Both the position numbers and the translations under genes were made by a program. A DNA stretch of 64,000 nucleotides. Origin: Candidatus Nomurabacteria bacterium. GTDB taxonomy: Bacteria > Patescibacteriota > Minisyncoccia > Phycocordibacterales > UBA9973. Within the stretch, counting starts at the first letter, position 1. Each line of letters starts with the position of its first letter. Shown one piece after another: positions 1-64,000 of this stretch. The DNA is taken from NCBI GenBank assembly GCA_016199805.1, contig JACQGC010000018.1:5219-69218 (forward strand), given 5' to 3'. Below the pieces are notes generated by a model that was not told the origin of the DNA, made no database searches, and saw only the letters and a list, made by a program, of their open reading frames with translations.

Positions 1-132
1 GATGTAGACCTAGAATCCGTGAAAAACACAGCGAGCTATGTATCGCCGGTGCCGGGAGGCGTGGGCCCGGTGACAGTGGCCATGCTCTTAAATAATGTAT
101 TAAAAGTAGCGAAGGGACGGAAGAATTTTTAG
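1..132 (+). CDS. folD: 3' end (C-terminal 43 aa) of bifunctional methylenetetrahydrofolate dehydrogenase/cyclohydrolase
   Basis: Frame 1 reads ...YVSPVPGGVGPVTVAMLLNNVLKVAKGRKNF*, which matches the conserved FolD C-terminus (PVPGGVGP-T-AML). The ORF runs off the window start. Confidence 0.6.
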   Translation, partial: DVDLESVKNTASYVSPVPGGVGPVTVAMLLNNVLKVAKGRKNF

Positions 133-138
133 ATTCAG

Positions 139-240
139 CCTCACCCCTGACCCCTCTCCAGCCCCATCCCAACCTTCCCCAGATTACTGGAGAAGGAGTT
201 CGAACCCTCTCTGGTACTTCGGAGAGGGCAGGGTGAGGTC
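139..240. repeat. GC-rich inverted repeat, member of the CCTCCCC/GGGGAGG palindrome family
   Basis: cctcacccctgacccctctcc (139-159) pairs with ggagagggcagggtgaggtc (221-240) across an about 60-nt C-rich loop, in the folD/PAP2 spacer. Confidence 0.4.
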
Positions 241-270
241 TGGCGAGGGGAATGTGGTATTATTATAATT

Positions 271-750
271 ATGAACAACAAAATCTTTTTCTTTTTTTAT
301 AATCTAGCTTATCAGTCGCAAGTCTTCGATGCAGTAGTTGTGTTTTTTGCTTTATATTTTCCTTATTTGGTGGCAATTTCAGTATTGGTATTTCTTTTGT
401 ACTTGAATAAAAAGAAAGAAATTTTGCTGACATTTTTCTCTGCAGGGTTGGCCTATGTCTTTGCTTATATATTTAAGCATTTATTCTCCACTTCTAGACC
501 TTTTGATGCCTTTCCGCAAGTTCACTCTCTCGTTGTAGAAACAGGGTACAGTTTTCCTTCCGGCCATGCCACTTTCTTCATGGCCCTGGCTGTGGCTATT
601 TTCTTTTATCACAAAAAAGCAGGTTATGTCTTTATGTTCTTTGCTTTATTGATAGGTCTGGCTCGTGTCATCGCCGGAGTGCATTTTCCGGTTGATATTT
701 TGGGAGGTTTTGTCTTGGGCGGACTGGTTTCTTGCTTGGTTGCCCGGTAG
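271..750 (+). CDS. PAP2-family phosphatase (undecaprenyl-diphosphatase / phosphatidate phosphatase type)
   Basis: Multi-TM protein carrying the PAP2 signature motifs SFPSGH and SR...GVHFPVD. Confidence 0.8.
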   Translation: MNNKIFFFFYNLAYQSQVFDAVVVFFALYFPYLVAISVLVFLLYLNKKKEILLTFFSAGLAYVFAYIFKHLFSTSRPFDAFPQVHSLVVETGYSFPSGHATFFMALAVAIFFYHKKAGYVFMFFALLIGLARVIAGVHFPVDILGGFVLGGLVSCLVAR

Positions 751-852
751 TGAGACTTTGCGACGCGTCTTTAGATGCATGCTTCGCATATCGCAAAGCT
801 CTACTGCCGGGTTGCATTTTTTACAAAAAATGTATAGTATATATACGTATTT

Positions 853-2226
853 ATGATTAAAAAAATTGTTTTATCTATCGTTATATTAGTCCTAGGCACC
901 GGGGTGGCCTTTTTTGTCTATAAGTCCGAGCCCAAGTTAAACAATCAGCTAAACAAGAATTCTGCCACCGCTTCGTCATTTTTCAAAAATCATCCTTTCC
1001 GTTTGGGACTCGATCTCTCCGGAGGAACACATCTCATATACAAAGCCGACACTTCAGCTGTGCCTGCAGGCCAAGTGGGGGATTCAATGGACGCGCTCCG
1101 TGATGTCATCGAAAGACGCGTAAATCTTTTCGGAGTTTCCGAGCCGGTGGTGCAGGTGCAACATGGCGGATTTGTCTCGGGTGCCGGAGAACAGTTGATT
1201 ATCGACCTTCCGGGCGTGACCGATGTAAAACAGGCAATCACCATGATAGGCCAGACCCCGCTTCTGGAATTTAAGACCGAAGCTCCAGCCGGAACTCCGC
1301 AAAAAGCGACCGTAGGCAAAGACGGTAAAGTGGTTTTGGATGTTGGCGGTCAATATGTCGCCACAGAATTGACCGGAAGATATTTGCAAAAAGCAACTTT
1401 GCAATTTGATGCAAATACCCGCGCCCCGACTGTCAGCTTGCAGTTTGATGACACAGGTACCAAACTCTTTGCTGAAATTACCAAAGCCAATGTCGGTAAA
1501 ACCGTGGCTATCTTTCTAGACGGCGCTCCGATATCCACTCCGGTGGTTCGCGAAGAGATTCCAAACGGCCAAGCGGTTATTTCCGGTTCCTTCACTCCAA
1601 CTGAAGCCAAAACCCTGGTTGGCCGACTAAATTCCGGAGCTCTGCCTGTGCCTATCACCCTTCTTTCCACTCAAACCATCGGTGCAATCTTGGGAGACAA
1701 TGCGGTCAACGCGGGAGTCAAAGCCACGGTCATCGGCTTCTTATTGGTGGCTCTTTTTCTTATATTGCTTTATCGTTTGCCTGGCTTGGTGGCGGTGGTG
1801 TCTTTAAGTATTTTTATAGTAATAATCTTGGCGCTTTTCAAACTTATGCCTGTCACGTTGACGGCGGCTGGTATTGCCGGGTTCATAATTTCCATCGGAG
1901 TGGCGGTGGATGCCAACGTGCTTATTTTCGAACGTATTAAAGAAGAATTGCGTTCCGGGCAAAATATCAAAGATGCGGTCAGGCTTGGTTTCTCCCGAGC
2001 ATGGTTTTCTATCCGGGACTCCAACATTTCAAACTTCATCACCGCGGTCATCCTTTTCTGGTTTGGCACATCCCTCATCAAAGGTTTTGCGCTGACCCTC
2101 GGAACGGGAGTCATCGTGTCGATGTTTAGCGCCATTGTCATCACCCGTGTTTTCTTGGGAGCTCTGGGATTCTTAGGGGAAGGCAAGGTCGCCCGATTCC
2201 TATTTTCAAGTGGAATCGGCAAGTAG
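853..2226 (+). CDS. secD: protein translocase subunit SecD
   Basis: 457 aa with an N-terminal TM, a periplasmic domain and a C-terminal 6-TM SecD/SecF core; lies directly upstream of secF. Confidence 0.9.
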   Translation: MIKKIVLSIVILVLGTGVAFFVYKSEPKLNNQLNKNSATASSFFKNHPFRLGLDLSGGTHLIYKADTSAVPAGQVGDSMDALRDVIERRVNLFGVSEPVVQVQHGGFVSGAGEQLIIDLPGVTDVKQAITMIGQTPLLEFKTEAPAGTPQKATVGKDGKVVLDVGGQYVATELTGRYLQKATLQFDANTRAPTVSLQFDDTGTKLFAEITKANVGKTVAIFLDGAPISTPVVREEIPNGQAVISGSFTPTEAKTLVGRLNSGALPVPITLLSTQTIGAILGDNAVNAGVKATVIGFLLVALFLILLYRLPGLVAVVSLSIFIVIILALFKLMPVTLTAAGIAGFIISIGVAVDANVLIFERIKEELRSGQNIKDAVRLGFSRAWFSIRDSNISNFITAVILFWFGTSLIKGFALTLGTGVIVSMFSAIVITRVFLGALGFLGEGKVARFLFSSGIGK

Positions 2227-2304
2227 AAAATTTATCAAGTTATAATGTCCATAAAGAAAATACTTTACAAACTTTAAAAACTTTCAACTTTATAACTAAC
2301 TTAT

Positions 2305-3210
2305 ATGTTTATAATAAATCACAAAAAAATATTTATCGGCATCTCCATATCATTGGTTGTTTTGTCGCTGGCCTCACTTGCCGTATTCGGATTAAAAATC
2401 GGCATCGACTTCAAGGGTGGCGCTTTGACTGAAGTTTCTTACAAAGTGGAACGCCCGGCGCAAGCCACTTTGGAAAAGCCGCTGGCTGATTTGAATTTTG
2501 GCGCCATTATGTTGCAGCCGACGGGTACTTTGGGTTACATAGTAAAGTCCCGAGACTTGAATGATGCCGAGCACACTTCACTTTTGGGCGCGCTTTCGGA
2601 AAACAATGCCGCTCCTCTGACCGAGCTTAGTTTCAATTCCGTCGGACCTTCGGTGGGCAAGGAGCTCACCAGGAAAGCCATTTTGGCCGTTATTTTAATC
2701 TCGCTCGCGATTATTTGCTTCATCGCTTTTGCTTTCCGAAAAGTTTCCAAACCGATTTCTTCCTGGAGATACGGTATCATTGCCATCGTCACACTTTTGC
2801 ACGACGTGGCTATACCTGTCGGAATATTTGTAGTTCTCTCGCATTTTTATGGGGCGGAGGTGGACAGTCTTTTCGTGGTGGCGGTCTTAACCATTCTCGG
2901 TCTTTCCGTTTCCGATACTATTGTCATCTTTGACCGAATCAGGGAAAATTTGAGAAACCAAGCAAGTGTTGCCAAACAAAACTTCAGCGAAATAGTCGGC
3001 AAAAGTTTGTCGCAATCATTTGTGCGTTCCATCTGCACGTCTCTCACTGTCATTCTGGTTCTTCTTTCCCTGTATTTCTTTGGTCCTGAATCCACAAAAT
3101 ATTTTGCCCTGATGCTCACCGCCGGAATGTTCTTCGGAACCTATTCCTCGATTTTCCTAGCCTCACCGCTACTAGTCTGGGTAGAAGAGTGGCAGAAAAA
3201 GCAGAAATAA
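2305..3210 (+). CDS. secF: protein translocase subunit SecF
   Basis: 301 aa; begins KIGIDFKGGALTEVSY, has a C-terminal multi-TM SecD/SecF domain, and is adjacent to secD. Confidence 0.9.
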   Translation: MFIINHKKIFIGISISLVVLSLASLAVFGLKIGIDFKGGALTEVSYKVERPAQATLEKPLADLNFGAIMLQPTGTLGYIVKSRDLNDAEHTSLLGALSENNAAPLTELSFNSVGPSVGKELTRKAILAVILISLAIICFIAFAFRKVSKPISSWRYGIIAIVTLLHDVAIPVGIFVVLSHFYGAEVDSLFVVAVLTILGLSVSDTIVIFDRIRENLRNQASVAKQNFSEIVGKSLSQSFVRSICTSLTVILVLLSLYFFGPESTKYFALMLTAGMFFGTYSSIFLASPLLVWVEEWQKKQK

Positions 3211-3304
3211 CCTATATAAAATAAGCATAAAAAATCCATTTTCAAAATGGATTTTTTATGCCATACTTTATGGGTTATAAATTATTATTTTAACTATATT
3301 TATT

Positions 3305-3886
3305 ATGGAAAAAAATTTTTGGCAGAGGAATAAAGTGGTTTTAATTATTTTAGCTGTAATCGTTCTTTTGGCGCTTTGGGTTGTCGGAAAATATAATTCT
3401 TTCGTCAGACAAAACGAAGCCATCACCAACCAATGGGCGCAAGTAGACAATCAATTACAAAGACGCTTTGATTTGATTCCAAACGTCGTCAACACCGTCA
3501 AAGGTATCACCAAGCAAGAGAAAGACGTCTTCACCGCTATCGCCGATGCCCGCACGCATTACGCTGGAGCATCAACTGTCGATCAAAAAGCCACCGCGGC
3601 AGGACAAGTGGAATCATCCCTGGGTAGACTTTTAGTTATCACCGAAAATTATCCACAACTATTATCCTCCAAGTCTTTTCAAGATTTGACGGTAGAGCTT
3701 GAAGGGGCGGAAAACAGAATTGCCGTGGAGAGAATGAAATATAACGACTTAGTAAAGAGCTTGAATGCCGGCGTGAAAGTATTTCCGAGCTCTATTGTGG
3801 CCTCTATTTTTGGAGTAAAAGAGCGTGCTTACTTTGAAGTAAAAGACGAAGCAAAAGTGGTTCCAAAAGTTGACTTTACCCAGTAA
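3305..3886 (+). CDS. LemA family protein
   Basis: N-terminal TM followed by YNSFVRQNEAI..QWAQVDNQLQRRFDLIPN, typical of LemA; followed by a TPM-domain gene, the classic LemA-TPM pair. Confidence 0.85.
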   Translation: MEKNFWQRNKVVLIILAVIVLLALWVVGKYNSFVRQNEAITNQWAQVDNQLQRRFDLIPNVVNTVKGITKQEKDVFTAIADARTHYAGASTVDQKATAAGQVESSLGRLLVITENYPQLLSSKSFQDLTVELEGAENRIAVERMKYNDLVKSLNAGVKVFPSSIVASIFGVKERAYFEVKDEAKVVPKVDFTQ

Positions 3887-3896
3887 TTTTAGCTGA

Positions 3897-4775
3897 ATGA
3901 AAAAATTTATTTTTCTGGTTTTTGCTTTTGTGTTTTTTGTGGGAGCTACTAAGGGCTTGGCTTTTGATATTCTAGCCAGACCGCAAAATTTTGTGAACGA
4001 CTACGCCGGAGTTCTTTCGGCGGAAAGCAAAAACGCGCTCGAGAGTAAAATTTCAAACTTCGAGAAACAAACAACTGACGAAATAGCGGTGGTCACAATC
4101 CCGTCCTTAGACGGAGACACGGTAGAAAATGTGGCGCAAGATATTTTCACCAAATGGGGCATCGGCAAAAAAGACAAAAATAATGGAGTGCTAATTTTAG
4201 TCGCCATTTCCGAACACAAGACCCGCATCCAGACCGGCTACGGAGTGGAGGGAGACCTCACCGACTTGGCGACTTCATACATGCAAAGCGAAATAATGGC
4301 CCCGGCTTTCAGGCAAAACGATTATTATTCCGGGCTCTCCGGCGCGGTGGATAAAATAATTGAATCCTTAAACGGTGGCAATGTCGTGCCCGAGGGATAT
4401 TCTTCATCCAAAAAATCAAACACAGATTGGAGTTTTATTTTCTTCCTCATGTTTATCGTTTTGCAGTGGGTTATCGCTATTTTAGGCAGGTCAAAATCTT
4501 GGTGGGGTGGCGGAGTGCTGGGGGCGGCTATCGGCGGAATAATCTGGTTTCTCGGATTGTTTTCTTTTACCATTTCGGCAGTCCTTTTTGCCTTCCTGAT
4601 AATTTTCGGGTTGGGGCTTGATTTTATTGTCTCGCGCGCTTACCAAAATGCGAAAAGCAAAGGCACACGTGTTCCTTGGTGGTTTGGTGGTGGCGGACCA
4701 GGTGGCGGTTCCGGAGGTTTTGGGGGATTTGGCGGCGGAATGTCGGGTGGTGGCGGTTCTTCGGGAGGCTGGTAG
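3897..4775 (+). CDS. TPM-domain protein (YgcG-like) with a Gly-rich C-terminus
   Basis: Signal peptide, then a TPM/methanol-dehydrogenase-like phosphatase domain (GVLILVAISEHKTRIQTGYG), TM segments and a GGGG tail. Confidence 0.8.
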   Translation: MKKFIFLVFAFVFFVGATKGLAFDILARPQNFVNDYAGVLSAESKNALESKISNFEKQTTDEIAVVTIPSLDGDTVENVAQDIFTKWGIGKKDKNNGVLILVAISEHKTRIQTGYGVEGDLTDLATSYMQSEIMAPAFRQNDYYSGLSGAVDKIIESLNGGNVVPEGYSSSKKSNTDWSFIFFLMFIVLQWVIAILGRSKSWWGGGVLGAAIGGIIWFLGLFSFTISAVLFAFLIIFGLGLDFIVSRAYQNAKSKGTRVPWWFGGGGPGGGSGGFGGFGGGMSGGGGSSGGW

Positions 4776-4802
4776 TTTGAATTCAGAATTACCACCCCTA
4801 AC

Positions 4803-4824
4803 CCCTCCTTAATCAAGGAGGGGA
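4803..4824. repeat. 22-bp perfect palindrome CCCCTCCTTAATCAAGGAGGGG (intergenic copy)
   Basis: Exact inverted symmetry. The identical 22-mer recurs at 38803-38824 inside a CDS. Confidence 0.7.
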
Positions 4825-4870
4825 GGAAAACAAAATTCCTATTTTTCAGTGTTTCTGTTATACTATTTTT

Positions 4871-5143
4871 ATGGAAATAAAGGATGTAGAAAATCTTGCC
4901 AATTTGTCCAGGATTGAATTGAGCGAAGAAGAAAAACAAGAAATCCTCAAAGACATGAAGGGTATTTTGGAGTATGTGAAGGTGGTGGAGGGCGTGCAAG
5001 TAGAAGACACAAAGCCGGAATATAATTTAAGAAATGTCTGGCGTGATGATGAAATAATTCCGCGCGAATTTTCACATGAGCTTATCACCGAACAATTCCC
5101 AGCATCACAGGATGGATTTTTAAAAGTAAAAAAGATTTTGTAG
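4871..5143 (+). CDS. gatC: Asp-tRNA(Asn)/Glu-tRNA(Gln) amidotransferase subunit C
   Basis: 90 aa reading LSRIELSEEEKQEILKDMKGILEYV; immediately upstream of gatA. Confidence 0.85.
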   Translation: MEIKDVENLANLSRIELSEEEKQEILKDMKGILEYVKVVEGVQVEDTKPEYNLRNVWRDDEIIPREFSHELITEQFPASQDGFLKVKKIL

Positions 5144-5147
5144 TAAA

Positions 5148-5257
5148 ACCTGTCCCGTACTAAATTTTTTAGAAAATATATTATGATAAAATATAATTAG
5201 AAAGAAAAAAGAAATGAAAATTATTAATAAAAATTTAAAATTTTAGTACTGGGATGA
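5148..5257 (+). repeat. bipartite stem-loop element (copy 1) between gatC and gatA
   Basis: acctgtcccgtactaaattt ... aatttaaaattttagtactgggATGa. The ends are inverted repeats (cccgtactaaa / tttagtactggg) around an AT-rich loop. A second copy lies at 47230-47306. The element ends in the gatA start codon. Confidence 0.45.
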
Positions 5258-6672
5258 TTGATATAGCCAAACTCACAATTGCAGAGGCGAGAAAAAAATT
5301 GGATGCAAAAGAATTTAGCGCGGTAGATTTGGCGCAGGCATATTTGGATGAAATAAAAAAGAAAAACAAAGAACTTAATGCTTATCTGGAAATTTTTGAT
5401 GATGTTTTGGAACAAGCCAAAGAAGTGGATGCTCGAATTGCCAAAGGGGAGTCGTATCCATTGCTCGGTATTCCTATGGCTATCAAAGATGTTATTTTGA
5501 TAAAAGGTAGGCGAGTTTCTGCCGCGTCGAAAATTTTAGAAAATTACAGAGCCACTTATGACGCTACAGTAATAACCAAATTAAAAAAACAAGGTGCAGT
5601 ATTTTTAGGCAGAACAAACATGGATGAATTTGCCATGGGAGGTTCCACAGAAAATTCTGCTTTCGGCCCGACCAGAAATCCACACGACACCAGAAGGGTT
5701 TCTGGGGGGTCTTCGGGTGGATCTGTGGCTGCAGTGGCCTCCAATATGGCCCTAGGAGCACTGGGTTCAGACACAGGGGGTTCTGTGCGAGAGCCGGCAT
5801 CTTTCTGCGGGATAGTGGGTATGAAGCCTACCTATGGCCGTGTATCGCGTTATGGGCTTATAGCCATGGGTTCTTCGTTGGATTGTATAGGCAGTATTGC
5901 TAAAAACACTGAAGATGCAAAAATTATCTATGATGCCATTTATGGGCATGACATCTTGGATAGTACGAGTATTGAAGATACCACTTATGCAAAACCCCAA
6001 ATAAAAAAAGTTATCGGCGTACCTTGGGATTTAGTCAACATGGAAGGGGTGGATGTGAAAGTCAAAGAAAATTTTAAACAGTCTATTTCTAAATTGGAAA
6101 ATCTTGGTTTCAAAATCAATGATATTTCCATAAAAAATATTGATATGGCTCTGGCGACTTACTATATTATTATGCCGGCGGAATCTTCCACAAACTTATC
6201 GCGTTTTGATGGAATGAGATATGGGTTACATAAAGATGGAAAAGATTTACTTGAAGACTATAGATTGACAAAGAGGGCAGGTTTCGGGAAGGAGGTTCGC
6301 AGGAGAATTTTGCTTGGCACATATGTGCTTTCTTCTGGATATTACGATGCCTATTATGGCAAGGCACAAATAGCTAGGAGCGCGTTAAAAGAGGAATTCG
6401 CGAAAGCGTTCAAGGATGTAGACATTGTAGCCACTCCGACTGCTCCATTTGTGGCTTGGAAAATAGGTGAAAAAAGTGATCCGCTGTCCGTATATCTTGC
6501 TGATATTTTTACCATTACGGCAAACATGGTTGGTATTCCGGCGATTTCTATACCCTCCGGTTTTTCGGAAGTAGAAGGCAAAAAATTGCCATTAGGAATT
6601 CAGTTTATGGCGCCACACGGGGCAGAGGACCTGCTTTTTGAAGTTGGTAAGAAGTTTGAGACAGTGTTATAA
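5254..6672 (+). CDS. gatA: Glu-tRNA(Gln) amidotransferase subunit A
   Basis: 472 aa with the amidase signature GGSSGGSVAAVAS and an LTIAEARKKL N-terminus. Confidence 0.9.
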   Translation: MIDIAKLTIAEARKKLDAKEFSAVDLAQAYLDEIKKKNKELNAYLEIFDDVLEQAKEVDARIAKGESYPLLGIPMAIKDVILIKGRRVSAASKILENYRATYDATVITKLKKQGAVFLGRTNMDEFAMGGSTENSAFGPTRNPHDTRRVSGGSSGGSVAAVASNMALGALGSDTGGSVREPASFCGIVGMKPTYGRVSRYGLIAMGSSLDCIGSIAKNTEDAKIIYDAIYGHDILDSTSIEDTTYAKPQIKKVIGVPWDLVNMEGVDVKVKENFKQSISKLENLGFKINDISIKNIDMALATYYIIMPAESSTNLSRFDGMRYGLHKDGKDLLEDYRLTKRAGFGKEVRRRILLGTYVLSSGYYDAYYGKAQIARSALKEEFAKAFKDVDIVATPTAPFVAWKIGEKSDPLSVYLADIFTITANMVGIPAISIPSGFSEVEGKKLPLGIQFMAPHGAEDLLFEVGKKFETVL

Positions 6673-6681
6673 TTTTTATAT

Positions 6682-7326
6682 ATGCAAACAGCTCAAGTTG
6701 TAGCGGAAAATAACCCCAACACCGGAACCTTCCTGGATTCCAGATACCTCGATCCGGGATATCTGTTTAATCACTTATTTCCCTATGTTAAAGATTTTTG
6801 GTTTTTTATCTCCAGTGACCAAGCCATAGCGGTTGAAAAAACCATCCTTGTTTTTCTGGCCATATTCTTTATCGCCATAATTTGCTACACATTTGTGCGT
6901 TTGTTTGAAATTCGAAAAAAAGAACATGCGCACCTGCATCACGAGATGAAGGAATATATGCACAACAAAACCGAGTACGAAAAACACCTGCGAGAAGAAG
7001 TCGGAGGTTCGAAAAATGAACGTTGGGGCAAGACATTAAACTATCTCTTTTCACAACATGGCAGTGATTGGAAACTGGCCATCATCGAGGCGGACTCTAT
7101 GCTCGAAGGCTTGCTCGACCAGCTCGGCTTCAAAGGGGACAACCTGGGTGACAAACTAAAATCTGCCAACCAAGAAAATTTTTCACAGCTTTCCACGGCT
7201 TGGGAAATTCATACTGTGCGAAACAGAATAGCCCACGAAGGACTAGCCTTTGAATTGACCCAGCATGAAGCCAAAAGAGTCATTGCCCTGTACGAGCAAA
7301 TCTTTCATAGTTACGGGTTTATATAA
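6682..7326 (+). CDS. hypothetical membrane-anchored protein
   Basis: 214-aa ORF with one TM (ILVFLAIFFIAIICYTFV) and a charged His-rich cytoplasmic part; no family recognised. Confidence 0.5.
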   Translation: MQTAQVVAENNPNTGTFLDSRYLDPGYLFNHLFPYVKDFWFFISSDQAIAVEKTILVFLAIFFIAIICYTFVRLFEIRKKEHAHLHHEMKEYMHNKTEYEKHLREEVGGSKNERWGKTLNYLFSQHGSDWKLAIIEADSMLEGLLDQLGFKGDNLGDKLKSANQENFSQLSTAWEIHTVRNRIAHEGLAFELTQHEAKRVIALYEQIFHSYGFI

Positions 7327-7374
7327 CCCCACCTCAAATCCTCCCCTTACATTAATGTGAGGAAGTTTTCTAGT

Positions 7375-7445
7375 TGCGGGAGGCCGAATCGAACGGCCGT
7401 CTTAAGGTTATGAGCCTTACGAGATGCCTCTTCTCTATCCCGCTG
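7375..7445 (-). tRNA. tRNA-Met (anticodon CAU), initiator-like
   Basis: Reverse complement folds as AGCGGGA-U8-A-GAGA/UCUC D-stem, UAAGG/CCUUA anticodon stem with loop CUCAUAA, GGCCG/CGGCC T-stem with loop UUCGAUU, and discriminator A. The 1:72 A-A mismatch and A11:U24 resemble initiator features. Confidence 0.75.
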
Positions 7446-7551
7446 TGAAGCAAAAGCTTATGTATGTATTATATTACAAAACAGGATTTTTGCAAGTAAA
7501 AATTTGAAAATAAGCCAGAATATGCTATTCTAAGCTGTGTTTGATATATAT

Positions 7552-7624
7552 GTCGGCGTAGCTCAGGCAGTAGAGCATGGGACTCATAAGCCCAATGTCG
7601 CAAGTGCAAGTCTTGCCGCCGACA
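7552..7624 (+). tRNA. tRNA with anticodon CAU (elongator Met or lysidine-type Ile2)
   Basis: GUCGGCG/CGCCGAC acceptor, GCUC/GAGC D-stem, anticodon loop CUCAUAA, T-stem GCAAG/CUUGC with an unusual T-loop UGCAAGU; 73 nt. Confidence 0.75.
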
Positions 7625-7680
7625 CAAAGCAATATTTATCCACATTGTTGGTTAGTTGTATCTCCTGTCACGGGGTATAA

Positions 7681-8016
7681 TGTTTAGGTCGTGGTTATTT
7701 TGATGGAGATGGTAACGTATGGTCAGGTTTAATGCATAAAGAAAGGAAAACAAAAAACTTTGTTATTTTCGTTGCATTCACTTCATGCTCATATGAGTTT
7801 CTGAATGAATTACAGAAGAGGCTTAATTTAGTCGGCATTGCCGGGGGTAGTATTTATAAGTCTAAAAAAAGAAAATTTTGCAGATTGCAATTCAGCACCT
7901 CCGGAGCTTTGAAATTGTATGATTTTATGTATAATAGGAAGGTAGAAGACTTTTTCGGCCTATTTTTAAATAGAAAGAAGAAAATCTTTGAAAAATTTAA
8001 TAGATTGCGGCTGTAG
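7681..8016 (+). pseudogene. LAGLIDADG homing-endonuclease-like ORF lacking a canonical start; its 3' end overlaps exon 1 of tRNA-Asp
   Basis: In-frame translation after the TAA at 7678 reads CLGRGYFDGDGNVWSGLMHKERKTKNFVIFVAFTSCSYEFLNELQKRLNLVGIAGGSIYKSKKRKFCRLQFSTSGALKLYDFMYNRKV... The GYFDGDG motif plus the downstream beta-strand pattern matches single-motif LAGLIDADG enzymes of the I-CreI type. The first ATG (7732) falls after the motif. The TAG stop lies within tRNA positions 8-10. Confidence 0.5.
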
Positions 8017-8317
8017 CTCAACGGTAGAGCACCCGCCTGTAGATTCGTGCAGCTTTCTGTCGAAAAGGCAGATTGAAACTCTTTGGGATATCGGTGAAGG
8101 CTAACCTCCGACTTTGTGTCGGAGTATGCGAATACCGAGGGAACCCTTCCATATTTTTGCTTTTATAATAAGTAAGCAAAGAGAAGGGGCGCCGTAGAGA
8201 CTAGATACCAAAGCACCTAAAAGTGAAAACTCACGGTGAAGATATAGTCCACGCCATTATGAAAATATTGGACTTAGTGCACGTGGGAGGCCGTGGGGTC
8301 AGCACCCATCAGCCGCG
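8007..8317 (+). tRNA. tRNA-Asp (anticodon GUC) interrupted by a group I intron in the anticodon loop
   Basis: Exon 1 (8007-8040) is GCGGCUG-UA-GCUC-AACGGUA-GAGC-A-CCCGC-CUGU. Exon 2 (8280-8317) is CAC-GUGGG-AGGCC-GUGGG-GUCAGCA-CCCAU-CAGCCGC-G. The joined loop CUGUCAC, G73, G10 and C38 match tRNA-Asp identity. Acceptor halves GCGGCUG/CAGCCGC pair perfectly across the insertion. The exon ends in U and the intron ends in G. Confidence 0.7.
8041..8279 (+). mobile_element. group I intron (about 239 nt) within tRNA-Asp
   Basis: Contains conserved core elements: the R-like sequence GUAGAGACUAGA (8193-8204; compare the Azoarcus intron GUAGAGACUAGACGG) and the S element AAGAUAUAGUCC (8239-8250). Size is typical of tRNA-borne group I introns (200-250 nt). 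Boundaries follow the 5'-exon-U / intron-omegaG rule. Confidence 0.7.
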
Positions 8318-8413
8318 CAAACATTTTCGATCTTAATTTATAAAGGTTTTTTTCTGCTGACTGATTGGATACAGAACTTCATGTTTGTTTAATATTTTTT
8401 GTGTATAATTTAG

Positions 8414-8773
<360 letters not shown>

Positions 8774-8937
8774 ACGCCGGAGCACTGTTTTGATAGTAAT
8801 CAAAACGCGAGGCGGTGCCCAGACCAAAATTTTTGACGAAAAATTTTGAGTCGCGGGAAAGATTCCGGTCGCTCGCGCAAAAAGAGATTTTTTCATCTTC
8901 ACAATTTCTTAATGAGAGAAAGTGTTATAATGAAACA

Positions 8938-9423
8938 ATGCAAGATGCACCCATTCCGGTGGATGAAGAAAAAAGAATAGAAGCAGTACATCGCTTGGCT
9001 ATATTGGATACCAAGCCGGAAGAACGATTTGATATTCTGACGCAGGAAGTAGTGAAGAAATTAAATGTATCTATGTCTATGGTCACCATACTGGATTCAA
9101 ACAGAGAATGGTTCAAGTCTTGCGTGGGGCTGGATAAAAAAGAAGGGGACCGGGCGGCATCTTTCTGCGGGCACGCGCTTCTCGCCAAAAATATTTTTGT
9201 GGTAGAAGATACCTTGAAAGACCCACGTTTTGCCGACAATCCCATGGTGGTTGGTTTTCCGTTTATCAGGTTTTACGCTGGTGTGGCTCTCTTTGATTAT
9301 AAAACCCGGCAGCCCATAGGCGTCTTCTGTGTGAAAGACACCAAACCAAAAAAACTCACCGTGCAAGAGATAGCCATCATTATAGATCTCGCCAATAAAG
9401 CGGAGAAAGAACTCAATAAATAA
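8938..9423 (+). CDS. stand-alone GAF-domain protein
   Basis: EKRIEAVHRLAILDTKPEERFDILTQ...SFCGHALL...FVVEDTLKDPRFADNP is a GAF fold. An extended -10 (TGTTATAAT) ends about 7 nt before the ATG, so the mRNA may be leaderless. A longer ORF from 8815 is possible. Confidence 0.7.
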   Translation: MQDAPIPVDEEKRIEAVHRLAILDTKPEERFDILTQEVVKKLNVSMSMVTILDSNREWFKSCVGLDKKEGDRAASFCGHALLAKNIFVVEDTLKDPRFADNPMVVGFPFIRFYAGVALFDYKTRQPIGVFCVKDTKPKKLTVQEIAIIIDLANKAEKELNK

Positions 9424-9463
9424 TTTTTGCAAAATAAGCCAAAATACACTAAGATAACTGGGT

Positions 9464-9538
9464 GCCGTCGTAGCTTAGCGGTAAAGCACGTCATTGGTAA
9501 TGACGAGACCAAGGGTTCGATCCCCTTCGACGGCTCCA
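9464..9538 (+). tRNA. tRNA-Thr (anticodon GGU)
   Basis: GCCGUCG/CGACGGC acceptor, anticodon stem CGUCA/UGACG with loop UUGGUAA, T-arm GGGUUCGAUCCCC, encoded CCA. Confidence 0.85.
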
Positions 9539-9546
9539 GGTTTTTT

Positions 9547-9619
9547 GCCGCTGTAGCTCAGGTAGTAGAGCAACGAATTCGTAATTCGTGGGTCGGATGT
9601 GCAAGTCATCCCAGCGGCT
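9547..9619 (+). tRNA. tRNA-Thr (anticodon CGU)
   Basis: GCCGCUG/CAGCGGC acceptor, anticodon stem ACGAA/UUCGU with loop UUCGUAA, T-loop UGCAAGU (same variant as the CAU tRNA). Confidence 0.85.
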
Positions 9620-9620
9620 C

Positions 9621-10508
9621 ATGGAACTAGATAAAAGTAATATAGAAAGCGAAATAAAAAAACTGGAAGACGAAATGCAAGCTCCGGATTTTTGGAATGA
9701 CAAAATGAGAGCGCAGGGTATTTTGAAAGAGCTGGCAGAACTAAAAGATAAAAAAGAAGGCGCAAATAAATACGACAAAGGCAACGCGATTGTGACCATA
9801 ATCTCCGGCGCGGGCGGAGACGACGCTGAAGATTTTTCATTGATGCTTTTTTTGATGTACGAAAAATATGCCAAGAAGCGAAGCTGGGGGCTAACGCTCG
9901 TCAGTGAACATAAAAACGACCATGGTGGATACCGAAACATTTCTTTTGAAGTTGCAGGCAAGGGTGTCTACGGGTTGCTCAAAAATGAAGGCGGCGTGCA
10001 CCGATTGGTGCGGATTTCGCCCTTTAACGCTAAAAAATTACGGCACACGTCTTTTTCGTTGGTGGAGATTTTGCCGAAGTTCTCAAAGTTGGAAGAAAAA
10101 GACGTTGTCTTGAGGCCTGAAGATTTAAAAATAGAATTTGCCAAAAGTGGCGGCCCAGGCGGACAAAACGTGAACAAGAGAGAGACAGCAGTACGCATTG
10201 TCCATGTTCCGACCAATATTTCGGCGCACGTTTCTACAGAGCGTTCCCAGGAACAAAACAGGGAATTGGCTATGGCAATACTCCGCGCCAAGATTTTCAA
10301 AAAAGCCGAGGAGGAAAAGAAAAGCATAGAAGAGAGCATGAAGCTGACCAAGAACACCGAGATAGAATGGGGCAGTCAGATACGCTCGTATGTCTTGCAC
10401 CCGTACAAGATGGTTAAAGACCACCGCACCAATGCGGAGACTTCTAACGTGGATGCTGTTTTGGACGGCGACTTGGATATTTTTATTGAAGCCGAGAAAA
10501 TTTTGTAA
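9621..10508 (+). CDS. prfB: peptide chain release factor 2 (compact form, no programmed frameshift)
   Basis: GGQ motif (SGGPGGQNVNK), SPF tripeptide (RISPFN), and C-terminal GWGSQIRSYVLHPYKMVKDHRT. The ATG at 9621 immediately follows tRNA-Thr. At 295 aa it is about 60 residues short in domain 1 compared with E. coli RF2. Confidence 0.85.
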   Translation: MELDKSNIESEIKKLEDEMQAPDFWNDKMRAQGILKELAELKDKKEGANKYDKGNAIVTIISGAGGDDAEDFSLMLFLMYEKYAKKRSWGLTLVSEHKNDHGGYRNISFEVAGKGVYGLLKNEGGVHRLVRISPFNAKKLRHTSFSLVEILPKFSKLEEKDVVLRPEDLKIEFAKSGGPGGQNVNKRETAVRIVHVPTNISAHVSTERSQEQNRELAMAILRAKIFKKAEEEKKSIEESMKLTKNTEIEWGSQIRSYVLHPYKMVKDHRTNAETSNVDAVLDGDLDIFIEAEKIL

Positions 10509-10590
10509 ATTCTTAAATAAAAAAAAGACGTGGGGTTTATCCCCCCACACCTCTTGCCAAGCCACATAAATCTGAAGTATTATTAAGCTT

Positions 10591-11358
10591 ATGAAAATAA
10601 AAATTGGTTTTCTGTTGGCCGTTTTGTTTTTTACTAGTGTGGGTTTTGTGCACGCCGCTGATTTAAATTTTACTAATAACACCAATATAAATATTGGAGC
10701 CAATACATATGTCATTACTGCCGGCTCAGTAGCCACTTCTCCGATGACTTTGAGCGCCACGACCCTGACGGTAACTGTGCCTGCCGGTACTTTTACCTTG
10801 CAATCTGCAAATGGTTTTGCCCTAGGCACAACCGGTAGCTTACCCCAATCCTGCAACGGCGGCACAAACCAAGTTATCATCACCGGAGTAGCCGGACCGA
10901 TAGTTATCACGCCAAACACTGGTTCAGTTGTCTGTCCTAGTAGTGGAAGTGTCACTTCTTCTGGCAGTGGCGGTTTAGTTTCCAGTGCACCATTACCACC
11001 CCCAGTCGTTACTCCACTACCAGCGACAACTCCACCTCCAACCGCAACCACTCCACCAGTCACAACTCCCACAACTCCAGTAACCACTCCAACCGGCAGT
11101 ACATCACAACCAACTGTAGCATCTCCCGTAACCTACAATTTAGGCACCACCACATTAAAGAATGGCAGTACCGGCAACGCCGTCAAAGAACTGCAAAGAT
11201 TTTTAAACAGCGACTTGAAGGCAAACATAGCGGTGGACGGCAAACTTGGACCGAAGACCATCGCCATCATCAAGAAATGGCAGAAAGCCCACAAGTTAAC
11301 CCCCGATGGTCTGATAGGGGCCAAGACCAAGAAATTGATGAATTCCTTAGCCAAGTAG
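10591..11358 (+). CDS. secreted Pro/Thr-rich protein with a C-terminal peptidoglycan-binding (PG_binding_1) domain
   Basis: Signal peptide, an ADLNFTNN motif, a PPVVTPLPATTPPPTATTPP linker, and a C-terminal GNAVKELQRFLN...DGKLGPKTIAIIKKWQKAHKLTPDGLIGAKT. Confidence 0.75.
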   Translation: MKIKIGFLLAVLFFTSVGFVHAADLNFTNNTNINIGANTYVITAGSVATSPMTLSATTLTVTVPAGTFTLQSANGFALGTTGSLPQSCNGGTNQVIITGVAGPIVITPNTGSVVCPSSGSVTSSGSGGLVSSAPLPPPVVTPLPATTPPPTATTPPVTTPTTPVTTPTGSTSQPTVASPVTYNLGTTTLKNGSTGNAVKELQRFLNSDLKANIAVDGKLGPKTIAIIKKWQKAHKLTPDGLIGAKTKKLMNSLAK

Positions 11359-11404
11359 TTTAAATTATTATTAAAATTATTAATTAAGTTTCGTAAAATC
11401 ACAA

Positions 11405-12052
11405 ATGCAAAATCAAAAAAAGTTTCTAATGAGTCTCGCCATATTACTAGCCGTCTTCTTTGTAGCTACCCAAGTCTTGGCTGACCTGACTTTCACCAAC
11501 AATTCCATCTCTGGCACCACAGCTTCTCTTTTAGACGTGGGAGCCGGGAACACCCTTTCATTACAAACCACCAACAATGGTCCGGTTACTTTCGGTAACG
11601 GTGCCATTACCATTGGCAACTTAGCCGGAGGTGGCATCAAATGTCTGCATGTTTCCAATACCGGAGTCGTCTCTGTGGCGGCGGCGGATTGTGGAGCGGG
11701 GGGAACAACTACTTTACAATTTTCTTTTATGTTGGGGGCTGACGGCGGAATTGCTTTAACGGATGGAATAGCTCAAAATACTATTTTCAGTAACCAACTC
11801 GGCAGAGGTATTCATATCACCAAGGTTTGGTGTGAGACGGATGCAGGAACTCCTACATTAAATATGAAAAAGCGCGGGGCTGGGTCCAACCTATTGTCAA
11901 GTAATTTAACTTGTACCACTTCCGGAGCTTCAGGCACGACATTTTCTTCAACTCAAGATGCATATGCTGATGGAGATATTATGGATTTCACATTAGCCAC
12001 AGCGACAACTGCGCGAAGGATTACAGTTGTAGTTCGTTACACTCTTGACTAA
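11405..12052 (+). CDS. secreted hypothetical protein (KCLHV-motif family, paralog of 48484-49233)
   Basis: Signal peptide plus ADLTFTNN; shares DxGAGNTL-x-QT..PVT.G.G..T.GNL..G..KCLHVxNTGxV..AAADCGxGG with the 48.5-kb ORF. Confidence 0.7.
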   Translation: MQNQKKFLMSLAILLAVFFVATQVLADLTFTNNSISGTTASLLDVGAGNTLSLQTTNNGPVTFGNGAITIGNLAGGGIKCLHVSNTGVVSVAAADCGAGGTTTLQFSFMLGADGGIALTDGIAQNTIFSNQLGRGIHITKVWCETDAGTPTLNMKKRGAGSNLLSSNLTCTTSGASGTTFSSTQDAYADGDIMDFTLATATTARRITVVVRYTLD

Positions 12053-12060
12053 ATAAAAAT

Positions 12061-13761
12061 ATGAAAAAACTAATTATATTTTTAATTTGCGTGATTGGTT
12101 TGGGTGCCACCACTGCTTTTGCCGCAACAGGCAAAGTAATTTATACAGGAACACCTATCGGTGACGGAACTATTGCCAATGTTTTTGACGGGAATTTTAC
12201 AAATGACTGGAATGGAACCAACGCCGGTTTTGATTTCGGCTCCGCCATCAATTTGACATCAATCAGGATGGCCATGTCATCATTTTACGGCACATAGTAT
12301 CCAGTTCCTGGCTCCGACACAGTGCAGAGGTCTCCAGATAATTCAACCTGGACGACTTTTCTGACATTTCCAAACTGGTCTCACCCGTATATCCCCAGGT
12401 ATCATTTTCTTGATACTGCAGTTTCACCAGGTGCGGCCTATAGATATTATCGCGTTTCTTCCGGTGGCAGTCCCGTAACATTTGGCGAATTGGAATTTGT
12501 CGGTAACGCAGGAGAGCCATCAAGCGGTTCGCGTCCGGTAGAACCGGTCGTCACACCTGCCGGTGGAGTGGCGCTTTATGGTTCTGTAACAATAAATATG
12601 TCGTCTCTGACAACGTCCGCGACGATGCATTACACGGTGGATGGGTCAACTCCGACATGCAGTAGTACGACATACAGTAGTCCGTTTACCTTGACCGTCG
12701 GAACAGCCACAGTGGTAAAAGCTGTGGCGTGCGATGCTACCTTGACCACTCAAGCATCACTTGTCACAACTTCCGGAACTTTTCGTAATTATGGAATTAA
12801 ACCAGCCGACACATCTTGGTCTGATGTTTCTGGGTATCCGAATTTTCACTCAGGAAGTATAATATTAGTAAACGGTCAGTATTACTATTTTACACAGTGG
12901 GAGGAGTCTTACAATCACGGAAGCGATCTGACTAACAATTCAGGTATTGAAATTTATAAAAGTTCTGATTTGCTGAATTGGACATGGGTTCAAGAAGTGC
13001 CTACTCCTAGTGCTCCGACTAATTGGTATTATGTTGAGAGACCCCATGTATTATACAATTCCAGTACATCAAAATATGTGATGTGGGCGCATTGTACCCA
13101 AACCCACGATGCCAACGACCGCGCTTGTATTTGGACAGCCAATGACCCGTCATCAACATGGACACTTCAAACCGCCACCCTCAACCCAACTGAGGGGGGA
13201 ACCGGGTACGGCTTTAAAGACTTCAACTTATTTCAGGAGTCAGATGGTAACGCTTATGTGGTTTACACCAGTGGCACACCAAATAACGCAGACAACTGGA
13301 TTGCCAAACTCACATCAGACTATTTAAATGTTACAGGTACTGATTATTTGCATCTAAATGCTGGAGTAAGTCGCGAAGCCCCGGTGCTGTTTAAACGTGG
13401 GTCAGCCTACTTCCTTATCACTTCTGCGTCCAACTACTATAATTTTAATGCAACTTTTGATGTCCAATACCAAACCAATATCGGAGCTTCACCACTGGCG
13501 AATAGTTGGTCGGCTTTAAATACCAATTATTTTTATACTTCTGATCCTATCGGAACTGCAAACAATGCTCAACCTACAGCAGTTCTTAATCTCGGCGGGG
13601 ACAACTGGCTTTATTTGGCGGACCACTGGCTAAGCACTGATTTACAACACTCAACTCGGGTTTGGTATATGCTTCGATTTCCAACGGGTACAACCATAGC
13701 ACCACCAAATCCACTACCAGCACAATGGGATATTCCACGACCCCAACGAAGGATGATGTAA
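12061..13761 (+). pseudogene. secreted F5/8 type C (discoidin) domain plus GH43-like beta-propeller protein, interrupted by an in-frame TAG (12295-12297)
   Basis: Both pieces (12061-12297 and 12322-13761) are in the same frame. The discoidin fold spans the stop (FDGNFTNDWNG..FDFG..IRMAMSSFYGT*YPVPGSDTVQRSPDNSTWTTF..YRYYRV). Downstream EAPVLFKRGSAYFLITSA and NGQYYYF are GH43-like. Confidence 0.6.
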
Positions 13762-13808
13762 AATATTTTTTCTTTGTTCGAACAAAAATCTATGGTAAGA
13801 TAAGGGAA

Positions 13809-14477
13809 GTGATTTATTTTAATAATGTTTCAAAAATATATAAGGATGCCACCGCGCTTCTAGACGTTACGTTCGTGATTGAAGCGGGGGAATTCGTTTC
13901 CATTGTCGGGCATTCCGGTGCCGGCAAGACGACCCTGACAAAAATGATATTAGCGGAAGAACCGCCGACCGATGGCACCGTCTTTTTCGAGTCCATAGAT
14001 GTGCACAAGCTGAAAAGCAAAGACCTCACCAATCTCCGCCGCCGCATCGGTGTGGTTTTTCAGGACTACAAACTCCTCTCCAACAAAACCGCCTACGAAA
14101 ACATCGCTTTTGCCATGGAAGCCGTCGGCAAGACCGAAGAAGAAATTGCGAGTGACGTGCCCCACGTCTTGGAATTGGTGGATTTGAGCCATAGGTTAAA
14201 CCATTTTCCGGATGAAATGTCCGGTGGGGAAAAGCAGCGCCTGGCCATCGCCCGGGCCATCATCAACCAGCCCGAGCTTATTATCGCCGACGAGCCCACG
14301 GGCAACCTGGACCCCGTAAATACCCACGAAATAGTGCAGATTTTGAAAAAAATAAACGACTTGGGCACGACGGTGATTTTGACTACCCACAACAGGGGAA
14401 TCATCGAGTCGGTAAATAAACGGGTAATTACGATGGAAAATGGGAAAATTGTTCGAGACACAAAACACAGCAAGTAG
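13809..14477 (+). CDS. ftsE: cell division ATP-binding protein FtsE
   Basis: Walker [13 protein letters not shown] signature [13 protein letters not shown], Walker B IIADEPT. A GTG start gives [11 protein letters not shown], aligning to E. coli MIRFEHVSKAY. Followed by ftsX. Confidence 0.85.
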
Positions 14478-14561
14478 TGGTATAATAGAATTACTTGTCC
14501 CGTTAGAAAATCAACGGACTTGTAAAAGTATGAAGTTTATTATTTTAAATTTTTTAATGGG

Positions 14562-15485
14562 ATGACAATGACGACTTTGAGAAGAATTATAAAGGGCGGA
14601 TTTTTGAACTTTAAAAGAGGCGGCATTGTTTCCTGGGCCGCGGTCTTGGTGGTGACCATCACTCTTTCCGTCATTACGCTCATAATTTTTCTTCAGGCGG
14701 TTTTGCATTTTTCCTTGAGCCAAATTAAAGATAAAGTTGATGTAACTATTTATTTCACTACCAGCGCGCCGGAAGATAAAATTCTGGCCTTGAAATCTTC
14801 TCTGGAGCAATTGCCCGAAGTGGCAAATGTTTCTTATACCAGCGCGGCGCAAGCCCTGCAACTTTTCCGTGACCGTCACCAAAATGATTACCCGACAATT
14901 CAAGCTCTGGATGAAATTGGGGCAAACCCACTCGGGGGATATCTCAATGTCAAAGCCAAAGAAGTTTCGGAGTATGAAAGCATCGCCAACTTTATGAAAT
15001 CCGACAATGCGCTCGTGCTCGGCTCGGCTTCCATCGTAGACAAAGTGAATTATTATCAAAATAAACTGGTCATAGACAGATTGAATACCATCATTGGCGG
15101 CGCGCAAAGACTCGGTTTTCTGTTGACATTTGTTTTGGTGATTATTTCCATCATTATCACTTTCAATACCATTCGTTTGGCCATATTTATCTCCAAAGAA
15201 GAAATTGGTGTCATGCGCCTGGTGGGTGCCTCCAAGATGCACGTGCGGGGACCTTTCATGACGGAGGGCGTGATATACGGTATCGTGGCTACGCTCATCA
15301 CTATGTTTATTTTTTGGCCAATCGGTTTTTGGTTGGGTAAAAACATGACCGATTTCCTCGGAATTAATCTCTACAATTACTATCTTTCCAACTTCTTTCA
15401 AATTTTTGCAATAATTTTATTATCAGGTATACTGCTAGGTGTGATTTCGAGTTTGCTGGCGGTTAGGAGGTATCTTAATAAATAG
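14562..15485 (+). CDS. ftsX: cell division permease-like protein FtsX
   Basis: 307 aa with an N-terminal TM, a periplasmic domain and a C-terminal FtsX-type 3-TM bundle, downstream of ftsE. Confidence 0.85.
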   Translation: MTMTTLRRIIKGGFLNFKRGGIVSWAAVLVVTITLSVITLIIFLQAVLHFSLSQIKDKVDVTIYFTTSAPEDKILALKSSLEQLPEVANVSYTSAAQALQLFRDRHQNDYPTIQALDEIGANPLGGYLNVKAKEVSEYESIANFMKSDNALVLGSASIVDKVNYYQNKLVIDRLNTIIGGAQRLGFLLTFVLVIISIIITFNTIRLAIFISKEEIGVMRLVGASKMHVRGPFMTEGVIYGIVATLITMFIFWPIGFWLGKNMTDFLGINLYNYYLSNFFQIFAIILLSGILLGVISSLLAVRRYLNK

Positions 15486-15518
15486 TTAAAAAGTAGAAAG
15501 TTATAAAATCAATAAAGT

Positions 15519-17150
15519 ATGAAAAATCCAAAATATATTTTTGTGGTGGGGGGAGTTATGTCCAGCGTAGGCAAGGGAATTGCGGCCTCCTCTATCGGAA
15601 AAATATTGCAGTCCCGCGGTTACCGGGTGGCCATTATGAAAGCGGATATGTACGTGAATATTGACGCGGGCACTATTCGCCCCGCCGAACACGGAGAAGT
15701 CTTTGTCGGCGAAGACGGCGTGGAAGCCGACCAGGACCTCGGAAACTATGAGCGTTTTACCGGCCAGACTAGCAAGAGGGTAAACTACATGACCACCGGG
15801 CAAATTTACCAGGAAGTCATCCGCCGTGAGCGAAACTTGGAATACGGCGGGGAAGATGTGGAAGTTTATCCGGATATTCCGAAAGAAATAATCAGGCGCA
15901 TCGAAGTCTGCCAGAAAGAAAATAAATCGGAAATCACGGTCATCGAATACGGTGGCACCGTCGGCGAGCATCAACTCTTTCCGTTTTTGGAAGCGACCAG
16001 AATGATGCGGTCAAAATTTCCCGGCGATGTTTTTGTCGTTTTGACGAGCTACCTGCCGACCCCGTCTCTTCTCGGAGAACAGAAATCAAAACCAACCCAG
16101 CGCGCCGTCTTGGATTTATATTCCGTCGGACTCAAGCCGGACTTTGTATTGTGCCGCGCCGACAAGCCAGCCACAGCTGACATCAAACGCACCATCAGCA
16201 ATGTCTGCAGTATTCCCGTGGAGAGAATAATCTCTGCGCCGGATGTTTACTCCATTTACGACGTGCCGGTTAATTTCGAAAATGAAAATTTTGGCAATAC
16301 TTTGCTCAAAACCATTGGCTTGCACCCGCGCGAGAGGGACTTGGCGGATTGGACGGCTTTGGCCAATAAAATAAAAAAGATAGATAAAGAAGTCACCATC
16401 GGTATCGTCGGTAAATATTTTAATTTTAAATCTTGTAAAGACACTTACATTTCCGTCATAGAATCCATCAATCACGCTTCTTGGGCGCAAGGTTACAAGC
16501 CAAAGATTCTTTGGTTGGATTCGGAAAAATACGAAAATAACCCGAAACTCTTGAGTGAGCTGGATGGTTTGGACGGCATCATCGTGCCGGGAGGCTTTGG
16601 CAACCGGGGAGTGGAAGGGATGATTTTAGCCGCCGATTACGCTCGCCGCAAAAAAATTCCATATTTCGGTTTGTGCCTGGGCGTGCAGATTTTGACTATC
16701 TCTTATGCCAGAAATGTTTTGAAATTGAAGGGCGCGAACTCTACGGAAATGAACGCGAATACACCGCACCCTGTCATCGCCACTATGGCCGACCAGATTG
16801 ATAAAATCAAAAATAAAAATTACGGCGGGTCTATGCGTCTGGGAGCTTATGCCTGCACCTTGGCCAAAGACACTGTCGCTTTTGGCGCTTACAAAACCGT
16901 GAACATTTCCGAACGTCACCGCCATCGATACGAAGTGAACACAAAATACGTAGCCGAATTGGAACAAGCCGGCTTGGTCTTCTCCGGCCGTTCTCCCGAC
17001 GGAGTACTCATGGAGATAGCCGAGCTACCAAAAAAAGTTCATCCGTTTTACCTGGGCACCCAATTTCATCCGGAATTCAAATCCCGCCCACTTTCCCCGC
17101 ACCCGCTCTTCTCCGCTTTCGTCAAAGCTTGCGTTGGCAAGCAGAAATAA
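15519..17150 (+). CDS. pyrG: CTP synthase
   Basis: 543 aa; IFVVGGVMSSVGKGIAASSIG N-terminus; C-terminal glutamine amidotransferase domain with GLCLGVQ and a His. Confidence 0.95.
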   Translation: MKNPKYIFVVGGVMSSVGKGIAASSIGKILQSRGYRVAIMKADMYVNIDAGTIRPAEHGEVFVGEDGVEADQDLGNYERFTGQTSKRVNYMTTGQIYQEVIRRERNLEYGGEDVEVYPDIPKEIIRRIEVCQKENKSEITVIEYGGTVGEHQLFPFLEATRMMRSKFPGDVFVVLTSYLPTPSLLGEQKSKPTQRAVLDLYSVGLKPDFVLCRADKPATADIKRTISNVCSIPVERIISAPDVYSIYDVPVNFENENFGNTLLKTIGLHPRERDLADWTALANKIKKIDKEVTIGIVGKYFNFKSCKDTYISVIESINHASWAQGYKPKILWLDSEKYENNPKLLSELDGLDGIIVPGGFGNRGVEGMILAADYARRKKIPYFGLCLGVQILTISYARNVLKLKGANSTEMNANTPHPVIATMADQIDKIKNKNYGGSMRLGAYACTLAKDTVAFGAYKTVNISERHRHRYEVNTKYVAELEQAGLVFSGRSPDGVLMEIAELPKKVHPFYLGTQFHPEFKSRPLSPHPLFSAFVKACVGKQK

Positions 17151-17167
17151 ATAGATTCAAAAATCCA

Positions 17168-17211
17168 TCCACCCCGTCTCGGAGTACCGAGCCACCCCTC
17201 AAGAGGGGAAT
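17168..17211. repeat. GC-rich palindromic element (contains CCCCTCAAGAGGGG), inverted copy of the 17612-17650 element
   Basis: ccaccccgtctcggagtaccgagccacccctcaagaggggaat. Its reverse complement resembles attcccctcttgaggggtggc...ggggtgga downstream of the DUF559 gene. Confidence 0.5.
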
Positions 17212-17228
17212 CATGCAATCCAAAATCC

Positions 17229-17624
17229 ATGTACCCATATTGGGATATTCCTAAAAATAAACTTTTAGCAGAAAGAACTAGAGATTTAAGAAAAGCTGGT
17301 AATTTGGCTGAGGTTTTGTTTTGGAAAATATTTAATGACAAAAAGAAATTAGGTTTTGATATAGATAGACAAGTAATTATAGGTCAATACATAGTAGATT
17401 TTTTAATTCCCGAACTTGGCTTAGTTTTTGAAATAGACGGCTCCAGCCACGATTCAAAAATAGAATATGATGCGGAAAGGGATGCTTTTATGAAAGACTT
17501 AAATTTGCAGGTGATTAGAATATCTGACTTAGAGGTGAAAAACAACTTAAGTAGCATTTACCACTTAGTGTTAGAGACAGTTGAAAAAAGAAAACAGGAG
17601 GTATTGGAATTATTCCCCTCTTGA
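17229..17624 (+). CDS. DUF559 endonuclease-domain protein (Vsr-like fold)
   Basis: RQVIIGQYIVDFLIPELGLVFEIDGSSHDSKIEYDAERDAFMKDLNLQVIRIS matches the DUF559 pattern. The last codons and the TGA stop lie inside the downstream palindromic repeat. Confidence 0.75.
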   Translation: MYPYWDIPKNKLLAERTRDLRKAGNLAEVLFWKIFNDKKKLGFDIDRQVIIGQYIVDFLIPELGLVFEIDGSSHDSKIEYDAERDAFMKDLNLQVIRISDLEVKNNLSSIYHLVLETVEKRKQEVLELFPS

Positions 17625-17650
17625 GGGGTGGCGCTTGCGCCGGGGTGGAT
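17612..17650. repeat. GC-rich palindromic element attCCCCTCTTGAGGGGtGGCGCTTGCGCCggggtgga
   Basis: Two nested hairpins (CCCCTC-TT-GAGGGG and GGCGC-TT-GCGCC). A nearly identical copy is at 19906-19944. Confidence 0.6.
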
Positions 17651-17718
17651 ATATTTTACTTCTTGACAACCCGCTTCCAATAAAATATACTTAGTCTACC
17701 TAACTATTAGGTAGACAT

Positions 17719-18141
17719 ATGATACATACACATGCTAAATCAAGTTTGGGGGATTTAATTCTAATATTACGAAGGAAAATCATGGAAAGCCTGAAGGCGG
17801 CCGGTTTTGAACATGAGCTTACTTTTTCACAAGTAGAGGTTCTTCATTTTGTCGGTCCGGAAGGCAAGGAAACCATGAAGAGTATTGCCGATTTTCTCAA
17901 AATTACTCCGCCTTCCGCCACGGAGATTGTGGCCGAGATGGAAAAGAAAGGTTTGGTTAAAAGGACCAGCGACGAAAGGGACAGAAGAGTGGTTTTCATC
18001 GTTCTGTCGCCCTTGGCCAAAAAGCTTTTTATTTCACTGCACAAACGCAAAGAATTCGTTTTAAAGAAAATATTTTCCAAATTAAGCAAAAAAGATCATG
18101 AAGAATTTGAACGCATTATTAGAATTTTAATAACTACATAA
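17719..18141 (+). CDS. MarR-family transcriptional regulator
   Basis: 140 aa with a winged-helix region (LTFSQVEVLHFV...MKSIADFLKITPPSATEIVAEMEKKGLVKR..DERDRR); first gene of an efflux operon. Confidence 0.8.
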   Translation: MIHTHAKSSLGDLILILRRKIMESLKAAGFEHELTFSQVEVLHFVGPEGKETMKSIADFLKITPPSATEIVAEMEKKGLVKRTSDERDRRVVFIVLSPLAKKLFISLHKRKEFVLKKIFSKLSKKDHEEFERIIRILITT

Positions 18142-19226
18142 TGATACACAAACATATCAAATCATTGCCACATCACCCCAAGAGAGTAATCATAATTTCT
18201 CTGGTTGTTGCTCTGTCTGTCGGAATATTCGGCTACGTAAAAATAAATAAAAAAGTAGCTAGTCCGGTTATTGAGAACGATATCACGAGCGCCGGAAACA
18301 TGCCTGCTTCAAACCACCTCACTCTCGGTTTCTTGGCTGCTGGCAGGATAAAGTCCGTTTCCGTAAAGGCGGGGGACAAGGTTGTAAAAGGGCAAGTCTT
18401 GGCAGCTCTGGACGCAGAAAATGCGCAAGGCGCCCTCTTGCAAGCCAAAGCAGCTTACCAGACGGCAGAGTCCAATTATCAAAAGATAATCAACGGAGCC
18501 ACTGGTCCGTCCATAGATGTGGCCAAAGCGGCGGTGCATACCGCGCAGGTAAATTTCGACGGGGTGACCAAGCAGCAAAATATTTTAGTGGCCAATGCCT
18601 ATTCAAATCTTTTGAATTCTTCGCTCATAGCGAAATCCAGCATAAGCAATTCTCTGGTTCCTCCTACCTTGAGTGGAGTCTATGGTAAAGATACACAAGG
18701 GACAATCAAAATTACTTTTGGGTTGGGTGGAGGCGCGAGCGAGAGTAAAGATTTTGTAGTCTCCGGTGTTTTAAATGGCATAGGCACGGCCAACACAAAT
18801 ACACCCGAACCGGTTTTAGATACGGGGATTTTTATACAGCTGCCCAAATTTGCCAATATTGAGTCTTATTCCAGCACCATCTGGAGTATAGATGTTCCAA
18901 ACACTACCGCGCCGAATTATCTCGCCAACTACAACGCCTATCAAACTGCTCTCCAGACAAAAACTCAAATGATTGCAAACGCCCAAGCTGTATTGGACCA
19001 AGCCAATGCTTCGCTTTCCGCACTCGTGGCTGCCGCTCGTCCCGAGGATGTAGCCGCGGCACAAGCTCAAGTAAACAATGCCCAGGGCGCGGTGCAGATA
19101 GCCCAAGCCGCAGTGCAAAACACTATTATTACCGCCCCGGCAGACGGCACGGTGACTTCTGTCGCTATTACTCCGGGACAAATCGCCACCCCGAACGCTC
19201 CGGCTATAGAATTTACAAGTAATTAA
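18141..19226 (+). CDS. efflux periplasmic adaptor (HlyD/EmrA family), TM plus coiled-coil part
   Basis: N-terminal TM, biotinyl-lipoyl-like segment (VKAGDKVVKGQVLAALD), and a long Ala/Gln-rich coiled coil. Confidence 0.7.
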   Translation: MIHKHIKSLPHHPKRVIIISLVVALSVGIFGYVKINKKVASPVIENDITSAGNMPASNHLTLGFLAAGRIKSVSVKAGDKVVKGQVLAALDAENAQGALLQAKAAYQTAESNYQKIINGATGPSIDVAKAAVHTAQVNFDGVTKQQNILVANAYSNLLNSSLIAKSSISNSLVPPTLSGVYGKDTQGTIKITFGLGGGASESKDFVVSGVLNGIGTANTNTPEPVLDTGIFIQLPKFANIESYSSTIWSIDVPNTTAPNYLANYNAYQTALQTKTQMIANAQAVLDQANASLSALVAAARPEDVAAAQAQVNNAQGAVQIAQAAVQNTIITAPADGTVTSVAITPGQIATPNAPAIEFTSN

Positions 19227-19265
19227 TCGCCTTATCGGCGACCTGCCGAAGAGGCAGAAAAATTT

Positions 19266-19904
19266 ATGGAAGAAAATAAAGAAAAACAAAATATTTTTAG
19301 CAAACCTTGGGTTCAAAGTCTAACCGCATTTATAGTTATTTTCGGCGTGCTGGCCATATTTTTGTTTTGGCAGGCAAATAGAAACACGATTCTTGTTGAA
19401 AATTCCGACTTGGAAGCGCCTATTATAAATCTGACACCGTCAGCTCCCGGAGTCTTGAATGCGTTATATGTAAAAGAGGGAGATGTCGTGGCGGCCAATG
19501 CGCAGATTGCCTTGGTGGGTTCACAAATCATCTCCACCAAGGTTGCCGGTATCATTGCTAGCGCGCCAAATGTCCTCGGGTCATATTTTTCTCCAGGGCA
19601 AATGGTGGCTTCGCTTGTAAATACCGGAGAAATGAAAGCCGTCGGACAAATAGAAGAAACCAAAGGCTTGAGCGACTTGAAAATCGGACAGCGGGCTACA
19701 TTTATTGTAGATACTTTTCCGGGTAAAACTTATGACGGAATAGTGGACCAAATCAGCCCCGTCTCAAACGACAATGGCATTATCTTTTCCATTTCCGACC
19801 AACGCCCGGTCAAAAAATTTAATATAAAAGTGCGTTTCAATGTGTCCGACTATCCGGAGTTGAAAAGTGGCATGTCTGCAAAAATTACAGTTTATACTAA
19901 ATAA
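19266..19904 (+). CDS. HlyD-family secretion/adaptor protein (lipoyl plus beta-barrel part)
   Basis: TM, then VKEGDVVAANAQIALV, and C-terminal ATFIVDTFPGKTYDGIVDQISPV typical of the HlyD_3 barrel. Confidence 0.75.
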   Translation: MEENKEKQNIFSKPWVQSLTAFIVIFGVLAIFLFWQANRNTILVENSDLEAPIINLTPSAPGVLNALYVKEGDVVAANAQIALVGSQIISTKVAGIIASAPNVLGSYFSPGQMVASLVNTGEMKAVGQIEETKGLSDLKIGQRATFIVDTFPGKTYDGIVDQISPVSNDNGIIFSISDQRPVKKFNIKVRFNVSDYPELKSGMSAKITVYTK

Positions 19905-19905
19905 G

Positions 19906-19990
19906 ATTCCCCTCGTTGAGGGGTGGCGCTTGCGCCGGGGTGGAAATGCATCCACCTCCCCCTAAAGGGTACTCCTCAAGAGGAGAATAA
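19906..19990. repeat. cluster of GC-rich palindromic repeats between the adaptor and MFS genes
   Basis: attcccctcgttgaggggtggcgcttgcgccggggtgga (a copy of the 17612 element), then GGTGGAaatgcaTCCACC, then CTCCTCaaGAGGAG. Confidence 0.6.
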
Positions 19991-20003
19991 AACAACAAAG
20001 AGT

Positions 20004-21491
20004 ATGGAAGAAGAAAATAAGGGTTCAAATTTGCGTTGGTGGATACTTTTGACCGTTATCATCGGGACTTTTTTGGGGCGTCTGGACGAGACCATTGTAA
20101 ACTTAGCCCTCCCAAAAATCATAAACGATTTTGGCATTACTGTTTCCGCGGCGAGTTGGATAGCGACTGCGTATATCTTGGCCAATACCGCTTTTGTTCC
20201 GATATGGGGTAAACTCGGAGACACTATCGGCCGGAAAAAAGTCTATCTTTGGGGTTTTAGTATTTTTATTTTTGGCTCAATTTTGGCGGGGCTATCATGG
20301 AACCTTCCATCTATGATTACTTTTCGTATCATCCAGTCCATCGCTAGCAGTGCGGACTATCCGACGGCTATGGCCATCTTGGCTGTCACCTTCAGACATG
20401 GCAAGGAGCGCGCGCAGGCACTCGGCATCTGGTCTTCTTCTTTCGCCGCGGCGATAGTTTTCGGCCCATTATTGGGAGGGCCACTTATCGACAATTTCGG
20501 CTGGCGCTCTGTTTTTATGATTAATATCCCAATCGGAATTTTGGGAATGTTTATGGCCGTAAGTTTCATAAATGAATCTCGTTCCGAAGTAAAAACCAGA
20601 TTCTTTGACTGGTGGGGTGCCATCACTTTGGGCGGAATGCTTTCCGCTTTGGTTTTGGTTTTGGACCAAGCTTCCATCTGGGGCTGGATGTCATTAAATA
20701 GCTCATTGTGCTATTTGGCCATTTTGGTTCTGCTCGGAGTATTTCTACGGATTGAGCAAAAAGTTCCAGAACCGATTGTGGATTTGAAATTCTTCAAAAT
20801 CCCGGCTTTTGTCAACGTGCTGGTAAACAATTTTATAGTTTTCATGGGTATGATGGGCGGTGTCTTTTTGATACCTATTTTCGCCCAAACTTTTCTCGGG
20901 TTCAACGCGACCCAATCCGGCTACCTATTTATTCCCATGGCAGCATCGTTGATGCTTGCTGCCCCTATCGGCGGGAGACTGATTGGAAAAGTGCAATCTC
21001 GGTTTATAATTTTTGCCAGTACCCTGACCGCCGCTCTCGGCATTTTTCTCTTGACCGGACTTGATCCAAAATCAGGAGCTTTAGCCATCGCCATACCGCT
21101 TTCTATCATGGCCTTTGGTATGGGTTTCGGTATGGCTCAACGCACCAATATTGTGGCCTCTGTGGTGCCGCAAAGCGAGATAGGCATCGCTTCATCCATT
21201 TTAGCATTGGTCCGGAACATAGCCGGCGCATTTGGAATCGCTATTTTTGCCACTATTGTAACCGCTAGAACCAAAACAAATGTTTCAATCATCAACAGTT
21301 TTAGTAGACTAAACAGCCATATACCACTTAATATAAAAACATTCATAGGTTTGATTGAGTTAAAAGCCCAAGTGTCGGCTTATGATTATGTTTTTTTGAC
21401 CGCAGCGCTCATAGTTTTTTTCGGCTCCTTTACCATTTTGTTTCTAAAACTAAAAAGCGAACGCACTGATATCAAAGTGCACGTGGAGTAG
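20004..21491 (+). CDS. MFS drug:H+ antiporter, DHA2/EmrB-like (14-TM type)
   Basis: LTVIIGTFLGRLDETIVNLALPKI..., WGKLGDTIGRKK, about 14 TM segments. The internal ATG at 20004 avoids the upstream repeat cluster. Confidence 0.85.
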   Translation: MEEENKGSNLRWWILLTVIIGTFLGRLDETIVNLALPKIINDFGITVSAASWIATAYILANTAFVPIWGKLGDTIGRKKVYLWGFSIFIFGSILAGLSWNLPSMITFRIIQSIASSADYPTAMAILAVTFRHGKERAQALGIWSSSFAAAIVFGPLLGGPLIDNFGWRSVFMINIPIGILGMFMAVSFINESRSEVKTRFFDWWGAITLGGMLSALVLVLDQASIWGWMSLNSSLCYLAILVLLGVFLRIEQKVPEPIVDLKFFKIPAFVNVLVNNFIVFMGMMGGVFLIPIFAQTFLGFNATQSGYLFIPMAASLMLAAPIGGRLIGKVQSRFIIFASTLTAALGIFLLTGLDPKSGALAIAIPLSIMAFGMGFGMAQRTNIVASVVPQSEIGIASSILALVRNIAGAFGIAIFATIVTARTKTNVSIINSFSRLNSHIPLNIKTFIGLIELKAQVSAYDYVFLTAALIVFFGSFTILFLKLKSERTDIKVHVE

Positions 21492-22112
21492 TTAGTTTTT
21501 TCGCGTTCGCTTTTTATACAGCAAGACTTGGATAAGGTTTACGCCGACACCGAGGGCGAAAACTATCACCCCGGCCTTGAGGAAAAAAGACAGGTTGTTT
21601 TGCCATTCGTTGCCCAAATAGAAACCTGTCATGCCATACATGATGGTATAAGCTATCTCTCCGAACAAGGCAAAAGTAAAAAAAGTTTTGAAAGACACTT
21701 TGGAAATACCAGCCATGATGTTGGTAGCCGGGGAGAGTTCGGTTAGAAACCGGCTGAAAAATATCAGCGAGGGGGCAAAGTCCACGATATAATCTTCAAC
21801 TTCATGAAAAGATTTTGAATGCAAAATATGCCGGAAGAAAACAAATCTGCCCAATACTTTCTCCCCGTATTTTTTTGCCAAAATGTATCCGATTATGTTT
21901 CCGGTCATGCTGCCTAAAAGCGTTATCCCGAGCACCAGGTAAATATTAAAATAGCCCTGAGAAGCAAACCCTCCGGCGGCGGCCAGCACCGTGCTGGCGG
22001 GTATGGGCAGGGCTATGGACGAAAGCAGGGCGACTATAAACAATCCCACGTATTTATAAAGAAGCAAAAAAGAAATTAGGTATTGAAACAAAGGATATAA
22101 AAATGTGGTCAT
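21492..22112 (-). CDS. DedA/VTT-domain membrane protein
   Basis: 206 aa multi-TM with the DedA core (GLFIVALLSSIALPIPASTVLAAAGGFAS..., FSRFLTELSPATNIMAGISKVSF). Confidence 0.8.
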   Translation of the reverse strand: MTTFLYPLFQYLISFLLLYKYVGLFIVALLSSIALPIPASTVLAAAGGFASQGYFNIYLVLGITLLGSMTGNIIGYILAKKYGEKVLGRFVFFRHILHSKSFHEVEDYIVDFAPSLIFFSRFLTELSPATNIMAGISKVSFKTFFTFALFGEIAYTIMYGMTGFYLGNEWQNNLSFFLKAGVIVFALGVGVNLIQVLLYKKRTRKN

Positions 22113-22181
22113 GCTTTAGTGGTCATTGTACCAAATAGAGCCTTTATATTCCAGAGAAAATATGCTAAGTTTAAGTAATAT

Positions 22182-22252
22182 TACGGGATCTGCTAATGGT
22201 AGGCAAACGCTCTCTGAAAGCGTGAATCTTGGTTCGAATCCAAGTCCCGTAG
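22182..22252 (+). tRNA. tRNA-Gln (anticodon CUG)
   Basis: UACGGGA/UCCCGUA acceptor with U1:A72 and G73 as in bacterial tRNA-Gln, anticodon stem ACGCU/AGCGU with loop CUCUGAA, T-arm CUUGG-UUCGAAU-CCAAG. Confidence 0.8.
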
Positions 22253-22253
22253 C
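22236..22253 (+). repeat. 18-bp direct repeat gaatccaagtcccgtagc (left copy, the tRNA-Gln 3' end)
   Basis: Identical 18-mer at 22611-22628; together they bound the GIY-YIG insertion. Confidence 0.8.
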
Positions 22254-22288
22254 ACTTCGGCAAGCTCAGTGTAAACGAAAATATTTAC

Positions 22289-22570
22289 ATGGAAAAACAT
22301 TACGTATACATGCTTCTTTGCGACCAGAAAACTTTTTATATCGGTATTACTTTTGATATTCAGAAAAGGTTAGAAGAACACAAATCCAAGGAATCTTTTT
22401 TTACAAAAAAGTTTTCTGAAGTTAAACTTGTATATTGTGAGAAATATAAAAATAAAAACGAGGCTGCAAAAAGAGAACGACAATTAAAGGGTTGGAGTCG
22501 CAAAAAGAAGCAAATGTTGCTTAATGGAAAAATCGGAATAAACTGCATTGAGCTGGATGAAGTGCTGTAG
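22289..22570 (+). CDS. GIY-YIG nuclease-family protein (YhbQ/UPF0213-like)
   Basis: YVYMLLCDQKTFYIGITFDIQKRLEEH...R: the GIY-X10-YIG core with conserved Arg and Glu. Confidence 0.75.
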   Translation: MEKHYVYMLLCDQKTFYIGITFDIQKRLEEHKSKESFFTKKFSEVKLVYCEKYKNKNEAAKRERQLKGWSRKKKQMLLNGKIGINCIELDEVL

Positions 22571-22610
22571 TATAATTGAGATGAGACGTTTGCCTTGAGC
22601 TTGCCGAAAG

Positions 22611-22628
22611 GAATCCAAGTCCCGTAGC
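22611..22628 (+). repeat. 18-bp direct repeat gaatccaagtcccgtagc (right copy)
   Basis: Exact duplicate of 22236-22253. Confidence 0.8.
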
Positions 22629-22653
22629 CAGCAGCAAACTTAGCATATTTTTT

Positions 22654-23040
22654 GTGGAATTAGAAGCGTTGTGCTATTATGGGGGTATGGGAACAGGAAA
22701 TTTTGGTCACCCTCCCGAGGGTGCGTTTATAATAGACAAGAAAAAGGCGGAATTTAAGAAACTGCTGTCTTCCTTGACTTCTTTGCTGGAAAAACTTTCC
22801 TTTGGACAAAGGCAAAAATTCATTGCCGAAGTCTCCCGTTTGAGCGAACAGCTTTTACATACTGACCCGGAACTCTTATTGGAAGAGGTAAACATTTTAG
22901 CCCAGCTTTATGGGGGCTTGTCCACATCTCTGAAAGGGGAAGCAAACAGAGAGATTATCAGCGCCGCCACGTTTCAGCTCGGAGAGATTTCTGCCGCCGC
23001 GCAAGAACTGCAAAAAATAAAACCGGGTGCAAGAGCTTAA
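22654..23040 (+). CDS. hypothetical protein
   Basis: 128-aa ORF with a GTG start, ending just before a strong terminator; no recognisable domain. Confidence 0.45.
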   Translation: MELEALCYYGGMGTGNFGHPPEGAFIIDKKKAEFKKLLSSLTSLLEKLSFGQRQKFIAEVSRLSEQLLHTDPELLLEEVNILAQLYGGLSTSLKGEANREIISAATFQLGEISAAAQELQKIKPGARA

Positions 23041-23065
23041 TAATAAATAAAAATAAATTAGAATT

Positions 23066-23100
23066 GCCCCGCGTTCAGCTGAACGCGGGGCTGTTTCTTT
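23066..23100 (+). terminator. rho-independent terminator GCCCCGCGUUCAGCUGAACGCGGGGC plus U-tract
   Basis: Perfect 11-bp GC-rich stem followed by TGTTTCTTT. Confidence 0.6.
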
Positions 23101-23104
23101 CTCC

Positions 23105-23132
23105 TTGTCAAAAACCCCCAAAGATGTACTAT
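23105..23132 (+). promoter_or_regulatory. sigma70-like promoter (TTGTCA, 16 nt, TACTAT)
   Basis: -35 at 23105-23110 and -10 at 23127-23132. The predicted start (about 23139) coincides with the first base of the long stem of the downstream structured RNA. Confidence 0.4.
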
Positions 23133-23139
23133 TAAAGCA

Positions 23140-23309
23140 GTCCAGAGGAAGAACGCTTTGAGTTGACCTGGGGTGTGACAGCCCCGGCTGGCGACCCGGG
23201 CTGTCCTCCCGCACGGCCTCGCGCTTCTCCTCTGGACTGAGAATTGTTTTTGTCTTGTCCTATCGTTTTTTACCCGAGCTTCCTTCACTGGCGCTCGGGT
23301 TTGTTTTTT
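23140..23309 (+). ncRNA. candidate small structured RNA (about 170 nt, unclassified; long closing stem, asymmetric internal loop, apical hairpin)
   Basis: GUCCAGAGGAAGAACGC (23140-23156) pairs perfectly with GCGCUUCUCCUCUGGAC (23221-23237). Inner hairpin GACAGCCC/GGGCUGUC. About 62% GC in a 40% GC genome. Own promoter. Ends at terminator ACCCGAGC...GCUCGGGU plus U6 (23272-23309). No ORF. Confidence 0.4.
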
Positions 23310-23676
23310 ATATGGGCTATTGCCATTTCAATTTTTTTATATATACTAAAGTAAATGTAGTTTAGGTTCCTTTGTAAAGGAGTACCACGTGGTAAACATA
23401 CAAACCGTTTTCTGTCCTAACTGCCAACTTAGGACAAACGTTCAATTCCCCAATTGCGTACATTGCGGGAAGAGTCTTGTTGTTTCGACCAAACAAAGCC
23501 AACCCGTCGCCACCGCTGCCCGCCCGCGGCAATGGCCAACGGTAGCCGTTCACTAGGTTCTGCATTTCCGCCGAAAGGCATCGTAAAGGGCAGGCTCGCC
23601 AAGCTTGCCCTTTTTCATTGCTTGCAATGTGCTAAAAAGGAGTATAATTAAATTATTAATAACCTATTAAAAATAT

Positions 23677-23916
23677 ATGAATCAAAACAAAAATTGTGAG
23701 AGTTGTATGATGCCTTTGGCAAAGGACCCTATGGTTAGTGGGAGTGACAAGTATTGCAGTTATTGTTTCCAGGGTGGCCGGTTGGTTTACGAGGGGAATG
23801 ACGTGAATGAATTTAAAAAAGCCAGTTATGAGAAGATGGTAGCAAGCGGCATGAACAAACTGAAAGCCAAATTTTTCGTTTGGATGATTGGCTTCGCGCC
23901 CCGCTGGAAGAAGTAA
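23677..23916 (+). CDS. small zinc-ribbon protein
   Basis: CESC...16...CSYC arrangement in 79 aa. Confidence 0.5.
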   Translation: MNQNKNCESCMMPLAKDPMVSGSDKYCSYCFQGGRLVYEGNDVNEFKKASYEKMVASGMNKLKAKFFVWMIGFAPRWKK

Positions 23917-23938
23917 AATAAGTGGTATACTTAAACAT

Positions 23939-24484
23939 ATGAAAATAGAATCAGAATGGAAAAAAGTACCAAAACCTAGATTAGAAAAGACGTATCCAAA
24001 ATCTCCGGAAGATAGCAAAAAGCTATATGATATGAATGTTGCCTTGCTCAATTATTTGGAGCGTTATTCCGGTGATGCTGATATGCAGTTTATAAAAGAA
24101 GATTTTGAAAGATCCGAAGAATTTGGAGAAAAAATCTCTGTCTTAAAGGACGCATTGTCGGTTTTTGAAAAGGAAACAGTGGATCAAGTCAAGGCAAGTT
24201 GTCGGGCACAAATTGACGAACTCTCTGCCGCTTGGCTCAATAAAAAAAATGGAGAAGAGGTTGTGCGTCTGATAGATATCAGACTAGGTAATATTTCTGG
24301 GGATTTTGGAGTTGATATTAAAAAAGAGGCTGATAATTTCATAGCTATGTTGCGCAAAAAGCCCGAGCTTTGGGCTTTTTGTAATCTTTTGATTGTCGGG
24401 GCTCAAGTAAAAAAAGATTTAACATATTTTAGAAAAGTTACAGAAACAGCTATAGCAAGTAATTCTGGTAATACAGTTCAGTAA
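23939..24484 (+). CDS. hypothetical protein
   Basis: About 180-aa charged, helical ORF. The internal ATG at 23939 was chosen because the longer ORF overlaps the upstream gene. Confidence 0.45.
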
Positions 24485-24489
24485 AATTT

Positions 24490-24699
24490 ATGTATCTTGT
24501 TTACATTTTGGAATGCGCCGACAAGACTTTGTATGTGGGTTGCACAAACAACCTGGAGAAAAGATTAAATCAGCACAATAATCATAAATCCGGAGCCCAT
24601 TACACCAAAATCCGCCGCCCGGTGGTTTTGAAATATTTTGAGAAATATAGAACTCTAAAAAGGGGACGAGCTCGGGAACGGAAAGAAGTAAAAATTTAA
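24490..24699 (+). CDS. GIY-YIG nuclease-family protein (second copy, YhbQ-like)
   Basis: [30 protein letters not shown]...R. A palindromic hairpin follows at 24702-24724. Confidence 0.75.
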
Positions 24700-24803
24700 A
24701 TTTCGCGAGGACCGTCCTCGCGAAACTCGATTTATATTTGATTGATATCTTTTCCTTTTAGGTATAGAGTGAATTTGAAGCGGAGTTCCGATAAGGGGGA
24801 AAA

Positions 24804-25100
24804 ATGAATAGCCACAGGATCTTGTGCAAATGTGAGTGTGGTAATTACGTACAACCGTTCTCTTTGCGGGTTACAGACCAGAAGTCTTTGATGGTCATCG
24901 GAAAATGCATTGCTTGTGAGTCGCTGGTCAATGTGTTCTTCCCGCTAGATTACCTCGAGGAGTCTTGTCCGGCTCCGGCCCCGACTCTGTTAATTGAGGA
25001 AGGAAAGCCCATGCCGGGGAAACCCTTCCATTTCACGGTGGAAGATGTAAGGATGTTGCGCTCGGGGAAAATTGACCCAGAAGAGGAAGGAGAAGGATGA
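24804..25100 (+). CDS. Cys-rich hypothetical protein (putative zinc finger)
   Basis: CKCECG...CIACES; good Shine-Dalgarno (AAGGGGGAAAAATG); higher local GC. Confidence 0.5.
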   Translation: MNSHRILCKCECGNYVQPFSLRVTDQKSLMVIGKCIACESLVNVFFPLDYLEESCPAPAPTLLIEEGKPMPGKPFHFTVEDVRMLRSGKIDPEEEGEG

Positions 25101-25242
25101 GTCCTCGGGCTTTTCAAGAAGAAGGGTACTAGGGGAGGCGAGCTTCGGCTTACCTCCCCATTTAAATTATAAATTTGCAAAAAATACTACTGCTCTTGTA
25201 ATTTTCTATAAATATGTTACAGTGTTTTTGAAAGGAGCACAT

Positions 25243-25473
25243 ATGCAGAACCGAGTTATTATGGTTTCTTCGGTCAACTTGCCCGACGAAGCCGCACAGC
25301 AGATGAACGACGAAATCAAAAAGTTGGGAGAAGGCTGGAGCGTGGTTGATATCAGCACCAACGTCGAAGTATTTGGTGTTGTTGTGGACGGCATAAACAT
25401 ACCGCCCTTACACCACGCTGTATACGCCATAACCGTCGCGTTACAGAAGCCGGACTTTGAAGAGGTCGACTGA
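25243..25473 (+). CDS. hypothetical small protein
   Basis: 76-aa ORF with Shine-Dalgarno AAAGGAGCACATATG, followed by a terminator. Confidence 0.45.
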   Translation: MQNRVIMVSSVNLPDEAAQQMNDEIKKLGEGWSVVDISTNVEVFGVVVDGINIPPLHHAVYAITVALQKPDFEEVD

Positions 25474-25566
25474 CATATCGTGGCGGCGAGGACTAAAATC
25501 GGTTTCATCGGGTCGGGCGTCCGCAAGGACGTCCGGCCTTTCACTTTAAATTTAATACAAACTTTT

Positions 25567-25606
25567 ACTGGCGGTGCTCCTCGAGGGGGCGACCGCCAGT
25601 TTTTTT
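25567..25606 (+). terminator. rho-independent terminator ACUGGCGGU...ACCGCCAGU plus U7
   Basis: 9-bp stem, GC-rich loop, TTTTTTT. Confidence 0.6.
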
Positions 25607-25617
25607 GACCTTATGAC

Positions 25618-25764
25618 TTTAAAACGGAACCCATTCAGCCAGCTGGTCGTAGGCGACCCAGCCTCCCCAGAAAATTACCACAAGCATTAACAATGCTATC
25701 ACCGCCAACGTTTTCTTGCTCTTTGCCAAGACAACGTTTCCCAAACTCTCCAAGAAATAGGACA
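25618..25764 (-). CDS. small hydrophobic protein (48 aa), not in the ORF track
   Basis: Strong Shine-Dalgarno on the - strand (GGAGGCTCCATG); product MSYFLESLGNVVLAKSKKTLAVIALLMLVVIFWGGWVAYDQLAEWVPF has one TM. Confidence 0.35.
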
Positions 25765-25786
25765 TGGAGCCTCCAAATAATATACT

Positions 25787-26137
25787 ATGCTCAAAAAGAT
25801 TTTAGTCAAATTAAAAAATAGGGAGTATAATAATAGTATGAATTACATACAAAAATATAAGGAATATTTACAAGATAACCCGGAGGGTTATTGGTTCAAG
25901 AGGAAACTTTACGGCTGGGGATGGACGCCGGCCAAATGGGAAGGGTGGATGGTGATTTTTATATTTTTACTTTTGATTTTATTGGTTGCCTGGAGCCTGG
26001 GCTCAAATCCTATGCCGACAGATTGGGATATTGATTTATATTTTACAAAAATTATTTTGCTGGTGGCTCTGCTCATTCTAGTCTGCTACAAAAAAGGCGA
26101 GAAGCCAAAATGGCAGTGGGGCAAGAGAAAAGAGTAA
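25787..26137 (+). CDS. hypothetical membrane protein
   Basis: Trp-rich, one to two TM; alternative start at 25838. Confidence 0.5.
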   Translation: MLKKILVKLKNREYNNSMNYIQKYKEYLQDNPEGYWFKRKLYGWGWTPAKWEGWMVIFIFLLLILLVAWSLGSNPMPTDWDIDLYFTKIILLVALLILVCYKKGEKPKWQWGKRKE

Positions 26138-26150
26138 GAATAAGAAATAA

Positions 26151-26624
26151 ATGGAAAAAGATTACATTTTCAAAACCAATCCGCAAAAGTCGGCCAACAA
26201 GGTCACTATCAATAGTTTTATGATGGGTTCTTTGTTTTTCGTTTTGACTCTCATCATCACCCTCGGCTCAAGCGAATTTTCGCATGCCATAATCTTCCAG
26301 CTGTTCTTGGCAGTGCCCTTGCTTTATGTTTCCAGCTTGGCTTATTCCAAAATCGGCTACTGGAAAGAAACTTATGAGTGGGATGCTTTGGGGTGGTTTA
26401 CAAACACTCTTGGCAACCTGTTTGTCATCAACGCCATCGGCTTGCTCGCGCTAAAATTCAGCTTAGGTTTGTCTCAGATTTACTTTGCTTTGTTCTCTTT
26501 CCTGATGGTCATTTACACCCTTATTAATATCCGGCAAAACAAAAAAATATTTTACGAAAAAATGTTCAAGTTAATTTTTCTCTTGTTGGTCGTGTTCCTC
26601 GGGGGAATTTTGTTTATAATGTAA
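26151..26624 (+). CDS. hypothetical polytopic membrane protein
   Basis: 157 aa, four predicted TM segments. Confidence 0.5.
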   Translation: MEKDYIFKTNPQKSANKVTINSFMMGSLFFVLTLIITLGSSEFSHAIIFQLFLAVPLLYVSSLAYSKIGYWKETYEWDALGWFTNTLGNLFVINAIGLLALKFSLGLSQIYFALFSFLMVIYTLINIRQNKKIFYEKMFKLIFLLLVVFLGGILFIM

Positions 26625-26630
26625 ATATAA

Positions 26631-26684
26631 TTTCGGCCGAGCTTTAATGGACGATTGCGCGGCATGATTTCGCAAAATCAAATG
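26631..26684 (+). repeat. about 45-nt conserved leader element (copy A); second copy at 35801-35850
   Basis: gcTTTAATGGACGATTGCGCGGCATGATTTCGC(a/t)AAATCAAAT is shared. It forms hairpin GCCGNGC...GCGCGGC and contains an ATG opening a short uORF in copy B. Confidence 0.45.
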
Positions 26685-26984
26685 CAAAACATCAAAAAAC
26701 CATTTTTACACGCTTTCGCCGCAGCTTTATATATTGTGTTTATTGTTTTCGCTATAAGCACCATAGGTTCTAAGATACCGCAGGATAAAGCCATTCTTAC
26801 GCCCATGGTTGTCTTGAGTTTATTTGTCTTGTCCGCAGCCGTCATGGGATATTTGTTTGTCTCGCAACCACTTATGCTCTATATGGAGAATAAAAAACAA
26901 GAAGCTATGGCTTTCTTTGGCAAAACCGTGATTATCTTCGCCTGCTTCGTGGCTCTCTTTGTGATTTTACTTTTCATTTTTTAA
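26655..26984 (+). CDS. hypothetical membrane protein
   Basis: 3-TM ORF. The annotated ATG lies inside the repeated leader; the true start may be ATG 26676. Confidence 0.5.
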   Translation: MRGMISQNQMQNIKKPFLHAFAAALYIVFIVFAISTIGSKIPQDKAILTPMVVLSLFVLSAAVMGYLFVSQPLMLYMENKKQEAMAFFGKTVIIFACFVALFVILLFIF

Positions 26985-27019
26985 ACTTTACAAATACGCA
27001 ATAGTGTATAGAATGTTTT

Positions 27020-27313
27020 TTGGGGGTGCAAATGACAAAAGAAAGGGTACCAACGGTTAAGTTCTACCGGGCTACTGGGGCAGATGTTTTCGAGCCGGAA
27101 GACCAGCCCGGAAACTATTTTGTTCCGCGACGCTTGCAGCTTGGCGATGAAATGGCCGCTCTGCGTGTGAAGAAGGATGGGCGGGAGTGGGTTCCGTTTG
27201 AGTGCCTGCCAGACCACGGGGTCCGCCCACCCCTTCGGGCTGAATTGACTTTTTTCCTCCGGCACGAGCCCGGACGGATTGTCGGAAAGATTGCCAGACG
27301 GAGCTTGGCGTGA
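27020..27313 (+). CDS. hypothetical protein encoded in a GC-rich island
   Basis: 97-aa ORF in an about 58% GC segment; no recognisable domain. Confidence 0.4.
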   Translation: MGVQMTKERVPTVKFYRATGADVFEPEDQPGNYFVPRRLQLGDEMAALRVKKDGREWVPFECLPDHGVRPPLRAELTFFLRHEPGRIVGKIARRSLA

Positions 27314-27466
27314 CCCAAGCTTGGCGGGTGGCCGATTCCACCCACAAAAAACACAAGTCGTTAAGATTTCCTATGGAAAAACACTGGCGGCTTTTTATAT
27401 TTTTTCATAATGTATTCATAATTTAATTATATTGTTCTCGTGGACGTTCTACAAAAGGAGAGAAAA

Positions 27467-27970
27467 ATGTCCACACTGATGTTGGAGTTTATGGTTCGGG
27501 AATCGCGCGGGATTATAGATCTTTTCGGGTTTTTCCCGGGGAAAAGAGTAAAGATTGACAAGGCCTTCCATGAGCTGGCTTTGGGCGAGAATGGTGACCC
27601 CGACTATTCTTGTGGCGAATTGAAATGTCGTTTGTTCGAGGGCAGTACCGATGATATTCAAATGGCTGCGCTGTTCGGCGCCCCAAAGGTGGCGAACTCC
27701 AGCCGTTTGTGTTCAATTCTCAGGTACCTCGGCAACGAAGGGGAGTCGTTGTTGGATATACCGGCGGGGGCAGACAGGAAAGTTGTTATCGTGGGGTATC
27801 TCTACAACCGCGATTGGCAACCCAGCCGGGTGATTTTCGTGGAGCATGAGTTTCAGCAACGCGTAGAGCAATTTTGCCTGCGTGTCCGGACGCTCTCAAA
27901 GGGTGAGTGGCAGCTAAACAAAAACAAATGGAGGGCCGAGAATCCTCCGGCAGTACTGGTCGCCGAGTAG
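27467..27970 (+). CDS. hypothetical protein (GC-rich cassette)
   Basis: Strong Shine-Dalgarno AAAAGGAGAGAAAAATG; 167 aa. Flanked by imperfect direct repeats (cataatgtattcataat / cacaatgtattcataat) and followed by a strong terminator. Confidence 0.5.
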   Translation: MSTLMLEFMVRESRGIIDLFGFFPGKRVKIDKAFHELALGENGDPDYSCGELKCRLFEGSTDDIQMAALFGAPKVANSSRLCSILRYLGNEGESLLDIPAGADRKVVIVGYLYNRDWQPSRVIFVEHEFQQRVEQFCLRVRTLSKGEWQLNKNKWRAENPPAVLVAE

Positions 27971-27979
27971 AAATCTTTA

Positions 27980-28017
27980 CAGTCCCGCCGGTCACTACCG
28001 GCGGGACTGGTTTGTTC
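27980..28017 (+). terminator. rho-independent terminator CAGUCCCGCCGGU-CACU-ACCGGCGGGACUG plus UUUGUU
   Basis: Perfect 13-bp stem. Confidence 0.6.
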
Positions 28018-28111
28018 ACAATGTATTCATAATCTAACGATATTATTTCAAAGTCGGAAATTATAAATTTTAATTCGCAACCCAGTAGGTGATTCTACTG
28101 AATCAAATAAT

Positions 28112-28537
28112 ATGAATAAAAGCAATCCAGTAGTACATTTTGAAGTGCCGGGAGAAAATATGGACCGGATGAAAAAGTTTTATGAAACCGCTTTTGGCTG
28201 GAAGTTGAACCAACTCGGCAAAGACATGGGAGATTACGTGGTCGTAATGACGGCGGAGTCGAACGAAAAAGACCCCATGGGTCGCCCGAAAATGCCGGGC
28301 GCCATCAATGGTGGATTTTACAAAAAGACAGACGACCCCATGAGTCAGTATCCGTCCATCGTGGTGGCGGTGGATGACATAAACGAAGCGACGAAAAAAG
28401 TTAAGGATGCGGGCGGGAAAGTAATCGGCGGAATGAAAAAAGACGGCACGCCGGACGAGATTCCCGGGGTTGGCCTCTTCTCATCAATTATTGACACTGA
28501 AGGCAACAGAATAAGTATTCTTCAGCCAAAGAAATAA
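28112..28537 (+). CDS. VOC-family (glyoxalase/bleomycin-resistance fold) protein
   Basis: VVHFEVPGENMDRMKKFYETAFGWK..., about 140 aa single VOC module. Confidence 0.7.
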   Translation: MNKSNPVVHFEVPGENMDRMKKFYETAFGWKLNQLGKDMGDYVVVMTAESNEKDPMGRPKMPGAINGGFYKKTDDPMSQYPSIVVAVDDINEATKKVKDAGGKVIGGMKKDGTPDEIPGVGLFSSIIDTEGNRISILQPKK

Positions 28538-28538
28538 G

Positions 28539-29024
28539 ATGCAGCAAAAAATTACACCTTTTTTATGGTTTGATAAAAATTGCGAGGAAGCAATGAATTT
28601 CTATTGCTCGATTTTCAAGAATTCAAAAATTTTGAGTGTCAAACGCTATCCGGACGAAGACTTGGAAGGTCCGCCCAAGGGTATGCAGGGCAAAATCATA
28701 ACAGCAGTATTTGAGCTCGAAGGGCAAAAGTTTATGGCTCTAGACGGAGGTCCATATTTTAAGCCGAGTGGGGCTGTCTCTTTCTACATCGAATGCGATA
28801 CCCAAGAAGAAGTGGATTATTATTGGAATAAACTAAAAGAAGGCGGAGATGAAAAAGCCCAGCAGTGCGGATGGCTGCAGGACAGATTTGGTTTCTCCTG
28901 GCAAGTTATTCCCAAGATTCTTCCGGAACTACTAAATAGCCCCGATGCGGCGAAGGCGGACCGCACTTTAAAAGCCATGCTAAAAATGAAAAAAATTGAT
29001 ATTGAAGGTTTGAAAAATGCTTAA
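28539..29024 (+). CDS. PhnB-like VOC protein (3-demethylubiquinone-9 3-methyltransferase-domain family)
   Basis: ITPFLWFDKNCEEAMNFYCSIF...GQKFMALDGGP...CGWLQDRFGFSWQV. Confidence 0.7.
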   Translation: MQQKITPFLWFDKNCEEAMNFYCSIFKNSKILSVKRYPDEDLEGPPKGMQGKIITAVFELEGQKFMALDGGPYFKPSGAVSFYIECDTQEEVDYYWNKLKEGGDEKAQQCGWLQDRFGFSWQVIPKILPELLNSPDAAKADRTLKAMLKMKKIDIEGLKNA

Positions 29025-29130
29025 TCCCGGATATACCAAATCCCTGGACGAATTTTTCATAAAGCTTTCATAAAAATCTGGTATTTTCTTAGGGTCGAGT
29101 AGATTAAAAAAACAAGTATCAATAAATTTT

Positions 29131-29316
29131 ATGATGAAATTAGCTTGTAAAGATTTAAATCCCGCTTCCACTTGCGATTTTGTGGCCACGGGTAGTTCGC
29201 AGTCGAAAGTCGTAGGTAAAATGATGGCTCATGCCAAAGTAAATCACCCTGAAGACTTGATAGGAATGTCCGATGATGAAATTGAAAGTATGATGGACTC
29301 CAAAGTTCACGAATAA
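29131..29316 (+). CDS. DUF1059-like small metal-binding protein
   Basis: 61 aa reading MKLACKDLNPASTCDFVATG...MAHAKVNHPE. Confidence 0.55.
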   Translation: MMKLACKDLNPASTCDFVATGSSQSKVVGKMMAHAKVNHPEDLIGMSDDEIESMMDSKVHE

Positions 29317-29338
29317 AACTTCGTGTTATACTTGGTGT

Positions 29339-30331
29339 ATGACTAAATCAGCAAAAATTTTGCTATCATTAATAATTATTATTATTATTATCTTAACTTT
29401 TGTTACTGTTTTTTATTTTAGCAACAAAAAAGGAGATAACATTCCGGTGTCAGTGCAAACGGTTTCGGTTTTGGGCTGTTATATCGCCAAACTTTCGCAG
29501 GATGTTTATACGCTTCAAATTCAATCTGAAAACGACGGAGCAGAGATTGGCATACTGGCTTACAACAACTACGAGAAAGACAGTTCGTCGGGAGTTTTCA
29601 TCGGAAAACTTTCCGGAGATGTTCTCTTGGGCAACTACTCTTTTGATTCGGAAGGAATGCATTCAAACCGGCAGTTGATATTCAAAAAAGTCGGCGACAA
29701 TCTAGTGGAAGGGTTTGGCGACGTGAAAACAGCGGGAGACACCGAAACACTCGCAGATACCAGCAAGGTCATCTATGACCCTAAAGTCACTTTTGTGAAA
29801 AGCAACGACTGCTTGGAGAATTTCACTGCAGGCAATGGTTCTTTTTCTTTCAACTACAATGCTTTTTTTAGAGCAATGTCCGGCAACAGCACTCTTTCCA
29901 AAGACTGGGAATTGAATTCAAAACAAAACGGGCTTCTCTTGGCGAGTGTGTACGTACCCCAAAGTTATATGCCAAAGACAAACTTTTCCGAGGCTACACT
30001 AACGATAGGCAAGTCGGCAGACATAAGCGCCATCAAGAATTGCTTAGTGGACACAAACGGTCCTTCTGTTAAAAAAGAAGTGGCCATGGTAAGTGGATAC
30101 CCATTTACCAAGTATGTTTTTGGTGATGCCGGGGCTGGAAATTACTATGAAACAACCAGTTACCGAGGTATTGTCGGCGGAGATTGTTATGCTGTGGAAT
30201 ACACCGTTCATTCCACCAACATCGGCAATTACGACCCGAGTCAAGGCATAAAACAATTTGATAGGGACAAAATAACCGGCGATATGGAGTCTGTTATACA
30301 TAGCCTCCGGCTGATTGTCGCCAGTAACTAA
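29339..30331 (+). CDS. hypothetical membrane-anchored extracytoplasmic protein
   Basis: N-terminal TM (ILLSLIIIIIIILTFVTVFYF) and a 300-aa Ser/Asn/Gly-rich ectodomain. Confidence 0.5.
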   Translation: MTKSAKILLSLIIIIIIILTFVTVFYFSNKKGDNIPVSVQTVSVLGCYIAKLSQDVYTLQIQSENDGAEIGILAYNNYEKDSSSGVFIGKLSGDVLLGNYSFDSEGMHSNRQLIFKKVGDNLVEGFGDVKTAGDTETLADTSKVIYDPKVTFVKSNDCLENFTAGNGSFSFNYNAFFRAMSGNSTLSKDWELNSKQNGLLLASVYVPQSYMPKTNFSEATLTIGKSADISAIKNCLVDTNGPSVKKEVAMVSGYPFTKYVFGDAGAGNYYETTSYRGIVGGDCYAVEYTVHSTNIGNYDPSQGIKQFDRDKITGDMESVIHSLRLIVASN

Positions 30332-30336
30332 ATAAA

Positions 30337-31443
30337 ATGGCTCCCATAATAATTATATTTTTTGCAGGAATAGTTTCACTGGTACTCGCACTAGTGCATG
30401 TGATTGTTTACAAGGCATTTGTTTCTATTTTTTCCCTGACCGCAACGGGGAAGTTGTTTTTAGGAATTATTTTAGCCGCCTTGTGTCTGAGCTTTGTTTT
30501 GGCTTCAATTCTAACCTTTAATTTCAATAATTTATTTACCAGGACTTATTACACCATCTCGGCGACGTGGCTTGGTTTCGCTTTTTATCTGTTTTTGGCT
30601 TCGTGTATATATGTCTTGACTATTTTATTGTCACGAATTTTTGGTATTGATACTCCAAAGTTGTTTGGCATTCTGTGTCTAGTGTTGGCTCTCGCGGTGA
30701 GTATCTACGGTGTGGTTCACGCGCGCACTCTTTTGGTAAAAAATATAAATGTGACATTGCCAAACTTGCCGGCAGGGTGGCAGGGCAAGCGAGTCGTCTT
30801 TGTCAGTGACATACATCTGGGCGTGGTGCTGGGGCGGGATTTTGCGCAGAAAATTGTGGATAAAATAAACGAAATCAATCCGGACATAGTTTTTATAGGG
30901 GGCGATCTTTACGACGGAGTGAAAGTGGATGAAAACCAAATTGTTCAGCCGTTTGCAGGTTTGCATCCGGCGCTCGGTACATATTTTATCACTGGAAACC
31001 ATGAAGAATTTCGCGATAATAAGCCCTATCTGGAAGCCGTAAAAAATATAGGTATACGCGTTTTAAATAATGAGCTGGTGAATATAAATGGTTTGCAGCT
31101 TATCGGCGTGGATGACCGTGATTCTGTAAATCTGGCCAAGTTTCAAAATATTCTCGCCAATCTAAACATAAATAAAAATGAACCGTCCATTTTGTTAAAA
31201 CATGAACCATTTCAGCTGGACGAAGCTGCCAGGGTGGGCATAAGTATGCAAATTTCCGGGCATACTCACCGTGCGCAAGTTTTTCCACTGAACGGTTTTA
31301 CCTATTTAATTTACAAAGGTTATGATTATGGTCTTCATCTTTTTGGTAAAATGTCCGTGTATACTTCGAGCGGAGTGGGTACTTGGGGGCCACCGCTAAG
31401 GGTGGGTAGCGACAGTGAAATAGTTGTTTTTACATTTAGTTAA
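30337..31443 (+). CDS. membrane-bound metallophosphoesterase (calcineurin-like)
   Basis: 4 TM N-terminus; VVFVSDIHLG, GGDLYDG, GNHE and GHTH motifs. Confidence 0.75.
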   Translation: MAPIIIIFFAGIVSLVLALVHVIVYKAFVSIFSLTATGKLFLGIILAALCLSFVLASILTFNFNNLFTRTYYTISATWLGFAFYLFLASCIYVLTILLSRIFGIDTPKLFGILCLVLALAVSIYGVVHARTLLVKNINVTLPNLPAGWQGKRVVFVSDIHLGVVLGRDFAQKIVDKINEINPDIVFIGGDLYDGVKVDENQIVQPFAGLHPALGTYFITGNHEEFRDNKPYLEAVKNIGIRVLNNELVNINGLQLIGVDDRDSVNLAKFQNILANLNINKNEPSILLKHEPFQLDEAARVGISMQISGHTHRAQVFPLNGFTYLIYKGYDYGLHLFGKMSVYTSSGVGTWGPPLRVGSDSEIVVFTFS

Positions 31444-31481
31444 TAGTTTGAATTTTTGCAAATTTTTGGTAAAATAAAGAG

Positions 31482-32027
31482 ATGATGGATAAATTAAAAT
31501 TTGCTCTATTTTCAATAGTCGTTTTGGCTGTAGTCGGACTCATCGGGTATTGGGCTGTGGTCACCATCCAGTCCGGCAGTGAATTTGGAACAACCCAAAA
31601 AATTACCCAACTACAAAAAGAAAACGAAGATTTGACGAAACAATTGGCAGACCTGACTGACAAATTAAATACGCTTACACCAGAGCCGGTGGATACCACC
31701 CCTGTGGCCCAGAATCCAGATCCCCAAACACCGACTACCCCGACACAACCGACCACATATAAAAACCAATCTCTCGTAAACGAATTGCAGGTGCTTGTAT
31801 CCAATAAAGTGTTTATGAAATTAAAATCAAGCGGTACCCGGGTGGGCACCGTGCAGAAATTCTTAAATCTTTACAACAAAACTTCCAACAAAATTGATAA
31901 TGATTACGGAGCAAACATGGTCAAAGCTGTGTCCGCCTTTCAAAAAGACCAGGGTCTTTCCGCCGATGGACAAGCGGGTCCAAGCACCTACAGCAAAATG
32001 ATTGATTGGCTCAAGAAGCAGGGATAA
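31482..32027 (+). CDS. membrane-anchored protein with a putative peptidoglycan-binding domain
   Basis: TM, coiled coil, Pro/Thr linker, and C-terminal GTRVGTVQKFLN...VSAFQKDQGLSADGQAGPSTY (PG_binding_1-like). Confidence 0.6.
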   Translation: MMDKLKFALFSIVVLAVVGLIGYWAVVTIQSGSEFGTTQKITQLQKENEDLTKQLADLTDKLNTLTPEPVDTTPVAQNPDPQTPTTPTQPTTYKNQSLVNELQVLVSNKVFMKLKSSGTRVGTVQKFLNLYNKTSNKIDNDYGANMVKAVSAFQKDQGLSADGQAGPSTYSKMIDWLKKQG

Positions 32028-32033
32028 AAAACT

Positions 32034-33113
32034 ATGTATCAAGAAAAAAGACACAAACTAATAGCATTTTTCTGTGTTGCGATTGTTTTAATCGGTGGAT
32101 ATTTTACTTACACACATTCCGGGAAAAATAAAATGCCGGAAGTGAAACAAATAGATACCACCCCCACCACACAAACAGTTGCCGTGAACGTACCCATAAA
32201 AATACCGGCGAAACCTACTCCGCCGCCGTTACCTCTCGGCACGGACCAATTTGTGGTTTCGCTCGCGGCCACTTCGGATGATGTTTCCGGAAAGTTGCTG
32301 GATGGAGAATACATAAAAGATGCTTCGGCTTTTACGACACTTATAGGCGCAAAAGTAATTGCACCCGGCGCGTATAAAATTTCTAAAGACATGACCCCGG
32401 CACAACTTTTGCAAGTTTTGCGCGGCAAGCCGTATATGAAATGGATAGTCATTCCGCCCGGATTGCGCAAGGAAGAGATTGCCGCCCTGCTCGCGCCCGC
32501 CCTCGGTTGGACAAAAAAACAAACCACGGAATGGATTACCAAAGACACGATCACCAAACCGGAATACATTGAGGGAGTATATGCTCCGGATACATATTTG
32601 ATTCCGGTGGGGGAAAAACCGGTAGATGTCACCACCCGGCTCATTTCCAAATTCAACGAAGGGTTCGCGCCATACTTACCACAATTCACGGCGAAGAATA
32701 TTAAGTGGACTACAGCTCTCACTCTCGCTTCCATAGTGCAAAGAGAAGCCGCCAATGTGTCTGACATGCCGCTCATTTCCGGCATACTTTGGAACAGGCT
32801 CAATCAAAACATGATGCTGGGTGTAGATGCCACATTGCAATACATACGCGGCAACAAAGGCGCAGGCTGGTGGGCTCCGATTACTGTGGCTGACAAACAA
32901 ACCGACTCTCCATACAATACATACAAACATACCAGTTTGCCTCCGCACCCGATAGCCAACCCGAGCCTGCAAGCCATAGATGCAGTCTTAAATCCTACCA
33001 AGACAGATTGCCTGTATTATATTCACGATAAAAACCATATCACTCACTGCGCCGCCACCTACGAAGAACACCAGGTGAATATACAGAAATATTTAATCAG
33101 CCCCGCAAATTAA
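32034..33113 (+). CDS. mltG: endolytic murein transglycosylase MltG (YceG-like)
   Basis: N-terminal TM; C-terminal YceG signature (GLYSPDTYLIP..., ASIVQREA, LQ.D.T..Y). Confidence 0.75.
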   Translation: MYQEKRHKLIAFFCVAIVLIGGYFTYTHSGKNKMPEVKQIDTTPTTQTVAVNVPIKIPAKPTPPPLPLGTDQFVVSLAATSDDVSGKLLDGEYIKDASAFTTLIGAKVIAPGAYKISKDMTPAQLLQVLRGKPYMKWIVIPPGLRKEEIAALLAPALGWTKKQTTEWITKDTITKPEYIEGVYAPDTYLIPVGEKPVDVTTRLISKFNEGFAPYLPQFTAKNIKWTTALTLASIVQREAANVSDMPLISGILWNRLNQNMMLGVDATLQYIRGNKGAGWWAPITVADKQTDSPYNTYKHTSLPPHPIANPSLQAIDAVLNPTKTDCLYYIHDKNHITHCAATYEEHQVNIQKYLISPAN

Positions 33114-33157
33114 ATTACATAAAAAGTTATCCACACCCGCCATTGTGGGGAATTGAC

Positions 33158-33178
33158 ATATACCCCCAGGGGGTATAT
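33158..33178 (+). promoter_or_regulatory. CsoR-type operator ATATACCCCCAGGGGGTATAT overlapping a promoter (TTGACA at 33153-33158)
   Basis: Perfect GC-cored inverted repeat of the TACCC-N-GGGTA class bound by CsoR repressors, placed between a consensus -35 and the csoR start. Confidence 0.55.
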
Positions 33179-33187
33179 GCTGTTTAC

Positions 33188-33454
33188 ATGAAACAAGACA
33201 TAAAAAATAAAGCCTTACGCAGATTGAAGATTGTGGAAGGTCAGGTGCGGGGCTTGCAAGAGATGGTGAACAAAGAAAAATACTGTATTGATATTATTAC
33301 CCAAACCAGCGCGGTGAGAAAAGCGCTTTCCAGCGTGGAAGATTTGATCTTGGAAAATCACTTATCTACGCATGTTATTCACCAGATTAAACATGGACAG
33401 GAAGACACACCCATTAAAGAAATATTAAAAATTTATAAGCTAAAAAGCAAATGA
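33188..33454 (+). CDS. csoR: CsoR/RcnR-family metal-sensing repressor
   Basis: LRRLKIVEGQVRGLQEMV...C.D...Q..A...AL with conserved Cys and His. The stop overlaps the copA start (ATGA). Confidence 0.75.
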   Translation: MKQDIKNKALRRLKIVEGQVRGLQEMVNKEKYCIDIITQTSAVRKALSSVEDLILENHLSTHVIHQIKHGQEDTPIKEILKIYKLKSK

Positions 33455-35796
33455 ATACACCTAAAACATTTAGAATAAAAGGCATGCATTGCGCATCTTG
33501 CGCGAGCATCATAGAGAGAACCGTAAAAAAGATTGCGGGAGTGGAAGATATATCTGTAAACAACGGAACAGAAAATGTCAGGATTTCTTTTGACGAAAGT
33601 AAAACAAGTCCAGAGTATTTTAATAAAAAACTGGAACCGCTCGGATATTCTTTGGTGGTACCAGATATGAATATGCAAGGCACGGCTATGCAAATGGGCA
33701 TGAGTGAAAACGAACATGCGGCGCACCTGGGACTGAACCAGACAAAAAAAGAAAAACTGGCCGAACTAAAAGACATGCGCAATAAGCTTTTCTCACTCAT
33801 CCCGATTGTGCTGGTAAGTATTTTTGTCATGGGCTGGGATATTTCTGCGCAATTTAAAATTTTTCCGGAAATGTCCGCGACTTTCGAAAACTTTTTTCAC
33901 TATCTTTTGCCGATACTCGCCACCTATACGCTCTTTGTGGTGGGCAAGCCATATCTGCTCGGCCTGTATCGTTTTTTCCGCTACGGCAAAGCCAATATGG
34001 ACACACTGATTGGGCTCGGCACAGGAGTGGCCTTTTTATATAGTTTCATCATCAGCGCTTTCGGGGAAAGTTTGAAAAATTTTGTAAACGTTAATCAAAG
34101 TTACTACGATGTTTCGATTGTGGTCATTGCTTTCATCACCCTCGGAAAATATCTGGAGGCCCGGTCAAAACTAAAAACCGGCGATGCCATAGAAAAACTT
34201 TTAAATCTACAGGCCAAGACAGCTTTGGTAATCCGCGAAGGCAAAGACCCCGAAGGAAAGCAAGCTTCCTACGGGGCAGGGATTGAAATCCCCATCGAGC
34301 AGGTTGTTCATGGTGATCTTATTATTGTAAAGCCCGGGGCAAAAATTCCGGTGGATGGCGTCATCACTGAGGGTTCTTCTTTTGTGGATGAAGCCATGGT
34401 CACCGGAGAATCTATGCCGGTTAAGAAAAGTATCGGTGACAGTGTGGTGTCGGGAACAATAAACACGACAGGGTCTTTCGTTTTCAAAGCCACGAAAATC
34501 GGCTCGGAAACTCTCCTTGCGCATATCGTGAAAATGGTGGAAGAAGCGCAGGGCAGCAAGGCGCCCATTCAGGCCTTGGCCGATAAAATTTCAGCTATTT
34601 TCGTTCCAATTGTTTTGGGCATTGCCGTGGTCACTTTGGCTTTGTGGCTCTTGATTGGCACGCAGTATCTGGGTTTCTCGCAAGCATTTTCATTTGGGCT
34701 GGTTTCTTTTGTAGGGATTTTGGTGATAGCTTGCCCGTGCGCGCTCGGTCTGGCTACTCCAACTGCGATAATTGTCGGTGTAGGTAAAGGAGCTAAAGAG
34801 GGAATACTCATCAAAGACGCAGCTACGCTCGAAAAATTGCACAAAGTGGATACGGTGATTGTGGACAAGACCGGGACCATAACAATAGGCAAACCGACTC
34901 TGGTTGATATACAAAATTTTACGGACAAAAAAGATGAGGAAATAATTTCCATTTTAGCTTCACTCGAAAATAAATCGGAGCACCCGATAGCTCACGCGAT
35001 TATGAATTACACGAAAGAAAAAAATATTCCAATATTTGAAGTTTCAAATTTTGAAAGTATAAAAGGAAAAGGATTAAAAGGGTCAGTCGCGGGTGAAGAA
35101 TATTTTGTTGGGAATGTGAAACTAGTGCAGGATCTCAATGTGTCCTTTGATATTTCAAAAATCGAAGAATTTACAAAGCAGGGGAAAACACCGGTAATTT
35201 TAACCACAGCAGAAAAAGTGATGGGTTTTGTGATGGTGGCAGATGAAATAAAAACCGAATCAAAAAAAGCAGTGGAAGATTTACACAGACTCGGCATCAA
35301 AGTCATAATGGTGACAGGGGATGACGAGAGAACAGCCAAGCATATTGCCTCGTTGGTTGGCATCGACAGTGTCTTGGCCCACGTATTACCCGAAGATAAA
35401 TTAAACAAAATAAAAGAGTTACAAAAAGAAGGGCACGTAGTAGCCATGGCCGGAGATGGAGTCAACGACGCGCCAGCACTCGCGCAGGCGGACGTGGGCA
35501 TAGCCATGGCTACAGGCACAGACGTGGCTATCGAGAGCGCCGGCATCACCCTCCTCGGCGGAGACATTTCCAAGCTGGTCAAAGCCATAAAGCTTTCCAA
35601 GATGACCATGCTCGGCATCAAACAAAATCTCTTCTGGGCTTTTTTCTACAATGTTGTCGGTATTCCGCTCGCGGCAGGAGTATTCTATCCGCTTGGGGGT
35701 TGGCTTTTAAACCCGGTATTTGCCGGCATGGCTATGGCTTTTTCCAGTGTTTCCGTAGTCGGGAATTCATTGCGCATTAAAAGCAAAAAATTGTAA
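33451..35796 (+). CDS. copA: copper-translocating P-type ATPase
   Basis: N-terminal HMA (GMHCASCASIIE), CPC motif (CPCALGLATP), DKTGT, and GDGVNDAP. Confidence 0.9.
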   Translation: MNTPKTFRIKGMHCASCASIIERTVKKIAGVEDISVNNGTENVRISFDESKTSPEYFNKKLEPLGYSLVVPDMNMQGTAMQMGMSENEHAAHLGLNQTKKEKLAELKDMRNKLFSLIPIVLVSIFVMGWDISAQFKIFPEMSATFENFFHYLLPILATYTLFVVGKPYLLGLYRFFRYGKANMDTLIGLGTGVAFLYSFIISAFGESLKNFVNVNQSYYDVSIVVIAFITLGKYLEARSKLKTGDAIEKLLNLQAKTALVIREGKDPEGKQASYGAGIEIPIEQVVHGDLIIVKPGAKIPVDGVITEGSSFVDEAMVTGESMPVKKSIGDSVVSGTINTTGSFVFKATKIGSETLLAHIVKMVEEAQGSKAPIQALADKISAIFVPIVLGIAVVTLALWLLIGTQYLGFSQAFSFGLVSFVGILVIACPCALGLATPTAIIVGVGKGAKEGILIKDAATLEKLHKVDTVIVDKTGTITIGKPTLVDIQNFTDKKDEEIISILASLENKSEHPIAHAIMNYTKEKNIPIFEVSNFESIKGKGLKGSVAGEEYFVGNVKLVQDLNVSFDISKIEEFTKQGKTPVILTTAEKVMGFVMVADEIKTESKKAVEDLHRLGIKVIMVTGDDERTAKHIASLVGIDSVLAHVLPEDKLNKIKELQKEGHVVAMAGDGVNDAPALAQADVGIAMATGTDVAIESAGITLLGGDISKLVKAIKLSKMTMLGIKQNLFWAFFYNVVGIPLAAGVFYPLGGWLLNPVFAGMAMAFSSVSVVGNSLRIKSKKL

Positions 35797-35800
35797 AATA

Positions 35801-35850
35801 AAGCCGCGCTTTAATGGACGATTGCGCGGCATGATTTCGCTAAATCAAAT
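35801..35850 (+). repeat. about 45-nt conserved leader element (copy B)
   Basis: See 26631-26684. Hairpin GCCGCGC-N14-GCGCGGC followed by ATGATTTCGCTAAATCAAAT (a uORF MISLNQIL*). Confidence 0.45.
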
Positions 35851-35853
35851 ATT

Positions 35854-36876
35854 ATGAAAAAATACACATTCCATGTAAAAGGCACACATTGCGCATCTTG
35901 CAAAATATTGATTGAAGATATTTTCAAGGAACAGGATTTCATTGTGAGTTCAAAAGTTGATTTGAGAAATGAAACCGTAGAAATAGAAACCAATAACGAA
36001 AAAAATGCCGAAGAAATAGCTGAAATCTTAAACACGAAAATAAAACAAAACGGGTATATGCTTTCGGTGGGAAAAATCACGGAAGAGCAAAAAGAAGATA
36101 ACACTATTTGGCAAGCCATACCTATAGGACTGGCATTTTTGGTTTTGTTTTTCATGTTGCAAAAATCCGGTATTCTAAATCTGGGTGTTGGTGGCAAGAC
36201 TACACCGGTCACTGGGTTTATTATCGGAATCATCGCTTCGCTTTCGAGTTGCTTGGCGATAGTCGGGGGACTCATACTATCGTTATCCGCCAAAGTCGCA
36301 CAAGACGAGCAGTATGGCAATTTGGAAGGAGCGAAAAAACCCTTGATGTTGTTCCATGCCGGAAGATTGTTCGGCTTTGCGGTTTTGGGCGGAGTGCTGG
36401 GGTTGATTGGTGAGGCTGTCGGCATAAGCTTTGTCTTTTCGGCAATACTGGGGCTCATCGCTTCCGCGGTGATGATAATACTCGGGCTGAATCTCATCGG
36501 AATATTTAAAAAGAGCACCATCACATTACCCTCAAATATATTTTCTTTCTTTAGAAAAGTGGAACATGCCACATGGGCGCCTGTTTTGATAGGGCTAGGA
36601 ACTTTTTTCTTGCCTTGCGGTTTTACCCAGTCCATGCAAATCGCCGCCCTGTCCAGTGGTTCGTTTATTTCCGGAATGCTTATAATGTTTGCCTTTGCCT
36701 TAGGGACACTGCCGGTCCTTTCACTTCTTTCTTTCGGGTCAATGTCTTTCGCCCAGTCTAAATACGCGCCGCTATTTTTTAAATCAGCGGGAATAGTTGT
36801 GGTGGGCTTAGGAATATTCGCCTTATTAGCCCAACTTGCCGGGTTGGGAATTATTAACCCGCTTTTTAATTTATGA
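35854..36876 (+). CDS. HMA-domain protein fused to a TauE/SafE- or DsbD_2-like membrane domain
   Basis: KGTHCASCKILIE N-terminal metal-binding domain plus a 6-8 TM C-terminal domain with a conserved LPCGF motif. Confidence 0.7.
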   Translation: MKKYTFHVKGTHCASCKILIEDIFKEQDFIVSSKVDLRNETVEIETNNEKNAEEIAEILNTKIKQNGYMLSVGKITEEQKEDNTIWQAIPIGLAFLVLFFMLQKSGILNLGVGGKTTPVTGFIIGIIASLSSCLAIVGGLILSLSAKVAQDEQYGNLEGAKKPLMLFHAGRLFGFAVLGGVLGLIGEAVGISFVFSAILGLIASAVMIILGLNLIGIFKKSTITLPSNIFSFFRKVEHATWAPVLIGLGTFFLPCGFTQSMQIAALSSGSFISGMLIMFAFALGTLPVLSLLSFGSMSFAQSKYAPLFFKSAGIVVVGLGIFALLAQLAGLGIINPLFNL

Positions 36877-37265
36877 ACAAAAATACTTTAATCGCCATAA
36901 CCGTTATTTGTGTAGCAATCGTCGCTTTTATTTTTATCAGTGGAATCGGTACCGGCAACCCTTCGGGTTCGGCTGTGGAAAACGCGCAAATCAAAGATGG
37001 TGTCCAGTATGTCACTATCAATGCCGGAGGTGGATACTCGCCAAGGATTTCCAGTGCCAAGGCGGGCGTGCCAACAAAATTAATAATGAAAACAAACGGC
37101 ATATATGATTGCTCGGCCTCACTGGTCATAAATTCCATCGGCTATAGGAAAATTCTGCCTCAAACGGGGGAGACGGAAATAGACATAGGCACTCCACAAG
37201 CAGGTGTGCCGTTACGGGGTGTATGCGGCATGGGCATGTACAGCTTTTCTGTTAACTTTAAATAA
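36873..37265 (+). CDS. cupredoxin-like domain protein (membrane anchored)
   Basis: TM, then YVTINAGGGYSPRISSAKAGVPTKLIM...CGMGMYSF, consistent with a Cupredoxin_1-type fold and Cys/Met ligands. Confidence 0.55.
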   Translation: MNKNTLIAITVICVAIVAFIFISGIGTGNPSGSAVENAQIKDGVQYVTINAGGGYSPRISSAKAGVPTKLIMKTNGIYDCSASLVINSIGYRKILPQTGETEIDIGTPQAGVPLRGVCGMGMYSFSVNFK

Positions 37266-37287
37266 GAAAAGTGGTATAATATCCCGC

Positions 37288-37743
37288 ATGGAAAACCAAG
37301 AAAAACAAAATGTTTCGGAGCCGCATGTCAGGATTTTCAACGAAGAAGTGAATTCACGGGATAAGGGAAAAGAAAAAGTCGATGAGCAAAAGAACGATTT
37401 TCACCATTACCATCATCATTATCATGAAGGCAGGCATTTTGGTAGTGGAGTTTCCGGACTGGCTGTCTTCTTTGTGGGAATTTTACTTTTACTCAACACC
37501 TTTGGGTTAGCTTCGAGGGGTGTTTGGAATTACATCTGGCCATTTTGGCCGGTCTTGTTGATATTGATGGGAATCAGAATTATTACCGGGTATAACAAAG
37601 TCGCCAGGTTTTTCATTTTCATTTTTTCCCTGGTCATGTTTAGTTTTATTGTTTTATATGCGCTCATTCATGTCGGCTCTCCGCTTGTTTATAATTTAAA
37701 CTTGTCTCCGGACTTTATCAATTATATTCTCCAATTAAGATAA
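37288..37743 (+). CDS. His-rich membrane protein (DUF5668 / LiaF-N-like)
   Basis: HHYHHHYHEGRH tract followed by 3-4 TM. Confidence 0.5.
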   Translation: MENQEKQNVSEPHVRIFNEEVNSRDKGKEKVDEQKNDFHHYHHHYHEGRHFGSGVSGLAVFFVGILLLLNTFGLASRGVWNYIWPFWPVLLILMGIRIITGYNKVARFFIFIFSLVMFSFIVLYALIHVGSPLVYNLNLSPDFINYILQLR

Positions 37744-37755
37744 TAAGATAATTTT

Positions 37756-38253
37756 ATGAGAAAAATAATTTTTGGAACCATCTTGATAGTTTTAGGTCTC
37801 TCGGCTCTCTTGGGTATTTCTTTGCTAAAGTTTTTCTTTGCTTTTATTCTGATAGCTATAGGCATAAAGATAATCATCGGGAACGAGTACAATTTGAATT
37901 TTGATGCGGCAAAACCGTTTTCCAGCGAGAACTTAATAAATGAATTGAATATTTTCAGTTCCGCCGACAGAGTCATCAAATCCGAGAATTTCAAAGGGGG
38001 CAGAATAACCATGATTTTTAGTGGCGGCAAGATAGACCTGCGCCACATCAGCACGTCCGAAAGTGTCATCAATCTGGAAATAATAGCAATCTTCGGCGGA
38101 GCGGAACTCATCGTTCCAAAAGGCTGGAAAGTAAATTCACAAGGGACTTCAATCTTCGGTGGTTATGACACAAAGATAGAAGGAGAGGGAAACAGCATAA
38201 CCTTAAATCTAAAAGGCGTGGCAATTTTTGGAGGAGTAAAGGTCACAAACTAG
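37756..38253 (+). CDS. LiaF-like (DUF2154-type) membrane protein
   Basis: 2 TM, then beta-rich repeats IFGG.E.IVPKGW..., IFGG.D..., IFGGVKV. Confidence 0.55.
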   Translation: MRKIIFGTILIVLGLSALLGISLLKFFFAFILIAIGIKIIIGNEYNLNFDAAKPFSSENLINELNIFSSADRVIKSENFKGGRITMIFSGGKIDLRHISTSESVINLEIIAIFGGAELIVPKGWKVNSQGTSIFGGYDTKIEGEGNSITLNLKGVAIFGGVKVTN

Positions 38254-38268
38254 CTCGGAATTATAAAC

Positions 38269-38619
38269 ATGGAAACAAATATTTGTCCGGTTTGTCATCA
38301 GCCCATACTTCCCACTTATTATTTTTGTCCCAATTGCGGCGCAAAGGTAAACGAACCTCCGCTTTCCACCAGTGCGGGAACGCAGGCTCTCATATACCTA
38401 GAGAGTATAGTTTTGCCTATAGTCCTTTTTCTTTTTATCAAAAAATGGCCGGGAGTAAAATATTTCAAATCAAAAGATCCGAAAGCGAACAGAATCGGGC
38501 AGGTTGCCTGGGTGCTCCTGATAGTTTCCACAATTTTTGTCATATGGTTTTCGTATGTCTGGACCGAGCAGGCCATTCAGTCTTCAGTAGACAGTATAAA
38601 TACCGATTTTAATTTCTAG
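38269..38619 (+). CDS. zinc-ribbon membrane protein
   Basis: CPVC...CPNC N-terminus plus two TM. Confidence 0.55.
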   Translation: METNICPVCHQPILPTYYFCPNCGAKVNEPPLSTSAGTQALIYLESIVLPIVLFLFIKKWPGVKYFKSKDPKANRIGQVAWVLLIVSTIFVIWFSYVWTEQAIQSSVDSINTDFNF

Positions 38620-38681
38620 CGCACCATCTTCATTAGTTCTTTCGTATATAGCCTGTATTATCAATATCAAACACACAACAC

Positions 38682-39191
38682 ATGGAACCAAAAAATAATT
38701 CACAAAAAAATATAGCCATCGCCCTAGTCGCCGTCGCCATAGCCGCAGTTTTATCTGTGCCTATTTTCTTGGGAAAGAAAACCACCACCCTGCCTTCGGC
38801 ACCCCTCCTTAATCAAGGAGGGGATGGGAGTGGTAATTCTACTCCAGTCGTTTCGAAAACTCCTCCGGTAGACGTTCCCAAGAAAACTCTTTCGGTTTAC
38901 AAAGATGGCACCTATACGGCTACAGGTTCTTACGATTCTCCGGGTGGAATGGATAAAGTCACCGTCACCCTTACGCTAAAAAGTGATGTCGTCACCGATG
39001 TTTCGGTGACTCCGATAGCAGGTGATAGTCTTTCAAAGAAATATCAGGATATGTTTGTCTCCGGCTACAAGCAATTTGTCGTCGGGCAAAAAATAGCCGG
39101 CTTGCAGCTCTCAAAAGTTTCCGGTTCATCTCTTACTCCAATCGGTTTCAACGCTGCGCTCACCCAAATAAAAGCGCAAGCCAAGGCATAG
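38682..39191 (+). CDS. FMN-binding domain protein (extracytoplasmic flavoprotein)
   Basis: TM, then YKDGTYTATGSYDSPGGMDKVTVTLTLK...TPIGFNAAL (FMN_bind; the conserved Thr/Ser flavinylation site context). Confidence 0.7.
   Translation: MEPKNNSQKNIAIALVAVAIAAVLSVPIFLGKKTTTLPSAPLLNQGGDGSGNSTPVVSKTPPVDVPKKTLSVYKDGTYTATGSYDSPGGMDKVTVTLTLKSDVVTDVSVTPIAGDSLSKKYQDMFVSGYKQFVVGQKIAGLQLSKVSGSSLTPIGFNAALTQIKAQAKA
38803..38824. repeat. 22-bp palindrome CCCCTCCTTAATCAAGGAGGGG embedded in-frame in the FMN-binding protein CDS
   Basis: Identical to 4803-4824. Encodes PLLNQGG within a low-complexity linker after the TM. Confidence 0.7.
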
Positions 39192-39194
39192 TTT

Positions 39195-40067
39195 ATGGCG
39201 CAATTTACTTTTGACGGTATCGGCACGAAGTGGCAGATAGATATATTTGAAGATTTATCGGAAATAGACCAAGACAAACTTCTGGCTCGCGTAAAAAATC
39301 GCATCGAAGTTTTTGACAAAAACTATTCGCGTTTTCGCGATGATTCGCTAGTGACTAAAATGTCCAAAGAAACGGGCGTTTTTGCGCTACCCGACGACGC
39401 GGAAAAGATGTTTACCCTTTATTATGATTTATATAAAATTACCGACGGATATTTTACACCGTTAGTCGGAAACATATTATCCGACGCGGGATATGATGCG
39501 AAATATACTTTAAAGCAAAAAAAAGAACTGGAAAAAGCGCCGATCTGGGAAGATGTGATGGAATATAAATTTCCAAACATCGAAATTAAAAAACCGGTCA
39601 TCTTGGATTTTGGCGCGGGAGGAAAAGGGTACTTGCTCGATTTGGTGGCAAAAGAAATTGAAGCGAGTGGAATTTTTGAATATTGCATTGATGCGGGCGG
39701 AGATATCTTGCACAAAAATAAAGTACCGACTCGGGTAGGCTTGGAGAATCCGGAAAACACAGAGGAGGCGATAGGTGTTTACAACTTACAAAACAAAAGT
39801 ATAGCCGGTTCAGCTGGCAACAGGCGTGCGTGGGGAAATTTCACCCACATAATGAATCCCAAAACCCTAATTTCACCGAGAGACATAATAGCAGTCTGGG
39901 TAGTGGCGGAAACTGGTCTCGTGGCAGATGCGCTTGCCACCTGCCTATTTTTCGTTCCAGTATCCACCTTGTCAGACAAATACAAATTTGAATACGTTTT
40001 AGTAAAAAAAGACCATTCCATAGAAAAATCGTCCAATTTCAAAGGTGAGATGTTTTTAAAATCTTAA
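39195..40067 (+). CDS. apbE: FAD:protein FMN transferase (ApbE family)
   Basis: DGIGTKWQIDI..., LDFGAGGKGYLLD, CIDAGGDI; directly downstream of its likely substrate, the FMN-binding protein. Confidence 0.85.
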   Translation: MAQFTFDGIGTKWQIDIFEDLSEIDQDKLLARVKNRIEVFDKNYSRFRDDSLVTKMSKETGVFALPDDAEKMFTLYYDLYKITDGYFTPLVGNILSDAGYDAKYTLKQKKELEKAPIWEDVMEYKFPNIEIKKPVILDFGAGGKGYLLDLVAKEIEASGIFEYCIDAGGDILHKNKVPTRVGLENPENTEEAIGVYNLQNKSIAGSAGNRRAWGNFTHIMNPKTLISPRDIIAVWVVAETGLVADALATCLFFVPVSTLSDKYKFEYVLVKKDHSIEKSSNFKGEMFLKS

Positions 40068-40096
40068 ATTATATTGTTACCCCTAGATCAATACCT

Positions 40097-40516
40097 ATGC
40101 CCCATTTCAGCCATGGCGTAAATGGGGCAGTGTGGTATCATATATACATGAGCCCAAGATATAAAGGTATGCGAGTAAATGCTTTCGGTTTGCCAGCATT
40201 TAAAAATGGCAGGAAAAGCCGTGCAAAAACTGAAAACAGGAAAAAATCTTTTTATCATGTCACTTTTCTTTCACCTTTTAAAAAAGATTCTTCAAAGAAT
40301 TTGATTGTAATGTACGACATTCCACATTTACAGAAAAAGGAGCGGGATTGGTTTCGTCGGCAATTAATAAAATTTGATTATATAATGATTCAAAAAAGTG
40401 TTTGGGTTGGACCGTCTCCACTACCCAAAAATTTCTTAGACTACTTAAAAGAAATAAAAATAGGGGATAAGTTTAAAACCTTTACATTGGCAAAATCTTA
40501 TACAGAAAAACTTTAA
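40097..40516 (+). CDS. hypothetical small protein with a Cas2/VapD-like C-terminal half
   Basis: NLIVMYDIPHLQKKERDWFRRQLIKFDYIMIQKSVW...GDKFKTFTLA resembles the Cas2 pattern (hydrophobic strand-YD, ...R..R..L...G..IQ.SVF, ...D.V.I..L). The ORF start lies inside a palindrome, so the true start may be internal. Confidence 0.4.
   Translation: MPHFSHGVNGAVWYHIYMSPRYKGMRVNAFGLPAFKNGRKSRAKTENRKKSFYHVTFLSPFKKDSSKNLIVMYDIPHLQKKERDWFRRQLIKFDYIMIQKSVWVGPSPLPKNFLDYLKEIKIGDKFKTFTLAKSYTEKL
40098..40129. repeat. 32-bp palindrome TGCCCCATTTCAGCCATGGCGTAAATGGGGCA (near-perfect; upstream copy)
   Basis: Centred on CCATGG; differs from the downstream copy by a CA/AC swap. Confidence 0.75.
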
Positions 40517-40537
40517 TTTACTACATTACTTACCGAC

Positions 40538-40569
40538 TGCCCCATTTACGCCATGGCGTAAATGGGGCA
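40538..40569. repeat. 32-bp perfect palindrome TGCCCCATTTACGCCATGGCGTAAATGGGGCA (downstream copy)
   Basis: Its reverse complement equals itself. Second copy 440 bp upstream; together they bracket the Cas2-like ORF. Confidence 0.8.
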
Positions 40570-40617
40570 CGATGTCTTGATGTATAATTTTTTTCATAAT
40601 TTTGCTATAATAGCTTC

Positions 40618-42360
40618 GTGGAATCACAAACTAAACAGTGCCAGAATTGCCAGAAAGACTTTATAATAGAGCCGGATGATTTCGGTTTTTACGAGAAAAT
40701 AAAAGTCCCTCCGCCGACCTTTTGCCCGGAATGCCGGCTACAAAGGCGCTTGGCCTGGCGTAACGAGCGGGCCTTGTACAAACGCAAGTGCGGTTTATGC
40801 CAAAAAAGTATTATTGCAATGTATCATGAATCCATGCCATTTCCCGTATATTGTCGAGAGTGTTGGTTCGGAGATGGATGGGACCCAACTTTATATGGAA
40901 AGAAATACGATTTCAATAGAACATTTTTCGAACAATATAAAGAATTTTCAAATACTGTGCCCAGGCTAGCTTTGTGGCAAAGGAGTTCTACAAATTCAGA
41001 TTATTCCAATATGGTTGGAGAATCGAAAAATGTATATCTATCTTCTTCGGTTGTAAAAGAATCAGAAAATGTTTTTTATTCAAAGTCGGTAGATAGATCC
41101 AGAGATATCGTTGATTGTTTAAATATAATAAACGGATCAGAGAGTTTGTATGAGAACGTGGAAGCACAAAGTAATTATAATTCTCAATATCTTTTACTCT
41201 GCAGGAGTTGTTTGGATTCATACTATTCTGTTGATTGTATAAATTGTAGTAATTGTTTTCTTTCTTACAATTTGCGAAATAAAAAATTTTGTATTCGCAA
41301 TCAGCAATATGAAAAGGAAGATTATTTTAAGAAAATAGAAAAATTAAATTTAAGGAGCAGGGCTTCACGTGATTTTTTGCTGGAAGAATTTGCAGAAATT
41401 AAAAAGAAGGCAATTTATCGTTTTGGAAATATCACTAAATGTATTAATGTGACAGGAAATAATCTTTTGAATGTAAAAAATGGTAAAGATTGTTTTGAAA
41501 TTTATGATGTGGAAAATGCGAAATATTGTTATCGAGCGTTTAATCTCAAAGACTGTATGGATTTTGATTATGGAGGGTGGTCAGAATTGATGTATGAGTA
41601 CGTAACTGGCAGTCTAAATGATTATAATGTTAAATTTAGTTATTCTGCGATGGAATCCGTAAGAAATGCCGATTATACGGAATTTTGTCGAAATTGTTCT
41701 AATCTGTTTGGTTGTATTTCACTTAAAAATACAGAAAATGCAATTCTGAATATAATTTATTCCAAGGAAGAATACGAAAAACTCCGGACGCAAATCATGG
41801 AACATATGAATAGCAATCCATTTATAGACAAAGCAGGCAAAGTTTATCGATATGGAGAATTTTTTCCTATAGAAGTTTCTCCTTGGGTATATAATGAGAC
41901 TTTGTCTCAGGAATTTTTCCCAATTACCAAAGAAGAGGCGGAGAGGAATGGTTATCCATGGCGGGAACCGGATGTAAAAAATTTCGAGATTACAATTCCT
42001 ACAGAAAACATTCTGGACAATATTGACGATGTTAGTGAAGATATTTTAAAAGATGTTCTGGGTTGTGCCCACGCAGGAGAGTGTGCTCATCAATGCAATA
42101 CTGCTTTTCGTTTAACAAACTATGAACTGGTTTTTTATAAAAAACATAACATACCGCTTCCAATTCTTTGCCCCAACTGTCGTTATTACGAAAGATTCAA
42201 AGTTATGCCAGCATTGAAATTATGGCACAGGCAATGCATGTGTGATAAGAAACACACGCACCATGAGGGCAGATGCGAGATTGAATTTGAGACCAGCTAT
42301 GCGCCAGATAGGCCGGAAATAGTATATTGTGAAAAGTGTTACCAGCAGGAGGTTTACTAG
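40618..42360 (+). CDS. 580-aa cysteine-rich protein with N- and C-terminal zinc-ribbon modules and a central Asn/Ser/Cys repeat region
   Basis: GTG start after an extended -10 (GCTATAAT). Termini: CQNC-17-CPECRLQRR...C.LC and CPNCRYYERF...C.C, each with the shared FY.K..(V/I)P.P..CP.CR motif. The middle has about 20-aa periodic repeats (C.NCSN.F...). Confidence 0.6.
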   Translation: MESQTKQCQNCQKDFIIEPDDFGFYEKIKVPPPTFCPECRLQRRLAWRNERALYKRKCGLCQKSIIAMYHESMPFPVYCRECWFGDGWDPTLYGKKYDFNRTFFEQYKEFSNTVPRLALWQRSSTNSDYSNMVGESKNVYLSSSVVKESENVFYSKSVDRSRDIVDCLNIINGSESLYENVEAQSNYNSQYLLLCRSCLDSYYSVDCINCSNCFLSYNLRNKKFCIRNQQYEKEDYFKKIEKLNLRSRASRDFLLEEFAEIKKKAIYRFGNITKCINVTGNNLLNVKNGKDCFEIYDVENAKYCYRAFNLKDCMDFDYGGWSELMYEYVTGSLNDYNVKFSYSAMESVRNADYTEFCRNCSNLFGCISLKNTENAILNIIYSKEEYEKLRTQIMEHMNSNPFIDKAGKVYRYGEFFPIEVSPWVYNETLSQEFFPITKEEAERNGYPWREPDVKNFEITIPTENILDNIDDVSEDILKDVLGCAHAGECAHQCNTAFRLTNYELVFYKKHNIPLPILCPNCRYYERFKVMPALKLWHRQCMCDKKHTHHEGRCEIEFETSYAPDRPEIVYCEKCYQQEVY

Positions 42361-42383
42361 CCTTTGGCTAGTGTACTGATTTT

Positions 42384-42406
42384 CCTCCCCCTAATGTAGG
42401 GGGAGG
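42384..42406. repeat. palindrome CCTCCCCCTA-ATG-TAGGGGGAGG
   Basis: 10-bp arms. Nearly identical element at 56997-57018 (CCTCCCCCTACGTAGGGGGAGG). Confidence 0.7.
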
Positions 42407-42441
42407 TTAGGTGGGGGTATAATTTAGTGCTGAGGTGAATT

Positions 42442-44322
42442 TTGCACCACTTTTTTGTAATTTGGCGTATAATATGGGGTATGAGCAAAAAATCACACAA
42501 AAGAATATTTGGTTTTTCATTTTTAATTTTAACAATAATGTTTTTGTCTTTTACCAGTAAGGCTTTTGCCATGACTCCCACATTGTCGCTTTCTCCGACA
42601 GGGGACGGGGACTCGGTGCAAGTAAATGTCACCGGCGACCCGAATTCCAGTGTGCTTATTTTCTATATTAAAACCGGGTCTGGTCCACAGACTCTTTCTC
42701 TCGGAACTACCAATACAAACGGGACTTTGACAAACACAGTCAGTACTTCAAACTATGGTGTGGCGGCAGGCAGTTCGGTGTATATCACTACGGGTGGCAT
42801 CAATGGTGCCCATTCCAACACAGTAGCTTGGCCGGCAGTCAGTTCTCTTCTCTCTAGCAGTAACATGCTGACCTTGAGCCAGACGGGCCTCGTGCTCACC
42901 CTCGGGCAAGCTATGTCTGTTACCGCCACCAATCTGAACAACAGTCAGCTTTATCAAGCCAGCAATACCAGTCCGCAAATCGCAAATTTTAGCATCAGTG
43001 GCTCTCAAATAAATGTCACCGCCAACAGCTACGGCACCACCACGGCTTCTTTTTGCTTGATTAACAACACTTCAAACTGTGGAAGTATTTATGTCATCGT
43101 TCAAAGCAGCAGTGCGCAACCGCTCACCTTCAGCCAGAGCAGTGTGACACTGTCTCCAGGGCAAACTGTCTCCGTACAAATTTCCGGCGGTTCCGGAGTT
43201 TATTCGGTGCTCAATAATTCCAGTCAAAACAATGGTGTGGTTACGACCAGTATCTCTAGTAGCACCATCACTTTGACCACGAGTGGTACGACCGGTTCGT
43301 CATCTATAACTGTTTGTTCTACAGACATGAATTCTTGCGGTATCATCAACGTGACTATCGGCAATACTGTTTCTTCGGCAGTTTCATTTAGTCAGCAAAA
43401 CCCAACCCTTGCCGTAGCCCAAAGTCTGAACATCAGTATTTTTGGTCCGACCAACAGCTTATTTTATGTGAATTCAAATTCAAACCCAAGCATCGTTCAA
43501 GCCAATCTCTCGGGTAGCACTCTAACTCTTCTTGGAATCACCACCGGCTCTTCGACAATAAGTATCTGTGCCTCTACGAGTAATTGTGCCAATTTGAGTG
43601 TAACCGTCAGCACTAGTTCGAGTGGTGGGGCGTTGATTTTGAGCCAACAAAGTGTAAATCTTTCTGTTGGGCAGACGAGTACAGTGACAATTTCCGGAGG
43701 CACGATGCCATACAATATTTTCACAAACTCCAGTAATATTTTTCAAGCAACTTTAAATAGTAATATACTTACACTCGTAGGTTTGAGTAACGGAACTTCT
43801 CTTATGAACGTATGTTCTGCGGGAGGGAATTGCCTAACATTATCTGTGTATGTGGGAGTAACCAATCCCAATGCCTTGCCTACAGGTTGTGTATCTACGA
43901 CGGGTTTTAGCCAGACGACTGGCCAGTCGTGCAATACCACAACCACAACCACAACCACTACCAATACATACGTACCCGTAGATTGCACCGGGGCCGCTTT
44001 TAGTGTTTCTACTGGAGTGGCTTGTCCCGCCAACACTATTACCACTACTCCCGTAACTACGGTCACTGTTCCAGACGATACTATCAACACTCCGACAACG
44101 AGCACTGCCTTTAAATTCACCAAAGCAATCAAGCTTGGCTCAAAAGGCGCAGAAGTTACGCAGCTACAGAAAAAATTAAAAACTCTGGGATATTTTAATA
44201 CCACAGCCACCGGAACCTTTGGCCCCATTACAGAAAAAGCAGTCAAAGCATTTCAAAAAGCACACAAACTTCCGCAAGTGGGCAATGTGGGACCGCTCAC
44301 GCGCGCGCTTCTCAATAAATAA
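42442..44322 (+). CDS. cell-surface protein: signal peptide, five Ig-like (about 80-aa) repeats, Thr-rich stalk, C-terminal PG_binding_1 domain
   Basis: Tandem repeats (L.LSQ..V.L..GQ..SV...)...C..L.V. C-terminus GSKGAEVTQLQKKLKTLGYF...FGPITEKAVKAFQKAHKL. Confidence 0.7.
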   Translation: MHHFFVIWRIIWGMSKKSHKRIFGFSFLILTIMFLSFTSKAFAMTPTLSLSPTGDGDSVQVNVTGDPNSSVLIFYIKTGSGPQTLSLGTTNTNGTLTNTVSTSNYGVAAGSSVYITTGGINGAHSNTVAWPAVSSLLSSSNMLTLSQTGLVLTLGQAMSVTATNLNNSQLYQASNTSPQIANFSISGSQINVTANSYGTTTASFCLINNTSNCGSIYVIVQSSSAQPLTFSQSSVTLSPGQTVSVQISGGSGVYSVLNNSSQNNGVVTTSISSSTITLTTSGTTGSSSITVCSTDMNSCGIINVTIGNTVSSAVSFSQQNPTLAVAQSLNISIFGPTNSLFYVNSNSNPSIVQANLSGSTLTLLGITTGSSTISICASTSNCANLSVTVSTSSSGGALILSQQSVNLSVGQTSTVTISGGTMPYNIFTNSSNIFQATLNSNILTLVGLSNGTSLMNVCSAGGNCLTLSVYVGVTNPNALPTGCVSTTGFSQTTGQSCNTTTTTTTTTNTYVPVDCTGAAFSVSTGVACPANTITTTPVTTVTVPDDTINTPTTSTAFKFTKAIKLGSKGAEVTQLQKKLKTLGYFNTTATGTFGPITEKAVKAFQKAHKLPQVGNVGPLTRALLNK

Positions 44323-44364
44323 AATACTTAGGCAAAAACCAAGCGTTGATGTATACTACAGGTA

Positions 44365-45516
44365 ATGAAAAAGAATCTTTTCTGGATTATTTTGGTACTG
44401 CTTATTATTATCGGTGCCTGTTTTTTCTTCCCGGGATTTTTGGGCGGGGCTGTTTCGTATAAAAAAAGCGCGCAAGTAATAAATACCAGTTTACCCGAAG
44501 TAAAAGCTAACCCAATTACTTCGAATAAAGCTCCTCTCGACGTTATCGCCTATGATAAAAAATTAAATGAAATAGCCAACAATCCACCGGATCCTATCAT
44601 TTACACAACCGTCAAAACTCCCGGGAAAGATAAGAACGGCAAAGCTATAACCATAACCACCAAAGTTCCTCTTGACCCACAGCCGGTAAAAACCCATCTC
44701 TGGCCGGTAAAAACAGTTTATCCGAATGCCGGCGCGCTTTTGCCTTTCAACCGCATCGTCGCTTATTATGGAAATTTATATTCAACCAAAATGGGAGTGC
44801 TCGGGGAATATCCCGAAGCTATAATGCTAGAGAAGTTGGAAGCAGAAGTAAAAAAATGGGAAATAGCTGACCCGACGACTCCGGTGATTCCGGCCTTGCA
44901 CTACATCGCAGTAGTTGCCCAAGGAGCTCCCGGCGATAGTGGTAAATATAGATTGCGGATGCCAGGCTCTGAAATAGATAAAGTGCTGGCCATGGCGGGG
45001 AAAATAAACGCGATAGTTTTTTTGGATATTCAGGTTGGCTTTTCCAATGTGCAAACAGAAATTCCGCTGTTGGAAAAATATTTAAAATTGCCAAATGTGC
45101 ACTTGGCCATTGACCCGGAGTTTTCCATGAAGACCGGCATCCGTCCGGGAAAAGTCGTGGGCACCCTCGACGCGGCTGATATAAATTTTGCCGCTAATTA
45201 TCTGGCCAATCTCGTGAAAGAAAATAATCTCACTCCGAAAATTCTCATCATTCACCGATACACGCAAAAAATGGTGACGAATTACAAACTTATCAAACCA
45301 CTGCCAGAAGTTCAATTCATTATGAATATGGATGGCTGGGGCGGGGAGGCAAAAAAAATCGGCACCTATAAAAACTTTATTTATCCGGAGCCGGTGCAAT
45401 TTACCGGTTTCAAATTATTCTACAAAAATGACATTTTGACTCCTGGCACCACCCTGATGACACCGACTACTTTGCTCAAATTAAATCCACAGCCCATATA
45501 TATACAGTATCAGTAA
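44365..45516 (+). CDS. hypothetical exported protein
   Basis: N-terminal TM or signal peptide; 383 aa; no confident family. Confidence 0.5.
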   Translation: MKKNLFWIILVLLIIIGACFFFPGFLGGAVSYKKSAQVINTSLPEVKANPITSNKAPLDVIAYDKKLNEIANNPPDPIIYTTVKTPGKDKNGKAITITTKVPLDPQPVKTHLWPVKTVYPNAGALLPFNRIVAYYGNLYSTKMGVLGEYPEAIMLEKLEAEVKKWEIADPTTPVIPALHYIAVVAQGAPGDSGKYRLRMPGSEIDKVLAMAGKINAIVFLDIQVGFSNVQTEIPLLEKYLKLPNVHLAIDPEFSMKTGIRPGKVVGTLDAADINFAANYLANLVKENNLTPKILIIHRYTQKMVTNYKLIKPLPEVQFIMNMDGWGGEAKKIGTYKNFIYPEPVQFTGFKLFYKNDILTPGTTLMTPTTLLKLNPQPIYIQYQ

Positions 45517-45699
45517 ATAGGTGTTATAATATAAAAATGCCGGGTATTGAAAGCCAAAATTCTAGTCCCAAAAAGGTACTCTCTCCGGAAGAGGAATTTC
45601 CGCTAACCCATTCAGAAAGAGAAAAAAATATTTTAAGAAATAGAATCAGGATGAAAGGATACAAGAATCTTTCCGAAGAAGAATCAATGCAATGGTATC

Positions 45700-46119
45700 T
45701 TGACACAGAAGAGAGTAAAAATGACAATAGCCCACATCATGGAAACTAAAGAACAAAAAGCTTGGCGGGAAGTAAAATATCACGAGAAATTTTTAAACGC
45801 CTTTCGGGGGTTGCGGGTTTTTTGGAGTACGACCAGGAATTTATACGTGCATATTTTTGTGGCGCTGGTGGCTGTATTTTTTGGATTTTATTTTGAAATT
45901 TCCGGTTTTGAATGGATTGCTTTGATTTTTGCCATATCTTTTGTTTTTGTTTCCGAAGCATTTAATACGGCCATTGAGATAGACATAGATCTGACCTCTC
46001 CTGAATATCATCCTTTTGCCAGAGACACCAAAGACGTAGCTGCCGCGGCTGTCTTGCTGGCTGTGTTTACGGCCATCATTATCGGGCTGATAATTTTCTT
46101 GCCGAAAATCTTCATCTAG
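45700..46119 (+). CDS. dgkA: diacylglycerol kinase / undecaprenol kinase family (DgkA)
   Basis: REVKYHEKFLNAFRGL...VSEAFNTAIE...AKD.AAAAVL: 3-TM prokaryotic DAGK signature. Confidence 0.75.
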   Translation: MTQKRVKMTIAHIMETKEQKAWREVKYHEKFLNAFRGLRVFWSTTRNLYVHIFVALVAVFFGFYFEISGFEWIALIFAISFVFVSEAFNTAIEIDIDLTSPEYHPFARDTKDVAAAAVLLAVFTAIIIGLIIFLPKIFI

Positions 46120-46187
46120 TTTTCATTAGATTTTTATAATCTTACAAAAGAATTTAAAAAGTAGTTCCTTTAAAAAGGAGGGGGCAG

Positions 46188-46733
46188 ATGGGGATAGACG
46201 AAAATGTTGGACGAATAGTTTTTTCTTTCGCGAGGGATACACCTTGGGAAGAAATCAGCCACGAGTTCTATGAGCCCTTTCTTGCTCTTCCTCCGGAGAA
46301 GCGCGGGAAAATATGGGCAGATTTTGTGCGTTCCGGCTGTGGGGTTCGGACTATCTCTGTTCCAGACACAGAGATTTTAAAAGTCAGAAGAATAATTACC
46401 AATGTCAGGGATTTGGAAGAATGGCAGCACCCCGCGCAGACCATAGGCGCTGTAAAAGGCCACATGATTTACGACTTCTTGGAAAAAAGTAAAATGCTGG
46501 ATAGGTGTATTAACCTGACCAGCCTGAAGTTGATTCAGGCCAAGGGACCCTCCTTTTACCGCCACTACTGGGCCGGAAAAAAGATTTTCGCCTGGAAGTC
46601 GGTTAGACCCAGGAGCCCAAAAAGCAAGTTACGGCGCGCCCCATTTCTCTGTGAGTGCGGTGATAAGATTTTGCTGGATTATCGCTTTCTGGATGACAAT
46701 TGGCCCAGCGACAGCCCTGCTTTGATGTATTGA
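46188..46733 (+). CDS. hypothetical protein
   Basis: 181 aa, slightly GC-enriched, followed by a terminator. Confidence 0.45.
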   Translation: MGIDENVGRIVFSFARDTPWEEISHEFYEPFLALPPEKRGKIWADFVRSGCGVRTISVPDTEILKVRRIITNVRDLEEWQHPAQTIGAVKGHMIYDFLEKSKMLDRCINLTSLKLIQAKGPSFYRHYWAGKKIFAWKSVRPRSPKSKLRRAPFLCECGDKILLDYRFLDDNWPSDSPALMY

Positions 46734-46750
46734 AGATTATCTGTTTTTTG

Positions 46751-46797
46751 GGTCTGGTGAGCTATTAAGGCGCGCCAGACCTTGCTGTATGTTTTTT
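46751..46797 (+). terminator. hairpin GGUCUGG...CCAGACC plus U-tract
   Basis: 7-bp stem, GC loop, then TTGCTGTATGTTTTTT. Confidence 0.5.
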
Positions 46798-46816
46798 AAA
46801 TTGTTAAAATGTATGT

Positions 46817-47227
46817 ATGGGAAATAATAATGTTAAAATTTTCATTGGAATAATCGGTCTTTTGATTCTGGGCACAATTGCCGCAGTATTATTGCAGTCA
46901 AACAGCACCCCTCCGGGGCCAGGCAAATATGATACTTTTGCGACTTGCCTGAAAGACAAAGGCGCCGTGTTTTACGGAGCTTGGTGGTGTCCACATTGCC
47001 AGGCTCAAAAGAAAGCTTTTGGTTCTTCCGCTAAATACTTGCCTTATGTCGAATGCTCTACAGCTGACGCGACTGGACAGTTGCAAGTATGTACAGATCA
47101 AAAAATACAAAGCTATCCGACTTGGAAACTGGCCGATGGTACTATTATTCCCGACGATTCACCAGATGGAGCCGGAGTGAAGCTTGAAACCTTGGCCGCC
47201 AAGACGGGCTGCGTGTTGCCACAATAA
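46817..47227 (+). CDS. membrane-anchored thioredoxin-fold thiol:disulfide oxidoreductase
   Basis: TM, then WCPHC active site (CxxC) and a second Cys pair. Confidence 0.7.
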   Translation: MGNNNVKIFIGIIGLLILGTIAAVLLQSNSTPPGPGKYDTFATCLKDKGAVFYGAWWCPHCQAQKKAFGSSAKYLPYVECSTADATGQLQVCTDQKIQSYPTWKLADGTIIPDDSPDGAGVKLETLAAKTGCVLPQ

Positions 47228-47229
47228 AT

Positions 47230-47306
47230 ACCTGTCCCGTACTAAATTTCACCTAAAAACAAATGACCACTATTATTAACAATTTAAAATTTTAGTACTG
47301 GGATGA
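47230..47306 (+). repeat. bipartite stem-loop element (copy 2) between the thioredoxin-like and DsbB-like genes
   Basis: Same end sequences as 5148-5257, including the ...tagtactgggATGa start-codon context. Confidence 0.45.
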
Positions 47307-47854
47307 ACCCTGTCACCATTCACTATTTAAACGTTTCTCTGGGGTTTGGGGTTATCATTGCCCAGATTTTTTGTGTCGTGGCTTTATTTTTACTGTTTTT
47401 CGGACCGAAAAAGAATTTTTATCTTGATTTCATAAACAAGCATGTTCTCATTTTGGGGTTTTTGATTTCTTTTGTCTCCGCGGTGTTTCCCTTAGTCTAT
47501 TCCGAAATCATTCATTTTCTGCCGTGTTATCTGTGCTGGTGGCAGAGAGTTTTTATGTTCCCGTTGGTGCTGATGTTCGCAGTTGCTTTATGGGACAAAG
47601 ACAGAAAAGTGATTCGTTATGCTCTGCCACTGCTCTGTGCGGGTTTCCTTGTCTCTCTATATCAGAATTTTTTCTATTATTTTGGAGAAAGTTCGGCTTT
47701 ACCCTGCGACGCATCCGGAGTTTCCTGTTATCAGCACCTAGTTTCCGAATTTGGCGGGTACATTTCAATACCAATGATGGCGCTCACGGCCTTTTTTGCC
47801 TTGCTGACTCTTCTGGTTGTTGCTCATTTTTATGGAAAGAATAAAATAGATTAG
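47303..47854 (+). CDS. DsbB/BdbC-like disulfide bond formation protein
   Basis: 4 TM with paired Cys motifs (LPCYLCWWQR and C..SGVSC). Confidence 0.7.
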   Translation: MNPVTIHYLNVSLGFGVIIAQIFCVVALFLLFFGPKKNFYLDFINKHVLILGFLISFVSAVFPLVYSEIIHFLPCYLCWWQRVFMFPLVLMFAVALWDKDRKVIRYALPLLCAGFLVSLYQNFFYYFGESSALPCDASGVSCYQHLVSEFGGYISIPMMALTAFFALLTLLVVAHFYGKNKID

Positions 47855-47957
47855 AAGATTATTAATTAATTTCGCTTCGGCGGGAAAATTTTATGGGAAA
47901 AGGAAACAACGCATACAGAAAAGATGTGAAGAAGCCAAAGAAAGCTAAGAAGAAATA

Positions 47958-48389
47958 ATGGTTAAAAAAATTATTTTAATTCTTTTAGGGTTGGAAGTTC
48001 TCGCGGGGCTGGGGTTTTTGGTTGTGAATAAAAATAACCAAACGGCACGGCCCGTGACAGAAAATCCTATAAAAAACACAACAGAGTTCAGTAAAGAAAT
48101 TACATTGAGTCCAAGTGACAAAATTACTTTTTCCGATGGTTTAAGTGTAGTTTTGAAAGAAATTAACGATTCCCGTTGTCCGAAAAATGTGCAATGTATT
48201 TGGGCAGGGGAACTCGCGGGGACTTTTGATATATCAGGCGGTAAACTTACCACTCTTAAAGAAATTACTCTTGGAACAATAAACAACAAAAGTGTGACTT
48301 TAGATGGATACACTTTTTCTCTGCAAAACGCGACCGTAAATAAAATCACAATCCTTGTTCAATATGAGAAAAAAGTTATCCCCACTTAA
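47958..48389 (+). CDS. hypothetical secreted protein
   Basis: Signal peptide, 143 aa. Confidence 0.5.
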   Translation: MVKKIILILLGLEVLAGLGFLVVNKNNQTARPVTENPIKNTTEFSKEITLSPSDKITFSDGLSVVLKEINDSRCPKNVQCIWAGELAGTFDISGGKLTTLKEITLGTINNKSVTLDGYTFSLQNATVNKITILVQYEKKVIPT

Positions 48390-48483
48390 ATGATTGCTGG
48401 ACTCTTGTAAAATAAGGTATTATTAACTTAATTGTCATTAAAAATTAATTTTTTAAGTTGTGCTCGGCATGATTTTAAATCAT

Positions 48484-49233
48484 ATGCAAAATAAAAAAAT
48501 ATTCTATACAGTTCTGTTTGTTTTTGTTTTATTCGGTTTTGCTTCTATGGCGGCCGCATCGGTCACGATTAGCGGTACTAGTATCATCGGTACAGTCGGT
48601 TCTACTATAGATATCGGAGCTGGCAACACTCTTTTAATCCAAACTGTCGGGAACGCTCCTGTCACCATAGGCACCGGTCTGGTTACCTTGGGTGGTAATT
48701 TGAAAATTGTCGGTCTGGCTGGCAGTGGCACAAAATGTCTGCATGTGGACAATACTGGAGCGGTAGGTTTAGCTGCAGCGGATTGCGGCAGTGGTGGAGG
48801 CTCGCAACCTACGATTTTTAGCAGTGGCACAGCTGTTCAACAAGCAGTGGAGTGCGCGCATGGCACTGTCGGCACAGCCCAACTCTCCGGATTGGCGGCT
48901 GGTGCAAGTGGTGAAGTCACTCTTCAAACAGGGATTTCCGGTGATGTAAGGTGGCAAGGTATTTTACTTTCTGAAACAACTCAATTTACCGGCACAAACT
49001 TAACAGTCTCAATGGGACGCCCAGGTTCTACTACTCACGCCGAAATGACAAATGGAGTTAACTTTCCTTTAGGAGTAGGTTCTAGTGACACAAATTATTT
49101 CAGTACTCGTCCAATACCACCACAAATCACAAGTACTTACGGTGTTGTGTTAAATTTTGCTGTTACTTCCGGAAACGTCAATGCTTCCACTGGCTCTCTG
49201 ACCTGGGAAATGTGCGGATACAAAGCTCGCTAG
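48484..49233 (+). CDS. secreted hypothetical protein (KCLHV-motif family, paralog of 11405-12052)
   Basis: IDIGAGNTLLIQTVGNAPVTIGTGLVTLGGNLKIVGLAGSGTKCLHVDNTGAVGLAAADCGSGGG aligns with the 11.4-kb ORF. Confidence 0.7.
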   Translation: MQNKKIFYTVLFVFVLFGFASMAAASVTISGTSIIGTVGSTIDIGAGNTLLIQTVGNAPVTIGTGLVTLGGNLKIVGLAGSGTKCLHVDNTGAVGLAAADCGSGGGSQPTIFSSGTAVQQAVECAHGTVGTAQLSGLAAGASGEVTLQTGISGDVRWQGILLSETTQFTGTNLTVSMGRPGSTTHAEMTNGVNFPLGVGSSDTNYFSTRPIPPQITSTYGVVLNFAVTSGNVNASTGSLTWEMCGYKAR

Positions 49234-49251
49234 GTTTTACGCAAAAAATCT

Positions 49252-51558
49252 ATGAAAAAAAATTTAATCTTTTATTTTATTTTTATAATCTTGTTGGGAT
49301 TTTCCGTGAATGTCGGAGCTTTGCACGCCGGTGCGCCGATTGGTATGGGTCCCGGAGGGAAGGTGGATTTATTTGATTGGTATAATGCCACGGCCTCAGG
49401 TTGTTCGCCAAGTAGTCCTTTTCCGGCTTTGATGTGTGTAGGTGGCGCGGCAAGTTCCAAACCCCAAGGCGATACGTATTACTTTAGTGCGTGGCTTCCC
49501 AATGCATCCCAATTGCCCGTGACAACCGGACTACCTCTTGTGGGAACTTTTAACGATGGAACGTCTCAAAACTGTAATGGCAATTTGGCTCTTATGCAAC
49601 TAGCTGCGTTTGATTGGAGTAATAGAAATGCAAGTAAAATATCAGAAGTAAATTGTATGTCAGGGTATAGTCCTGGTTCAAATGTACCCGCCGGGTGGTT
49701 TGCTCATTGCACCAGTGGCGATGACGGAGTGGGAAATACCTGTGGTTGGAAGACACGTTCTCCACTTTCAAAAGGTGGGCTGATATATTTGCCTATGGAA
49801 AGACAAATTGGTAGTGGTGCTGCGTCGGCTCATGACTCTACAGTAATAGTATCTCCAGATTCAGGTGCTCATTGGTGCAATCCGTACACAGTTACCAATC
49901 GTGCTGGAAGTCCAGGATGCGACAGCAGTAATTGGTCTGCCACAGGGGACGCTCCAAAATGCGGAGCAGCCAGTGGAACATCCGGTGTACAATGCTTGGA
50001 CGCAGCTTATGCAGGAGGGATGATGTGGCACAATATGCCAGCATCAGTCAACGGAACACCAATTTATAATTGGAATTTTTATCAATACGGGCAGGACGGT
50101 TCTCTTCCCGCGAATATAGGAGGTGATTGCGACCCTGCAACATATACTTGCGCAATGCTTGATGACGGAAGTATCGCTCGTGTATTAAATACCGATTTAC
50201 CATCACTTGATGTGACAAAATGGCAGTATGTAGCAAGTACTGATGCACAATCAAATCCCACTTGGACTTCAACATTTACCAGCCGAAAGTCCGTTATTGC
50301 TTTTTCTCCGAACAGTGACAACGATTTAATGAAACCGCGAGGAATTCTTAGCGCACCGGTTTATATAAAAGAATTTAAATCTTATATTTTAACTGGGTTC
50401 AAGTATGGTCCAAGTAGGGTTGAGTTTTTATCTTCTCCTAGCGCATTTGGTCCATTTAAGCCTATTGGAATATTTCCCGGATATATTGGGTTTAATGCCG
50501 CAAATTTGGGTATAGGGTATACAGTGGTATCCACAAACCCGCCACACGTTCAAATAACAGTCGTGGCAGATGAAAAAAGTTTTGCTGGAGCAGGCGGCGG
50601 AGTGCCAACTTTCCAAAAATTTGACCTCGTGCTTGGTCCTCAGTATGGCGGTGTGGGAGATGTTCCGTCATATTTAGACACGAGTATGGGAAAAGTTAAT
50701 TCCGGATGGCAATTTACATCCGGGGAAGAGCCGGGAACATTCATTCGCAAAGGTCTTATTTGGGCTTTTGATTTTATGGACCATGGTGGAGTTACTGCCA
50801 GTACTTATCAATTCTTTCATGATGTTGCCAACGGCGGAGCAGTGATGTCACCATGTTTTACAGATGGGGCAACAAATTGCAATGATGGAATTATGGGTTT
50901 GAAGGGGTTAAGTTTACTTACGAATGGAATACGAATTCAAGATGGATATTCTGCACGCTATGAATCAAATATATCGGACATCAATAGAGGTACTACAGCG
51001 GGCAACCAGAATGCGCCTTCGGTTATGCAGGGAAATGGCACGTATTCCGTTGTTGGTATTTACAAACTGGACTCTATCGGATACACGACATCTTTGTGGA
51101 TAACAGGTAACCCATCAGACGGAAATGCATCAGTCGGTCTAACGACTCAGCAAACAACAGGCTATATGGGAATTGACTGGGGTAATGTTTATACTTTCAG
51201 ATGGGCTTACAGAAGTGCGTTTGCCCCTATAGCCGGGAATTGGTATTTTATGTCGGCTACAGTAACTGCTGGCAGTCCTCCCACTGCAAAATTATGGGTT
51301 GGTGGAGCGGTAACTCCCGGTGTGCTCACAGATGTAATATCTGGCGTCTCTAGGACAAAAAATGGTGGAACCCCTGCTACTGTTCCGGCAGTTTCAGCCG
51401 GACCACTTGTTCTTGAAAATGACGGTTCAGGACACATTCCAAATGCATCTTATGCTGGATTGATGCTTTACAATCGTGCTCTCAGTGATACAGAAAATCA
51501 ACAATTATATCAAAGCTTTAAAATTAAAATGAAGGAGAGAAACATTATTATTCAATAA
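49252..51558 (+). CDS. large secreted protein with a C-terminal LamG/concanavalin-like jelly-roll domain
   Basis: Signal peptide; 768 aa; C-terminal ...WYFMSATV...LWVGG...LMLYNRALSDTENQQLY typical of LamG_3. Confidence 0.6.
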   Translation: MKKNLIFYFIFIILLGFSVNVGALHAGAPIGMGPGGKVDLFDWYNATASGCSPSSPFPALMCVGGAASSKPQGDTYYFSAWLPNASQLPVTTGLPLVGTFNDGTSQNCNGNLALMQLAAFDWSNRNASKISEVNCMSGYSPGSNVPAGWFAHCTSGDDGVGNTCGWKTRSPLSKGGLIYLPMERQIGSGAASAHDSTVIVSPDSGAHWCNPYTVTNRAGSPGCDSSNWSATGDAPKCGAASGTSGVQCLDAAYAGGMMWHNMPASVNGTPIYNWNFYQYGQDGSLPANIGGDCDPATYTCAMLDDGSIARVLNTDLPSLDVTKWQYVASTDAQSNPTWTSTFTSRKSVIAFSPNSDNDLMKPRGILSAPVYIKEFKSYILTGFKYGPSRVEFLSSPSAFGPFKPIGIFPGYIGFNAANLGIGYTVVSTNPPHVQITVVADEKSFAGAGGGVPTFQKFDLVLGPQYGGVGDVPSYLDTSMGKVNSGWQFTSGEEPGTFIRKGLIWAFDFMDHGGVTASTYQFFHDVANGGAVMSPCFTDGATNCNDGIMGLKGLSLLTNGIRIQDGYSARYESNISDINRGTTAGNQNAPSVMQGNGTYSVVGIYKLDSIGYTTSLWITGNPSDGNASVGLTTQQTTGYMGIDWGNVYTFRWAYRSAFAPIAGNWYFMSATVTAGSPPTAKLWVGGAVTPGVLTDVISGVSRTKNGGTPATVPAVSAGPLVLENDGSGHIPNASYAGLMLYNRALSDTENQQLYQSFKIKMKERNIIIQ

Positions 51559-51576
51559 GGTGTATAATTATAAATT

Positions 51577-54033
51577 ATGAATAAAAAAATAATTTCTTTT
51601 CTTACAATATTTTTTCTGATTACAACAATGTTGAATTTTCTATTGTTTTTTACTTCGCAGCGTACATATGCTGTCATGACCGTAAATGCCTTGGTGGTAG
51701 GTGCTGGCGGCGGCGGCGGTGGTGCTGGCGGCGGCGGCGGTGGTGCTGGCGGTTATTTAGTTGATGCTACTCACGTTGTAACGGCACAGGCATACACTAT
51801 TACAGTTGGAGGTGGAGGTACAGGATCGACTGGTAACACGGCTACAGCTGGAGGCAATAGCGTTTTTGATACACTGACAGCTGTCGGTGGAGGTAAAGGT
51901 GCTGGGGCAGTTGGTGGTAATATCAATAATGGTGGTAACGGAGGATCAGGTGGCGGAGGATCAGGAGTAAACGGAGGTACTTCAAGCGGAGGTACGGGTA
52001 GTCAAGGTCAGAGTGGAGGTGGTAATGGAGGGTTTGCTGGAAGTGGTCCTGGAGGAGGAGGAGGAGGAGCATTAACAGCAGGAACTAGTGGGACATCCAC
52101 TACTGTAGCAGGAGTTGGAGGGAACGGTATAGCTAATAGCATTTCTGGCGTTTCAGTGACTTATGCTGGAGGAGGAGGCGGCGGAATGTATAACAATGGT
52201 ACCCCTGGTTCTGGTGGAGCAGGAGGAGGCGGAACAGGTACTAATCAGGGTCTCGGTGGCGGGAATGGAACTTCTAATACTGGTGGTGGTGGTGGTGGAG
52301 CTGGTAACACACAATCTGGAGGACAGGGTGGTTCAGGCGTCGTGATTATCGCCTACCCAACCGGATCACTTACAGCTACTGGCGGTACTATTACAACTAG
52401 TGGTGGAAATACCATTCATACTTTTACGGTTAGTGGTACATTTACCGTGTCATCTTCTGCCGCTACTTCTTACACCATCACTCCTCCATCGCCAGCTTCC
52501 GGTGGTGTAGGGAATGCCTCCGGAAATTTCACGGTCGCTGCAAACGGTCCGTACACTGGTAGTATGACACTTTCCGATGGCGGAGCTGGTGGAACTTTTT
52601 CCCCAACATCACTAACCTTTTCAAATTCTTCTTCGCAAACATTTACGTACACACCGTCTACTCTTGGAGTAAGAACAATCAGCACTGCCGCTTCTCCGGC
52701 CTTAGGAACTGATCAAAGTACCACATATACTTCTTTATCAACTGCCAAAGCTATCACTTTATTTAATTTTAATGGACTTGCCCCCACTGTGACTGGTGTA
52801 GTCACTGAAGGCTCTCACACCATAGCTCTGACGGTTCCATTTGGTACGAACGTCACGGCCTTGGTAGCGACTTTCACAACTACCGGAAGTTCAGTCGCCG
52901 TTGGAGCAACAACACAGGTAAGTGCAACTACACCAAACAATTTCACGTCTCCAGTTACCTATACCGTCACCGCTGCTGACAGCTCTACTCAACCGTATGT
53001 TGTTACAGTGACAGTAGCTCCGAATTCTGCTAAAGCCATCACGGCATTTAATTTCACCCCTCCGGCCACCACAGTCATAATTGACCAGGGGGATCATACC
53101 ATCAGCATGTTTGTTCCAAATGGTACAAATGTCACGGCTTTAGTTCCGACAACTATCACCATTACCGGAGCATCTGTCAGTCCAAACGTGGGTGTTGCTC
53201 AAGATTTTTCCACTTCAAAAATATATACTGTTACTGCCGCTGATGGTTCCACCCAGCCGTACACAGTTTCAGTGACGGTAGCCGCCGCGGTTCCACCCGT
53301 TTTGTTTCTTAGTGACACTATTCTCGCTCTGACTTCTCCGGTTGTTAATCTTACGGCTCTTACTGGTTCTGCAGCAGACTCCGTGACGGTAAATGCAGGT
53401 AACGTGGTTGTTGTCATTTCTTCCACTTATGGTGGCAACTTTAGGTTAACTTCACCAGTAGCAATGACAGTCACCGGAGGCACAATTTCTCAAACTTGTT
53501 CAACCGGAGTAGAAACCGAAACCATCACTCAAGTAAGTGGCACGGGCACATACACACTTACTCCGACTGGTTCCGCTTGCAGCGGTGGGGCAGTAGTAAC
53601 TCCATCCGGTGGCGGGGGATTGATTACTGACTATGTTCCGCCTGCAGTCACTCCTCCGGCAGCAGTAGACAATAATAACCAAAATGGAATATTGCCTCCA
53701 CCGCCGACAACCACCACAACTCCATCGATAGTCACTCCTCCGGCAACAATTCCAGTTCCTCCCGTTGTTCCTGTTAATCCTCCACAAACAACAGGAGGAC
53801 AAACGTCTTATAACTTTGGCCCGACCACTCTGAAGTTTTGGAGCCAAGGTGAAGGCGTCAAAGAATTGCAAAGATTCTTGAACAATGAATTAAAGCTTGG
53901 TCTAACAATAGATGGCAGATTGGGCTTAAAGACAATTACTGTCATAAAAAAATGGCAGAAAGCGCATGGACTCACTCCCGACGGATTGATTGGCGCCAAG
54001 ACCAAGGCTTTGATGAATAAGTTGGCAAAATAA
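51577..54033 (+). CDS. Gly-rich/Thr-rich cell-surface protein with a C-terminal PG_binding_1 domain
   Basis: Signal peptide; GGGGGAGGGGGGAGG tracts encoded by a 21-bp tandem repeat (51703-51750); Ig-like Thr-rich repeats. The C-terminal 60 aa are near-identical to the ORF at 10591. Confidence 0.7.
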   Translation: MNKKIISFLTIFFLITTMLNFLLFFTSQRTYAVMTVNALVVGAGGGGGGAGGGGGGAGGYLVDATHVVTAQAYTITVGGGGTGSTGNTATAGGNSVFDTLTAVGGGKGAGAVGGNINNGGNGGSGGGGSGVNGGTSSGGTGSQGQSGGGNGGFAGSGPGGGGGGALTAGTSGTSTTVAGVGGNGIANSISGVSVTYAGGGGGGMYNNGTPGSGGAGGGGTGTNQGLGGGNGTSNTGGGGGGAGNTQSGGQGGSGVVIIAYPTGSLTATGGTITTSGGNTIHTFTVSGTFTVSSSAATSYTITPPSPASGGVGNASGNFTVAANGPYTGSMTLSDGGAGGTFSPTSLTFSNSSSQTFTYTPSTLGVRTISTAASPALGTDQSTTYTSLSTAKAITLFNFNGLAPTVTGVVTEGSHTIALTVPFGTNVTALVATFTTTGSSVAVGATTQVSATTPNNFTSPVTYTVTAADSSTQPYVVTVTVAPNSAKAITAFNFTPPATTVIIDQGDHTISMFVPNGTNVTALVPTTITITGASVSPNVGVAQDFSTSKIYTVTAADGSTQPYTVSVTVAAAVPPVLFLSDTILALTSPVVNLTALTGSAADSVTVNAGNVVVVISSTYGGNFRLTSPVAMTVTGGTISQTCSTGVETETITQVSGTGTYTLTPTGSACSGGAVVTPSGGGGLITDYVPPAVTPPAAVDNNNQNGILPPPPTTTTTPSIVTPPATIPVPPVVPVNPPQTTGGQTSYNFGPTTLKFWSQGEGVKELQRFLNNELKLGLTIDGRLGLKTITVIKKWQKAHGLTPDGLIGAKTKALMNKLAK

Positions 54034-54035
54034 AG

Positions 54036-54644
54036 ATGCTGGGTTTTACCCAAAAAGAAAAAGCATTGTTCCAAAAATTAAACACCCCATCAAAAGTGCA
54101 AGATTTTTTGAACAGTTTGAAGTTTAATTTTGAAAGGGGCGGGGAGACATTAAAAAGCCCACTTTTTACTAGTAGGCATAAGAATGCGCATTGCTTTGAA
54201 GCTGCGCTCCTCGGGGCTTATATGCTCTCCCTGCAGGGTTTTAAGCCTTATTTGGTTCATCTAAAGTCTACCATAGAGGATTACGACCACGTGATTGCGC
54301 CTTTTAAAATAGGTGGATTTTGGGGAGCTTTATCCAAAACTAATCATGCTGTCCTGCGATACCGCGAACCAATTTACAAAAACATCCGCGAGCTGGCTAT
54401 GTCGTATTTTCATGAATATTTTTTAAATAGTGGAGAAAAAACCTTAAGGCAATATTCAGAATTATTTAATTTGAATAATTTAAATAAAGATTGGGTAACC
54501 AGAGAGGGGAACCTTTGGGATATAGATAAAAAGCTTGATAAAATAAAACATTATGACATTGTGCCAAAAGTTTATATAAAGAAATTGAGAAAAGCGGACA
54601 ACTTAGAAATTAAGGCGGGGAAAATTGTGGAATGGAAAAAGTAG
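54036..54644 (+). CDS. hypothetical protein
   Basis: 202 aa, soluble; a conserved Cys/His (AHCFEAALLGAY) suggests a possible papain/transglutaminase-like fold but this is unconfirmed. Confidence 0.5.
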   Translation: MLGFTQKEKALFQKLNTPSKVQDFLNSLKFNFERGGETLKSPLFTSRHKNAHCFEAALLGAYMLSLQGFKPYLVHLKSTIEDYDHVIAPFKIGGFWGALSKTNHAVLRYREPIYKNIRELAMSYFHEYFLNSGEKTLRQYSELFNLNNLNKDWVTREGNLWDIDKKLDKIKHYDIVPKVYIKKLRKADNLEIKAGKIVEWKK

Positions 54645-54685
54645 AGTATAATATAGAATTATTATTAGTTTAACACAAAAAAACC

Positions 54686-55066
54686 ATGCCCATTTTATTT
54701 ATTTTTGGTAGAGTTTTGTTCGGGGGTTACTTTATTATGAGCGGTTACAATCATTTCAGGCATCATCGCATGTTCACGGGCTATGCGCAGTCCAAGGGCG
54801 TGCCTTTGGCGCCGCTAGCCGTGTGGTTCACCGGTTTGATGCTCATCTTTGGAGGGGTGGGAATACTTCTCTGGGTTTACTTAAAATTTTCAATTATTTT
54901 ATTAGCTGTATTCTTGCTCGTGACGACTTTAGTCATGCATCAGTACTGGAAAGTCACCGACCAAAACATGAGAATGACAGAGCAAATCAACTTCAATAAA
55001 AACATGGCGCTTTTGGGTGCTTTACTTCTCTTTTTTTCTATTCCTCTGCCTTGGTCGGTTTCTTAA
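54686..55066 (+). CDS. DoxX-family membrane protein
   Basis: LFIFGRVLFGGYFIMSGYNHF..., 4 TM. Confidence 0.75.
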   Translation: MPILFIFGRVLFGGYFIMSGYNHFRHHRMFTGYAQSKGVPLAPLAVWFTGLMLIFGGVGILLWVYLKFSIILLAVFLLVTTLVMHQYWKVTDQNMRMTEQINFNKNMALLGALLLFFSIPLPWSVS

Positions 55067-56727
55067 TTGCCGAAAATATTTCCGAGCAATCTCATAAACC
55101 AATTCTTTTTTGGAGTTTCCGTCTGCGGTACTTCGGGAGCTGGTGTGAGCGCATTTATTACTGATGCGGTGTTTTGAGTGCTGGGATTATTTGCGACATT
55201 CATTGATTTTGGTTTAGGGTTTTTTGTTGCGCTTATTTCCGGGATGGGGGCGCTTTTTACTTTTACTAGTGGGGTTTCCGTGACTGCTGGCATTTCCGGT
55301 TTTGTAAAACTTTGCATTACCTGGTTCCAGCTTTTGCCGGAAAGGGCAGAGGTTACATAGGCGGTTTCCCAGGTTTTATTGGTAACGCTTTCATTTTTTA
55401 CTCCGCCGTCCGTGTCTTGGATTGTTGCCAAATAATCAGATGGAGTATTGCCATTTTTTGCCCAATCTTCCGGTTTTTCATTCATGGCCAATATTCCTTC
55501 CAGTGCCCAAGCGGTGGAAGAAGCATTGTCATTCCAGCTACCGTCATCTTTTTGATTTTGTTTTAAGAAATCTTCAGCCTTAGTTAAAGCATTTGGTATC
55601 TTTTCCTCCCCTGACAAGGGGAGGGCAGGGAGGGGTTGTATTTTATTGAACATTGCCAGCGCCTCTATCGCCGCGCCGGTCATATCCACAGAACCATCCC
55701 AAGAACCGTTTGTGTTTTGCTCGCTCAAAACAAAGGAGATGTCAGCATTTATCATTTGGTCATTTTGTGTGTAACCGGCATTTTGCAGAACAATCAATGC
55801 AAAGATGTCGTCATTGTCTTGGTTTGCATCTCCGAATTGTTTGCCGTCGAAAGAATCGGTTATTTTTTTGATATAATTTTCGCCGTTGGTGTCGTATGGG
55901 TTGAGTCCGAGCGACATCAATGCCATAGCATGTCTTTCATAATCGGTTATATTTAAAGCTGTGATTTTTGAAATCCCAAAATATTTTATCAATTTCAATA
56001 CCTGCGCCTGATTGTTTCCGGAAGCCAGAGATAAAGCAGCCCAGTCGGTGTATAAATCGGAACCCCAAGACCCGTCGGCGTTTTGTTGTGCAATCAAAAA
56101 ATCGTAAGCTTTTTGTGTGTCAAAAGCTAGCTTGGCGGGTGGTGTAGCTGGGGCTGTTATCGTAGGTGAATCGGTAGTAGTGGGGTTTGTATATGTAATA
56201 AGCGGACCTCCGCCACTACTTACGGGGATTAATGAATTAATGTGAAGTATTACTTGGTCGCTTGCAGTGCTGCCAGGAGCCCAATTATCAATCTTAAAAA
56301 TTATCGTATCTTGCGCCACCACTGGCAGGGAAGAAATACCAAGCATAGAAAAATTATCTGGCGAAGTTCCATTTTTATATATTGCCCAATATTGGCTAGA
56401 TGGATCAGGCACAACGTCATTAATTGAGTCAATCTGTAATCCAAGACCCGGAAAATTTGAAAATTTTGCACCCAAAACCGAAGAGCCGTTTTTTGTTGCA
56501 GCATCAAATGCACAAATAGCTAGATAAGAACCCATAGAAGTTGTTTCTGGGTAACTATATACTACTCCATTCTTGTCGGTTACTGTACAGCTGGCTGGTA
56601 CATCTATCATTATGTCAATGTTTAGCGGTGCCGCATGCGCTGTGCCAAAAAAACCAAGAACCATAAAACCTAGCAACACTATTTTAAAAATTTGATTTTT
56701 CATATTTCCAGGAGACCATGTCCCCAA
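55063..56727 (-). CDS. secreted prenyltransferase/squalene-oxidase-repeat (alpha/alpha-toroid) protein; transcobalamin alpha-domain-like
   Basis: Signal peptide; repeated QxxDGSWG motifs (DGSWGSD, NGSWDGS, DGSWNDN) characteristic of PFTB/terpene-cyclase repeats. Confidence 0.7.
   Translation of the reverse strand: MGTWSPGNMKNQIFKIVLLGFMVLGFFGTAHAAPLNIDIMIDVPASCTVTDKNGVVYSYPETTSMGSYLAICAFDAATKNGSSVLGAKFSNFPGLGLQIDSINDVVPDPSSQYWAIYKNGTSPDNFSMLGISSLPVVAQDTIIFKIDNWAPGSTASDQVILHINSLIPVSSGGGPLITYTNPTTTDSPTITAPATPPAKLAFDTQKAYDFLIAQQNADGSWGSDLYTDWAALSLASGNNQAQVLKLIKYFGISKITALNITDYERHAMALMSLGLNPYDTNGENYIKKITDSFDGKQFGDANQDNDDIFALIVLQNAGYTQNDQMINADISFVLSEQNTNGSWDGSVDMTGAAIEALAMFNKIQPLPALPLSGEEKIPNALTKAEDFLKQNQKDDGSWNDNASSTAWALEGILAMNEKPEDWAKNGNTPSDYLATIQDTDGGVKNESVTNKTWETAYVTSALSGKSWNQVMQSFTKPEMPAVTETPLVKVKSAPIPEISATKNPKPKSMNVANNPSTQNTASVINALTPAPEVPQTETPKKNWFMRLLGNIFGN
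55605..55624. repeat. palindrome CCTCCCCTGACAAGGGGAGG inside the - strand CDS
   Basis: Same family as 139-240. Encodes PLSGEE in-frame. Confidence 0.6.
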
Positions 56728-57133
56728 TTTTTATTTTATAATTTGAAACGCCGACAGACGCTTCGACCCCGTTCACATAATAAATCCAACTCATACTATT
56801 ATTATTTTTTATTTCATTTATGCTATCAATGAATTTTCCCATTCCGGTGTACTCTTTTTCAGTAAAGTTAATTTTTTTCTCACTCCGGAGCTTGTCCATA
56901 AAGTCATAAACACTCGTTTCACCCGGTATATCGTCTTTTAGGTCTAATTTCTTTATCTCGGGAGTTGTTTTTGGCGGTGAAAGTACCCCTACCCGTCCTC
57001 CCCCTACGTAGGGGGAGGAGAAAGGAGGGGGTATATACCTAGAATTTTGCTTTTGAATATTTTTATAAACAAAAATAGAGCCCAGACAAGCTATAAGTAA
57101 AACTATTAAAATTATTTTCTTGGTTTTAAACAT
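56684..57133 (-). CDS. DUF4430 domain protein (transcobalamin beta-domain-like)
   Basis: TM, then YVNGVEASVGVSNYKIKIGDMVSWKY C-terminal DUF4430 signature. Start taken at the ATG at 57133 so that the upstream terminator hairpin is not coding. Confidence 0.7.
   Translation of the reverse strand: MFKTKKIILIVLLIACLGSIFVYKNIQKQNSRYIPPPFSSPYVGGGRVGVLSPPKTTPEIKKLDLKDDIPGETSVYDFMDKLRSEKKINFTEKEYTGMGKFIDSINEIKNNNSMSWIYYVNGVEASVGVSNYKIKIGDMVSWKYEKSNF
56997..57018. repeat. palindrome CCTCCCCCTACGTAGGGGGAGG inside the DUF4430 CDS
   Basis: Near-identical to 42384-42406. Encodes SPPYVGGG in-frame. Confidence 0.65.
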
Positions 57134-57140
57134 AAAAAAA

Positions 57141-57325
57141 CTGCCTTGCGGGCAGAATTGGGGAACCTTCACCCTGTCATTCGCGAATGACGGGGTTCAA
57201 ATAAAGAAGAAGGTTTATCCTGCTCGGGACTAATGAAATAATTGGTATTCGGACTTGTTCCCGACCTAAATCGAGACTTACCGTAGCGGCACTGTACTGG
57301 AATCTAACCAGTTTCCCCAATCACT
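57141..57325 (-). promoter_or_regulatory. probable cobalamin riboswitch (aptamer plus intrinsic terminator) upstream of the DUF4430 operon
   Basis: The - strand RNA reads GAUUGGGGAAACUGGUUAGAUUCCAGUACAGUGCCGCUACGGUAAG..., resembling the cobalamin-riboswitch core (AGGGAA, GGUGAAAUUCC, GCAGCGGUAAGG as in E. coli btuB). Its 3' end is CUGCCCGCAAGGCAG plus U7 immediately before the ATG. Confidence 0.55.
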
Positions 57326-57375
57326 TCTTTTGGTTTTTAAATGAACGTCTTTAGTATATACTGGTTTCATACGCT

Positions 57376-57807
57376 ATGTCAAAAAAAGGTGTGGATAAAA
57401 AAATAATGGTCTTTGGAACCTTTGATGGCCTGCATAAAGGGCATCTTAATTTCTTCAAACAGGCTAGACTTTTGCACCAATTTCCAATTCTCGTCGTATC
57501 TATTGCTAGGGATAAAAATGTTTTTAAGATAAAAGGGAAGTATCCGGAATTGAACGAGAGAGCCAGAATGGCTCTGATAAAAAAATGTGCCTTGGTTGAT
57601 AAAGTGGTTTTATCCGGCATAAAAGATCACCTGCCGCACATTACAAGAGAGCATCCGGATATTATAGCGCTCGGTTATGACCAGAGAGATTATGTGCGGA
57701 ATCTTAAAAAAGATTTGAAAAATAAGGGTGTTTTGGTTAGGATTGCGCGCCTGAAACCCTTTAAAGAAAAAAAATATAAAAATCACTTGCTAAAAACAAA
57801 AAGATAA
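57376..57807 (+). CDS. cytidylyltransferase-like nucleotidyltransferase (FAD synthetase / FMN adenylyltransferase-like)
   Basis: VFGTFDGLHKGHLNFF: the (H/T)xGH motif of the nucleotidyltransferase alpha/beta phosphodiesterase superfamily. Confidence 0.65.
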   Translation: MSKKGVDKKIMVFGTFDGLHKGHLNFFKQARLLHQFPILVVSIARDKNVFKIKGKYPELNERARMALIKKCALVDKVVLSGIKDHLPHITREHPDIIALGYDQRDYVRNLKKDLKNKGVLVRIARLKPFKEKKYKNHLLKTKR

Positions 57808-57822
57808 ATATAATTTTATATT

Positions 57823-59112
57823 ATGAAAGATATATTTAAAAATAAAGATTTTCACACTATATTTTTTACAAGTTTTTTATCTCTGCTCGTTGTTATTGTC
57901 GTGGGACTCGGTTTGGTTTGGCGTTTTCGCGGAAATATTTTCGGATGTTTTGCTAAAGAATATTTGGCGGAAACACAAAATGCAAGTGTTGTTGAAAAAG
58001 ATGTTGCTGGAAATACCACCCTAAAGCAGCCCATTTTCTCGCAAGATTCCTTAGTGGTGAACGCCGTAAAAAAAACAAATCCGGCCGTCGTGTCTATAAC
58101 TATATCGCAAGAAGTTCCCAAATATGAGAATTGTATTAATCCAAATCAACAACAACAGCAAAATCCCTTTGGTGACTTATTCCCAGGTTTCAATTTCAAT
58201 ATTCCCCAATATCAGTTGTGTCAAAATGGTACCCAGAAAAAAGAAGTCGGCGGCGGGTCGGGGTTTTTTGTATCGAGTGACGGATTGATTGTAACCAACA
58301 AGCACGTGGTGGACCAAAAAAGTGCGGAGTATACGGTATTTACAAATGACGGTAAAAAACACACGGCTACCATTGTCGCCCGTGACCCGGTTTTGGATAT
58401 TGCTCTTATTAAAATTTCCGGAAGCGGTTTTTCATATTTATCACTGGGAAATTCTGATGATTTGGATGTGGGGCAGAGTGTCATTGCTATAGGTAATGCT
58501 CTCGGAGAATTCAGAAATACCGTTTCCGTGGGGGTAGTCTCGGGACTAGCGCGGTCAGTCACCGCCGGCGACAGTTCTTCCGGAAATACGGAAGTTTTAG
58601 ACCACGTCATTCAAACCGATGCCGCTATCAATCCCGGAAATTCCGGTGGACCTCTTTTAAACCTAAACGGGGAAGTTGTGGGCGTAAACGTCGCCATTGC
58701 CGAGGGTTCCCAAAATATTGGTTTTGCTCTGCCCATAAACAGCGTAAAGAATTCTATTGAATCCGTAAAATCCACCGGTAAAATTGTTCGTCCATATCTA
58801 GGGGTTCGCTATGTGGCCATAAACGCGGACTTGAAAGATAAAAATAATTTAACAGTTGATTACGGAGTACTGGTAAAAGCAGGGGCGACCGCGAGCGACC
58901 TCGCCATCATTCCTGGTTCTCCCGCCGACCGGGCCGGCATAGTGGAAAATGATATTATTTTGGAAATTGACGGAGTAAAGCTGGATGATAATACCAGCTT
59001 GGCTTCGCTTATCAGACAAAAAACCATAGGTCAAGTAATTAACCTAAAAATTATCCACAAGGGCGTGGAAAAAACAGTGTCGGTCACTCTCACTGCCGCG
59101 CCGGATAACTAA
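57823..59112 (+). CDS. htrA: HtrA/DegP-family serine protease with a PDZ domain
   Basis: TM; GSGFFVS...TNKHVV (His), D, GNSGGPLLNLNGEVVGVN (Ser); C-terminal PDZ. Confidence 0.85.
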   Translation: MKDIFKNKDFHTIFFTSFLSLLVVIVVGLGLVWRFRGNIFGCFAKEYLAETQNASVVEKDVAGNTTLKQPIFSQDSLVVNAVKKTNPAVVSITISQEVPKYENCINPNQQQQQNPFGDLFPGFNFNIPQYQLCQNGTQKKEVGGGSGFFVSSDGLIVTNKHVVDQKSAEYTVFTNDGKKHTATIVARDPVLDIALIKISGSGFSYLSLGNSDDLDVGQSVIAIGNALGEFRNTVSVGVVSGLARSVTAGDSSSGNTEVLDHVIQTDAAINPGNSGGPLLNLNGEVVGVNVAIAEGSQNIGFALPINSVKNSIESVKSTGKIVRPYLGVRYVAINADLKDKNNLTVDYGVLVKAGATASDLAIIPGSPADRAGIVENDIILEIDGVKLDDNTSLASLIRQKTIGQVINLKIIHKGVEKTVSVTLTAAPDN

Positions 59113-60260
59113 ATATCCCCCTTCTCGATTGTCGAAGACAAGTAAACTCCATAAAGCATTAGTGTTCCCAAGATTAGAAAGATAAATTTAAATGATGGCA
59201 CCAAGTAAAAAATAGCCAGAGCTGCGAGTGGAGCTACGATGTAGGCCACAGGGGAAGCGCTGCGGTATACCCCGACAAACTCTTCATTTTCCGGTCTGAT
59301 ATGTTTGAAGAAATAAGCGTCACTCATGGATTCCACGGCGGAAGCGCCGATGCGGGTCAAAAAGAGTACGAGTGCCCAGACCAAAACAGTATGCCGGGTG
59401 ATAAAAAAGAGAGATATCGTGGCCAGCGCGGTAATGGCAAAACCAAACATTAATATTTTTCTTTCGCCGACAATGTCGGCATATTTGCCTAATTTAATCG
59501 GTACAAACAAGAAAGGTAAAAGCATGATTGTAAAAATAAGTCCGATTTGTTCCCAGGAAAATCCCAAATGAGCAGATAAATATATCGGGGTATAGATGAC
59601 CATAGCGCAGTAAAAACACTGTAACAAGAAAGTGAGCCCATATGCTCTTAGTAAGTTTTTATTTCTAAAAAATTCACCCACATAATTTGTTATATTTTTT
59701 TTATCATAATTCGGATCGGGTATCTTTTTGAGGTTAAAAAAAGACACGAGGAAAAACAGCAGCATTATGGCAAAACTGGCCAGGTAAATATGCCGGAAAT
59801 CAAAATTTCTGCCGAATATTCCAAAAGATAAGACAGCCAGTATCCAAGCCAAGTTTGACAGCACTATATAAGTGCCCCTGATTTTACCGGTAAGTTTGTC
59901 TTCGGAAAATATTTTCAGTATTTCATCCAGAGAGAAAATTAGCAAAGTGTTTGCGGAAAGAAATACAATGAATAAAACAACCACCAGCCATGTATTATGC
60001 ACAAAAGCGAGTGCTTCAAAAATCATAGCAAAAACAAAAGACACCAAAAGTATAAATTTATATCCTCCCAGTACCCTCCAAATTTTTGGAACAATCAGGA
60101 GCGCTATGATTGAAAAGAACGAACCTAGGGCATACACTATGCCTGCCAGTTTTTCCCCGGTGAAAGAAGAAATAAAACTGGAGTTTATATAAGCAGCTAG
60201 GGCTACCGGAAGAGAATACAAAAACCCGGCCAAATATATTATTTTTCTATTGTGTTGCAT
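59109..60260 (-). CDS. MFS transporter
   Basis: 383 aa with 12 predicted TM. Confidence 0.8.
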   Translation of the reverse strand: MQHNRKIIYLAGFLYSLPVALAAYINSSFISSFTGEKLAGIVYALGSFFSIIALLIVPKIWRVLGGYKFILLVSFVFAMIFEALAFVHNTWLVVVLFIVFLSANTLLIFSLDEILKIFSEDKLTGKIRGTYIVLSNLAWILAVLSFGIFGRNFDFRHIYLASFAIMLLFFLVSFFNLKKIPDPNYDKKNITNYVGEFFRNKNLLRAYGLTFLLQCFYCAMVIYTPIYLSAHLGFSWEQIGLIFTIMLLPFLFVPIKLGKYADIVGERKILMFGFAITALATISLFFITRHTVLVWALVLFLTRIGASAVESMSDAYFFKHIRPENEEFVGVYRSASPVAYIVAPLAALAIFYLVPSFKFIFLILGTLMLYGVYLSSTIEKGDI

Positions 60261-60263
60261 TGT

Positions 60264-62204
60264 TTATACACTCAAAATTACCGGTATGACCAAAGGTCTC
60301 TTGGCGGTTTTCTGATACAAGAACTTGGATATATTTTCTCCGAGGTCTGCCTTGATGATGTCGAAATCCACTACCGGCATTTTGACGACTGCATTTTCTA
60401 TTCCGCTTTTGATTATGATTCTTACCTGGCGCAAAAGCTCTTGGTTTTCTTTGAGGTAAACGAACCCGCGGGAAATCAAATCCGGGGATTTTTTCAGTTT
60501 GCCGGTTTTTTGGTCAATGAGTGCGATGATGACAAACATCCCGTCTTGCGAGAGCATCTGTCTGTCTCGGATTACCACGTCTTGGGTGTCAGAAATGGAA
60601 GTGCCATCTACCAACATATTTCCAGAGGGCGCTTTCTCTTTGCGAGCAGCTATTTTTTGTCCGTCGGCAGATATTTCGATGATAGAACCATTGTCCGGTA
60701 CCACGATATTTTCTTCACTCATACCCAAGTCGACAGCGAGCTCTTTGTGTTTTTCCAAGAAAGAATGGTGTCCGTGAATCGGTATAAAGAATTTTGGATG
60801 AGTCTTGCGGTGTAGCCATTTTATATCTTCTTGGTTGCCGTGACCGGTGGCATGCACGAAATCTTCACCCGCAGTGCGATAACTGATTATTTTAACACCC
60901 TGCCTAGTCAATCCGTCTTTCATTTTTTGGACCTTTAACTCATTGCCCGGGATTATCGAAGCCGAAAGTATTATCGTGTCTCCCTTATGCAGTTTAAATT
61001 TGGTGTGCGATTTATTGGCCGCGCGGTTGAGTGAGGCAAACTCTTCTCCTTGAGCGCCGGTCATCAATATAACCACTTTGTTTGGCGGATAATTATCTGC
61101 ATCTTCTATCGGGATGATGGTGCCTTTTTTAGGAGTGAAAAGTCCGGCTTCTATGGCCACGTCGATGTTTGTCTTCATTGAACGTCCATCGAGAACTATC
61201 TTTTTACCCATTGATTCGGCAAATTTGACTATGAAAGCCAATCGGGTGATGTGAGAAGCAAAGGCGGCGATAATCATCCGGCCACTTACTTTTCTGATTA
61301 GATTTTCAAGTCCTTGGTGCACTTTTATTTCCGGCAAAGAAAAACCTTCGTTTTCAATGTTGGTGGAATCGGTCATCAAGAGGAGCACTTTGGCCTTGTC
61401 AAAAATCGAATATTCTTTTTCTTCTTCTTTAGAAACAATGCCATCCACTTGGTCGAGCTTGTAATCTCCCGGGGTTACTATCCAACCATGCTGTGTTTCC
61501 ACGATTATACCCATAGAGTCGGGAATGGTGTGGGTCACGCCGAAGAATTTAACTTTTATTTTTCCACAAGTCACCACTTCATCTTTTTCCACCATATTTT
61601 CCTTCATGGCTGGCAAGTGTGGAAATTCCGCTTGGCGTTTTCGCATCATCAAGATGGAAAGTTTCCTGGAATAAACAGGTGGGTTGCCGATACGTGAAAG
61701 CACCAAAGGCACGCCACCGATATGGTCGAGGTGTCCGTGAGTTATAAACAATGCTCGTATTTTTTCTTTGCGTTCTTCCAAGTAGGTAGTGTTGGGTATT
61801 ACGTAATCAACACCCGGAGTTGCTTCCGTAGAAAAGTGCATTCCGGCATCGATGATGATGATATCTTCGCCGATTTCAATGGCGGTCATATTTTTACCGA
61901 TTTCTTCCACTCCGCCGAGCGGAATTATACGTACTACTCCGGCTTCCGGCGCGGGAATTTTTGCGCTACTCACATTGCCGGCATTTGAATATTGATTTTT
62001 TGCGCCAAAAGGCCGGGAACCTTTATTTTGCCCAAATCTTTTTTTGGTATATTGGTAAGTGGAGCTCTTGGAAATCCTTTTTGCCCCTCCAGATGTACCT
62101 CGTCCAAATTTTGTATGAGTAATGTCCAGAGGAGTTGTTTTTTGTTCTATTTTTTTCTCATCAACGCTTATTGCGCTGAAAGATAGTCTTGTTTTTTTTG
62201 TCAT
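60264..62204 (-). CDS. rnj: ribonuclease J (beta-CASP metallo-beta-lactamase RNase) with a basic N-terminal extension
   Basis: HGHLDHIGGVP motif, beta-CASP motifs, and an about 80-aa Lys/Gly-rich N-terminal tail. Confidence 0.85.
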   Translation of the reverse strand: MTKKTRLSFSAISVDEKKIEQKTTPLDITHTKFGRGTSGGAKRISKSSTYQYTKKRFGQNKGSRPFGAKNQYSNAGNVSSAKIPAPEAGVVRIIPLGGVEEIGKNMTAIEIGEDIIIIDAGMHFSTEATPGVDYVIPNTTYLEERKEKIRALFITHGHLDHIGGVPLVLSRIGNPPVYSRKLSILMMRKRQAEFPHLPAMKENMVEKDEVVTCGKIKVKFFGVTHTIPDSMGIIVETQHGWIVTPGDYKLDQVDGIVSKEEEKEYSIFDKAKVLLLMTDSTNIENEGFSLPEIKVHQGLENLIRKVSGRMIIAAFASHITRLAFIVKFAESMGKKIVLDGRSMKTNIDVAIEAGLFTPKKGTIIPIEDADNYPPNKVVILMTGAQGEEFASLNRAANKSHTKFKLHKGDTIILSASIIPGNELKVQKMKDGLTRQGVKIISYRTAGEDFVHATGHGNQEDIKWLHRKTHPKFFIPIHGHHSFLEKHKELAVDLGMSEENIVVPDNGSIIEISADGQKIAARKEKAPSGNMLVDGTSISDTQDVVIRDRQMLSQDGMFVIIALIDQKTGKLKKSPDLISRGFVYLKENQELLRQVRIIIKSGIENAVVKMPVVDFDIIKADLGENISKFLYQKTAKRPLVIPVILSV

Positions 62205-62227
62205 TAAGTTTACTTATAGTTTTTATT

Positions 62228-63991
62228 TTAATAATTAGTTGATTTAGTAAAATCACCTTGGGTTGCGAATATTTTCCAGACATTTTCAGTGTCTGTGTAC
62301 CAATGATATACGTTTGAAAAACGGTCTTTGGGGGAGATGACATGGTTTATAGAAAATCCTTTTAGATTTGGAGATACCACATATATGAAATTCGGACTAT
62401 AAAGAAAAACAGCAGGCATATCTTTTCTGATTTCATCCTCAAATTGCGCGTATTTCTTAATCCTAGCTTGTTCATCTATGGTGACAGAAGCGTCTTCCAG
62501 TATTTTGTCCACTTTTACATTGGTATACATGGCTACATTCAGCCCCGGGTCTTTCCGTTGCGTCGAGTGCCAAAAAGCAAACAAGTCTGATTCGTGATTT
62601 ATTATTTCTCCGAACAAAAGAGCGTCATAATTGCGAGGACGGATAACGCTTTGGTTCAAATTGCCAATCTCAAAAGTTTTTATGTCGACTTTCATTCCAA
62701 CATTAGCCAAATCTTGCCTTATCATCTCGGCTGTTTTGGCGAGTTCGGGAGCATTTCCGGTCGAGATGGAAAACTCCAAAGTGGTAACAGTTTTTTTCTT
62801 GCTTTTGTCAGCTGTAGTTTTTTGTAGAAATCCATCGGGTCCTTTTGACCAGCCGTCTTTAGCCAGATTGCTTTGCATTGTTTGTAGTATTTGTTCACGT
62901 GAAGTGTTGCTTGCCTTGGACATTTCTTGAAAGGAGATTACTCCGGGTGGTATAGGGCCATCGATTGCGGTTGCATACCCGAAAAGCACTTCGCGGATTA
63001 TCTTATCTTTATCTATCACTTGGCCTATGGACTTGGTGATGACTTTGTCGGTAAAGAGGCGGTTCTGATTTTGGTTGAAGAAAAGCCCGAAAATTCTCGG
63101 TAACACCGAAGAGTTTATCTCGTAATTTCTTTCCTTTAAAATATCGGCATTGAGCGGGGTGATGGAGCTTATCTGGTCTACCACTCCCGCTTCCAGGGCA
63201 TCCAAGAGGTCGTTCTCGTTTGAATAAAAATATAAATTCAAACTAGCAACATACGGCTCACCCAGTATAAATTTTTTGAACGGTACCAATTCATATGACT
63301 CTATGGCTCCCGATGTTTGCTTGATGACATTTTTTATCATATAAGGTCCGGAGCCGACGGGGGAAGTGTTTGCGTTGTTGAGTTCTATGGCTGAACCACT
63401 CCACAGATAGCTGGGCATGATGCCGATAGTCGCATTTTCCAAAAATGATTGATAAGGTTGTTTCAAGGCGAATTGAATTGTTTTATTGTCTACTTTTGTA
63501 ACCATTACTCCATCCCAGTCCACTTTGTGCGGACTTTTTATAATCGAATCTTTTGCTTCATTTATGGTGAAAAGAACATCATCTGCTGTCACTGGTTTGC
63601 CGTCTTGAAAAAATATTTTGTCTTTTAGAGTAAAAGTGTACATCAAACCATCTTTAGACATTTCATATTTTTCCGCCAAGTCTGGAATCAATGTTCCGTC
63701 TCCGTTTTTCCTCATCAATCCGGAATAAATGAGCGAAGTCATATCCAGGTCGGCCGGAGTACTGGATAGAATCGGATTTATAAAACGGGGAGTTCCGATG
63801 ATACCTTCGGAGATAGTTCCTCCGCGGGAAGGAATACTCACCATCATGGATTTATTTATTTTTTCGAGCATTGAGATGGTGCTTATAAAAAGCAGTGCTA
63901 CAAAAGCAATAAAAAATACCCATTCCTTTTTCGAGAAGGCATTAAAAACAGAATTGATTTGGTCTTTTGTAGGCAATTTAAAACTACTCAT
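62228..63991 (-). CDS. ABC transporter substrate-binding protein, family 5 (peptide/nickel type)
   Basis: N-terminal TM anchor; SBP_bac_5 fold pattern (...LIYSGLMRKNGDG.LIPDLAEKYE.S.DG..YTF.LK....F.DG.P.TA.DV.F). Confidence 0.8.
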   Translation of the reverse strand: MSSFKLPTKDQINSVFNAFSKKEWVFFIAFVALLFISTISMLEKINKSMMVSIPSRGGTISEGIIGTPRFINPILSSTPADLDMTSLIYSGLMRKNGDGTLIPDLAEKYEMSKDGLMYTFTLKDKIFFQDGKPVTADDVLFTINEAKDSIIKSPHKVDWDGVMVTKVDNKTIQFALKQPYQSFLENATIGIMPSYLWSGSAIELNNANTSPVGSGPYMIKNVIKQTSGAIESYELVPFKKFILGEPYVASLNLYFYSNENDLLDALEAGVVDQISSITPLNADILKERNYEINSSVLPRIFGLFFNQNQNRLFTDKVITKSIGQVIDKDKIIREVLFGYATAIDGPIPPGVISFQEMSKASNTSREQILQTMQSNLAKDGWSKGPDGFLQKTTADKSKKKTVTTLEFSISTGNAPELAKTAEMIRQDLANVGMKVDIKTFEIGNLNQSVIRPRNYDALLFGEIINHESDLFAFWHSTQRKDPGLNVAMYTNVKVDKILEDASVTIDEQARIKKYAQFEDEIRKDMPAVFLYSPNFIYVVSPNLKGFSINHVISPKDRFSNVYHWYTDTENVWKIFATQGDFTKSTNY

Positions 63992-64000
63992 ATCAAGTTG

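Follow-up and report, generated by a model that had tools for sequence, protein, structure and literature searches.

Neisseria REP2 repeats (120-154 bp) and Borrelia IR-A/IR-B repeats (about 180 bp) both contain promoter and ribosome-binding sequences, and REP2, which is confined to Neisseria, marks a co-regulated gene set (PMC3184786). We describe an element in a 64-kb window (the whole stretch of 64,000 nucleotides that was analysed) from a Candidatus Nomurabacteria (CPR/Patescibacteria) MAG. It shares with both families the lack of terminal inverted repeats, two internal stem-loops, a low to moderate copy number, and a position directly upstream of ORFs, where it contributes 5'-UTR sequence and an ATG fused to the ORF. 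It differs from them in its length of 45-48 nt and in lacking a promoter and a ribosome-binding site. Unlike REP2, it is spread over many CPR lineages, precedes unrelated housekeeping genes and is present in some genes as an in-frame insert. Rickettsia palindromic elements (RPE; Ogata et al. 2000, listed in PMC3184786) are likewise palindromic repeats of the selfish type, found both between genes and in-frame within conserved coding sequences, and variably present among relatives. RPE measure about 105-146 bp, are known from Rickettsia only and show no start-codon adjacency, whereas the CPR element abuts the start codon in 85% of its copies and its insert comprises 13-15 codons.

With REP/BIME repeats, which are associated with RAYT transposases, the CPR element has in common a short GC-rich hairpin, clustered, nested and mosaic arrangements, the absence of terminal inverted repeats and target-site duplications, and a suspected mobilisation through single-stranded DNA (HUH/Y1). 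REP sequences, however, lie mostly 3' of genes in hundreds of copies with a conserved GTAG tetranucleotide; the CPR element lies 5' of genes, in few copies per genome, without GTAG. MITEs (Correia/CREE, ERIC, RUP) resemble it in being non-autonomous, insertion-polymorphic between relatives and often 5' of genes, and they can alter expression, as by analogy the CPR element may. Their terminal inverted repeats, target-site duplications and lengths of 100 bp or more have no counterpart here. IS200/IS605-derived hairpin elements (PATE-like) have neither terminal inverted repeats nor target-site duplications, carry subterminal hairpins, and insert in a strict orientation by a short conserved flank. 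The CPR element matches them in these absences, in its hairpins and in its strict orientation beside a short conserved flank, but that flank (N-A-T) is 3' rather than 5', and its two hairpins are dissimilar; no cognate TnpA was identified for it. We found no description of the element in the literature, and it is apparently undescribed so far.

In the window the element forms a 48-nt direct repeat at 26636-26683 (copy 1; CM score 67 bits, E 7e-15) and 35803-35850 (copy 2; 75.9 bits, E 5e-17), both on the forward strand, with two mismatches (96% identity) and a spacing of 9167 nt; homology between the copies ends at the 48-nt limits. The 41-nt pattern TTTAATGGACGATTGCGCGGCATGATTTCGCWAAATCAAAT has exactly two exact matches, at 26643-26683 and 35810-35850, both on the forward strand, and none in 100 dinucleotide-preserving shuffles. 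The conserved hairpin leader that the initial annotation had placed directly upstream of two ORFs, with the fold GCCG(C/A)GC-N14-GCGCGGC, is thus real. Hairpin 1 is a perfect 7-bp GC stem in copy 2 (35803-35809 with 35824-35830, loop 35810-35823) and carries one A/G mismatch in copy 1 (26636-26642 with 26657-26663, loop TTTAATGGACGATT at 26643-26656). Both copies also contain a second hairpin, TGATTT-CGCW-AAATCA, with a 6-bp AU stem (TGATTT 26665-26670, loop CGCA and AAATCA 26675-26680 in copy 1; 35832-35847 in copy 2), a feature absent from the initial annotation.

Copy 1 takes up the space from an upstream stop at 26622-26624 to a start at 26682, and copy 2 that from the copA stop at 35794-35796 to a start at 35854. 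The internal ATG of copy 1, ATG(1) at 26664-26666, is in frame with the gene ATG at 26682-26684, whose AT supplies the final two bases of the element after an A at 26681 (the N position). An identical protein in the NCBI annotation (P0121) begins at this ATG(1) and reads MISQNQ followed by the protein. In copy 2, ATG(1) at 35831 opens the previously noticed 8-codon uORF (35831-35857), whose TGA overlaps the gene ATG (ATGA); hairpin 2 is followed there by AATATT and the ATG.

The family extends well beyond a single pair in which one copy might be a duplication remnant. Its 22-nt core matches exactly at 65 loci in 50 other assemblies, almost all CPR, and is absent from 2.9 M viral contigs. Each MAG holds one to three exact-core copies, with two or three in 13 assemblies. 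Density is patchy: one match in 401 kb of related CPR DNA, against two full copies and remnants in the 64-kb window. Of the copies, 58 lie outside long ORFs; 52 of these are followed within 52 nt by the start of a long ORF, at a gap of exactly 1 nt in 35, and orientation is strictly sense to the downstream gene. Most often the element takes up the interval that separates the start codon from the upstream stop or from the -10 box of a leaderless-type promoter. The genes behind 50 copies belong to 84 Pfam families, mostly housekeeping, and include recA (three times), tuf, dnaK, mreB, rplV, rpmI, rplJ, rpoC and others. Nine further copies lie in-frame within housekeeping genes (UDG, ATP synthase gamma, UvrD, TatD, TrmD); all nine use one frame, reading ..RASxDGARHDFAKS, although four of the six frames of the 13-nt-loop consensus are open.

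The initial annotation offered a shared operator or an attenuator-type cis-regulatory RNA as a possible role. Copy 1 precedes a 100-aa small membrane protein without a Pfam family (26682-26984, forward strand), and copy 2 sits within a csoR-copA-HMA/DsbD_2-cupredoxin cluster. By Pfam, csoR (PF02583) lies at 33143-33454, copA, a P-type ATPase with an HMA domain, directly 5' of copy 2 at 33451-35796, and an HMA and DsbD_2 (PF13386) membrane protein, taken initially for HMA/TauE-like, 3' of it at 35854-36876, all on the forward strand. Another copy is located upstream of a copA (L020), and the 6-4-6 palindrome of hairpin 2 is of a type that dimeric regulators bind. A metal-responsive operator (e.g. 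for CsoR) or an attenuator RNA co-regulating both membrane-protein genes is nevertheless very unlikely, as comparative data contradict it. The element is missing from all 80 orthologous copA/HMA-DsbD_2 junctions (orthologues 52-86% identical), most of which read copA stop, 2-19 nt, then ATG; that of the closest orthologue, L066 (86% amino acid identity), reads TAAAATAATAAAGTAAAAAAATATG. Orthologues without a preceding copA have a different, sigma-70-type promoter, and L153, which shares the csoR-copA gene order and metal cluster, has no element at this junction. Among the small-membrane-protein orthologues, 119 of 120 lack the N-terminal extension that marks the element; orthologues begin MKKPFL.. 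or MQNIKKPFL... Downstream genes elsewhere are unrelated to metals, and in-frame coding copies are unexpected for an operator or attenuator. The element has no specific tie to copper or membrane proteins. The initial observation and its hairpin leader stand; the regulation proposed for them does not. A generic putative cis-acting RNA role is possible. Copy 2 itself appears, from these sequence comparisons, to be a lineage-specific insertion.

The L153 locus bears equally on whether the repeats are a segmental-duplication remnant, or attL/attR-type ends of a 9.2-kb island (26.6-35.8 kb). The spacing of the direct repeats would fit, as would a higher-GC stretch in the interval (27000-28000, 49-53% GC) with an SD-led ORF. 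Yet the right-end genes (PG_binding, YceG, csoR, copA) are syntenic in L153, which has no copy 2, and the same sequence recurs at the 65 unrelated loci, both of which contradict this origin. Pfam scans detected no integrase domain in the interval's main ORFs, and homology does not pass 48 nt. We consider such an origin extremely improbable.

Start-proximal placement raises the question of transcription signals. An SD-like motif precedes only 3 of the 75 ORFs in the window, and -10-like hexamers are most frequent 5-8 nt upstream of the ATG. A further peak lies 4-9 nt ahead of the element's first G, which would place hairpin 1 at the start of many transcripts. The element could in principle act as a promoter from which the downstream gene is transcribed leaderless, or as an intrinsic terminator for the upstream one: it is intergenic, its TTGCGC resembles a -35 hexamer, and its 3' half is like the promoters of some HMA/DsbD_2 orthologues, GTTGCGGAGCATGATTTTTTGTGATAAAT. 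However, a consensus scan of the forward strand detected no sigma-70 promoter or intrinsic terminator in either copy, the closest -10-like hexamer is just 13 nt away from TTGCGC, and hairpin 1 is not followed by a T-run. At many loci a separate -10 box lies 5' of the element, and other copies are located within ORFs; either function seems highly doubtful.

Across the family, hairpin 1 follows the consensus GCCGCGC-N13/14-GCGCGGC (7 bp, GC-rich; loop ..AA-N-GGACG-R-T(T)), and the 3' part consists of one A, the AU-rich hairpin TGATTT-CGCN-AAATCA and N-A-T. Support for this structure comes from covariation across the family and not from single-sequence folding, which shows no significant gain over shuffles (z -0.03 and -1.8). 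Compensatory changes occur in both hairpins, at four pairs (0.9 in shuffles) and with 12 double-change cells (1.1 in shuffles), and none of 500 shuffles reaches the observed value. Selection on sequence is suggested by orthologous rpmI copies (L019 and L034), identical over the 21 nt outside the selecting 22-mer, against 44% identity at third codon positions of the flanking gene. In eight UDG inserts found via protein homology, the synonymous third positions of CAT, GAT, AAA and TCA in hairpin 2 do not vary, and hairpin 1 is preserved through compensatory substitutions that alter amino acids.

Such conservation, together with the strict sense orientation, the 1-nt spacing, the scarcity of SD motifs, the -10-like hexamers before the first G and the repeated occurrence ahead of strongly expressed genes (tuf, dnaK, recA, rplV, rpmI, rplJ, rpoC), would suit a cis-acting RNA module of use to the host, perhaps a mobile element since domesticated, serving as a portable leader in a Shine-Dalgarno-less, leaderless-promoter genome. 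It might be a stabilising hairpin at the mRNA 5' terminus, a processing site freeing the cistron near its AUG, a means of ribosome recruitment, or a target for a conserved RNA-binding factor; its loop holds A-N-GGA, the core of CsrA-type sites. We regard this only as a tentative, rather unlikely alternative. Most orthologues of every gene examined lack the element, which is therefore not required for their expression, and copies within ORFs make no sense as leaders. The loop GGA varies (CGA, AGA, TGA, GAA), as does ATG(1) (GTG, ACG, ATA), truncated and decaying copies exist, and no Rfam family matches either copy. A.C mismatches (at least 7 cells) occur on the sense strand about as often as G.U pairs (8 cells), and hence there is no RNA-strand signal.

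Insertion sites differ between relatives. At the copy-1 site, close relatives present three states: the simple element of the window, an empty site in L154 (TATAAT-N8-ATG, a leaderless-type promoter) and a nested composite of roughly 135 nt in the syntenic L153. In UDG, the in-frame insert is present, always at one site, in 11 of the 120 closest homologues; the others have KRED or KREE there. Carriers and empties intermingle (for P0001, nearest empties at distance 0.14, nearest carrier at 0.23), and junction lengths vary (+36, +39, +42 nt). Copies are nested inside the hairpin 1 loop in L013, L035, L043, L044 and L153, tandem in L042 and mosaic in L012, and 5'-truncated copies adjoining the ATG are also found.

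The window holds one such truncated, degenerate copy at 48460-48486 on the forward strand, GTGCTCGGC-ATGATTT--TAAATCA-T-ATG (CM 14.7 bits, E 0.07), with a remnant of the hairpin 1 3' arm and a shortened hairpin 2, which lies 1 nt before the ATG at 48484 of an ORF extending to 49233. A related family C module, TTCGCAACCCAGTAGG with the hairpin TGATTC-TACT-GAATCA, lies at 28074-28111 (forward strand), followed by AATAAT and the ATG at 28112 of a glyoxalase-family gene. The module also occurs in L154, and in L153 it adjoins the canonical element within the composite before the copy-1 orthologue. A low-confidence, degenerate family-C-like module, TTCGCAACCCAAGG with TGATTT-TACT-AAATCA, lies at 62240-62269 on the reverse strand (CM E about 0.7-0.9, hairpin alone). 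Relative to the 28074 copy, its hairpin shows a compensatory C-G to T-A change; the module lies in the last codons (..GDFTKSTNY*) of the ORF at 62228-64000, 35 nt upstream of the ATG of the ORF at 60264-62204, both on the reverse strand.

The element is probably a non-autonomous, start-codon-proximal palindromic repeat dispersed in CPR/Patescibacteria and co-transcribed as a leader. Sequence comparison demonstrates that the copies form one family with a conserved structure, a fixed position and orientation, and gains and losses among relatives; that mobility produced this pattern and that the element is transcribed as a leader are inferences. Mobility would account for its distribution, the lineage-specific copy 2, the three-state copy-1 site, the interleaved UDG carriers, the nested, tandem, mosaic and truncated copies, the patchy density, the functionally unrelated downstream genes and the lack of promoter, terminator or Rfam match. 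Against it stand the low copy number per genome, the absence of terminal inverted repeats and target-site duplications at the copies examined, and the absence of any transposase, reverse transcriptase or other mobilising gene found or linked at the loci examined. Resident copies seem to be under selection and not in decay (rpmI, UDG), random insertion followed by selection would not obviously produce so tight a 1-nt spacing and so strict a sense orientation, and in-ORF copies keep to a single frame. If the element is mobile, copies 1 and 2 would be independent insertions of one small unit of about 45-48 nt, placed in one orientation immediately 5' of N-A-T(G). Each inserted copy would then be co-transcribed and become the entire 5' leader of the downstream cistron, so that the transcript would often open with a terminal hairpin, and the gene may acquire an in-frame upstream ATG (MISxNx-M..) or a short uORF ending on its real ATG.

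The repeat is present in the window as two 48-nt copies differing by two mismatches (26636-26683 and 35803-35850, as delimited by a repeat finder). The leader pattern of the initial annotation has exactly two matches there, both on the forward strand (26643-26683 and 35810-35850), and none in 100 shuffled sequences. Both copies contain the hairpin described in that annotation, GCCG(A/C)GC-N14-GCGCGGC (hairpin 1), and each holds a second hairpin, TGATTT-CGCW-AAATCA (hairpin 2), absent from the description; an ATG sits between the two. In copy 1, which has a 157-aa membrane ORF upstream (stop at 26624) and a 100-aa membrane ORF downstream, this internal ATG (26664) is in frame with the gene ATG at 26682. 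In copy 2, located between copA and a gene with HMA and DsbD_2 domains in a csoR-copA-HMA/DsbD_2-cupredoxin cluster, it opens the eight-codon upstream ORF reported earlier, the TGA of which overlaps the gene ATG at 35854. A covariance model of the element recovered from the window the two full copies, one truncated copy (48460-48482) and nothing else. The single-sequence folding energy of the window copies is no better than that of shuffled sequences (z of -0.03 and -1.8).

The search for further copies proposed in the initial annotation revealed a family spread across the phylum. In a collection that represents each GTDB species by one genome, the exact 22-nt core GCGCGGCATGATTTCGCNAAATC was located at 65 sites elsewhere, in 50 assemblies, 37 of which carry one exact-core copy, 11 two and 2 three. 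The assemblies bear the names Nomura-, Magasanik-, Taylor- and Adlerbacteria, Paceibacterota, Parcubacteria, Patescibacteria, uncultured Saccharibacteria and unclassified "bacterium". Only three matches have labels outside the CPR, two Gammaproteobacteria and one Actinomycetota; one of the former (L056) is the same locus as a Magasanikbacteria contig. The actinobacterial match (L053, MAG contig CAWHWA010000013.1, 4779-4825) combines the exact core with a 7-bp stem at the right distance, but is probably not a true copy: on a high-GC contig, it falls on the antisense strand of an Lhr-type helicase gene, in the conserved ..SILRNHA(R)WAVLLRGLRFVIVDECH.. motif, with an apparent 1-nt frameshift at the core site and no insertion relative to the helicase family. 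It is either a coincidence or a clue to the origin of the element. The consensus of the family reads GCCGCGC-TTYAA-N-GGACG-R-T(T)-GCGCGGC-A-TGATTT-CGCN-AAATCA. Because the main loci were chosen by the exact 22-mer and are biased accordingly, the right half is bound to appear conserved; even so, conservation of the left half exceeds 90%, and the covariance model found about ten diverged copies in these loci that do not have the exact core.

Two core variants had no match in viral contigs, which speaks against carriage by phages. The element was unmatched in Rfam at the gathering threshold in the window, and four element-bearing loci were empty at E<=1; a tRNA/tmRNA scan returned unrelated tRNAs only. 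The Rfam search did reveal a cobalamin riboswitch (RF00174, 57223-57362, minus strand, 36.6 bits, above the gathering score) upstream of the minus-strand ORFs 56684-57172 and 55063-56727. Our literature search found no published description of the element, its sequence or its peptide ARHDFAKS.

Covariation supports both hairpins. Pairing holds in 98.5% of cells among 74 distinct copies, against 24-45% in slid controls. Double-sided stem changes affect four pairs (12 cells), compared with 0.9 pairs (1.1 cells) in shuffles, none of 500 of which reach the observed value; variant stems include GTCGCGC/GCGCGAC, GCCGCGT/ACGCGGC, TGATTC..GAATCA and CGATTC..GAATCG. An alignment read by eye displays no consistent covariation for further pairing inside loop 1. 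Read on the sense strand, the stems contain about as many A.C mismatches (at least 7 cells) as G.U pairs (8 cells), and the data therefore fit folded RNA and single-stranded DNA alike.

The position of the element relative to genes is narrowly defined. Nine of the 67 exact-core copies are located inside long ORFs, and 52 of the 58 others are followed within 52 nt by the start of a long ORF on the same strand. The distance from the terminal AAATCA to this start is 1 nt in 35 copies, 3 nt in five, 6 nt in four, 0 and 2 nt in two each, and 8, 23, 38 and 52 nt in one each. The bases after AAATCA-N are A, T and G in 87%, 77% and 61% of copies, respectively, and the internal ATG is in frame in the 1-nt class. 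The ATGs following the element are native starts, such as those of DnaK (MAKIIGIDLGTTN) and EF-Tu (MAEFNRTKPH). On the opposite side, many copies begin 0-15 nt past an upstream stop codon, and the flank profile shows no conservation save for the near absence of T at position -1. The downstream genes of 50 copies represent 84 Pfam families, and include RecA (three times), EF-Tu, Hsp70, MreB, L22 and L35 (twice each), L10, RpoC, RuvB, RNase R, a tRNA synthetase, CopA and a PBP.

The nine internal copies reside in UDG (three), ATP synthase gamma, UvrD, a TrpD-like enzyme, TatD, TrmD and one ORF with no assigned family; the Pfam domain spans the insert in every ORF that has a family. All nine belong to the variant with a 13-nt loop and are read in one frame, as ..RASxDGARHDFAKS. 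In the 13-nt-loop consensus four of six frames are open, and by our own arithmetic the chance that all nine share a single one of these four is about (1/4)^8.

Comparison of related genomes reveals gain and loss. None of the 80 metagenomic loci orthologous to the HMA/DsbD_2 gene (52-86% identity) has the element upstream of this gene. At most of their junctions the copA stop is followed by 2-19 nt and then the ATG, and the closest orthologue (L066, 86%) reads TAAAATAATAAAGTAAAAAAATATG there. Another group of orthologues has a sigma-70-type promoter in place of the element. Orthologues not preceded by copA share a promoter-like block, GTTGCGGAGCATGATTTTTTGTGATAAATTGTATGTTCAATG, with a TTGCGG -35, an extended -10 and the start codon at its end; its first 17 nt resemble TTGCGCGGCATGATTTC of the element, and it was observed in L070, L084-L086, L091, L093, L096, L102, L104, L115, L116, L120, L132, L139 and L144. 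At copy 1, the MISxNx extension is missing in 119 of 120 orthologues of the small membrane protein. The close relative L154 has an empty site, TCTATAAT-N8-ATG, with a promoter of the leaderless type, and the syntenic L153 carries at the same place a composite of about 135 nt, in which an outer hairpin 1 surrounds a complete second-subfamily element, followed by two more hairpin modules and AATCAG-ATG. The syntenic csoR-copA cluster of L153 does not contain the element.

In UDG, 11 of the 120 closest homologues carry the insert, all at one site, where the rest read KRED or KREE. Carriers are interleaved with empty alleles in a distance tree of 193 columns: the nearest neighbours of the carrier P0001 are empty (0.14-0.19), and the nearest carrier is at 0.23. 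Relative to the empty site the junctions are longer by 36, 39 or 42 nt, with 2-8 nt of the target lost. Comparison of empty and filled sites provided no evidence of target-site duplication, and the two ends of the element, GCCGCGC.. and ..AAATCA(NAT), do not form an inverted repeat. Further signs of mobility are copies that are nested, tandem, mosaic or truncated at the 5' end, and a related module, TTCGCAACCCAGTAGG with TGATTC-TACT-GAATCA, that lies 6 nt before the glyoxalase gene at 28112. The density of the element is patchy, with one hit in 401 kb of the 80 related loci.

From these presence/absence patterns in the sequences we infer mobility. The repeat is probably a non-autonomous element inserted lineage by lineage directly 5' of N-AT(G), which would then persist as a leader or, within a reading frame, be translated into peptide. 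The best-supported account of the two window copies is that they arose by independent insertions and bear no particular relation to copper or membrane proteins; the possibility raised earlier that one copy is the remnant of a segmental duplication is contradicted by the data. Core matches at 65 other loci, together with the synteny of L153, dismiss the two copies as attL and attR of a 9-kb island.

A region of higher GC content in the window (26985-28010, 49-53% against about 42%), absent from L153, is probably foreign DNA. Its two ORFs (27020-27313 and 27440/27468-27970) have no Pfam family, one of them is led by a classical Shine-Dalgarno sequence (AAAAGGAGAGAAAAATG), unlike the rest of the genome, and the region ends in a 13-bp terminator-like hairpin (27980-28009). 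The second ORF lies between the two copies of a 37-nt direct repeat (27400-27436 and 28011-28047). Another inserted region may be represented by approximately 22650-25550, after tRNA-Gln (22182-22253) and a GIY-YIG-like ORF (22289-22570), where many ORFs overlap on both strands with no clear gene model and the ORF at 24804 is preceded by the Shine-Dalgarno-like GGGGGAAAA. Two copies of a 49-nt sequence (40098-40146 and 40538-40586, 80% identical), which opens with the long perfect palindrome TGCCCCATTTACGCCATGGCGTAAATGGGGCA, bracket a 139-aa ORF with a Cas2-like/PaaX_M domain (40097-40516), an arrangement that may be a small mobile or addiction module. A GC-rich 32-nt direct repeat, TTGAGGGGTGGCGCTTGCGCCGGGGTGGAWAT (17621-17652 and 19916-19947, 97% identical), stands on either side of three ORFs at 17719-19904. 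Finally, each copy of a 52-nt repeat ending in ..AATTTAAAATTTTAGTACTGGGATGA (5206-5257 and 47255-47306, 88% identical) overlaps the start codon of an ORF (5254 and 47303, unrelated to each other); the repeat may be a promoter/start region that both have in common or a further family of start-proximal repeats.

We rate the element as a kind of small palindromic repeat that fuses to gene starts. Its nearest analogues by behaviour are Neisseria REP2 and Borrelia IR, which have no terminal inverted repeats, form two stem-loops and lie directly upstream of ORFs with a 5'-UTR and ATG fused to the ORF, and the Rickettsia RPE, which are in-frame inserts in conserved genes (PMC3184786). The element belongs to neither. 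It shares with REP2 and Borrelia IR the two internal stem-loops, the missing terminal inverted repeats, and the placement directly upstream of ORFs with its own ATG fused to them; those elements, however, span 120-180 bp and supply a promoter and ribosome-binding site, whereas this one measures 45-48 nt and has neither a sigma-70-like site nor a Shine-Dalgarno sequence. As a palindromic sequence lying in frame inside conserved genes (the three UDG, ATP synthase gamma, UvrD, TrpD-like, TatD and TrmD) it resembles RPE (105-146 bp), from which it is set apart by size and by its CPR/Patescibacteria hosts. It is three times smaller than REP2 and RPE and occurs in another phylum. Unlike REP/BIME sequences, which are extragenic, typically 3' of genes, numerous and marked by a conserved GTAG, it is placed 5' of start codons, has no GTAG at either end and reaches 1-3 exact-core copies per assembly. 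It resembles MITEs in its insertion polymorphism between related genomes (copy 2, the copy-1 site and UDG) but not in structure, having neither terminal inverted repeats nor target-site duplications; the UDG sites lose 2-8 nt instead. No transposase was found among about 20 window ORFs scanned against Pfam. It may or may not be akin to the hairpin elements derived from IS200/IS605, which have hairpin ends and a fixed orientation beside a short specific flank: it has hairpins, no terminal inverted repeats or target-site duplications, and almost never T at position -1, but the conserved flank N-A-T is on its 3' side and may belong to the element itself, as an NAT codon always follows ..AKS in UDG. 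By analogy, a single-stranded DNA mechanism of the IS200/IS605 type would fit the missing repeats and duplications and the fixed orientation.

Even so, the copies of the element appear to be under constraint. Eight UDG inserts were reached by protein homology and are hence free of the 22-mer selection. In their hairpin 2 the synonymous third positions of CAT, GAT, AAA and TCA are invariant, while in hairpin 1 compensatory substitutions preserve the pairing and change the peptide, GTCGCTC/GAGCGAC (L147) and GTCGCGC/GCGCGAC (L151); the UDG codons adjoining the insert vary freely. The NAT codon after ..AKS encodes D, N or H, never the E found in about half of the empty alleles. The copies at the orthologous rpmI site of two genomes (L019 and L034) are identical over 21 nt outside the selected core, and third codon positions of the flanking gene are identical at only 22 of 50. 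The conserved UDG and rpmI copies are either recent arrivals from a conserved pool repeatedly hitting the same sites, or maintained by nucleotide-level selection. Such nucleotide-level conservation, along with the strict sense orientation and the 1-nt spacing to the ATG, speaks for an element useful to its host as a portable leader in Shine-Dalgarno-less, leaderless-type translation, where it might act by stabilising the transcript with a terminal hairpin, by signalling processing or by binding a factor. This main rival is compatible with the mobile reading, yet we consider it less likely; against it stand the absence of the element from most orthologues, its copies inside ORFs and the existence of decaying copies. 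The internal ATG is not an obligatory start, being replaced by GTG, ACG or ATA in diverged copies. The loop sequence AAGGACG, 9-10 nt before it, does not qualify as a Shine-Dalgarno mimic: neither GGA nor the base ahead of it is invariant, and the genome is Shine-Dalgarno-less. Reading A-N-GGA in this loop as a putative CsrA-type site is a weak idea.

Only three of 75 window ORFs have a Shine-Dalgarno-like motif. Hexamers strongly resembling a -10 box are most frequent 5-8 nt upstream of the ATG (12 of 51 ORFs; other offsets have about one each), as in leaderless mRNAs, and the same peak is found 4-9 nt before the first G of the element (15 of 61 copies). The sequence suggests that leaderless mRNAs are widespread in this Nomurabacteria MAG; example positions of this type are 271, 6682, 8417, 29339, 40618, 44365, 45537, 46817 and 51577. 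We found no paper linking 'leaderless' with CPR. Since the -10 peak precedes the first G, promoter-proximal copies lie exactly between the transcription start and the ATG, and their transcripts would begin with hairpin 1. A consensus scan detected no promoter or terminator inside either window copy, nor any sigma-70-like site. The 3' half of the element resembles the real promoter of some HMA/DsbD_2 orthologues, but the spacing fails, and copy positions, presence/absence and expression context contradict a promoter or terminator reading. The shared operator or attenuator-type RNA envisaged in the initial annotation for the two membrane-protein genes is contradicted by the position and gene-set data, the presence/absence among relatives and the expression context. 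Unlike curated Rfam cis-regulatory RNAs, the element has no match to an Rfam covariance model and no coherent gene set (84 Pfam families), and unlike a CsoR/CopY-type operator it is not conserved upstream of orthologous metal-homeostasis genes (none of 80, nor in L153).

A bolder extension of the mobile reading, which we regard as quite unlikely, is that the 45-48-nt unit is actively targeted to the 5' edge of N-ATG in genomes with leaderless or coupled initiation. Targeting might proceed through ssDNA/HUH or through RNA with reverse-transcriptase template switching; the latter would account for a 3' junction that is precise and 5' junctions that vary and delete a little of the target, as well as for the copies truncated at the 5' end. 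Insertion would turn leaderless cistrons into leadered ones starting with a terminal hairpin. A conserved CPR factor might recognise the element, which would explain why its sequence is almost the same in different CPR classes and why synonymous sites are under selection. If true, this would be a new kind of bacterial element, one that combines targeting of gene starts with an expression signal that can be transferred.

A large part of bacterial diversity belongs to the CPR/Patescibacteria, which have tiny, packed genomes and whose gene expression is almost unstudied. The element bears directly on their annotation. The gene following copy 1 encodes a protein that matches NCBI HY311_03795 [Candidatus Nomurabacteria bacterium] with 100% identity, which places the window in a CPR/Patescibacteria MAG. 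That record is annotated from the internal ATG as MISQNQ plus the protein; the public start of this protein (P0121), at 26664, is thus that of the element, and MISQNQ is missing in the 119 orthologues listed. In CPR proteomes, copies of the element are likely to produce systematic errors in start-codon calling, with false N-terminal extensions (PGAP: MISQNQ..), and otherwise unexplained inserts of 13-15 residues, including in core enzymes. If a conserved factor recognises the element, it would be a ready-made portable tag for CPR genetics. It also offers a handle on translation initiation in an organism essentially without Shine-Dalgarno sequences: a structured leader of 47 nt positioned 1 nt from the AUG of tuf, dnaK and recA must permit initiation or be processed away. 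In terms of genome dynamics, streamlined CPR genomes appear to tolerate and exchange a selfish-looking element at gene starts and inside essential genes.

Follow-up and report, generated by a model that had tools for sequence, protein, structure and literature searches.

The window analysed here is a 64,000-nt stretch of a Candidatus Nomurabacteria genome. Two plus-strand ORFs, termed gene 1 (27032–27313) and gene 2 (27467–27970), occupy the interval 27000–28035, which a preliminary description portrayed as a GC-rich, horizontally acquired cassette of two genes. By direct count, GC is 50.6% in this interval versus 42.7% in the whole window, so the excess is real, although the figures first given for it (55–58% in a background of about 40%) were overstated. 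GC this high is seen in only 0.3% of 1036-bp windows. ORF 27020–27313 has a GC content of 57.5%, gene 2 of 52.4%, and the spacer between them (27314–27466) of 37.3%; gene 1 ranks first in GC among 72 ORFs, with a deviation of +3.2 sd, compared with +2 sd for gene 2. Codon usage follows suit. In both genes G3 is 0.37, and two-fold purine-ending codons carry G in 68–70% of cases, versus 25–45% in typical genes. A host-trained codon model scores the GC-rich segment negatively and the neighbouring genes at +0.16 to +0.19 bits per codon. These data support the description of the segment as compositionally atypical. The k-mer comparison recommended earlier gives a mixed answer, however: GC and codon usage deviate from the host, but oligonucleotide signatures are ordinary. 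The dinucleotide signature of the interval (62, against a mean of 86) is equalled or exceeded in deviation by 77% of windows and its tetranucleotide distance by 19%, making neither an outlier.

Gene 2 is a true protein-coding gene, with a product of 167 amino acids. Its Shine-Dalgarno sequence, AGGAGAG at 27456–27462, lies 4 nt upstream of the ATG at 27467, in agreement with the first description. A word-index search of 5.8 billion protein clusters returns self-matches only, and the family to which gene 2 belongs is exposed only by exhaustive phmmer searching, which yields 43 remote homologues (best E 1.2e-19; 11 with E ≤ 1e-10). On this basis, and from alignment A1, gene 2 belongs, as a diverged member, to an uncharacterised family whose proteins have ~160 aa. 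The family profile matches the window at 27422–27967 (4.9e-45) and, searched against all six translated frames from end to end, finds no second copy. Gene 2 keeps the family motifs FFPGK..D, YLG.EG..LL.IP.G and EHE and lacks the consensus residues E.E.N and HLH (alignment A1). Given alignment A1, AlphaFold models the protein with a pLDDT of 90.7 and a pTM of 0.87; from the single sequence, pLDDT is 39.9. There is no significant match to gene 2 in Pfam, NCBIfam, PHROG, PADLOC or the PDB, nor a significant fold match. Comparison of the family with PADLOC, PHROGs, Pfam, NCBIfam and PDB sequences gives only scattered single-member matches with E > 0.005. A putative metal-binding role may be proposed for the family protein, with a site predicted from the conserved E.E.N, EHE and HLH residues; on this prediction the gene 2 product would be without the site.

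Immediately downstream, at 27980–28009 on the plus strand, is the hairpin CAGTCCCGCCGGT-CACT-ACCGGCGGGACTG, followed by GTTTGTT. With its perfect 13-bp stem and 4-nt loop, it has a predicted free energy of -28.4 kcal/mol (z -7.0 versus shuffled sequences). Gene 2 does end at a strong hairpin, as had been noted, and this hairpin is likely its terminator. The core, CCCGCCGG/CCGGCGGG, is also the core of the first hairpin of a longer 3′ element characteristic of the family, and its columns are invariant in 8 of 8 loci, the window included (alignment A3).

This element is part of a canonical family unit, which we defined from nine loci. Its parts are a promoter, a short Shine-Dalgarno-bearing leader, a GC-rich ORF of ~160 aa, a GC hairpin and a 3′ element of 125 nt. 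The flanks of the ORF are conserved across family loci, on the 3′ side in alignment A3 and on the upstream side in alignment A4. The canonical promoter reads TTGACTTTT..TGnTATAAAT and is accompanied by a hairpin in the 5′ leader. The 3′ element lies directly past the stop codon, on the coding strand, and forms three hairpins: hairpin 1, CCCGCCGG..CGGCGGG, and hairpins 2 and 3, with ATATCGGA and CTGCGGTYCA. Its consensus structure is worth -37.95 kcal/mol on the plus strand versus -23.15 kcal/mol on the minus strand; 97.3% of cells are paired, and four pairs show changes on both sides. A search with the model of this element, R1, revealed previously unseen copies in L023 and L029. R1 scores 93–135 bits at canonical loci, 26.7 bits at L027, where the element is partial, and 18.8 bits (E 0.015) in the window, where the match spans 27980–28070. 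For the 3′ elements from seven family loci, Rfam yields no match at E ≤ 1, and a scan of viral contigs gives zero matches to the element. The window copy, then, has kept the ORF and hairpin 1, while the canonical promoter and the remainder of the 3′ element are missing. In the upstream alignment A4, which is unreliable in AT-rich sequence, the window row is without TTGACT, the TGnTATAAA box and the CCC..GGG leader hairpin.

The related loci are assigned to Minisyncoccia, Paceibacterota and Nomurabacteria, and one homologue bears a Nomurabacteria name in NCBI, which places the host lineage in Patescibacteria. All homologues with a readable context lie among bacterial housekeeping genes, mostly on AT-rich, Patescibacteria-like contigs. 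A profile from a 12-member alignment, which did recover metagenome loci, finds no family locus in viral contigs. The family gene follows obg in L018, L023, L024 and L027, and miaA in L002, L012, L020 and L029. The window copy has neither position: genes for Obg, GatB, MYG1, MiaA and EPSP synthase are absent from the window by tblastn, and the PAP2 homologue at 271–750 has no family gene adjoining it. Among the obg-position loci, Obg is 78–82% and GatB 74–81% identical at the protein level, but the family protein only 45–50%; the 3′ element is 86–88% identical in DNA. Relationships among the proteins do not follow genomic position, in that L002 (miaA) is nearest L006 (PAP2) and L012 (miaA) is nearest L018 (obg), a pattern more in line with exchange or mobility than with plain vertical descent. 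Nine other Patescibacteria-like loci, among them the four obg and the four miaA lineages, have a family gene of 48–58% GC versus 35–41% in the flanks, and in 10 of 12 loci the contrast is 48–58% versus 35–43%. High GC thus belongs to the gene 2 family as a lasting trait, inherited with it. Since even those homologues that keep their synteny across lineages are GC-rich, the GC excess does not date a transfer; and since the family genes are GC-rich in nearly every AT-rich genome sampled, composition is no proof of recent foreign origin.

Gene 1 presents a different picture. It is an orphan ORF, putatively coding, 93 aa long (97 aa if begun at TTG 27020), and it is preceded at 26987–27014 on the plus strand by a putative promoter, TTTACA-16 nt-TAGAAT, which matches 10 of 12 consensus positions. 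Its protein finds only itself among 5.8 billion clustered proteins in a word-index search, a type of search that also missed the gene 2 family, and nothing matches in Pfam, NCBIfam, PHROG or PADLOC. ORFs of 79–97 aa do overlap on both strands across 26981–27356, as was originally reported. Codon models cannot distinguish the frame of gene 1 from the in-phase antisense frame (ORF 26981–27265) and prefer neither strand; the third-position composition of gene 1 resembles that of gene 2. The gene 1 coding sequence shows no excess of folding on the plus strand (z +0.8), and the minus-strand fold has z -3.0. Flanking the gene are the arms of an inverted repeat found by repeat search, TGTTTTTTGGGGGTGCAA at 27014–27031 and TTCCACCCACAAAAAACA at 27336–27353. 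These 18-nt arms are 89% complementary, with a chance expectation roughly estimated at 0.05, and neither the window nor any retrieved locus contains a further copy. The left arm includes an SD-like GGGGGTG. Overlapping the right arm is a weak plus-strand hairpin, GGGTGG-CCGATT-CCACCC (27326–27343; -12.8 kcal/mol, z -1.4), with an A-run instead of a T-run after the stem, which is not the appearance of a canonical intrinsic terminator. The direct repeats discussed below do not enclose gene 1, and at no other locus is gene 1 linked to gene 2. Having neither homologue nor linkage to gene 2 elsewhere, it leaves the "two-gene cassette" unsupported as a unit, and of the two unknown proteins proposed, one (gene 2) is the product of a real gene that matches no database family, while the other is putative only. 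The preference for G-ending codons common to genes 1 and 2 hints at a common history, which speaks against treating them as separate units and which that treatment does not explain.

The direct repeats around gene 2 were also correctly seen. The 14-mer AATGTATTCATAAT has exact copies only at 27409–27422 and 28020–28033, each within a 37-nt repeat (27400–27436 and 28011–28047) that is identical at 31 of 37 positions. A leftward extension of this repeat into the hairpin arm was considered and dropped, the alignment being unconvincing. Both copies match sigma-70-type hexamers in a consensus scan and are putative promoters. Upstream module A (27394–27436, plus strand) contains TTTATA-17-CATAAT or, alternatively, TTCATA-18-TATATT. 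Module B, which coincides with the second repeat copy on the plus strand, contains TTCACA-18-GATATT and is situated 65 nt 5′ of the ATG at 28112. This is the start of a gene of the glyoxalase/bleomycin-resistance superfamily (28112–28537, plus strand; Pfam PF00903 at 4.1e-10, and PF22677), which has host-like codon usage and scores +0.19 bits per codon in the host model. A weaker third relative, TTTGTTTATAATGTAAATATAATTT, assigned to repeat family D1, lies at 26609–26633 on the plus strand, 5′ of the 26655/26682 ORF, and has 76–80% identity to the other two. As a marker of insertion junctions the repeat is not diagnostic: other family loci have no flanking 14-mer repeats, and here the repeat is promoter-like and precedes each of two adjacent genes. 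Similar upstream modules are duplicated elsewhere in the window (5206/47255 and 26636/35803), and the repeated promoters of L023 are also comparable. In that locus two family genes stand in tandem, each with its own promoter, so that repeats containing ATGCTATAAATAT stand on either side of the first gene. The 37-nt repeat is most simply read as a duplicated, reused upstream module of promoter type. A common -10 box could not by itself account for identity at 31 of 37 positions, and thus some duplication or recombination event did occur. Module A occupies the position of the family promoter in alignment A4, but sequence resemblance there is unreliable because the region is AT-rich, and its homology to the family promoter is not demonstrable.

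What history do these features imply? A recently acquired foreign segment, either gene 2 alone or genes 1 and 2 together, might have recombined into a 37-nt site that now stands duplicated as junctions with a 14-mer core. The extreme GC of the interval and of gene 1, the negative scores under the host codon model, and the way an exact 14-mer core with imperfect arms brackets exactly one gene plus its terminator all lend themselves to this account. So does the setting, a variable region in which GIY-YIG fragments occur together with orphan ORFs from tRNA-Gln to the segment. A 157-aa membrane gene in this region is 81–83% identical in amino acids in the three nearest retrievable genomes, yet only one tested window gene from 19.9–36.9 kb lies within 10 kb of its copy there; the genes common to those genomes and this part of the window are the membrane gene, tRNA-Gln and, in L013, a VTT-domain gene. 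None of these genomes is syntenic with this part of the window, and they offer no empty site for comparison. Exact-protein look-ups of neighbouring genes give matches from the same sample only. Against recent insertion, homologues are GC-rich even where syntenic, di- and tetranucleotide signatures are ordinary, other family loci lack flanking repeats, readable homologue contexts consist of bacterial housekeeping genes with no match in viral contigs, and gene 1 is outside the repeats. Moreover, precomputed Pfam tables list no recombinase, integrase or transposase among the genes called across 22226–35830, only the GIY-YIG fragments, and Pfam reveals no mobility gene among the neighbours. We consider recent insertion unlikely, if still worth keeping in mind. 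As for horizontal acquisition in the broader sense, the atypical composition and the stretch of small, mostly unannotated ORFs speak for it, but the GC and repeat arguments are not diagnostic; together with the near absence of shared neighbours, composition and small ORFs make an accessory, relocated origin plausible. The unit that moved or was duplicated could instead be the entire 9.2-kb segment 26636–35850, with the GC-rich kilobase as a passenger. It is delimited by sharp-edged 48-nt direct repeats (GCCGCGCTTTAATGGACGATTGCGCGGCATGATTTCGC; 46 of 48 identical, 9167 bp apart), and both copies are precise break points in an independent assembly from that sample, although such breaks are expected at any repeat longer than the k-mer. 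However, the segment has host-like GC (43.1%), and its genes include housekeeping ones (YceG, PG_binding_1, CsoR, CopA) but no recombinase. The 48-mer, which has zero matches in a scan of viral contigs, also precedes an unrelated gene in the Nomurabacteria genome L002 (4441–4481, 95% over 41 nt), and hence behaves as a conserved leader or operator motif. Movement of the whole segment is accordingly very improbable.

Two other accounts question whether the GC-rich sequence encodes protein. In an AT-rich genome a GC-rich island is often an RNA gene, and the whole block might be one, structured and non-coding. The complete gene 2 transcript folds with z -3.9, and family coding sequences tend to fold better than controls (median z -1.8 versus 0.0; Mann-Whitney p 0.0025). 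But the coding sequence alone has z -1.5 in gene 2 and, as above, no excess of folding in gene 1 on the plus strand, Rfam 15 has no match in 26500–28500 even at E ≤ 5, and gene 2 is backed by homologues at the protein level and by a confidently predicted fold. Protein homology largely refutes the idea for gene 2, and for the block as a whole we find it hardly credible. The case is less one-sided for 27014–27353 by itself, which might be a 340-bp non-coding insert or a decayed remnant, such as a MITE-like element whose terminal inverted repeats are 15 nt long (TGTTTTTTGKGGGTG) or the ruin of a unit that once adjoined. The inverted repeat, 14/15 to 16/18 depending on length, coincides exactly with the limits of the GC-rich block. 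Four ORFs overlap across both strands, gene 1 is without homologues in the 5.8 billion clustered proteins and the other searches, codon models favour neither strand, and the minus strand folds well. On the other hand, the block is single-copy in the window and all loci and has no target-site duplication, and the probability that the repeat arose by chance is not negligible. The promoter-like site and the SD-like GGGGGTG are suitably placed for the plus-strand ORF, third-position composition is the same as in gene 2, and neither the plus-strand fold of the coding sequence nor Rfam points to an RNA. On balance, a non-protein origin of this block is distinctly doubtful.

Comparison with known systems yields partial likenesses. 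Horizontally transferred islets and ORFan accessory genes similarly combine local GC and codon deviation with small genes of unknown function, and similarly occur in variable regions, here 4.8 kb from a tRNA gene and with gene order not shared in the nearest genomes. Unlike such islets, however, the present segment has no mobility gene and no deviant oligonucleotide signature, and, because homologues in conserved synteny across lineages deviate likewise, the deviation provides no time-stamp of transfer. Integron cassettes likewise consist of a single small ORF followed by an imperfectly palindromic hairpin, can stand in tandem (as in L023), and have related units at several genomic positions. 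In our case, though, each unit has its own promoter (for gene 2, a promoter-like site plus the Shine-Dalgarno sequence), domain tables list no integrase, and canonical copies are found between housekeeping genes. The R′ consensus of attC sites is GTTRRRY, and the GTTTGTT after the hairpin, compared directly with this consensus, does not fit it. Like structured 3′-UTR elements and 3′-UTR-derived sRNAs, the family element follows the stop codon on the coding strand, its G-U pairs fit the coding strand only, and it is better conserved than the ORF; it differs in being absent from Rfam 15 and in having no U-run directly after the last hairpin, and the window copy retains only the first hairpin. 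Diversity-generating retroelements are common in CPR bacteria, and their variable proteins, of C-type-lectin fold, have a GC hairpin after the variable region, reminiscent of the GC-rich hairpin with a 4-nt loop after gene 2 and of the fast evolution of its family. But reverse transcriptase and template repeat were not found, and the C-terminal part is the most conserved, not the most variable, of the protein. Finally, the gene 1 block shares terminal repeats (16/18) with MITEs, but its flanking bases are not duplicated and a second copy is absent from the window and the loci.

Taking all of this together, we lean towards the view, in our judgement somewhat probable, that this variable stretch, rich in ORFans, contains no single cassette but two small transcription units separate from each other, and that gene 2 is a diverged copy of a unit typical of the lineage. 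Such a unit would consist of promoter, leader with Shine-Dalgarno sequence, GC-rich ORF and GC hairpin. Its GC excess would have been inherited with the family and kept by some constraint, possibly mRNA structure or allele exchange through the conserved flanks. The window copy would have been relocated, keeping hairpin 1, which here resembles an intrinsic terminator, and losing the remaining 3′ element along with several conserved acidic and His residues. Of the duplicated promoter-type modules, one may drive gene 2 and the other the glyoxalase-family gene. Gene 1, preceded by a promoter-like site of its own, would be a separate orphan ORF, and may or may not be translated. Counting against this view are the high identity of the two 37-nt copies, the doubtful homology of module A to the family promoter, the G-ending codon preference common to both genes, and protein relationships that disregard genomic position.

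It is also conceivable, but quite improbable, that the gene 2 unit is an exchangeable module, in which the near-invariant promoter and 125-nt element serve as homology arms or a recognition site for replacing or relocating a fast-evolving, GC-rich ORF from lineage to lineage and from one genomic position to another. The RNA element would then be regulatory or mobilising, the window copy relocated and decaying, and the 37-mer a scar. That this would amount to a kind of exchangeable gene module previously undescribed in Patescibacteria is an equally long shot.

Under the preferred reading of two separate units, the locus carries a caution: a repeat-bracketed GC island that looked like a textbook insertion owes its GC excess to inheritance within a family. 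In lineages whose Obg proteins are ~80% identical, this Patescibacteria family has a GC content 10–20 points higher than that of its hosts. Its evolution is faster than that of the housekeeping genes beside it, and its 3′ RNA element is better conserved than the adjacent obg coding DNA. The family offers a concrete case in which to ask what keeps composition off mutational equilibrium in reduced genomes, and through it the uncharacterised core of Patescibacteria gains a candidate protein family as well as a candidate RNA motif.

The interval 27000-28035 was initially described as a two-gene cassette at 55-58% GC, flanked by imperfect direct repeats that contain a 14-mer, a pattern taken to fit horizontal acquisition. 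That observation is real, but the GC content was overstated: we measure 50.6%, against 42.7% for the whole window, a level reached by only 0.3% of 1036-bp windows. The excess is confined to two plus-strand ORFs, gene 1 (27020-27313; 57.5%) and gene 2 (27467-27970; 52.4%), and the 153 nt separating these have a GC content of 37%. Gene 1 has the highest GC content of 72 non-overlapping ORFs, and gene 2 lies at about +2 standard deviations. In both, G makes up 37% of third positions, and 68-70% of two-fold purine-ending codons end in G, compared with 25-45% in most window genes. When 20 long genes of the window are used to train a codon model, gene 2 scores -0.09 and gene 1 -0.27 bits per codon, versus +0.16 to +0.19 for their neighbors. 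Oligonucleotide signatures, in contrast, are ordinary. The dinucleotide relative-abundance distance of the segment is 62 (mean, 86), with 77% of windows at least as deviant; for tetranucleotide distance, the corresponding figure is 19%. Thus, the segment is atypical in GC content and codon choice, and not in oligonucleotide signature.

Gene 2 is a real gene, from an unnamed protein family. As described, it has a strong Shine-Dalgarno sequence, AGGAGAG, 4 nt before ATG 27467. A word-indexed search of 5.8 billion clusters matched the protein only to itself (on a 9176-bp Logan contig of SRR12113408); an exhaustive phmmer search of 1.84 billion representatives returned 43 homologues, 11 of them at E <= 1e-10, mostly of 137-183 amino acids and 27-43% identical. 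The closest relatives of the window protein share only 43% identity with it. The family alignment contains the motifs FFPGK.V..D, YLG.EG..LL.IP.GE.E.N.ILGY, EHE.E.G and EIHLHAR..N.W.DD.P, whose conserved Glu and His residues suggest a candidate metal site. The window protein retains FFPGK, the YLG..IP.G block and EHE, has GADRKV in place of GE.E.N and CLR in place of HLH, and carries a nine-residue insertion relative to the family. With the family alignment, AlphaFold predicts its structure at a pLDDT of 90.7 and a pTM of 0.87; without the alignment, the pLDDT is 39.9. Foldseek finds no match to this fold in PDB or BFVD at E <= 0.001, and searches of Pfam, NCBIfam, PHROGs and PADLOC, like a profile search of PDB sequences, give no meaningful match. 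One homologue is named in NCBI as a Candidatus Nomurabacteria protein, and the names Minisyncoccia, Paceibacterota and Nomurabacteria appear in the titles of loci related to the window; the hosts of the family are Patescibacteria-like.

Is the high GC content of gene 2 a sign of recent arrival? We compared the DNA of eleven further distinct loci carrying a family gene. At nine of these loci, GC content is 48-58% in the gene (GC3 50-73%) and 35-41% in its flanks: 56% versus 39% in L002, 56.5% versus 40% in L006, 56% versus 35% in L012, 54% versus 37% in L018, 53% versus 38.5% in L020, 49% versus 40% in L023, 48% versus 39% in L024, 55% versus 39% in L027, and 58% versus 40% in L029. The other two show no such contrast (L021, 33% versus 35%; L022, 48% versus 51.5%). 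Four loci (L018, L023, L024, L027) share the order YqeY-(VTT)-MYG1-Obg-family gene, and gatB lies downstream in L018, L023 and L024; four others (L002, L012, L020, L029) share the order ParB-HTH/EPSP-MiaA-family gene; and in L006 the gene sits between PAP2 and EamA. At the obg position, Obg is 78-82% and GatB 74-81% identical between loci, and the family protein only 45-50%. Therefore, the family gene has stayed in place across substantial divergence, evolving faster than its neighbors while keeping its high GC content. High GC content is characteristic of the family and is not enough to date an acquisition. Family coding sequences also fold somewhat more stably than dinucleotide shuffles (median z -1.8, versus 0.0 for nine control genes; Mann-Whitney p 0.0025), although this excess is uneven across the family (z = -1.5 for gene 2 of the window). 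Protein relationships are discordant with genomic position. Allele exchange via the conserved flanks could explain this, as could old paralogy with differential loss. In L024, the family unit is immediately followed by another compositionally deviant gene, a GC-rich ORF of 284 amino acids (5713-6567; local GC 49-58%) without a credible family match.

Those loci that we term canonical have conserved flanks on both sides of the gene. Upstream is a common consensus, TTGACTTTT...TGnTATAAATAT, which amounts to a near-perfect -35 box and an extended -10. Next come a short leader hairpin, with compensating changes in its stem, and the Shine-Dalgarno sequence. Downstream, about 125 nt are held in common: hairpin 1 (CCCGCCGGCG..TGTCGGCGGG), ATATCGGA, CTGCGGTYCA, hairpin 3 (ACCTCAGYTYGATTTTATCGGRCTGRGGT), and AAAATTRTGCC followed by a T-run. 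Loci with only 33-54% identity in the family protein are 75-94% identical in this 3′ element, and at the obg position it is better conserved (86-88%) than obg DNA (73-75%). RNAalifold favors the coding strand (-37.95 versus -23.15 kcal/mol), and several invariant G-U pairs would become C-A mismatches on the other strand. Across the three helices, 97.3% of cells are paired and four pairs are changed on both sides; 3 of 500 shuffles match the covariation score, and slid controls are only 23-44% paired. With seven sequences, these data are supportive, but not conclusive, of a conserved RNA structure. A covariance model built from these sequences recovered unseen copies, a second in L023 (117 bits) and one in L029 (93 bits), as well as a partial match in L027 (26.7 bits). 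Copies of this three-hairpin element lie immediately behind the family genes at obg loci (L018 4506-4625; L023 5514-5637 and 6285-6409; L024 5488-5625) and elsewhere (L020 2600-2725; L002 7501-7623; L006 3342-3465; L012 621-755; L029 4456-4584). Rfam 15 contains no match, and we regard the element as a candidate new RNA motif. The two copies in L023, 88% identical, belong to tandem family genes (5001-5501 and 5799-6275; proteins 43% identical), each with its own promoter and its own element. Over the second of these genes, an automatic gene call had placed a minus-strand ORF (5925-6218).

The window copy has three things in common with canonical loci and no more: the ORF, its GC excess, and the hairpin 1 core, which is invariant in 8/8 aligned sequences, the window included. 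Where a strong terminator had been noted after gene 2, there is a perfect 13-bp hairpin at 27980-28009 (-28.4 kcal/mol, z -7). The covariance model scores 18.8 bits on the window (E 0.015). Flank alignments reveal no consensus promoter, leader hairpin or hairpins 2-3, and no obg, gatB, MYG1, miaA or EPSP-synthase gene was found in the window. We read gene 2 as a relocated, diverged and partly stripped paralogue. Elsewhere in the window, a long GC-rich imperfect palindrome, read by eye (~139-238; arms ~221-238 and 139-159), lies upstream of a PAP2 gene (271-750), in the place that the family gene occupies in L006.

Gene 1 (93 amino acids from ATG 27032, or 97 from TTG 27020) is a candidate gene only. 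Overlapping ORFs on both strands had been reported here, and four, of 79-97 amino acids, do span 26981-27356. The plus-strand ORF is favored by its orientation, which all neighbors share, and by a third-position composition nearly identical to that of gene 2; it also has a promoter-like site (TTTACA-16-TAGAAT), and GGGGGTG, which resembles an SD sequence, precedes ATG 27032 by four to five nt. Counting against it, the in-phase frame on the antisense strand is just as open and receives an equal score from either codon model, and an 18-nt inverted repeat (16/18) lies exactly at both edges of the block. Neither a further copy nor a target duplication was found. The plus strand shows no excess folding, either in the coding sequence (z +0.8) or across the block (z -0.3); folded as the minus strand, the block gives z -3.0. 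No homologue of gene 1 appears in any collection searched, the family libraries likewise give no match, and a family-profile search rules out a decayed copy of the gene 2 family.

Exact copies of the 14-mer occur only at 27409 and 28020, as described, inside a 37-nt repeat (31/37 identical). Gene 2 begins 30 nt after the first copy, and a glyoxalase/Ble-like gene (28112) begins 64 nt after the second. Both copies can be interpreted as sigma-70-type promoters (TTTATA-17-CATAAT or TTCATA-18-TATATT in copy 1; TTCACA-18-GATATT in copy 2), and a weaker relative precedes the ORF at 26655. Further pairs of near-identical upstream modules precede unrelated genes in the window. Those at 5206-5257 and 47255-47306 (52 nt, 88% identical) reach into two start codons. 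A 48-nt direct repeat (26636-26683 and 35803-35850; 46/48 identical, sharply bounded, 9167 bp apart) fits each time tightly between a stop codon and the start codon that follows. Within it are the inverted repeat GCCGCGC-14 nt-GCGCGGC and also a short upstream ATG. It recurs in the Nomurabacteria locus L002 (4441-4481; 95% over 41 nt) before an unrelated HTH/EPSP-synthase gene, and two independent Logan contigs of the same sample start or end within its copies. Intergenic modules at 17621-17652 and 19916-19947 (32 nt, 97%) and an identical 24-nt hairpin at 4801-4824 and 38801-38824 are likewise duplicated. Short blocks of regulatory appearance are reused in this genome. No flanking repeats were found at single-copy family loci; in L023, the first tandem gene stands between its own promoter and that of the next gene. 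The promoter-like readings, the other duplicated modules and the lack of repeats at single-copy loci lead us to read the 14-mer as probably part of a reused promoter module, which weakens the insertion-junction model without eliminating it. A duplication event is still required, because the copies are 31/37 identical, and recombination between them could delete gene 2.

Between tRNA-Gln (22182-22253) and 26137 lie two GIY-YIG fragments (22310-22570 and 24490-24699), an ORF with a zinc ribbon, and small ORFs lacking annotation; some of these share the G-ending codon bias. A second GC-rich patch (~24850-25750, up to 52% GC) has this bias and a 13-bp hairpin (25510-25539). The 157-aa membrane gene at 26151-26624 has counterparts of 81-83% identity in L013, L014 and L015, from three other Patescibacteria genomes. 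Within 10 kb of these counterparts, the tested window genes from 19.9-36.9 kb were not found, except for a VTT-domain gene in L013 and a tRNA-Gln match in two of the three; the gene is oddly well conserved for such unconserved surroundings. No recombinase is on record among genes called across 22.2-35.8 kb. Farther away, near-identical palindromic hairpins (40098-40146 and 40538-40586) bracket a 139-aa ORF (40097-40516), and a 24-nt inverted repeat (96%; 17191-17214 and 17609-17632) brackets a DUF559 (Vsr-like endonuclease) gene (17229-17624); each of these arrangements could form a small mobile or insulated unit. A cobalamin riboswitch (RF00174; 36.6 bits, above the gathering threshold) lies on the minus strand at 57223-57362.

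Horizontal acquisition is only partly supported: GC content and codon usage deviate, but the GC excess is common to the family across lineages, and the oligonucleotide signature is ordinary. Gene 2 of the window adjoins an orphan ORF and has a copy of a reused upstream module on either side. Of most use is the identification of the family to which it belongs, an uncharacterised family of Patescibacteria with a persistent GC excess and, in its canonical copies, a conserved and unannotated 3′ RNA element.

Follow-up and report, generated by a model that had tools for sequence, protein, structure and literature searches.

Here we describe a palindrome system of Paceibacteria, with its sequence anatomy, conservation, dispersal and covariation, beginning from a 64-kb stretch of DNA (the window) in which two palindrome copies bracket a small gene for a 122-aa protein and a gene for a 580-aa Cys-rich protein lies next downstream (Table 1). 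A preliminary description had noted two 32-bp palindromes flanking a small ORF, and both are real: the downstream copy is perfect and the upstream copy is a CA/AC swap variant. They are the sole matches within the 64 kb at up to 3 mismatches, where shuffles expect 0; a 10-mer, TGCCCCATTT, at 4152 was considered as a degenerate copy and rejected as a chance match. The 20-nt core shared by the palindrome copies is ATTT(AC/CA)GCCATGGCGTAAAT. In the upstream copy it takes the form ATTTCAGCCATGGCGTAAAT (the 'CA' variant) between the arms TGCCCC/GGGGCA, and this copy covers about -50 to -19 counted from the ATG/TSS of the small gene. The downstream copy lies 21 nt past the small-gene stop, and 64.5 nt separate its centre from the start codon (GTG) of the 580-aa gene further on; as an RNA hairpin it has a folding energy of -25.7 kcal/mol (z -5.2). 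A terminator scan of 39950-40750 found no intrinsic terminator, and the palindrome copies lack the downstream T-run that, together with a GC-rich hairpin, marks a rho-independent terminator. Rfam covariance models run on the window and four further loci gave nothing at gathering score and chance-level matches only at E<=1, and neither a CRISPR array nor a tandem array is present in the 64-kb window.

Table 1. Features of the palindrome-bracketed locus, in positions of the window.
Feature	Position	Strand	Remarks
Palindrome, upstream copy	40098-40129	.	2 mismatches, AC->CA swap in left arm
Extended -10 box TGGTATCAT	40133-40141	+	Read from sequence; 6 nt before ATG 40148
Small gene, 122 aa	40148-40516	+	Pfam/NCBIfam matches, homologue alignment
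Palindrome, downstream copy TGCCCCATTTACGCCATGGCGTAAATGGGGCA	40538-40569	.	Perfect, 32 bp
Extended -10 box TGCTATAAT	40603-40611	+	Read from sequence; 6 nt before GTG 40618
580-aa Cys-rich gene	40618-42360	+	GTG start

The small gene had been taken for a 140-codon ORF with a Cas2-type C-terminal half. Its extent was overstated: in the ORF 40097-40516 (139 codons) the first 17 codons run through the upstream palindrome, and the true start is the ATG at 40148, as in homologues and the NCBI record. The Cas2-type half stands, and is more precisely PaaX_M. Residues 51-122 form a PaaX_M/Cas2-like domain with invariant YD57IP, ERDWFRR and QKSVWVGPSPLP, which matches PaaX_M (PF20803) at E 5.2e-12 (46.1 bits, cutoff 24) and, marginally, CRISPR_Cas2 (PF09827; E 6.5e-7, 29.9 bits, cutoff 23.8) and TIGR01573 cas2 (25.6 bits, cutoff 24.5); the Cas2-model matches cover residues 69-121 only and are weaker than the PaaX_M match. 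PADLOC Cas2 models also match, and the protein is named 'CRISPR-associated endonuclease Cas2' by NCBI and 'PaaX' by JGI. For the small protein, these above-threshold Pfam/NCBIfam matches overturn the earlier view that both proteins are unlike any characterised family. Residues 1-50 form a basic N-terminal arm, YKGMRVNxFGxP...GRKSRAK..NRKK. The N-terminal winged helix (Pfam PaaX) and PaaX_C gave no match even at E<=1, and TIGR02277 PaaX reached 14.6 bits (cutoff 264); the winged helix is the part that binds DNA in PaaX relatives, and its lack was counted against a palindrome-binding reading. VapD models gave no match in Pfam/NCBIfam (E<=1 / 0.1). There is likewise no Pfam/NCBIfam match to an HUH/Y1 transposase (Y1_Tnp), no conserved His-x-His in the alignment, no transposase or recombinase Pfam match and no HUH/Tyr transposase motif. 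Several Tyr residues are invariant in the alignment, as is D57, the Asp that closes beta-1.

The fold assignment of the small protein rests on the HMM matches and on secondary-structure order, because its AF2 model has a pLDDT of 47.6 and is unreliable. The order, beta-alpha-beta-beta-alpha-beta, fits a ferredoxin-like fold, and a PDB profile search retrieved Cas2 chains weakly (E 0.006-0.14). More than 1,700 homologues at 60-90% identity, with the promoter conserved, indicate that strong purifying selection keeps the gene as a unit of its own. Relatives in the same bacteria that have both a winged helix and PaaX_M (E 3.5e-21, 1.8e-13) possess promoter-overlapping ~30-bp palindromes of like design, and the one at L015 has a palindrome on both sides. 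Winged-helix/PaaX_M regulators beside arrays of genes of the 580-aa family (L003, L005, L007, L010, L012) had been viewed as an independent link between regulator and big gene; this was withdrawn because they represent one syntenic arrangement (array, regulator, dnaK) with an operator only at the regulator's own promoter.

The predicted promoter of the small gene is of the leaderless type, with TGGTATCAT as its extended -10 box, no -35 hexamer and the palindrome filling the -35 place; a consensus -35/-10 scan misses it because the -35 is absent. The layout is conserved, in that the end of the core is followed after 9/10 nt by TGnTAnnnT, then by 6 nt and the ATG, with varying sequence between, and the upstream copy keeps the same position and spacing to the -10 box in ~25 orthologous loci. 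The palindrome flanks the small gene in every orthologous locus examined (more than 30, in at least 8 gene neighbourhoods), which bears out the tie between the two that had been drawn from the window; palindromes on both sides were scored by script in at least 21 non-redundant loci and by eye in further ones. The neighbourhoods include thrS/rpmF, smc, argS/beta-helix, murJ/lepA, PAP2 and apbE/big gene. Placement between thrS and rpmF recurs in ~8 loci, and the bracketed unit is found at differing places in the syntenic block thrS-rpmF-nusB-rnc-smc (L024 versus L027 and L148). Alignment of the thrS-rpmF spacers of L024 (with the unit) and L027 (without it) gave no cassette boundaries, the intergenic DNA being too diverged, and an Rfam search of L024 gave no T-box ahead of thrS. 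In some loci the upstream copy adjoins a divergent gene. The reported lack of CRISPR arrays and cas genes extends beyond the window: no cas gene lies beside the small gene in more than 30 orthologous loci and more than 10 contexts (thrS, rpmF, smc, argS, murJ, lepA and others), and no array was found in the window or these loci. Nor is there a conserved partner gene of toxin-antitoxin kind across the loci inspected.

The dyad symmetry of the palindrome is kept by compensatory change. Among 52 flanking copies, double changes occur in 12 of the 16 pairs, with 119 double-change cells observed against 58.8 in shuffles (a number reached by 0 of 500 shuffles) and one-sided (wobble-type) cells numbering no more than a dozen or so. 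Arms and core hold strict Watson-Crick dyad symmetry across lineages: the core varies symmetrically by lineage (GCCATGGC, ACCATGGT, GCTATAGC; ATTT/AAAT, ATAT/ATAT), and the arms, of 5-6 bp, are complementary and lineage-specific. There are also 'hybrid' sites with non-complementary arms of two discrete types, and in 24 of 25 cases the asymmetric CA variant points the same way as the adjoining gene. The protein covaries with the sites. The first position of the motif xRKSRAK, in the N-terminal arm, is Arg where the arms are CCCC/GGGG and Lys/Gln where they are of the ACAY type, a rule that held in 25 of 25 loci and then in 5 of 6 new loci in a prediction test (30/31, kinship ignored), with L148 as the sole exception.

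Palindromes are also dispersed away from the small gene. A metagenome scan for the core returned at least 120 loci; its pattern demanded the exact core, so that core conservation among solo sites is partly circular. Among the 120 sites listed, ~35 are with the small gene, ~22 beside genes of the 580-aa family and ~25 inside ORFs, and the remaining ones lie in short intergenic gaps. About two-thirds of the 120 listed sites are without the small gene, so the occurrence of the palindrome apart from the gene, which the preliminary description had held to speak against its own reading, applies in part. Solo cores are seen right after stop codons, between tandem 580-aa-family paralogues and in frame within conserved genes, with accumulation behind stop codons and in the gaps of convergent gene pairs. 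Many are 0-10 nt past a stop codon and leave a promoter no space ahead of the next gene's start, and distances from site to downstream promoter vary (-34, -56, -64). At least 7 unrelated gene families (comF-like, rsmI, rnhA, uvrC-like, DHFR and others) carry copies in frame, and these copies retain the core only. Those of the comF-like gene (7 loci) and rsmI (4 loci) are old and vertically inherited. In rnhA and rsmI the palindrome replaces a loop, and the uvrC-like gene, set against its orthologue, has a clean 27-nt in-frame insertion (+9 codons) with no target-site duplication. No recent presence/absence polymorphism of palindrome copies was found, and viral contigs scanned for the core gave 0 matches.

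Copy number appears low: the 64-kb window has just the 2 copies at the gene, other stretches have ~1 per 50-100 kb, and species-representative loci totalling ~230 kb contain 3 solo copies. Readings as a DNA-uptake sequence or a parS-like site were set aside partly on this account. The hairpins that the palindromes would form as RNA range from -19 to -27 kcal/mol, with z down to -5.3, and many solo sites lie in transcribed positions, either intercistronic or in a 3' UTR; that of L101 lies ahead of a canonical terminator. Several of these observations were counted against the explanation that we favour below: the apparently low copy number, unlike that of classical REPs; the L148 exception; the solo sites in transcribed positions, which would also suit an RNA role; and the lack of HUH/Tyr transposase motifs and of recent presence/absence polymorphism.

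The 580-aa gene was described correctly as to its GTG start and leaderless-type promoter, for which TGCTATAAT, 6 nt upstream, is the putative extended -10 box; the box sits in a promoter-like motif (family D2) that recurs at 26609, 27400, 28011 and 29052. The protein appears to begin with a zinc module of treble-clef-like type and to end with a second zinc module; between them are two beta-solenoid-like modules that are homologous to each other and both close with CxNCSNxF...Y(S/E)KE(E/D)Y. The duplications seen earlier are confirmed by homology between the N- and C-terminal Cys modules (BLASTP E 1e-9) and between the two central CxNCSNxF modules (E 1e-6). More than 5,387 homologues exist, all named 'hypothetical', and tandem arrays of paralogues occur. 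For this protein the statement that it resembles no characterised family stands, as Pfam, NCBIfam and PADLOC gave no match. With zf_Tbcl and zf_Tbcl_2 the window protein has no match, and the homologue P0047 and a paralogue at L009 reach 20-23 bits where the cutoff is 27. The AF2 model (pLDDT 76.5) has weak beta-solenoid matches, and a PDB profile search with the big-protein alignment returned nothing.

The idea of a two-gene unit did not survive comparison. The closest orthologue of the 580-aa protein (L001, 79% identity) has neither small gene nor palindrome upstream, and its genome carries the small gene between thrS and rpmF; a big-family gene adjoins the small gene in only 2 of ~35 loci, the window and L075. 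The 580-aa gene is here a mere neighbour of the palindrome unit, and the pairing is not conserved. Genes of this family are nonetheless by far the commonest neighbours of solo palindromes (~22 loci), adjoining ~22 of ~100 genuine sites versus the 1-3% of gene junctions expected.

The explanation we favour, to which we give about an even chance, is a palindrome-recognising, autoregulated, Cas2-fold DNA-binding protein accompanied by a dispersed REP-like palindromic repeat in Paceibacteria. This reading draws on the bracketing of the gene, the conserved promoter spacing, the compensatory changes in the palindrome, the covariation of protein and site, the palindromes of the winged-helix relatives, the dispersal, the uvrC insertion and the orientation of the CA variant. 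The small protein would be a nucleic-acid-binding dimer in which a core of Cas2/PaaX_M fold carries two basic N-terminal arms, and the element it recognises would be the ~30-bp dyad made of the 20-nt core and the 5-6 bp lineage-specific complementary arms. The upstream element would stand in for the -35 of a leaderless extended -10 promoter, which makes this the place where the protein most likely regulates its own gene. The downstream element would close a palindrome-gene-palindrome unit. Beyond the unit, the element would be a low-copy dispersed repeat, inserted after stops, between 580-aa-family paralogues and in frame within housekeeping genes, in an overall layout like that of REP/RAYT on an unrelated, PaaX-type protein fold. 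Binding by the small protein, DNA (not RNA) as its ligand and autoregulation are what we infer here from the arrangement of gene and sites. Operator sites, ends of a mobile unit and recognition sites of the protein had been offered as separate possibilities for the palindromes, and our observations suggest that more than one of these holds at once.

It is possible, though we think it unlikely, that the system is a selfish mobile element, in which the small protein would act as a nuclease or recombinase moving the palindromes and the bracketed unit through a strand-specific hairpin intermediate, by analogy with IS200/IS605 or REP/RAYT but with a Cas2-fold enzyme. Movement is suggested by the differing places of the unit in the thrS-rpmF-nusB-rnc-smc block, the clean uvrC insertion, the in-frame copies in unrelated gene families and the concentration of solo copies in the most permissive places, after stops and between convergent genes. 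The 24:1 orientation bias to gene direction, hence probably to replication direction, and the invariance of several Tyr residues and of D57, which corresponds to the Cas2 metal site, would also suit such an enzyme. An HUH motif, a transposase or recombinase match and target-site duplications are nevertheless lacking, copy number appears low, the viral contigs scanned carry none, the sites in the comF-like gene, in rsmI and at thrS/rpmF (~8 loci) are old and vertical, and the relatives of the protein resemble ordinary transcription factors. That the 122-aa Cas2-fold protein is an enzyme mobilising ~30-bp palindromes, and that these constitute a new minimal hairpin-based element class in CPR bacteria, we consider rather improbable.

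An ordinary PaaX-type repressor or activator that uses the palindromes as operators and chiefly targets the Cys-rich 580-aa family appears doubtful. The exact coupling of the upstream copy to the promoter, the PaaX_M domain with relatives that have operators at their own promoters, the excess of sites at big-family genes and the position of the window site upstream of the big gene's promoter are consistent with a regulon of this kind. About a quarter of the sites, however, lie within coding regions, many others lie between convergent genes or immediately past stops, and promoter distances are inconstant; repeated intragenic origin of a 20-nt site by point mutation is implausible, and uvrC shows insertion.

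We regard as still less probable an RNA element, that is, an mRNA hairpin (3' UTR or intercistronic) bound or cut by a Cas2/VapD-like endoribonuclease and so controlling how stable an mRNA is or how an operon is processed. RNase activity has been reported for some Cas2 and VapD proteins, the hairpins are stable, the asymmetry is sense-oriented, and sites occur after stops and inside operons or arrays, with Shine-Dalgarno-like sequence following them and, in L101, ahead of the terminator. Covariation, on the other hand, keeps strictly to Watson-Crick pairs, G-U intermediates being almost absent, and the 'hybrid' sites, the core-only intragenic copies and the lack of an Rfam match do not suit a transcript. 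The upstream copy also precedes the predicted transcription start of the small gene, in some loci beside a divergent gene. A degenerate CRISPR adaptation remnant, in which cas1 and the array would have been lost, Cas2 would survive alone and the palindromes would be relic repeats, is scarcely credible: the TIGR01573 score just above its cutoff, the PADLOC Cas2 matches and the public Cas2 annotation are outweighed by the absence of arrays and cas genes from the window and from every one of more than 30 orthologous loci, the better PaaX_M match, the strong purifying selection on the stand-alone gene and its conserved promoter, and the extra conserved 50-aa N-terminal arm.

Thousands of public records say 'CRISPR-associated endonuclease Cas2' for a protein that is not CRISPR-associated, and CPR CRISPR censuses that count it are inflated. 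A literature search for a PaaX-Cas2 link or for palindromic repeats in CPR/Parcubacteria found nothing relevant, and the palindrome is apparently an undescribed conserved cis-element of Paceibacteria with a likely cognate protein, which is predicted to be a Cas2-fold dimer that has basic arms where other proteins have a helix-turn-helix. The in-frame copies in housekeeping genes and the REP/RAYT-like layout make the origin and spread of short palindromes testable in extremely reduced genomes. The Cys-rich zinc-finger/beta-solenoid family (more than 5,000 members, tandemly amplified) is the preferred neighbour of the repeat, which offers a first handle on it. If the protein did mobilise palindromes, the Cas2 fold would gain a stand-alone role in DNA transactions outside CRISPR, with in-frame insertion into essential genes, functionally like REP/RAYT or IS200/IS605.

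Among known systems, CRISPR Cas2 and VapD resemble the small protein in its predicted beta-alpha-beta-beta-alpha-beta order, in the hydrophobic-YD motif that closes beta-1 and in the QxSVW strand; the small protein differs in having no cas1, array or toxin-antitoxin partner, in its extra N-terminal arm and in its better match to PaaX_M. PaaX regulators (COG3327; PaaX/PaaX_M/PaaX_C) have in common with it the Cas2-like central domain and a palindrome overlapping their own promoter, and the copy at -50 to -19 of the conserved leaderless promoter is, on sequence evidence, a candidate operator of PaaX-like character. They are, however, ~300 aa long, with a winged helix and a PaaX_C ligand/dimerisation domain, both lacking in the small protein, which has instead a basic, probably extended N-terminal arm and sites that bracket its gene, are dispersed and also occur inside ORFs. 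RTP/Ter of B. subtilis and ParB/parS exemplify small, dimeric, site-specific DNA-binding proteins with sites that lie beside their own gene, serve its autoregulation and recur at a few places on the chromosome. They have low-copy, conserved, dyad-symmetric, polar sites, some of them intragenic, and their gene-adjoining sites overlap the promoter. They appear to resemble the palindrome system in site layout, with no sequence or fold relationship, and an origin of sites by insertion is not known from them. Rickettsia palindromic elements (RPEs) likewise provide a palindrome tolerated in frame at loops of conserved genes; RPEs are ~100-150 bp long, whereas the elements described here are of ~27-32 bp, flank a dedicated protein gene and belong to a different phylum. 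REP/RAYT (TnpA_REP) systems differ in that their protein is an HUH/Y1 transposase, their repeats bear a GTAG/CGTC 5' tag and their copy number is high, at tens to hundreds per genome; here copy number appears far lower, copies are also found in frame within genes and the upstream copy is built into the promoter. What both have in common is one gene bracketed by a 20-40 bp palindromic repeat that is otherwise dispersed extragenically, with copies just after genes and between convergent genes, lineage co-variation with the protein, and strand orientation.

Comparison of gene neighbourhoods indicates that, in this Candidatus Nomurabacteria (Paceibacteria, CPR) genome, the two palindromes belong with the small Cas2/PaaX_M-type gene that they bracket, and not with a pair formed by that gene and its 580-aa neighbour (locus tag HY311_03890). 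The two-gene unit of the preliminary description is not supported: the nearest 580-aa orthologue (comparison locus L001, 79%) follows a cytochrome-b5-like gene and has neither small gene nor palindrome beside it. Elsewhere in that genome thrS and rpmF enclose a small gene of 88% identity, with palindromes again on both sides of it; in locus L027, thrS and rpmF are directly adjacent and the palindrome-bracketed small gene follows smc. Metagenomic and further loci provide at least eight neighbourhoods for the small gene (x), including thrS-x-rpmF, smc-x, argS-x-beta-helix protein, murJ-x-lepA, PAP2 and apbE-x-big-family gene. A palindrome copy was found on either side of it in every locus with both flanks on the contig, and a big-family (580-aa-type) gene lies downstream only in the window and L075, among the matches listed. 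No further palindrome copies at up to three mismatches occur in the 64-kb window, where chance expectation is also none.

The ORF between the palindromes, as previously described, is real; its 140-codon length is not, as the 139-codon version runs through the upstream palindrome and the start is a later ATG, giving 122 aa. The palindrome centre reads ATG GCG TAA on either strand, a two-codon mini-ORF; in ATAT-variant lineages its TAA is gone and gene callers begin the small protein at the palindrome's ATG. About 25 small-gene orthologues share the order core end, 9-10 nt, TGnTAnnnT (or a near -10), 5-7 nt, ATG, and the sequence between these elements differs among them; this conserved spacing therefore implies a leaderless mRNA. 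The promoter has no -35 hexamer, the palindrome spans -50 to -19, and the upstream copy thus appears to be placed as an autoregulatory operator would be. The downstream copy lies -18 to +27 nt from the stop codon and contains the ends of some gene calls ('...ISAMA*'); the upstream copy contains the starts of others.

Coordinates of features in the window and, where a locus is named, in comparison loci
Feature	Position	Strand	Basis or remark
Second palindrome copy, AC->CA in left arm	40098-40129		sequence
Small gene	40148-40516	+	ATG at 40148
Perfect 32-bp palindrome TGCCCCATTTACGCCATGGCGTAAATGGGGCA	40538-40569		sequence
Mini-ORFs	40113-40121; 40553-40561		
580-aa gene	40618-42360	+	
Promoter-like motif TTTTTTCATAATGTATTCATAAT	26609-26631; 27400-27422; 28011-28033; 29052-29074; 40589-40611		last copy: promoter region of 580-aa gene
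24-nt hairpin ACCCCTCCTTAATCAAGGAGGGGA	4801-4824; 38801-38824		identical
CCTCCCCC...GGGGGAGG hairpins	42384-42406; 56996-57019		first follows 580-aa gene
Cobalamin riboswitch	57223-57362	-	Rfam RF00174, 36.6 bits
Palindrome ACCCTGTCATTCGCGAATGACGGGGT	57171-57196		after riboswitch
ORF after ACCCTGTCATTCGCGAATGACGGGGT	56684-57172	-	
Direct repeat	26636-26683; 35803-35850		48 nt, 96%
Direct repeat	5206-5257; 47255-47306		52 nt, 88%; precedes ORFs at 5254 and 47303
Direct repeat	17621-17652; 19916-19947		32 nt, 97%
580-aa family arrays	L012:1228-9750; L003:2507-9443; L019:4531-11556; L005; L008; L017; L018		
L010-type winged-helix + PaaX_M gene	L003:9491-10110; L010:7738-8330; L005; L007; L012; L055		
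L015 palindrome family TTATAACC..AGACGATCGTCT..GTTATAA	L015:5385-5430; 5935-5990		
rsmI with unrelated loop	L146:1406-2092		

Scanning metagenome contigs for exact matches to ATTTNNGCCATGGCGTAAAT gave at least 120 loci, and viral contigs gave none; a few of the matches, in GC-rich contigs, are due to chance. Among the matches listed, about 35 loci hold the bracketed small gene and about 22 a palindrome abutting a big-family gene, the favoured neighbour of solo copies (those without the small gene). Typically the palindrome there fills the spacer of tandem paralogues, beginning at or beside the stop codon (...YQQEVY*) and stopping 10-25 nt short of the following ATG; a Shine-Dalgarno-like AGGAG frequently lies in that gap. 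Of the remaining solo copies among the matches listed, more face the end of a gene (32) than the start of one (19), and they are often 0-10 nt from a stop codon; L106 and L050 hold them between convergent genes, and L101 ahead of a canonical terminator.

About a quarter of the sites listed lie in frame within real, conserved ORFs (comF-like, 7 loci; rsmI, 4; reverse-transcriptase-like, 4; M24 peptidase, 2; DHFR; rnhA; uvrC-like), translated as HLRHGVN/HFSHGVN, FTPWRK or IYAMAEM. Against palindrome-free orthologues, the uvrC-like gene carries a clean 27-nt insertion, and in rnhA and rsmI a loop is swapped at nearly equal length. The rsmI loop, which holds the palindrome core in four species (L099, L074, L069, L126) and in L146 (protein 87% identical) an unrelated, weakly self-complementary 24-nt segment encoding RFDLIEVG, seems to be a replacement hot spot. 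In the reverse-transcriptase-like gene (~340 aa, YADD motif, conserved in metagenome contigs L041, L091, L115 and L141) the in-frame core is the CA variant reversed, whereby a stop codon is removed.

These sequence patterns are best fitted by an autoregulated protein of Cas2/PaaX_M fold that recognises the palindrome, the palindrome being a dispersed, REP-like repeat that would have been inserted in numerous locations and that the protein itself might move. A simple regulon with the palindromes as operators fits less well, leaving the in-frame and convergent-gene copies unexplained. An RNA element likewise fits less well, and would leave unexplained both the promoter-coupled upstream copy and the scarcity of wobble pairs described below.

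What is conserved in the palindrome is Watson-Crick dyad symmetry. The core varies symmetrically across lineages (GCCATGGC, ACCATGGT, GCTATAGC; ATTT/AAAT, ATAT/ATAT), and one gene's two copies carry the same core variant. Five positions beyond the core are complementary at about twice expectation, with several pair types (120 unique sites among the matches listed), and 'hybrid' sites join one CCCC-type half to one ACAT-type half. Among 52 gene-flanking copies, 12 of the 16 pairs show two-sided changes, in 119 cells versus 58.8 in shuffles (0 of 500 as high); one-sided G-U-type states are almost lacking, and slid controls collapse. Such symmetry is expected of a dimer on duplex DNA or of a DNA hairpin, less so of an RNA helix. 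The first residue of xRKSRAK in the protein's N-terminal arm is Arg with CCCC/GGGG palindrome arms and Lys/Gln with ACAY-type arms in 25 of 25 loci; the association is uncorrected for phylogeny, but identity to the window protein overlaps across the two arm classes. Five of six further loci agreed with this prediction, L148 deviating. The asymmetric CA variant is aligned with the adjacent gene's direction in 24 of 25 cases, so the element is polar relative to transcription, and probably to replication too.

The 580-aa protein has more than 5,387 homologues, every one 'hypothetical', and no match among Pfam, NCBIfam and PADLOC families. Homology links its two terminal zinc modules (E 1e-9) and, separately, its two central modules (E 1e-6). 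In many Paceibacteria genomes 3-5 diverged paralogues of the family, at 31-47% identity, stand head to tail in an array, and contig MFUM01000008 has two separate arrays. Elsewhere in the window, the ACCCCTCCTTAATCAAGGAGGGGA-like hairpins, with related ones in L009 and L027, are probably a second hairpin family of gene-end structures without a T-run. As far as 54644 nearly all long ORFs lie on the + strand, and beyond 55063 they lie nearly all on the - strand, a convergent switch (~54700-55060) that may mark a replication terminus.

The Cas2-like C-terminal half claimed earlier for the small protein is borne out by Pfam PaaX_M ('PaaX protein central Cas2-like domain'; residues 51-122, E 5.2e-12) and by CRISPR_Cas2 (E 6.5e-7), the latter and TIGR01573 barely over cutoffs; PADLOC Cas2 models match likewise. 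A PDB profile search returned Cas2 chains only, with weak E-values, and the AF2 model has beta-alpha-beta-beta-alpha-beta order at a pLDDT of only 47.6. The more than 1,700 homologues (60-90% identity), labelled 'CRISPR-associated endonuclease Cas2' at NCBI and 'PaaX' at JGI, keep YD57IP, ERDWFRR and QKSVWVGPSPLP invariant and retain a basic N-terminal arm (YKGMRVNxFGxP...RKSRxK..NRKR). The 64-kb window holds no CRISPR array, and a CRISPR remnant is ruled out for practical purposes.

The small protein has neither winged helix nor PaaX_C domain; ~170-aa proteins combining a winged helix with PaaX_M (E 3.5e-21 and 1.8e-13) were found in related genomes. The L010-type gene is divergent from dnaK in L003 and L010, with a conserved 30-bp palindrome, ACAAGTATTTCGCGACCGCGAAATACTTGT, between its -35 and -10 boxes, and may encode a CPR-specific heat-shock/chaperone regulator. 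The L015-type protein is 40% identical to the small protein in the common domain; its gene is divergent from a big-family gene and has its own palindrome, with a AGACGATCGTCT core, on both sides. The palindromes of the small gene and of these relatives are alike in design, each with an outer arm, an A/T tract and a 12-bp GC-rich palindromic centre, which suggests a family-wide common mode of DNA recognition.
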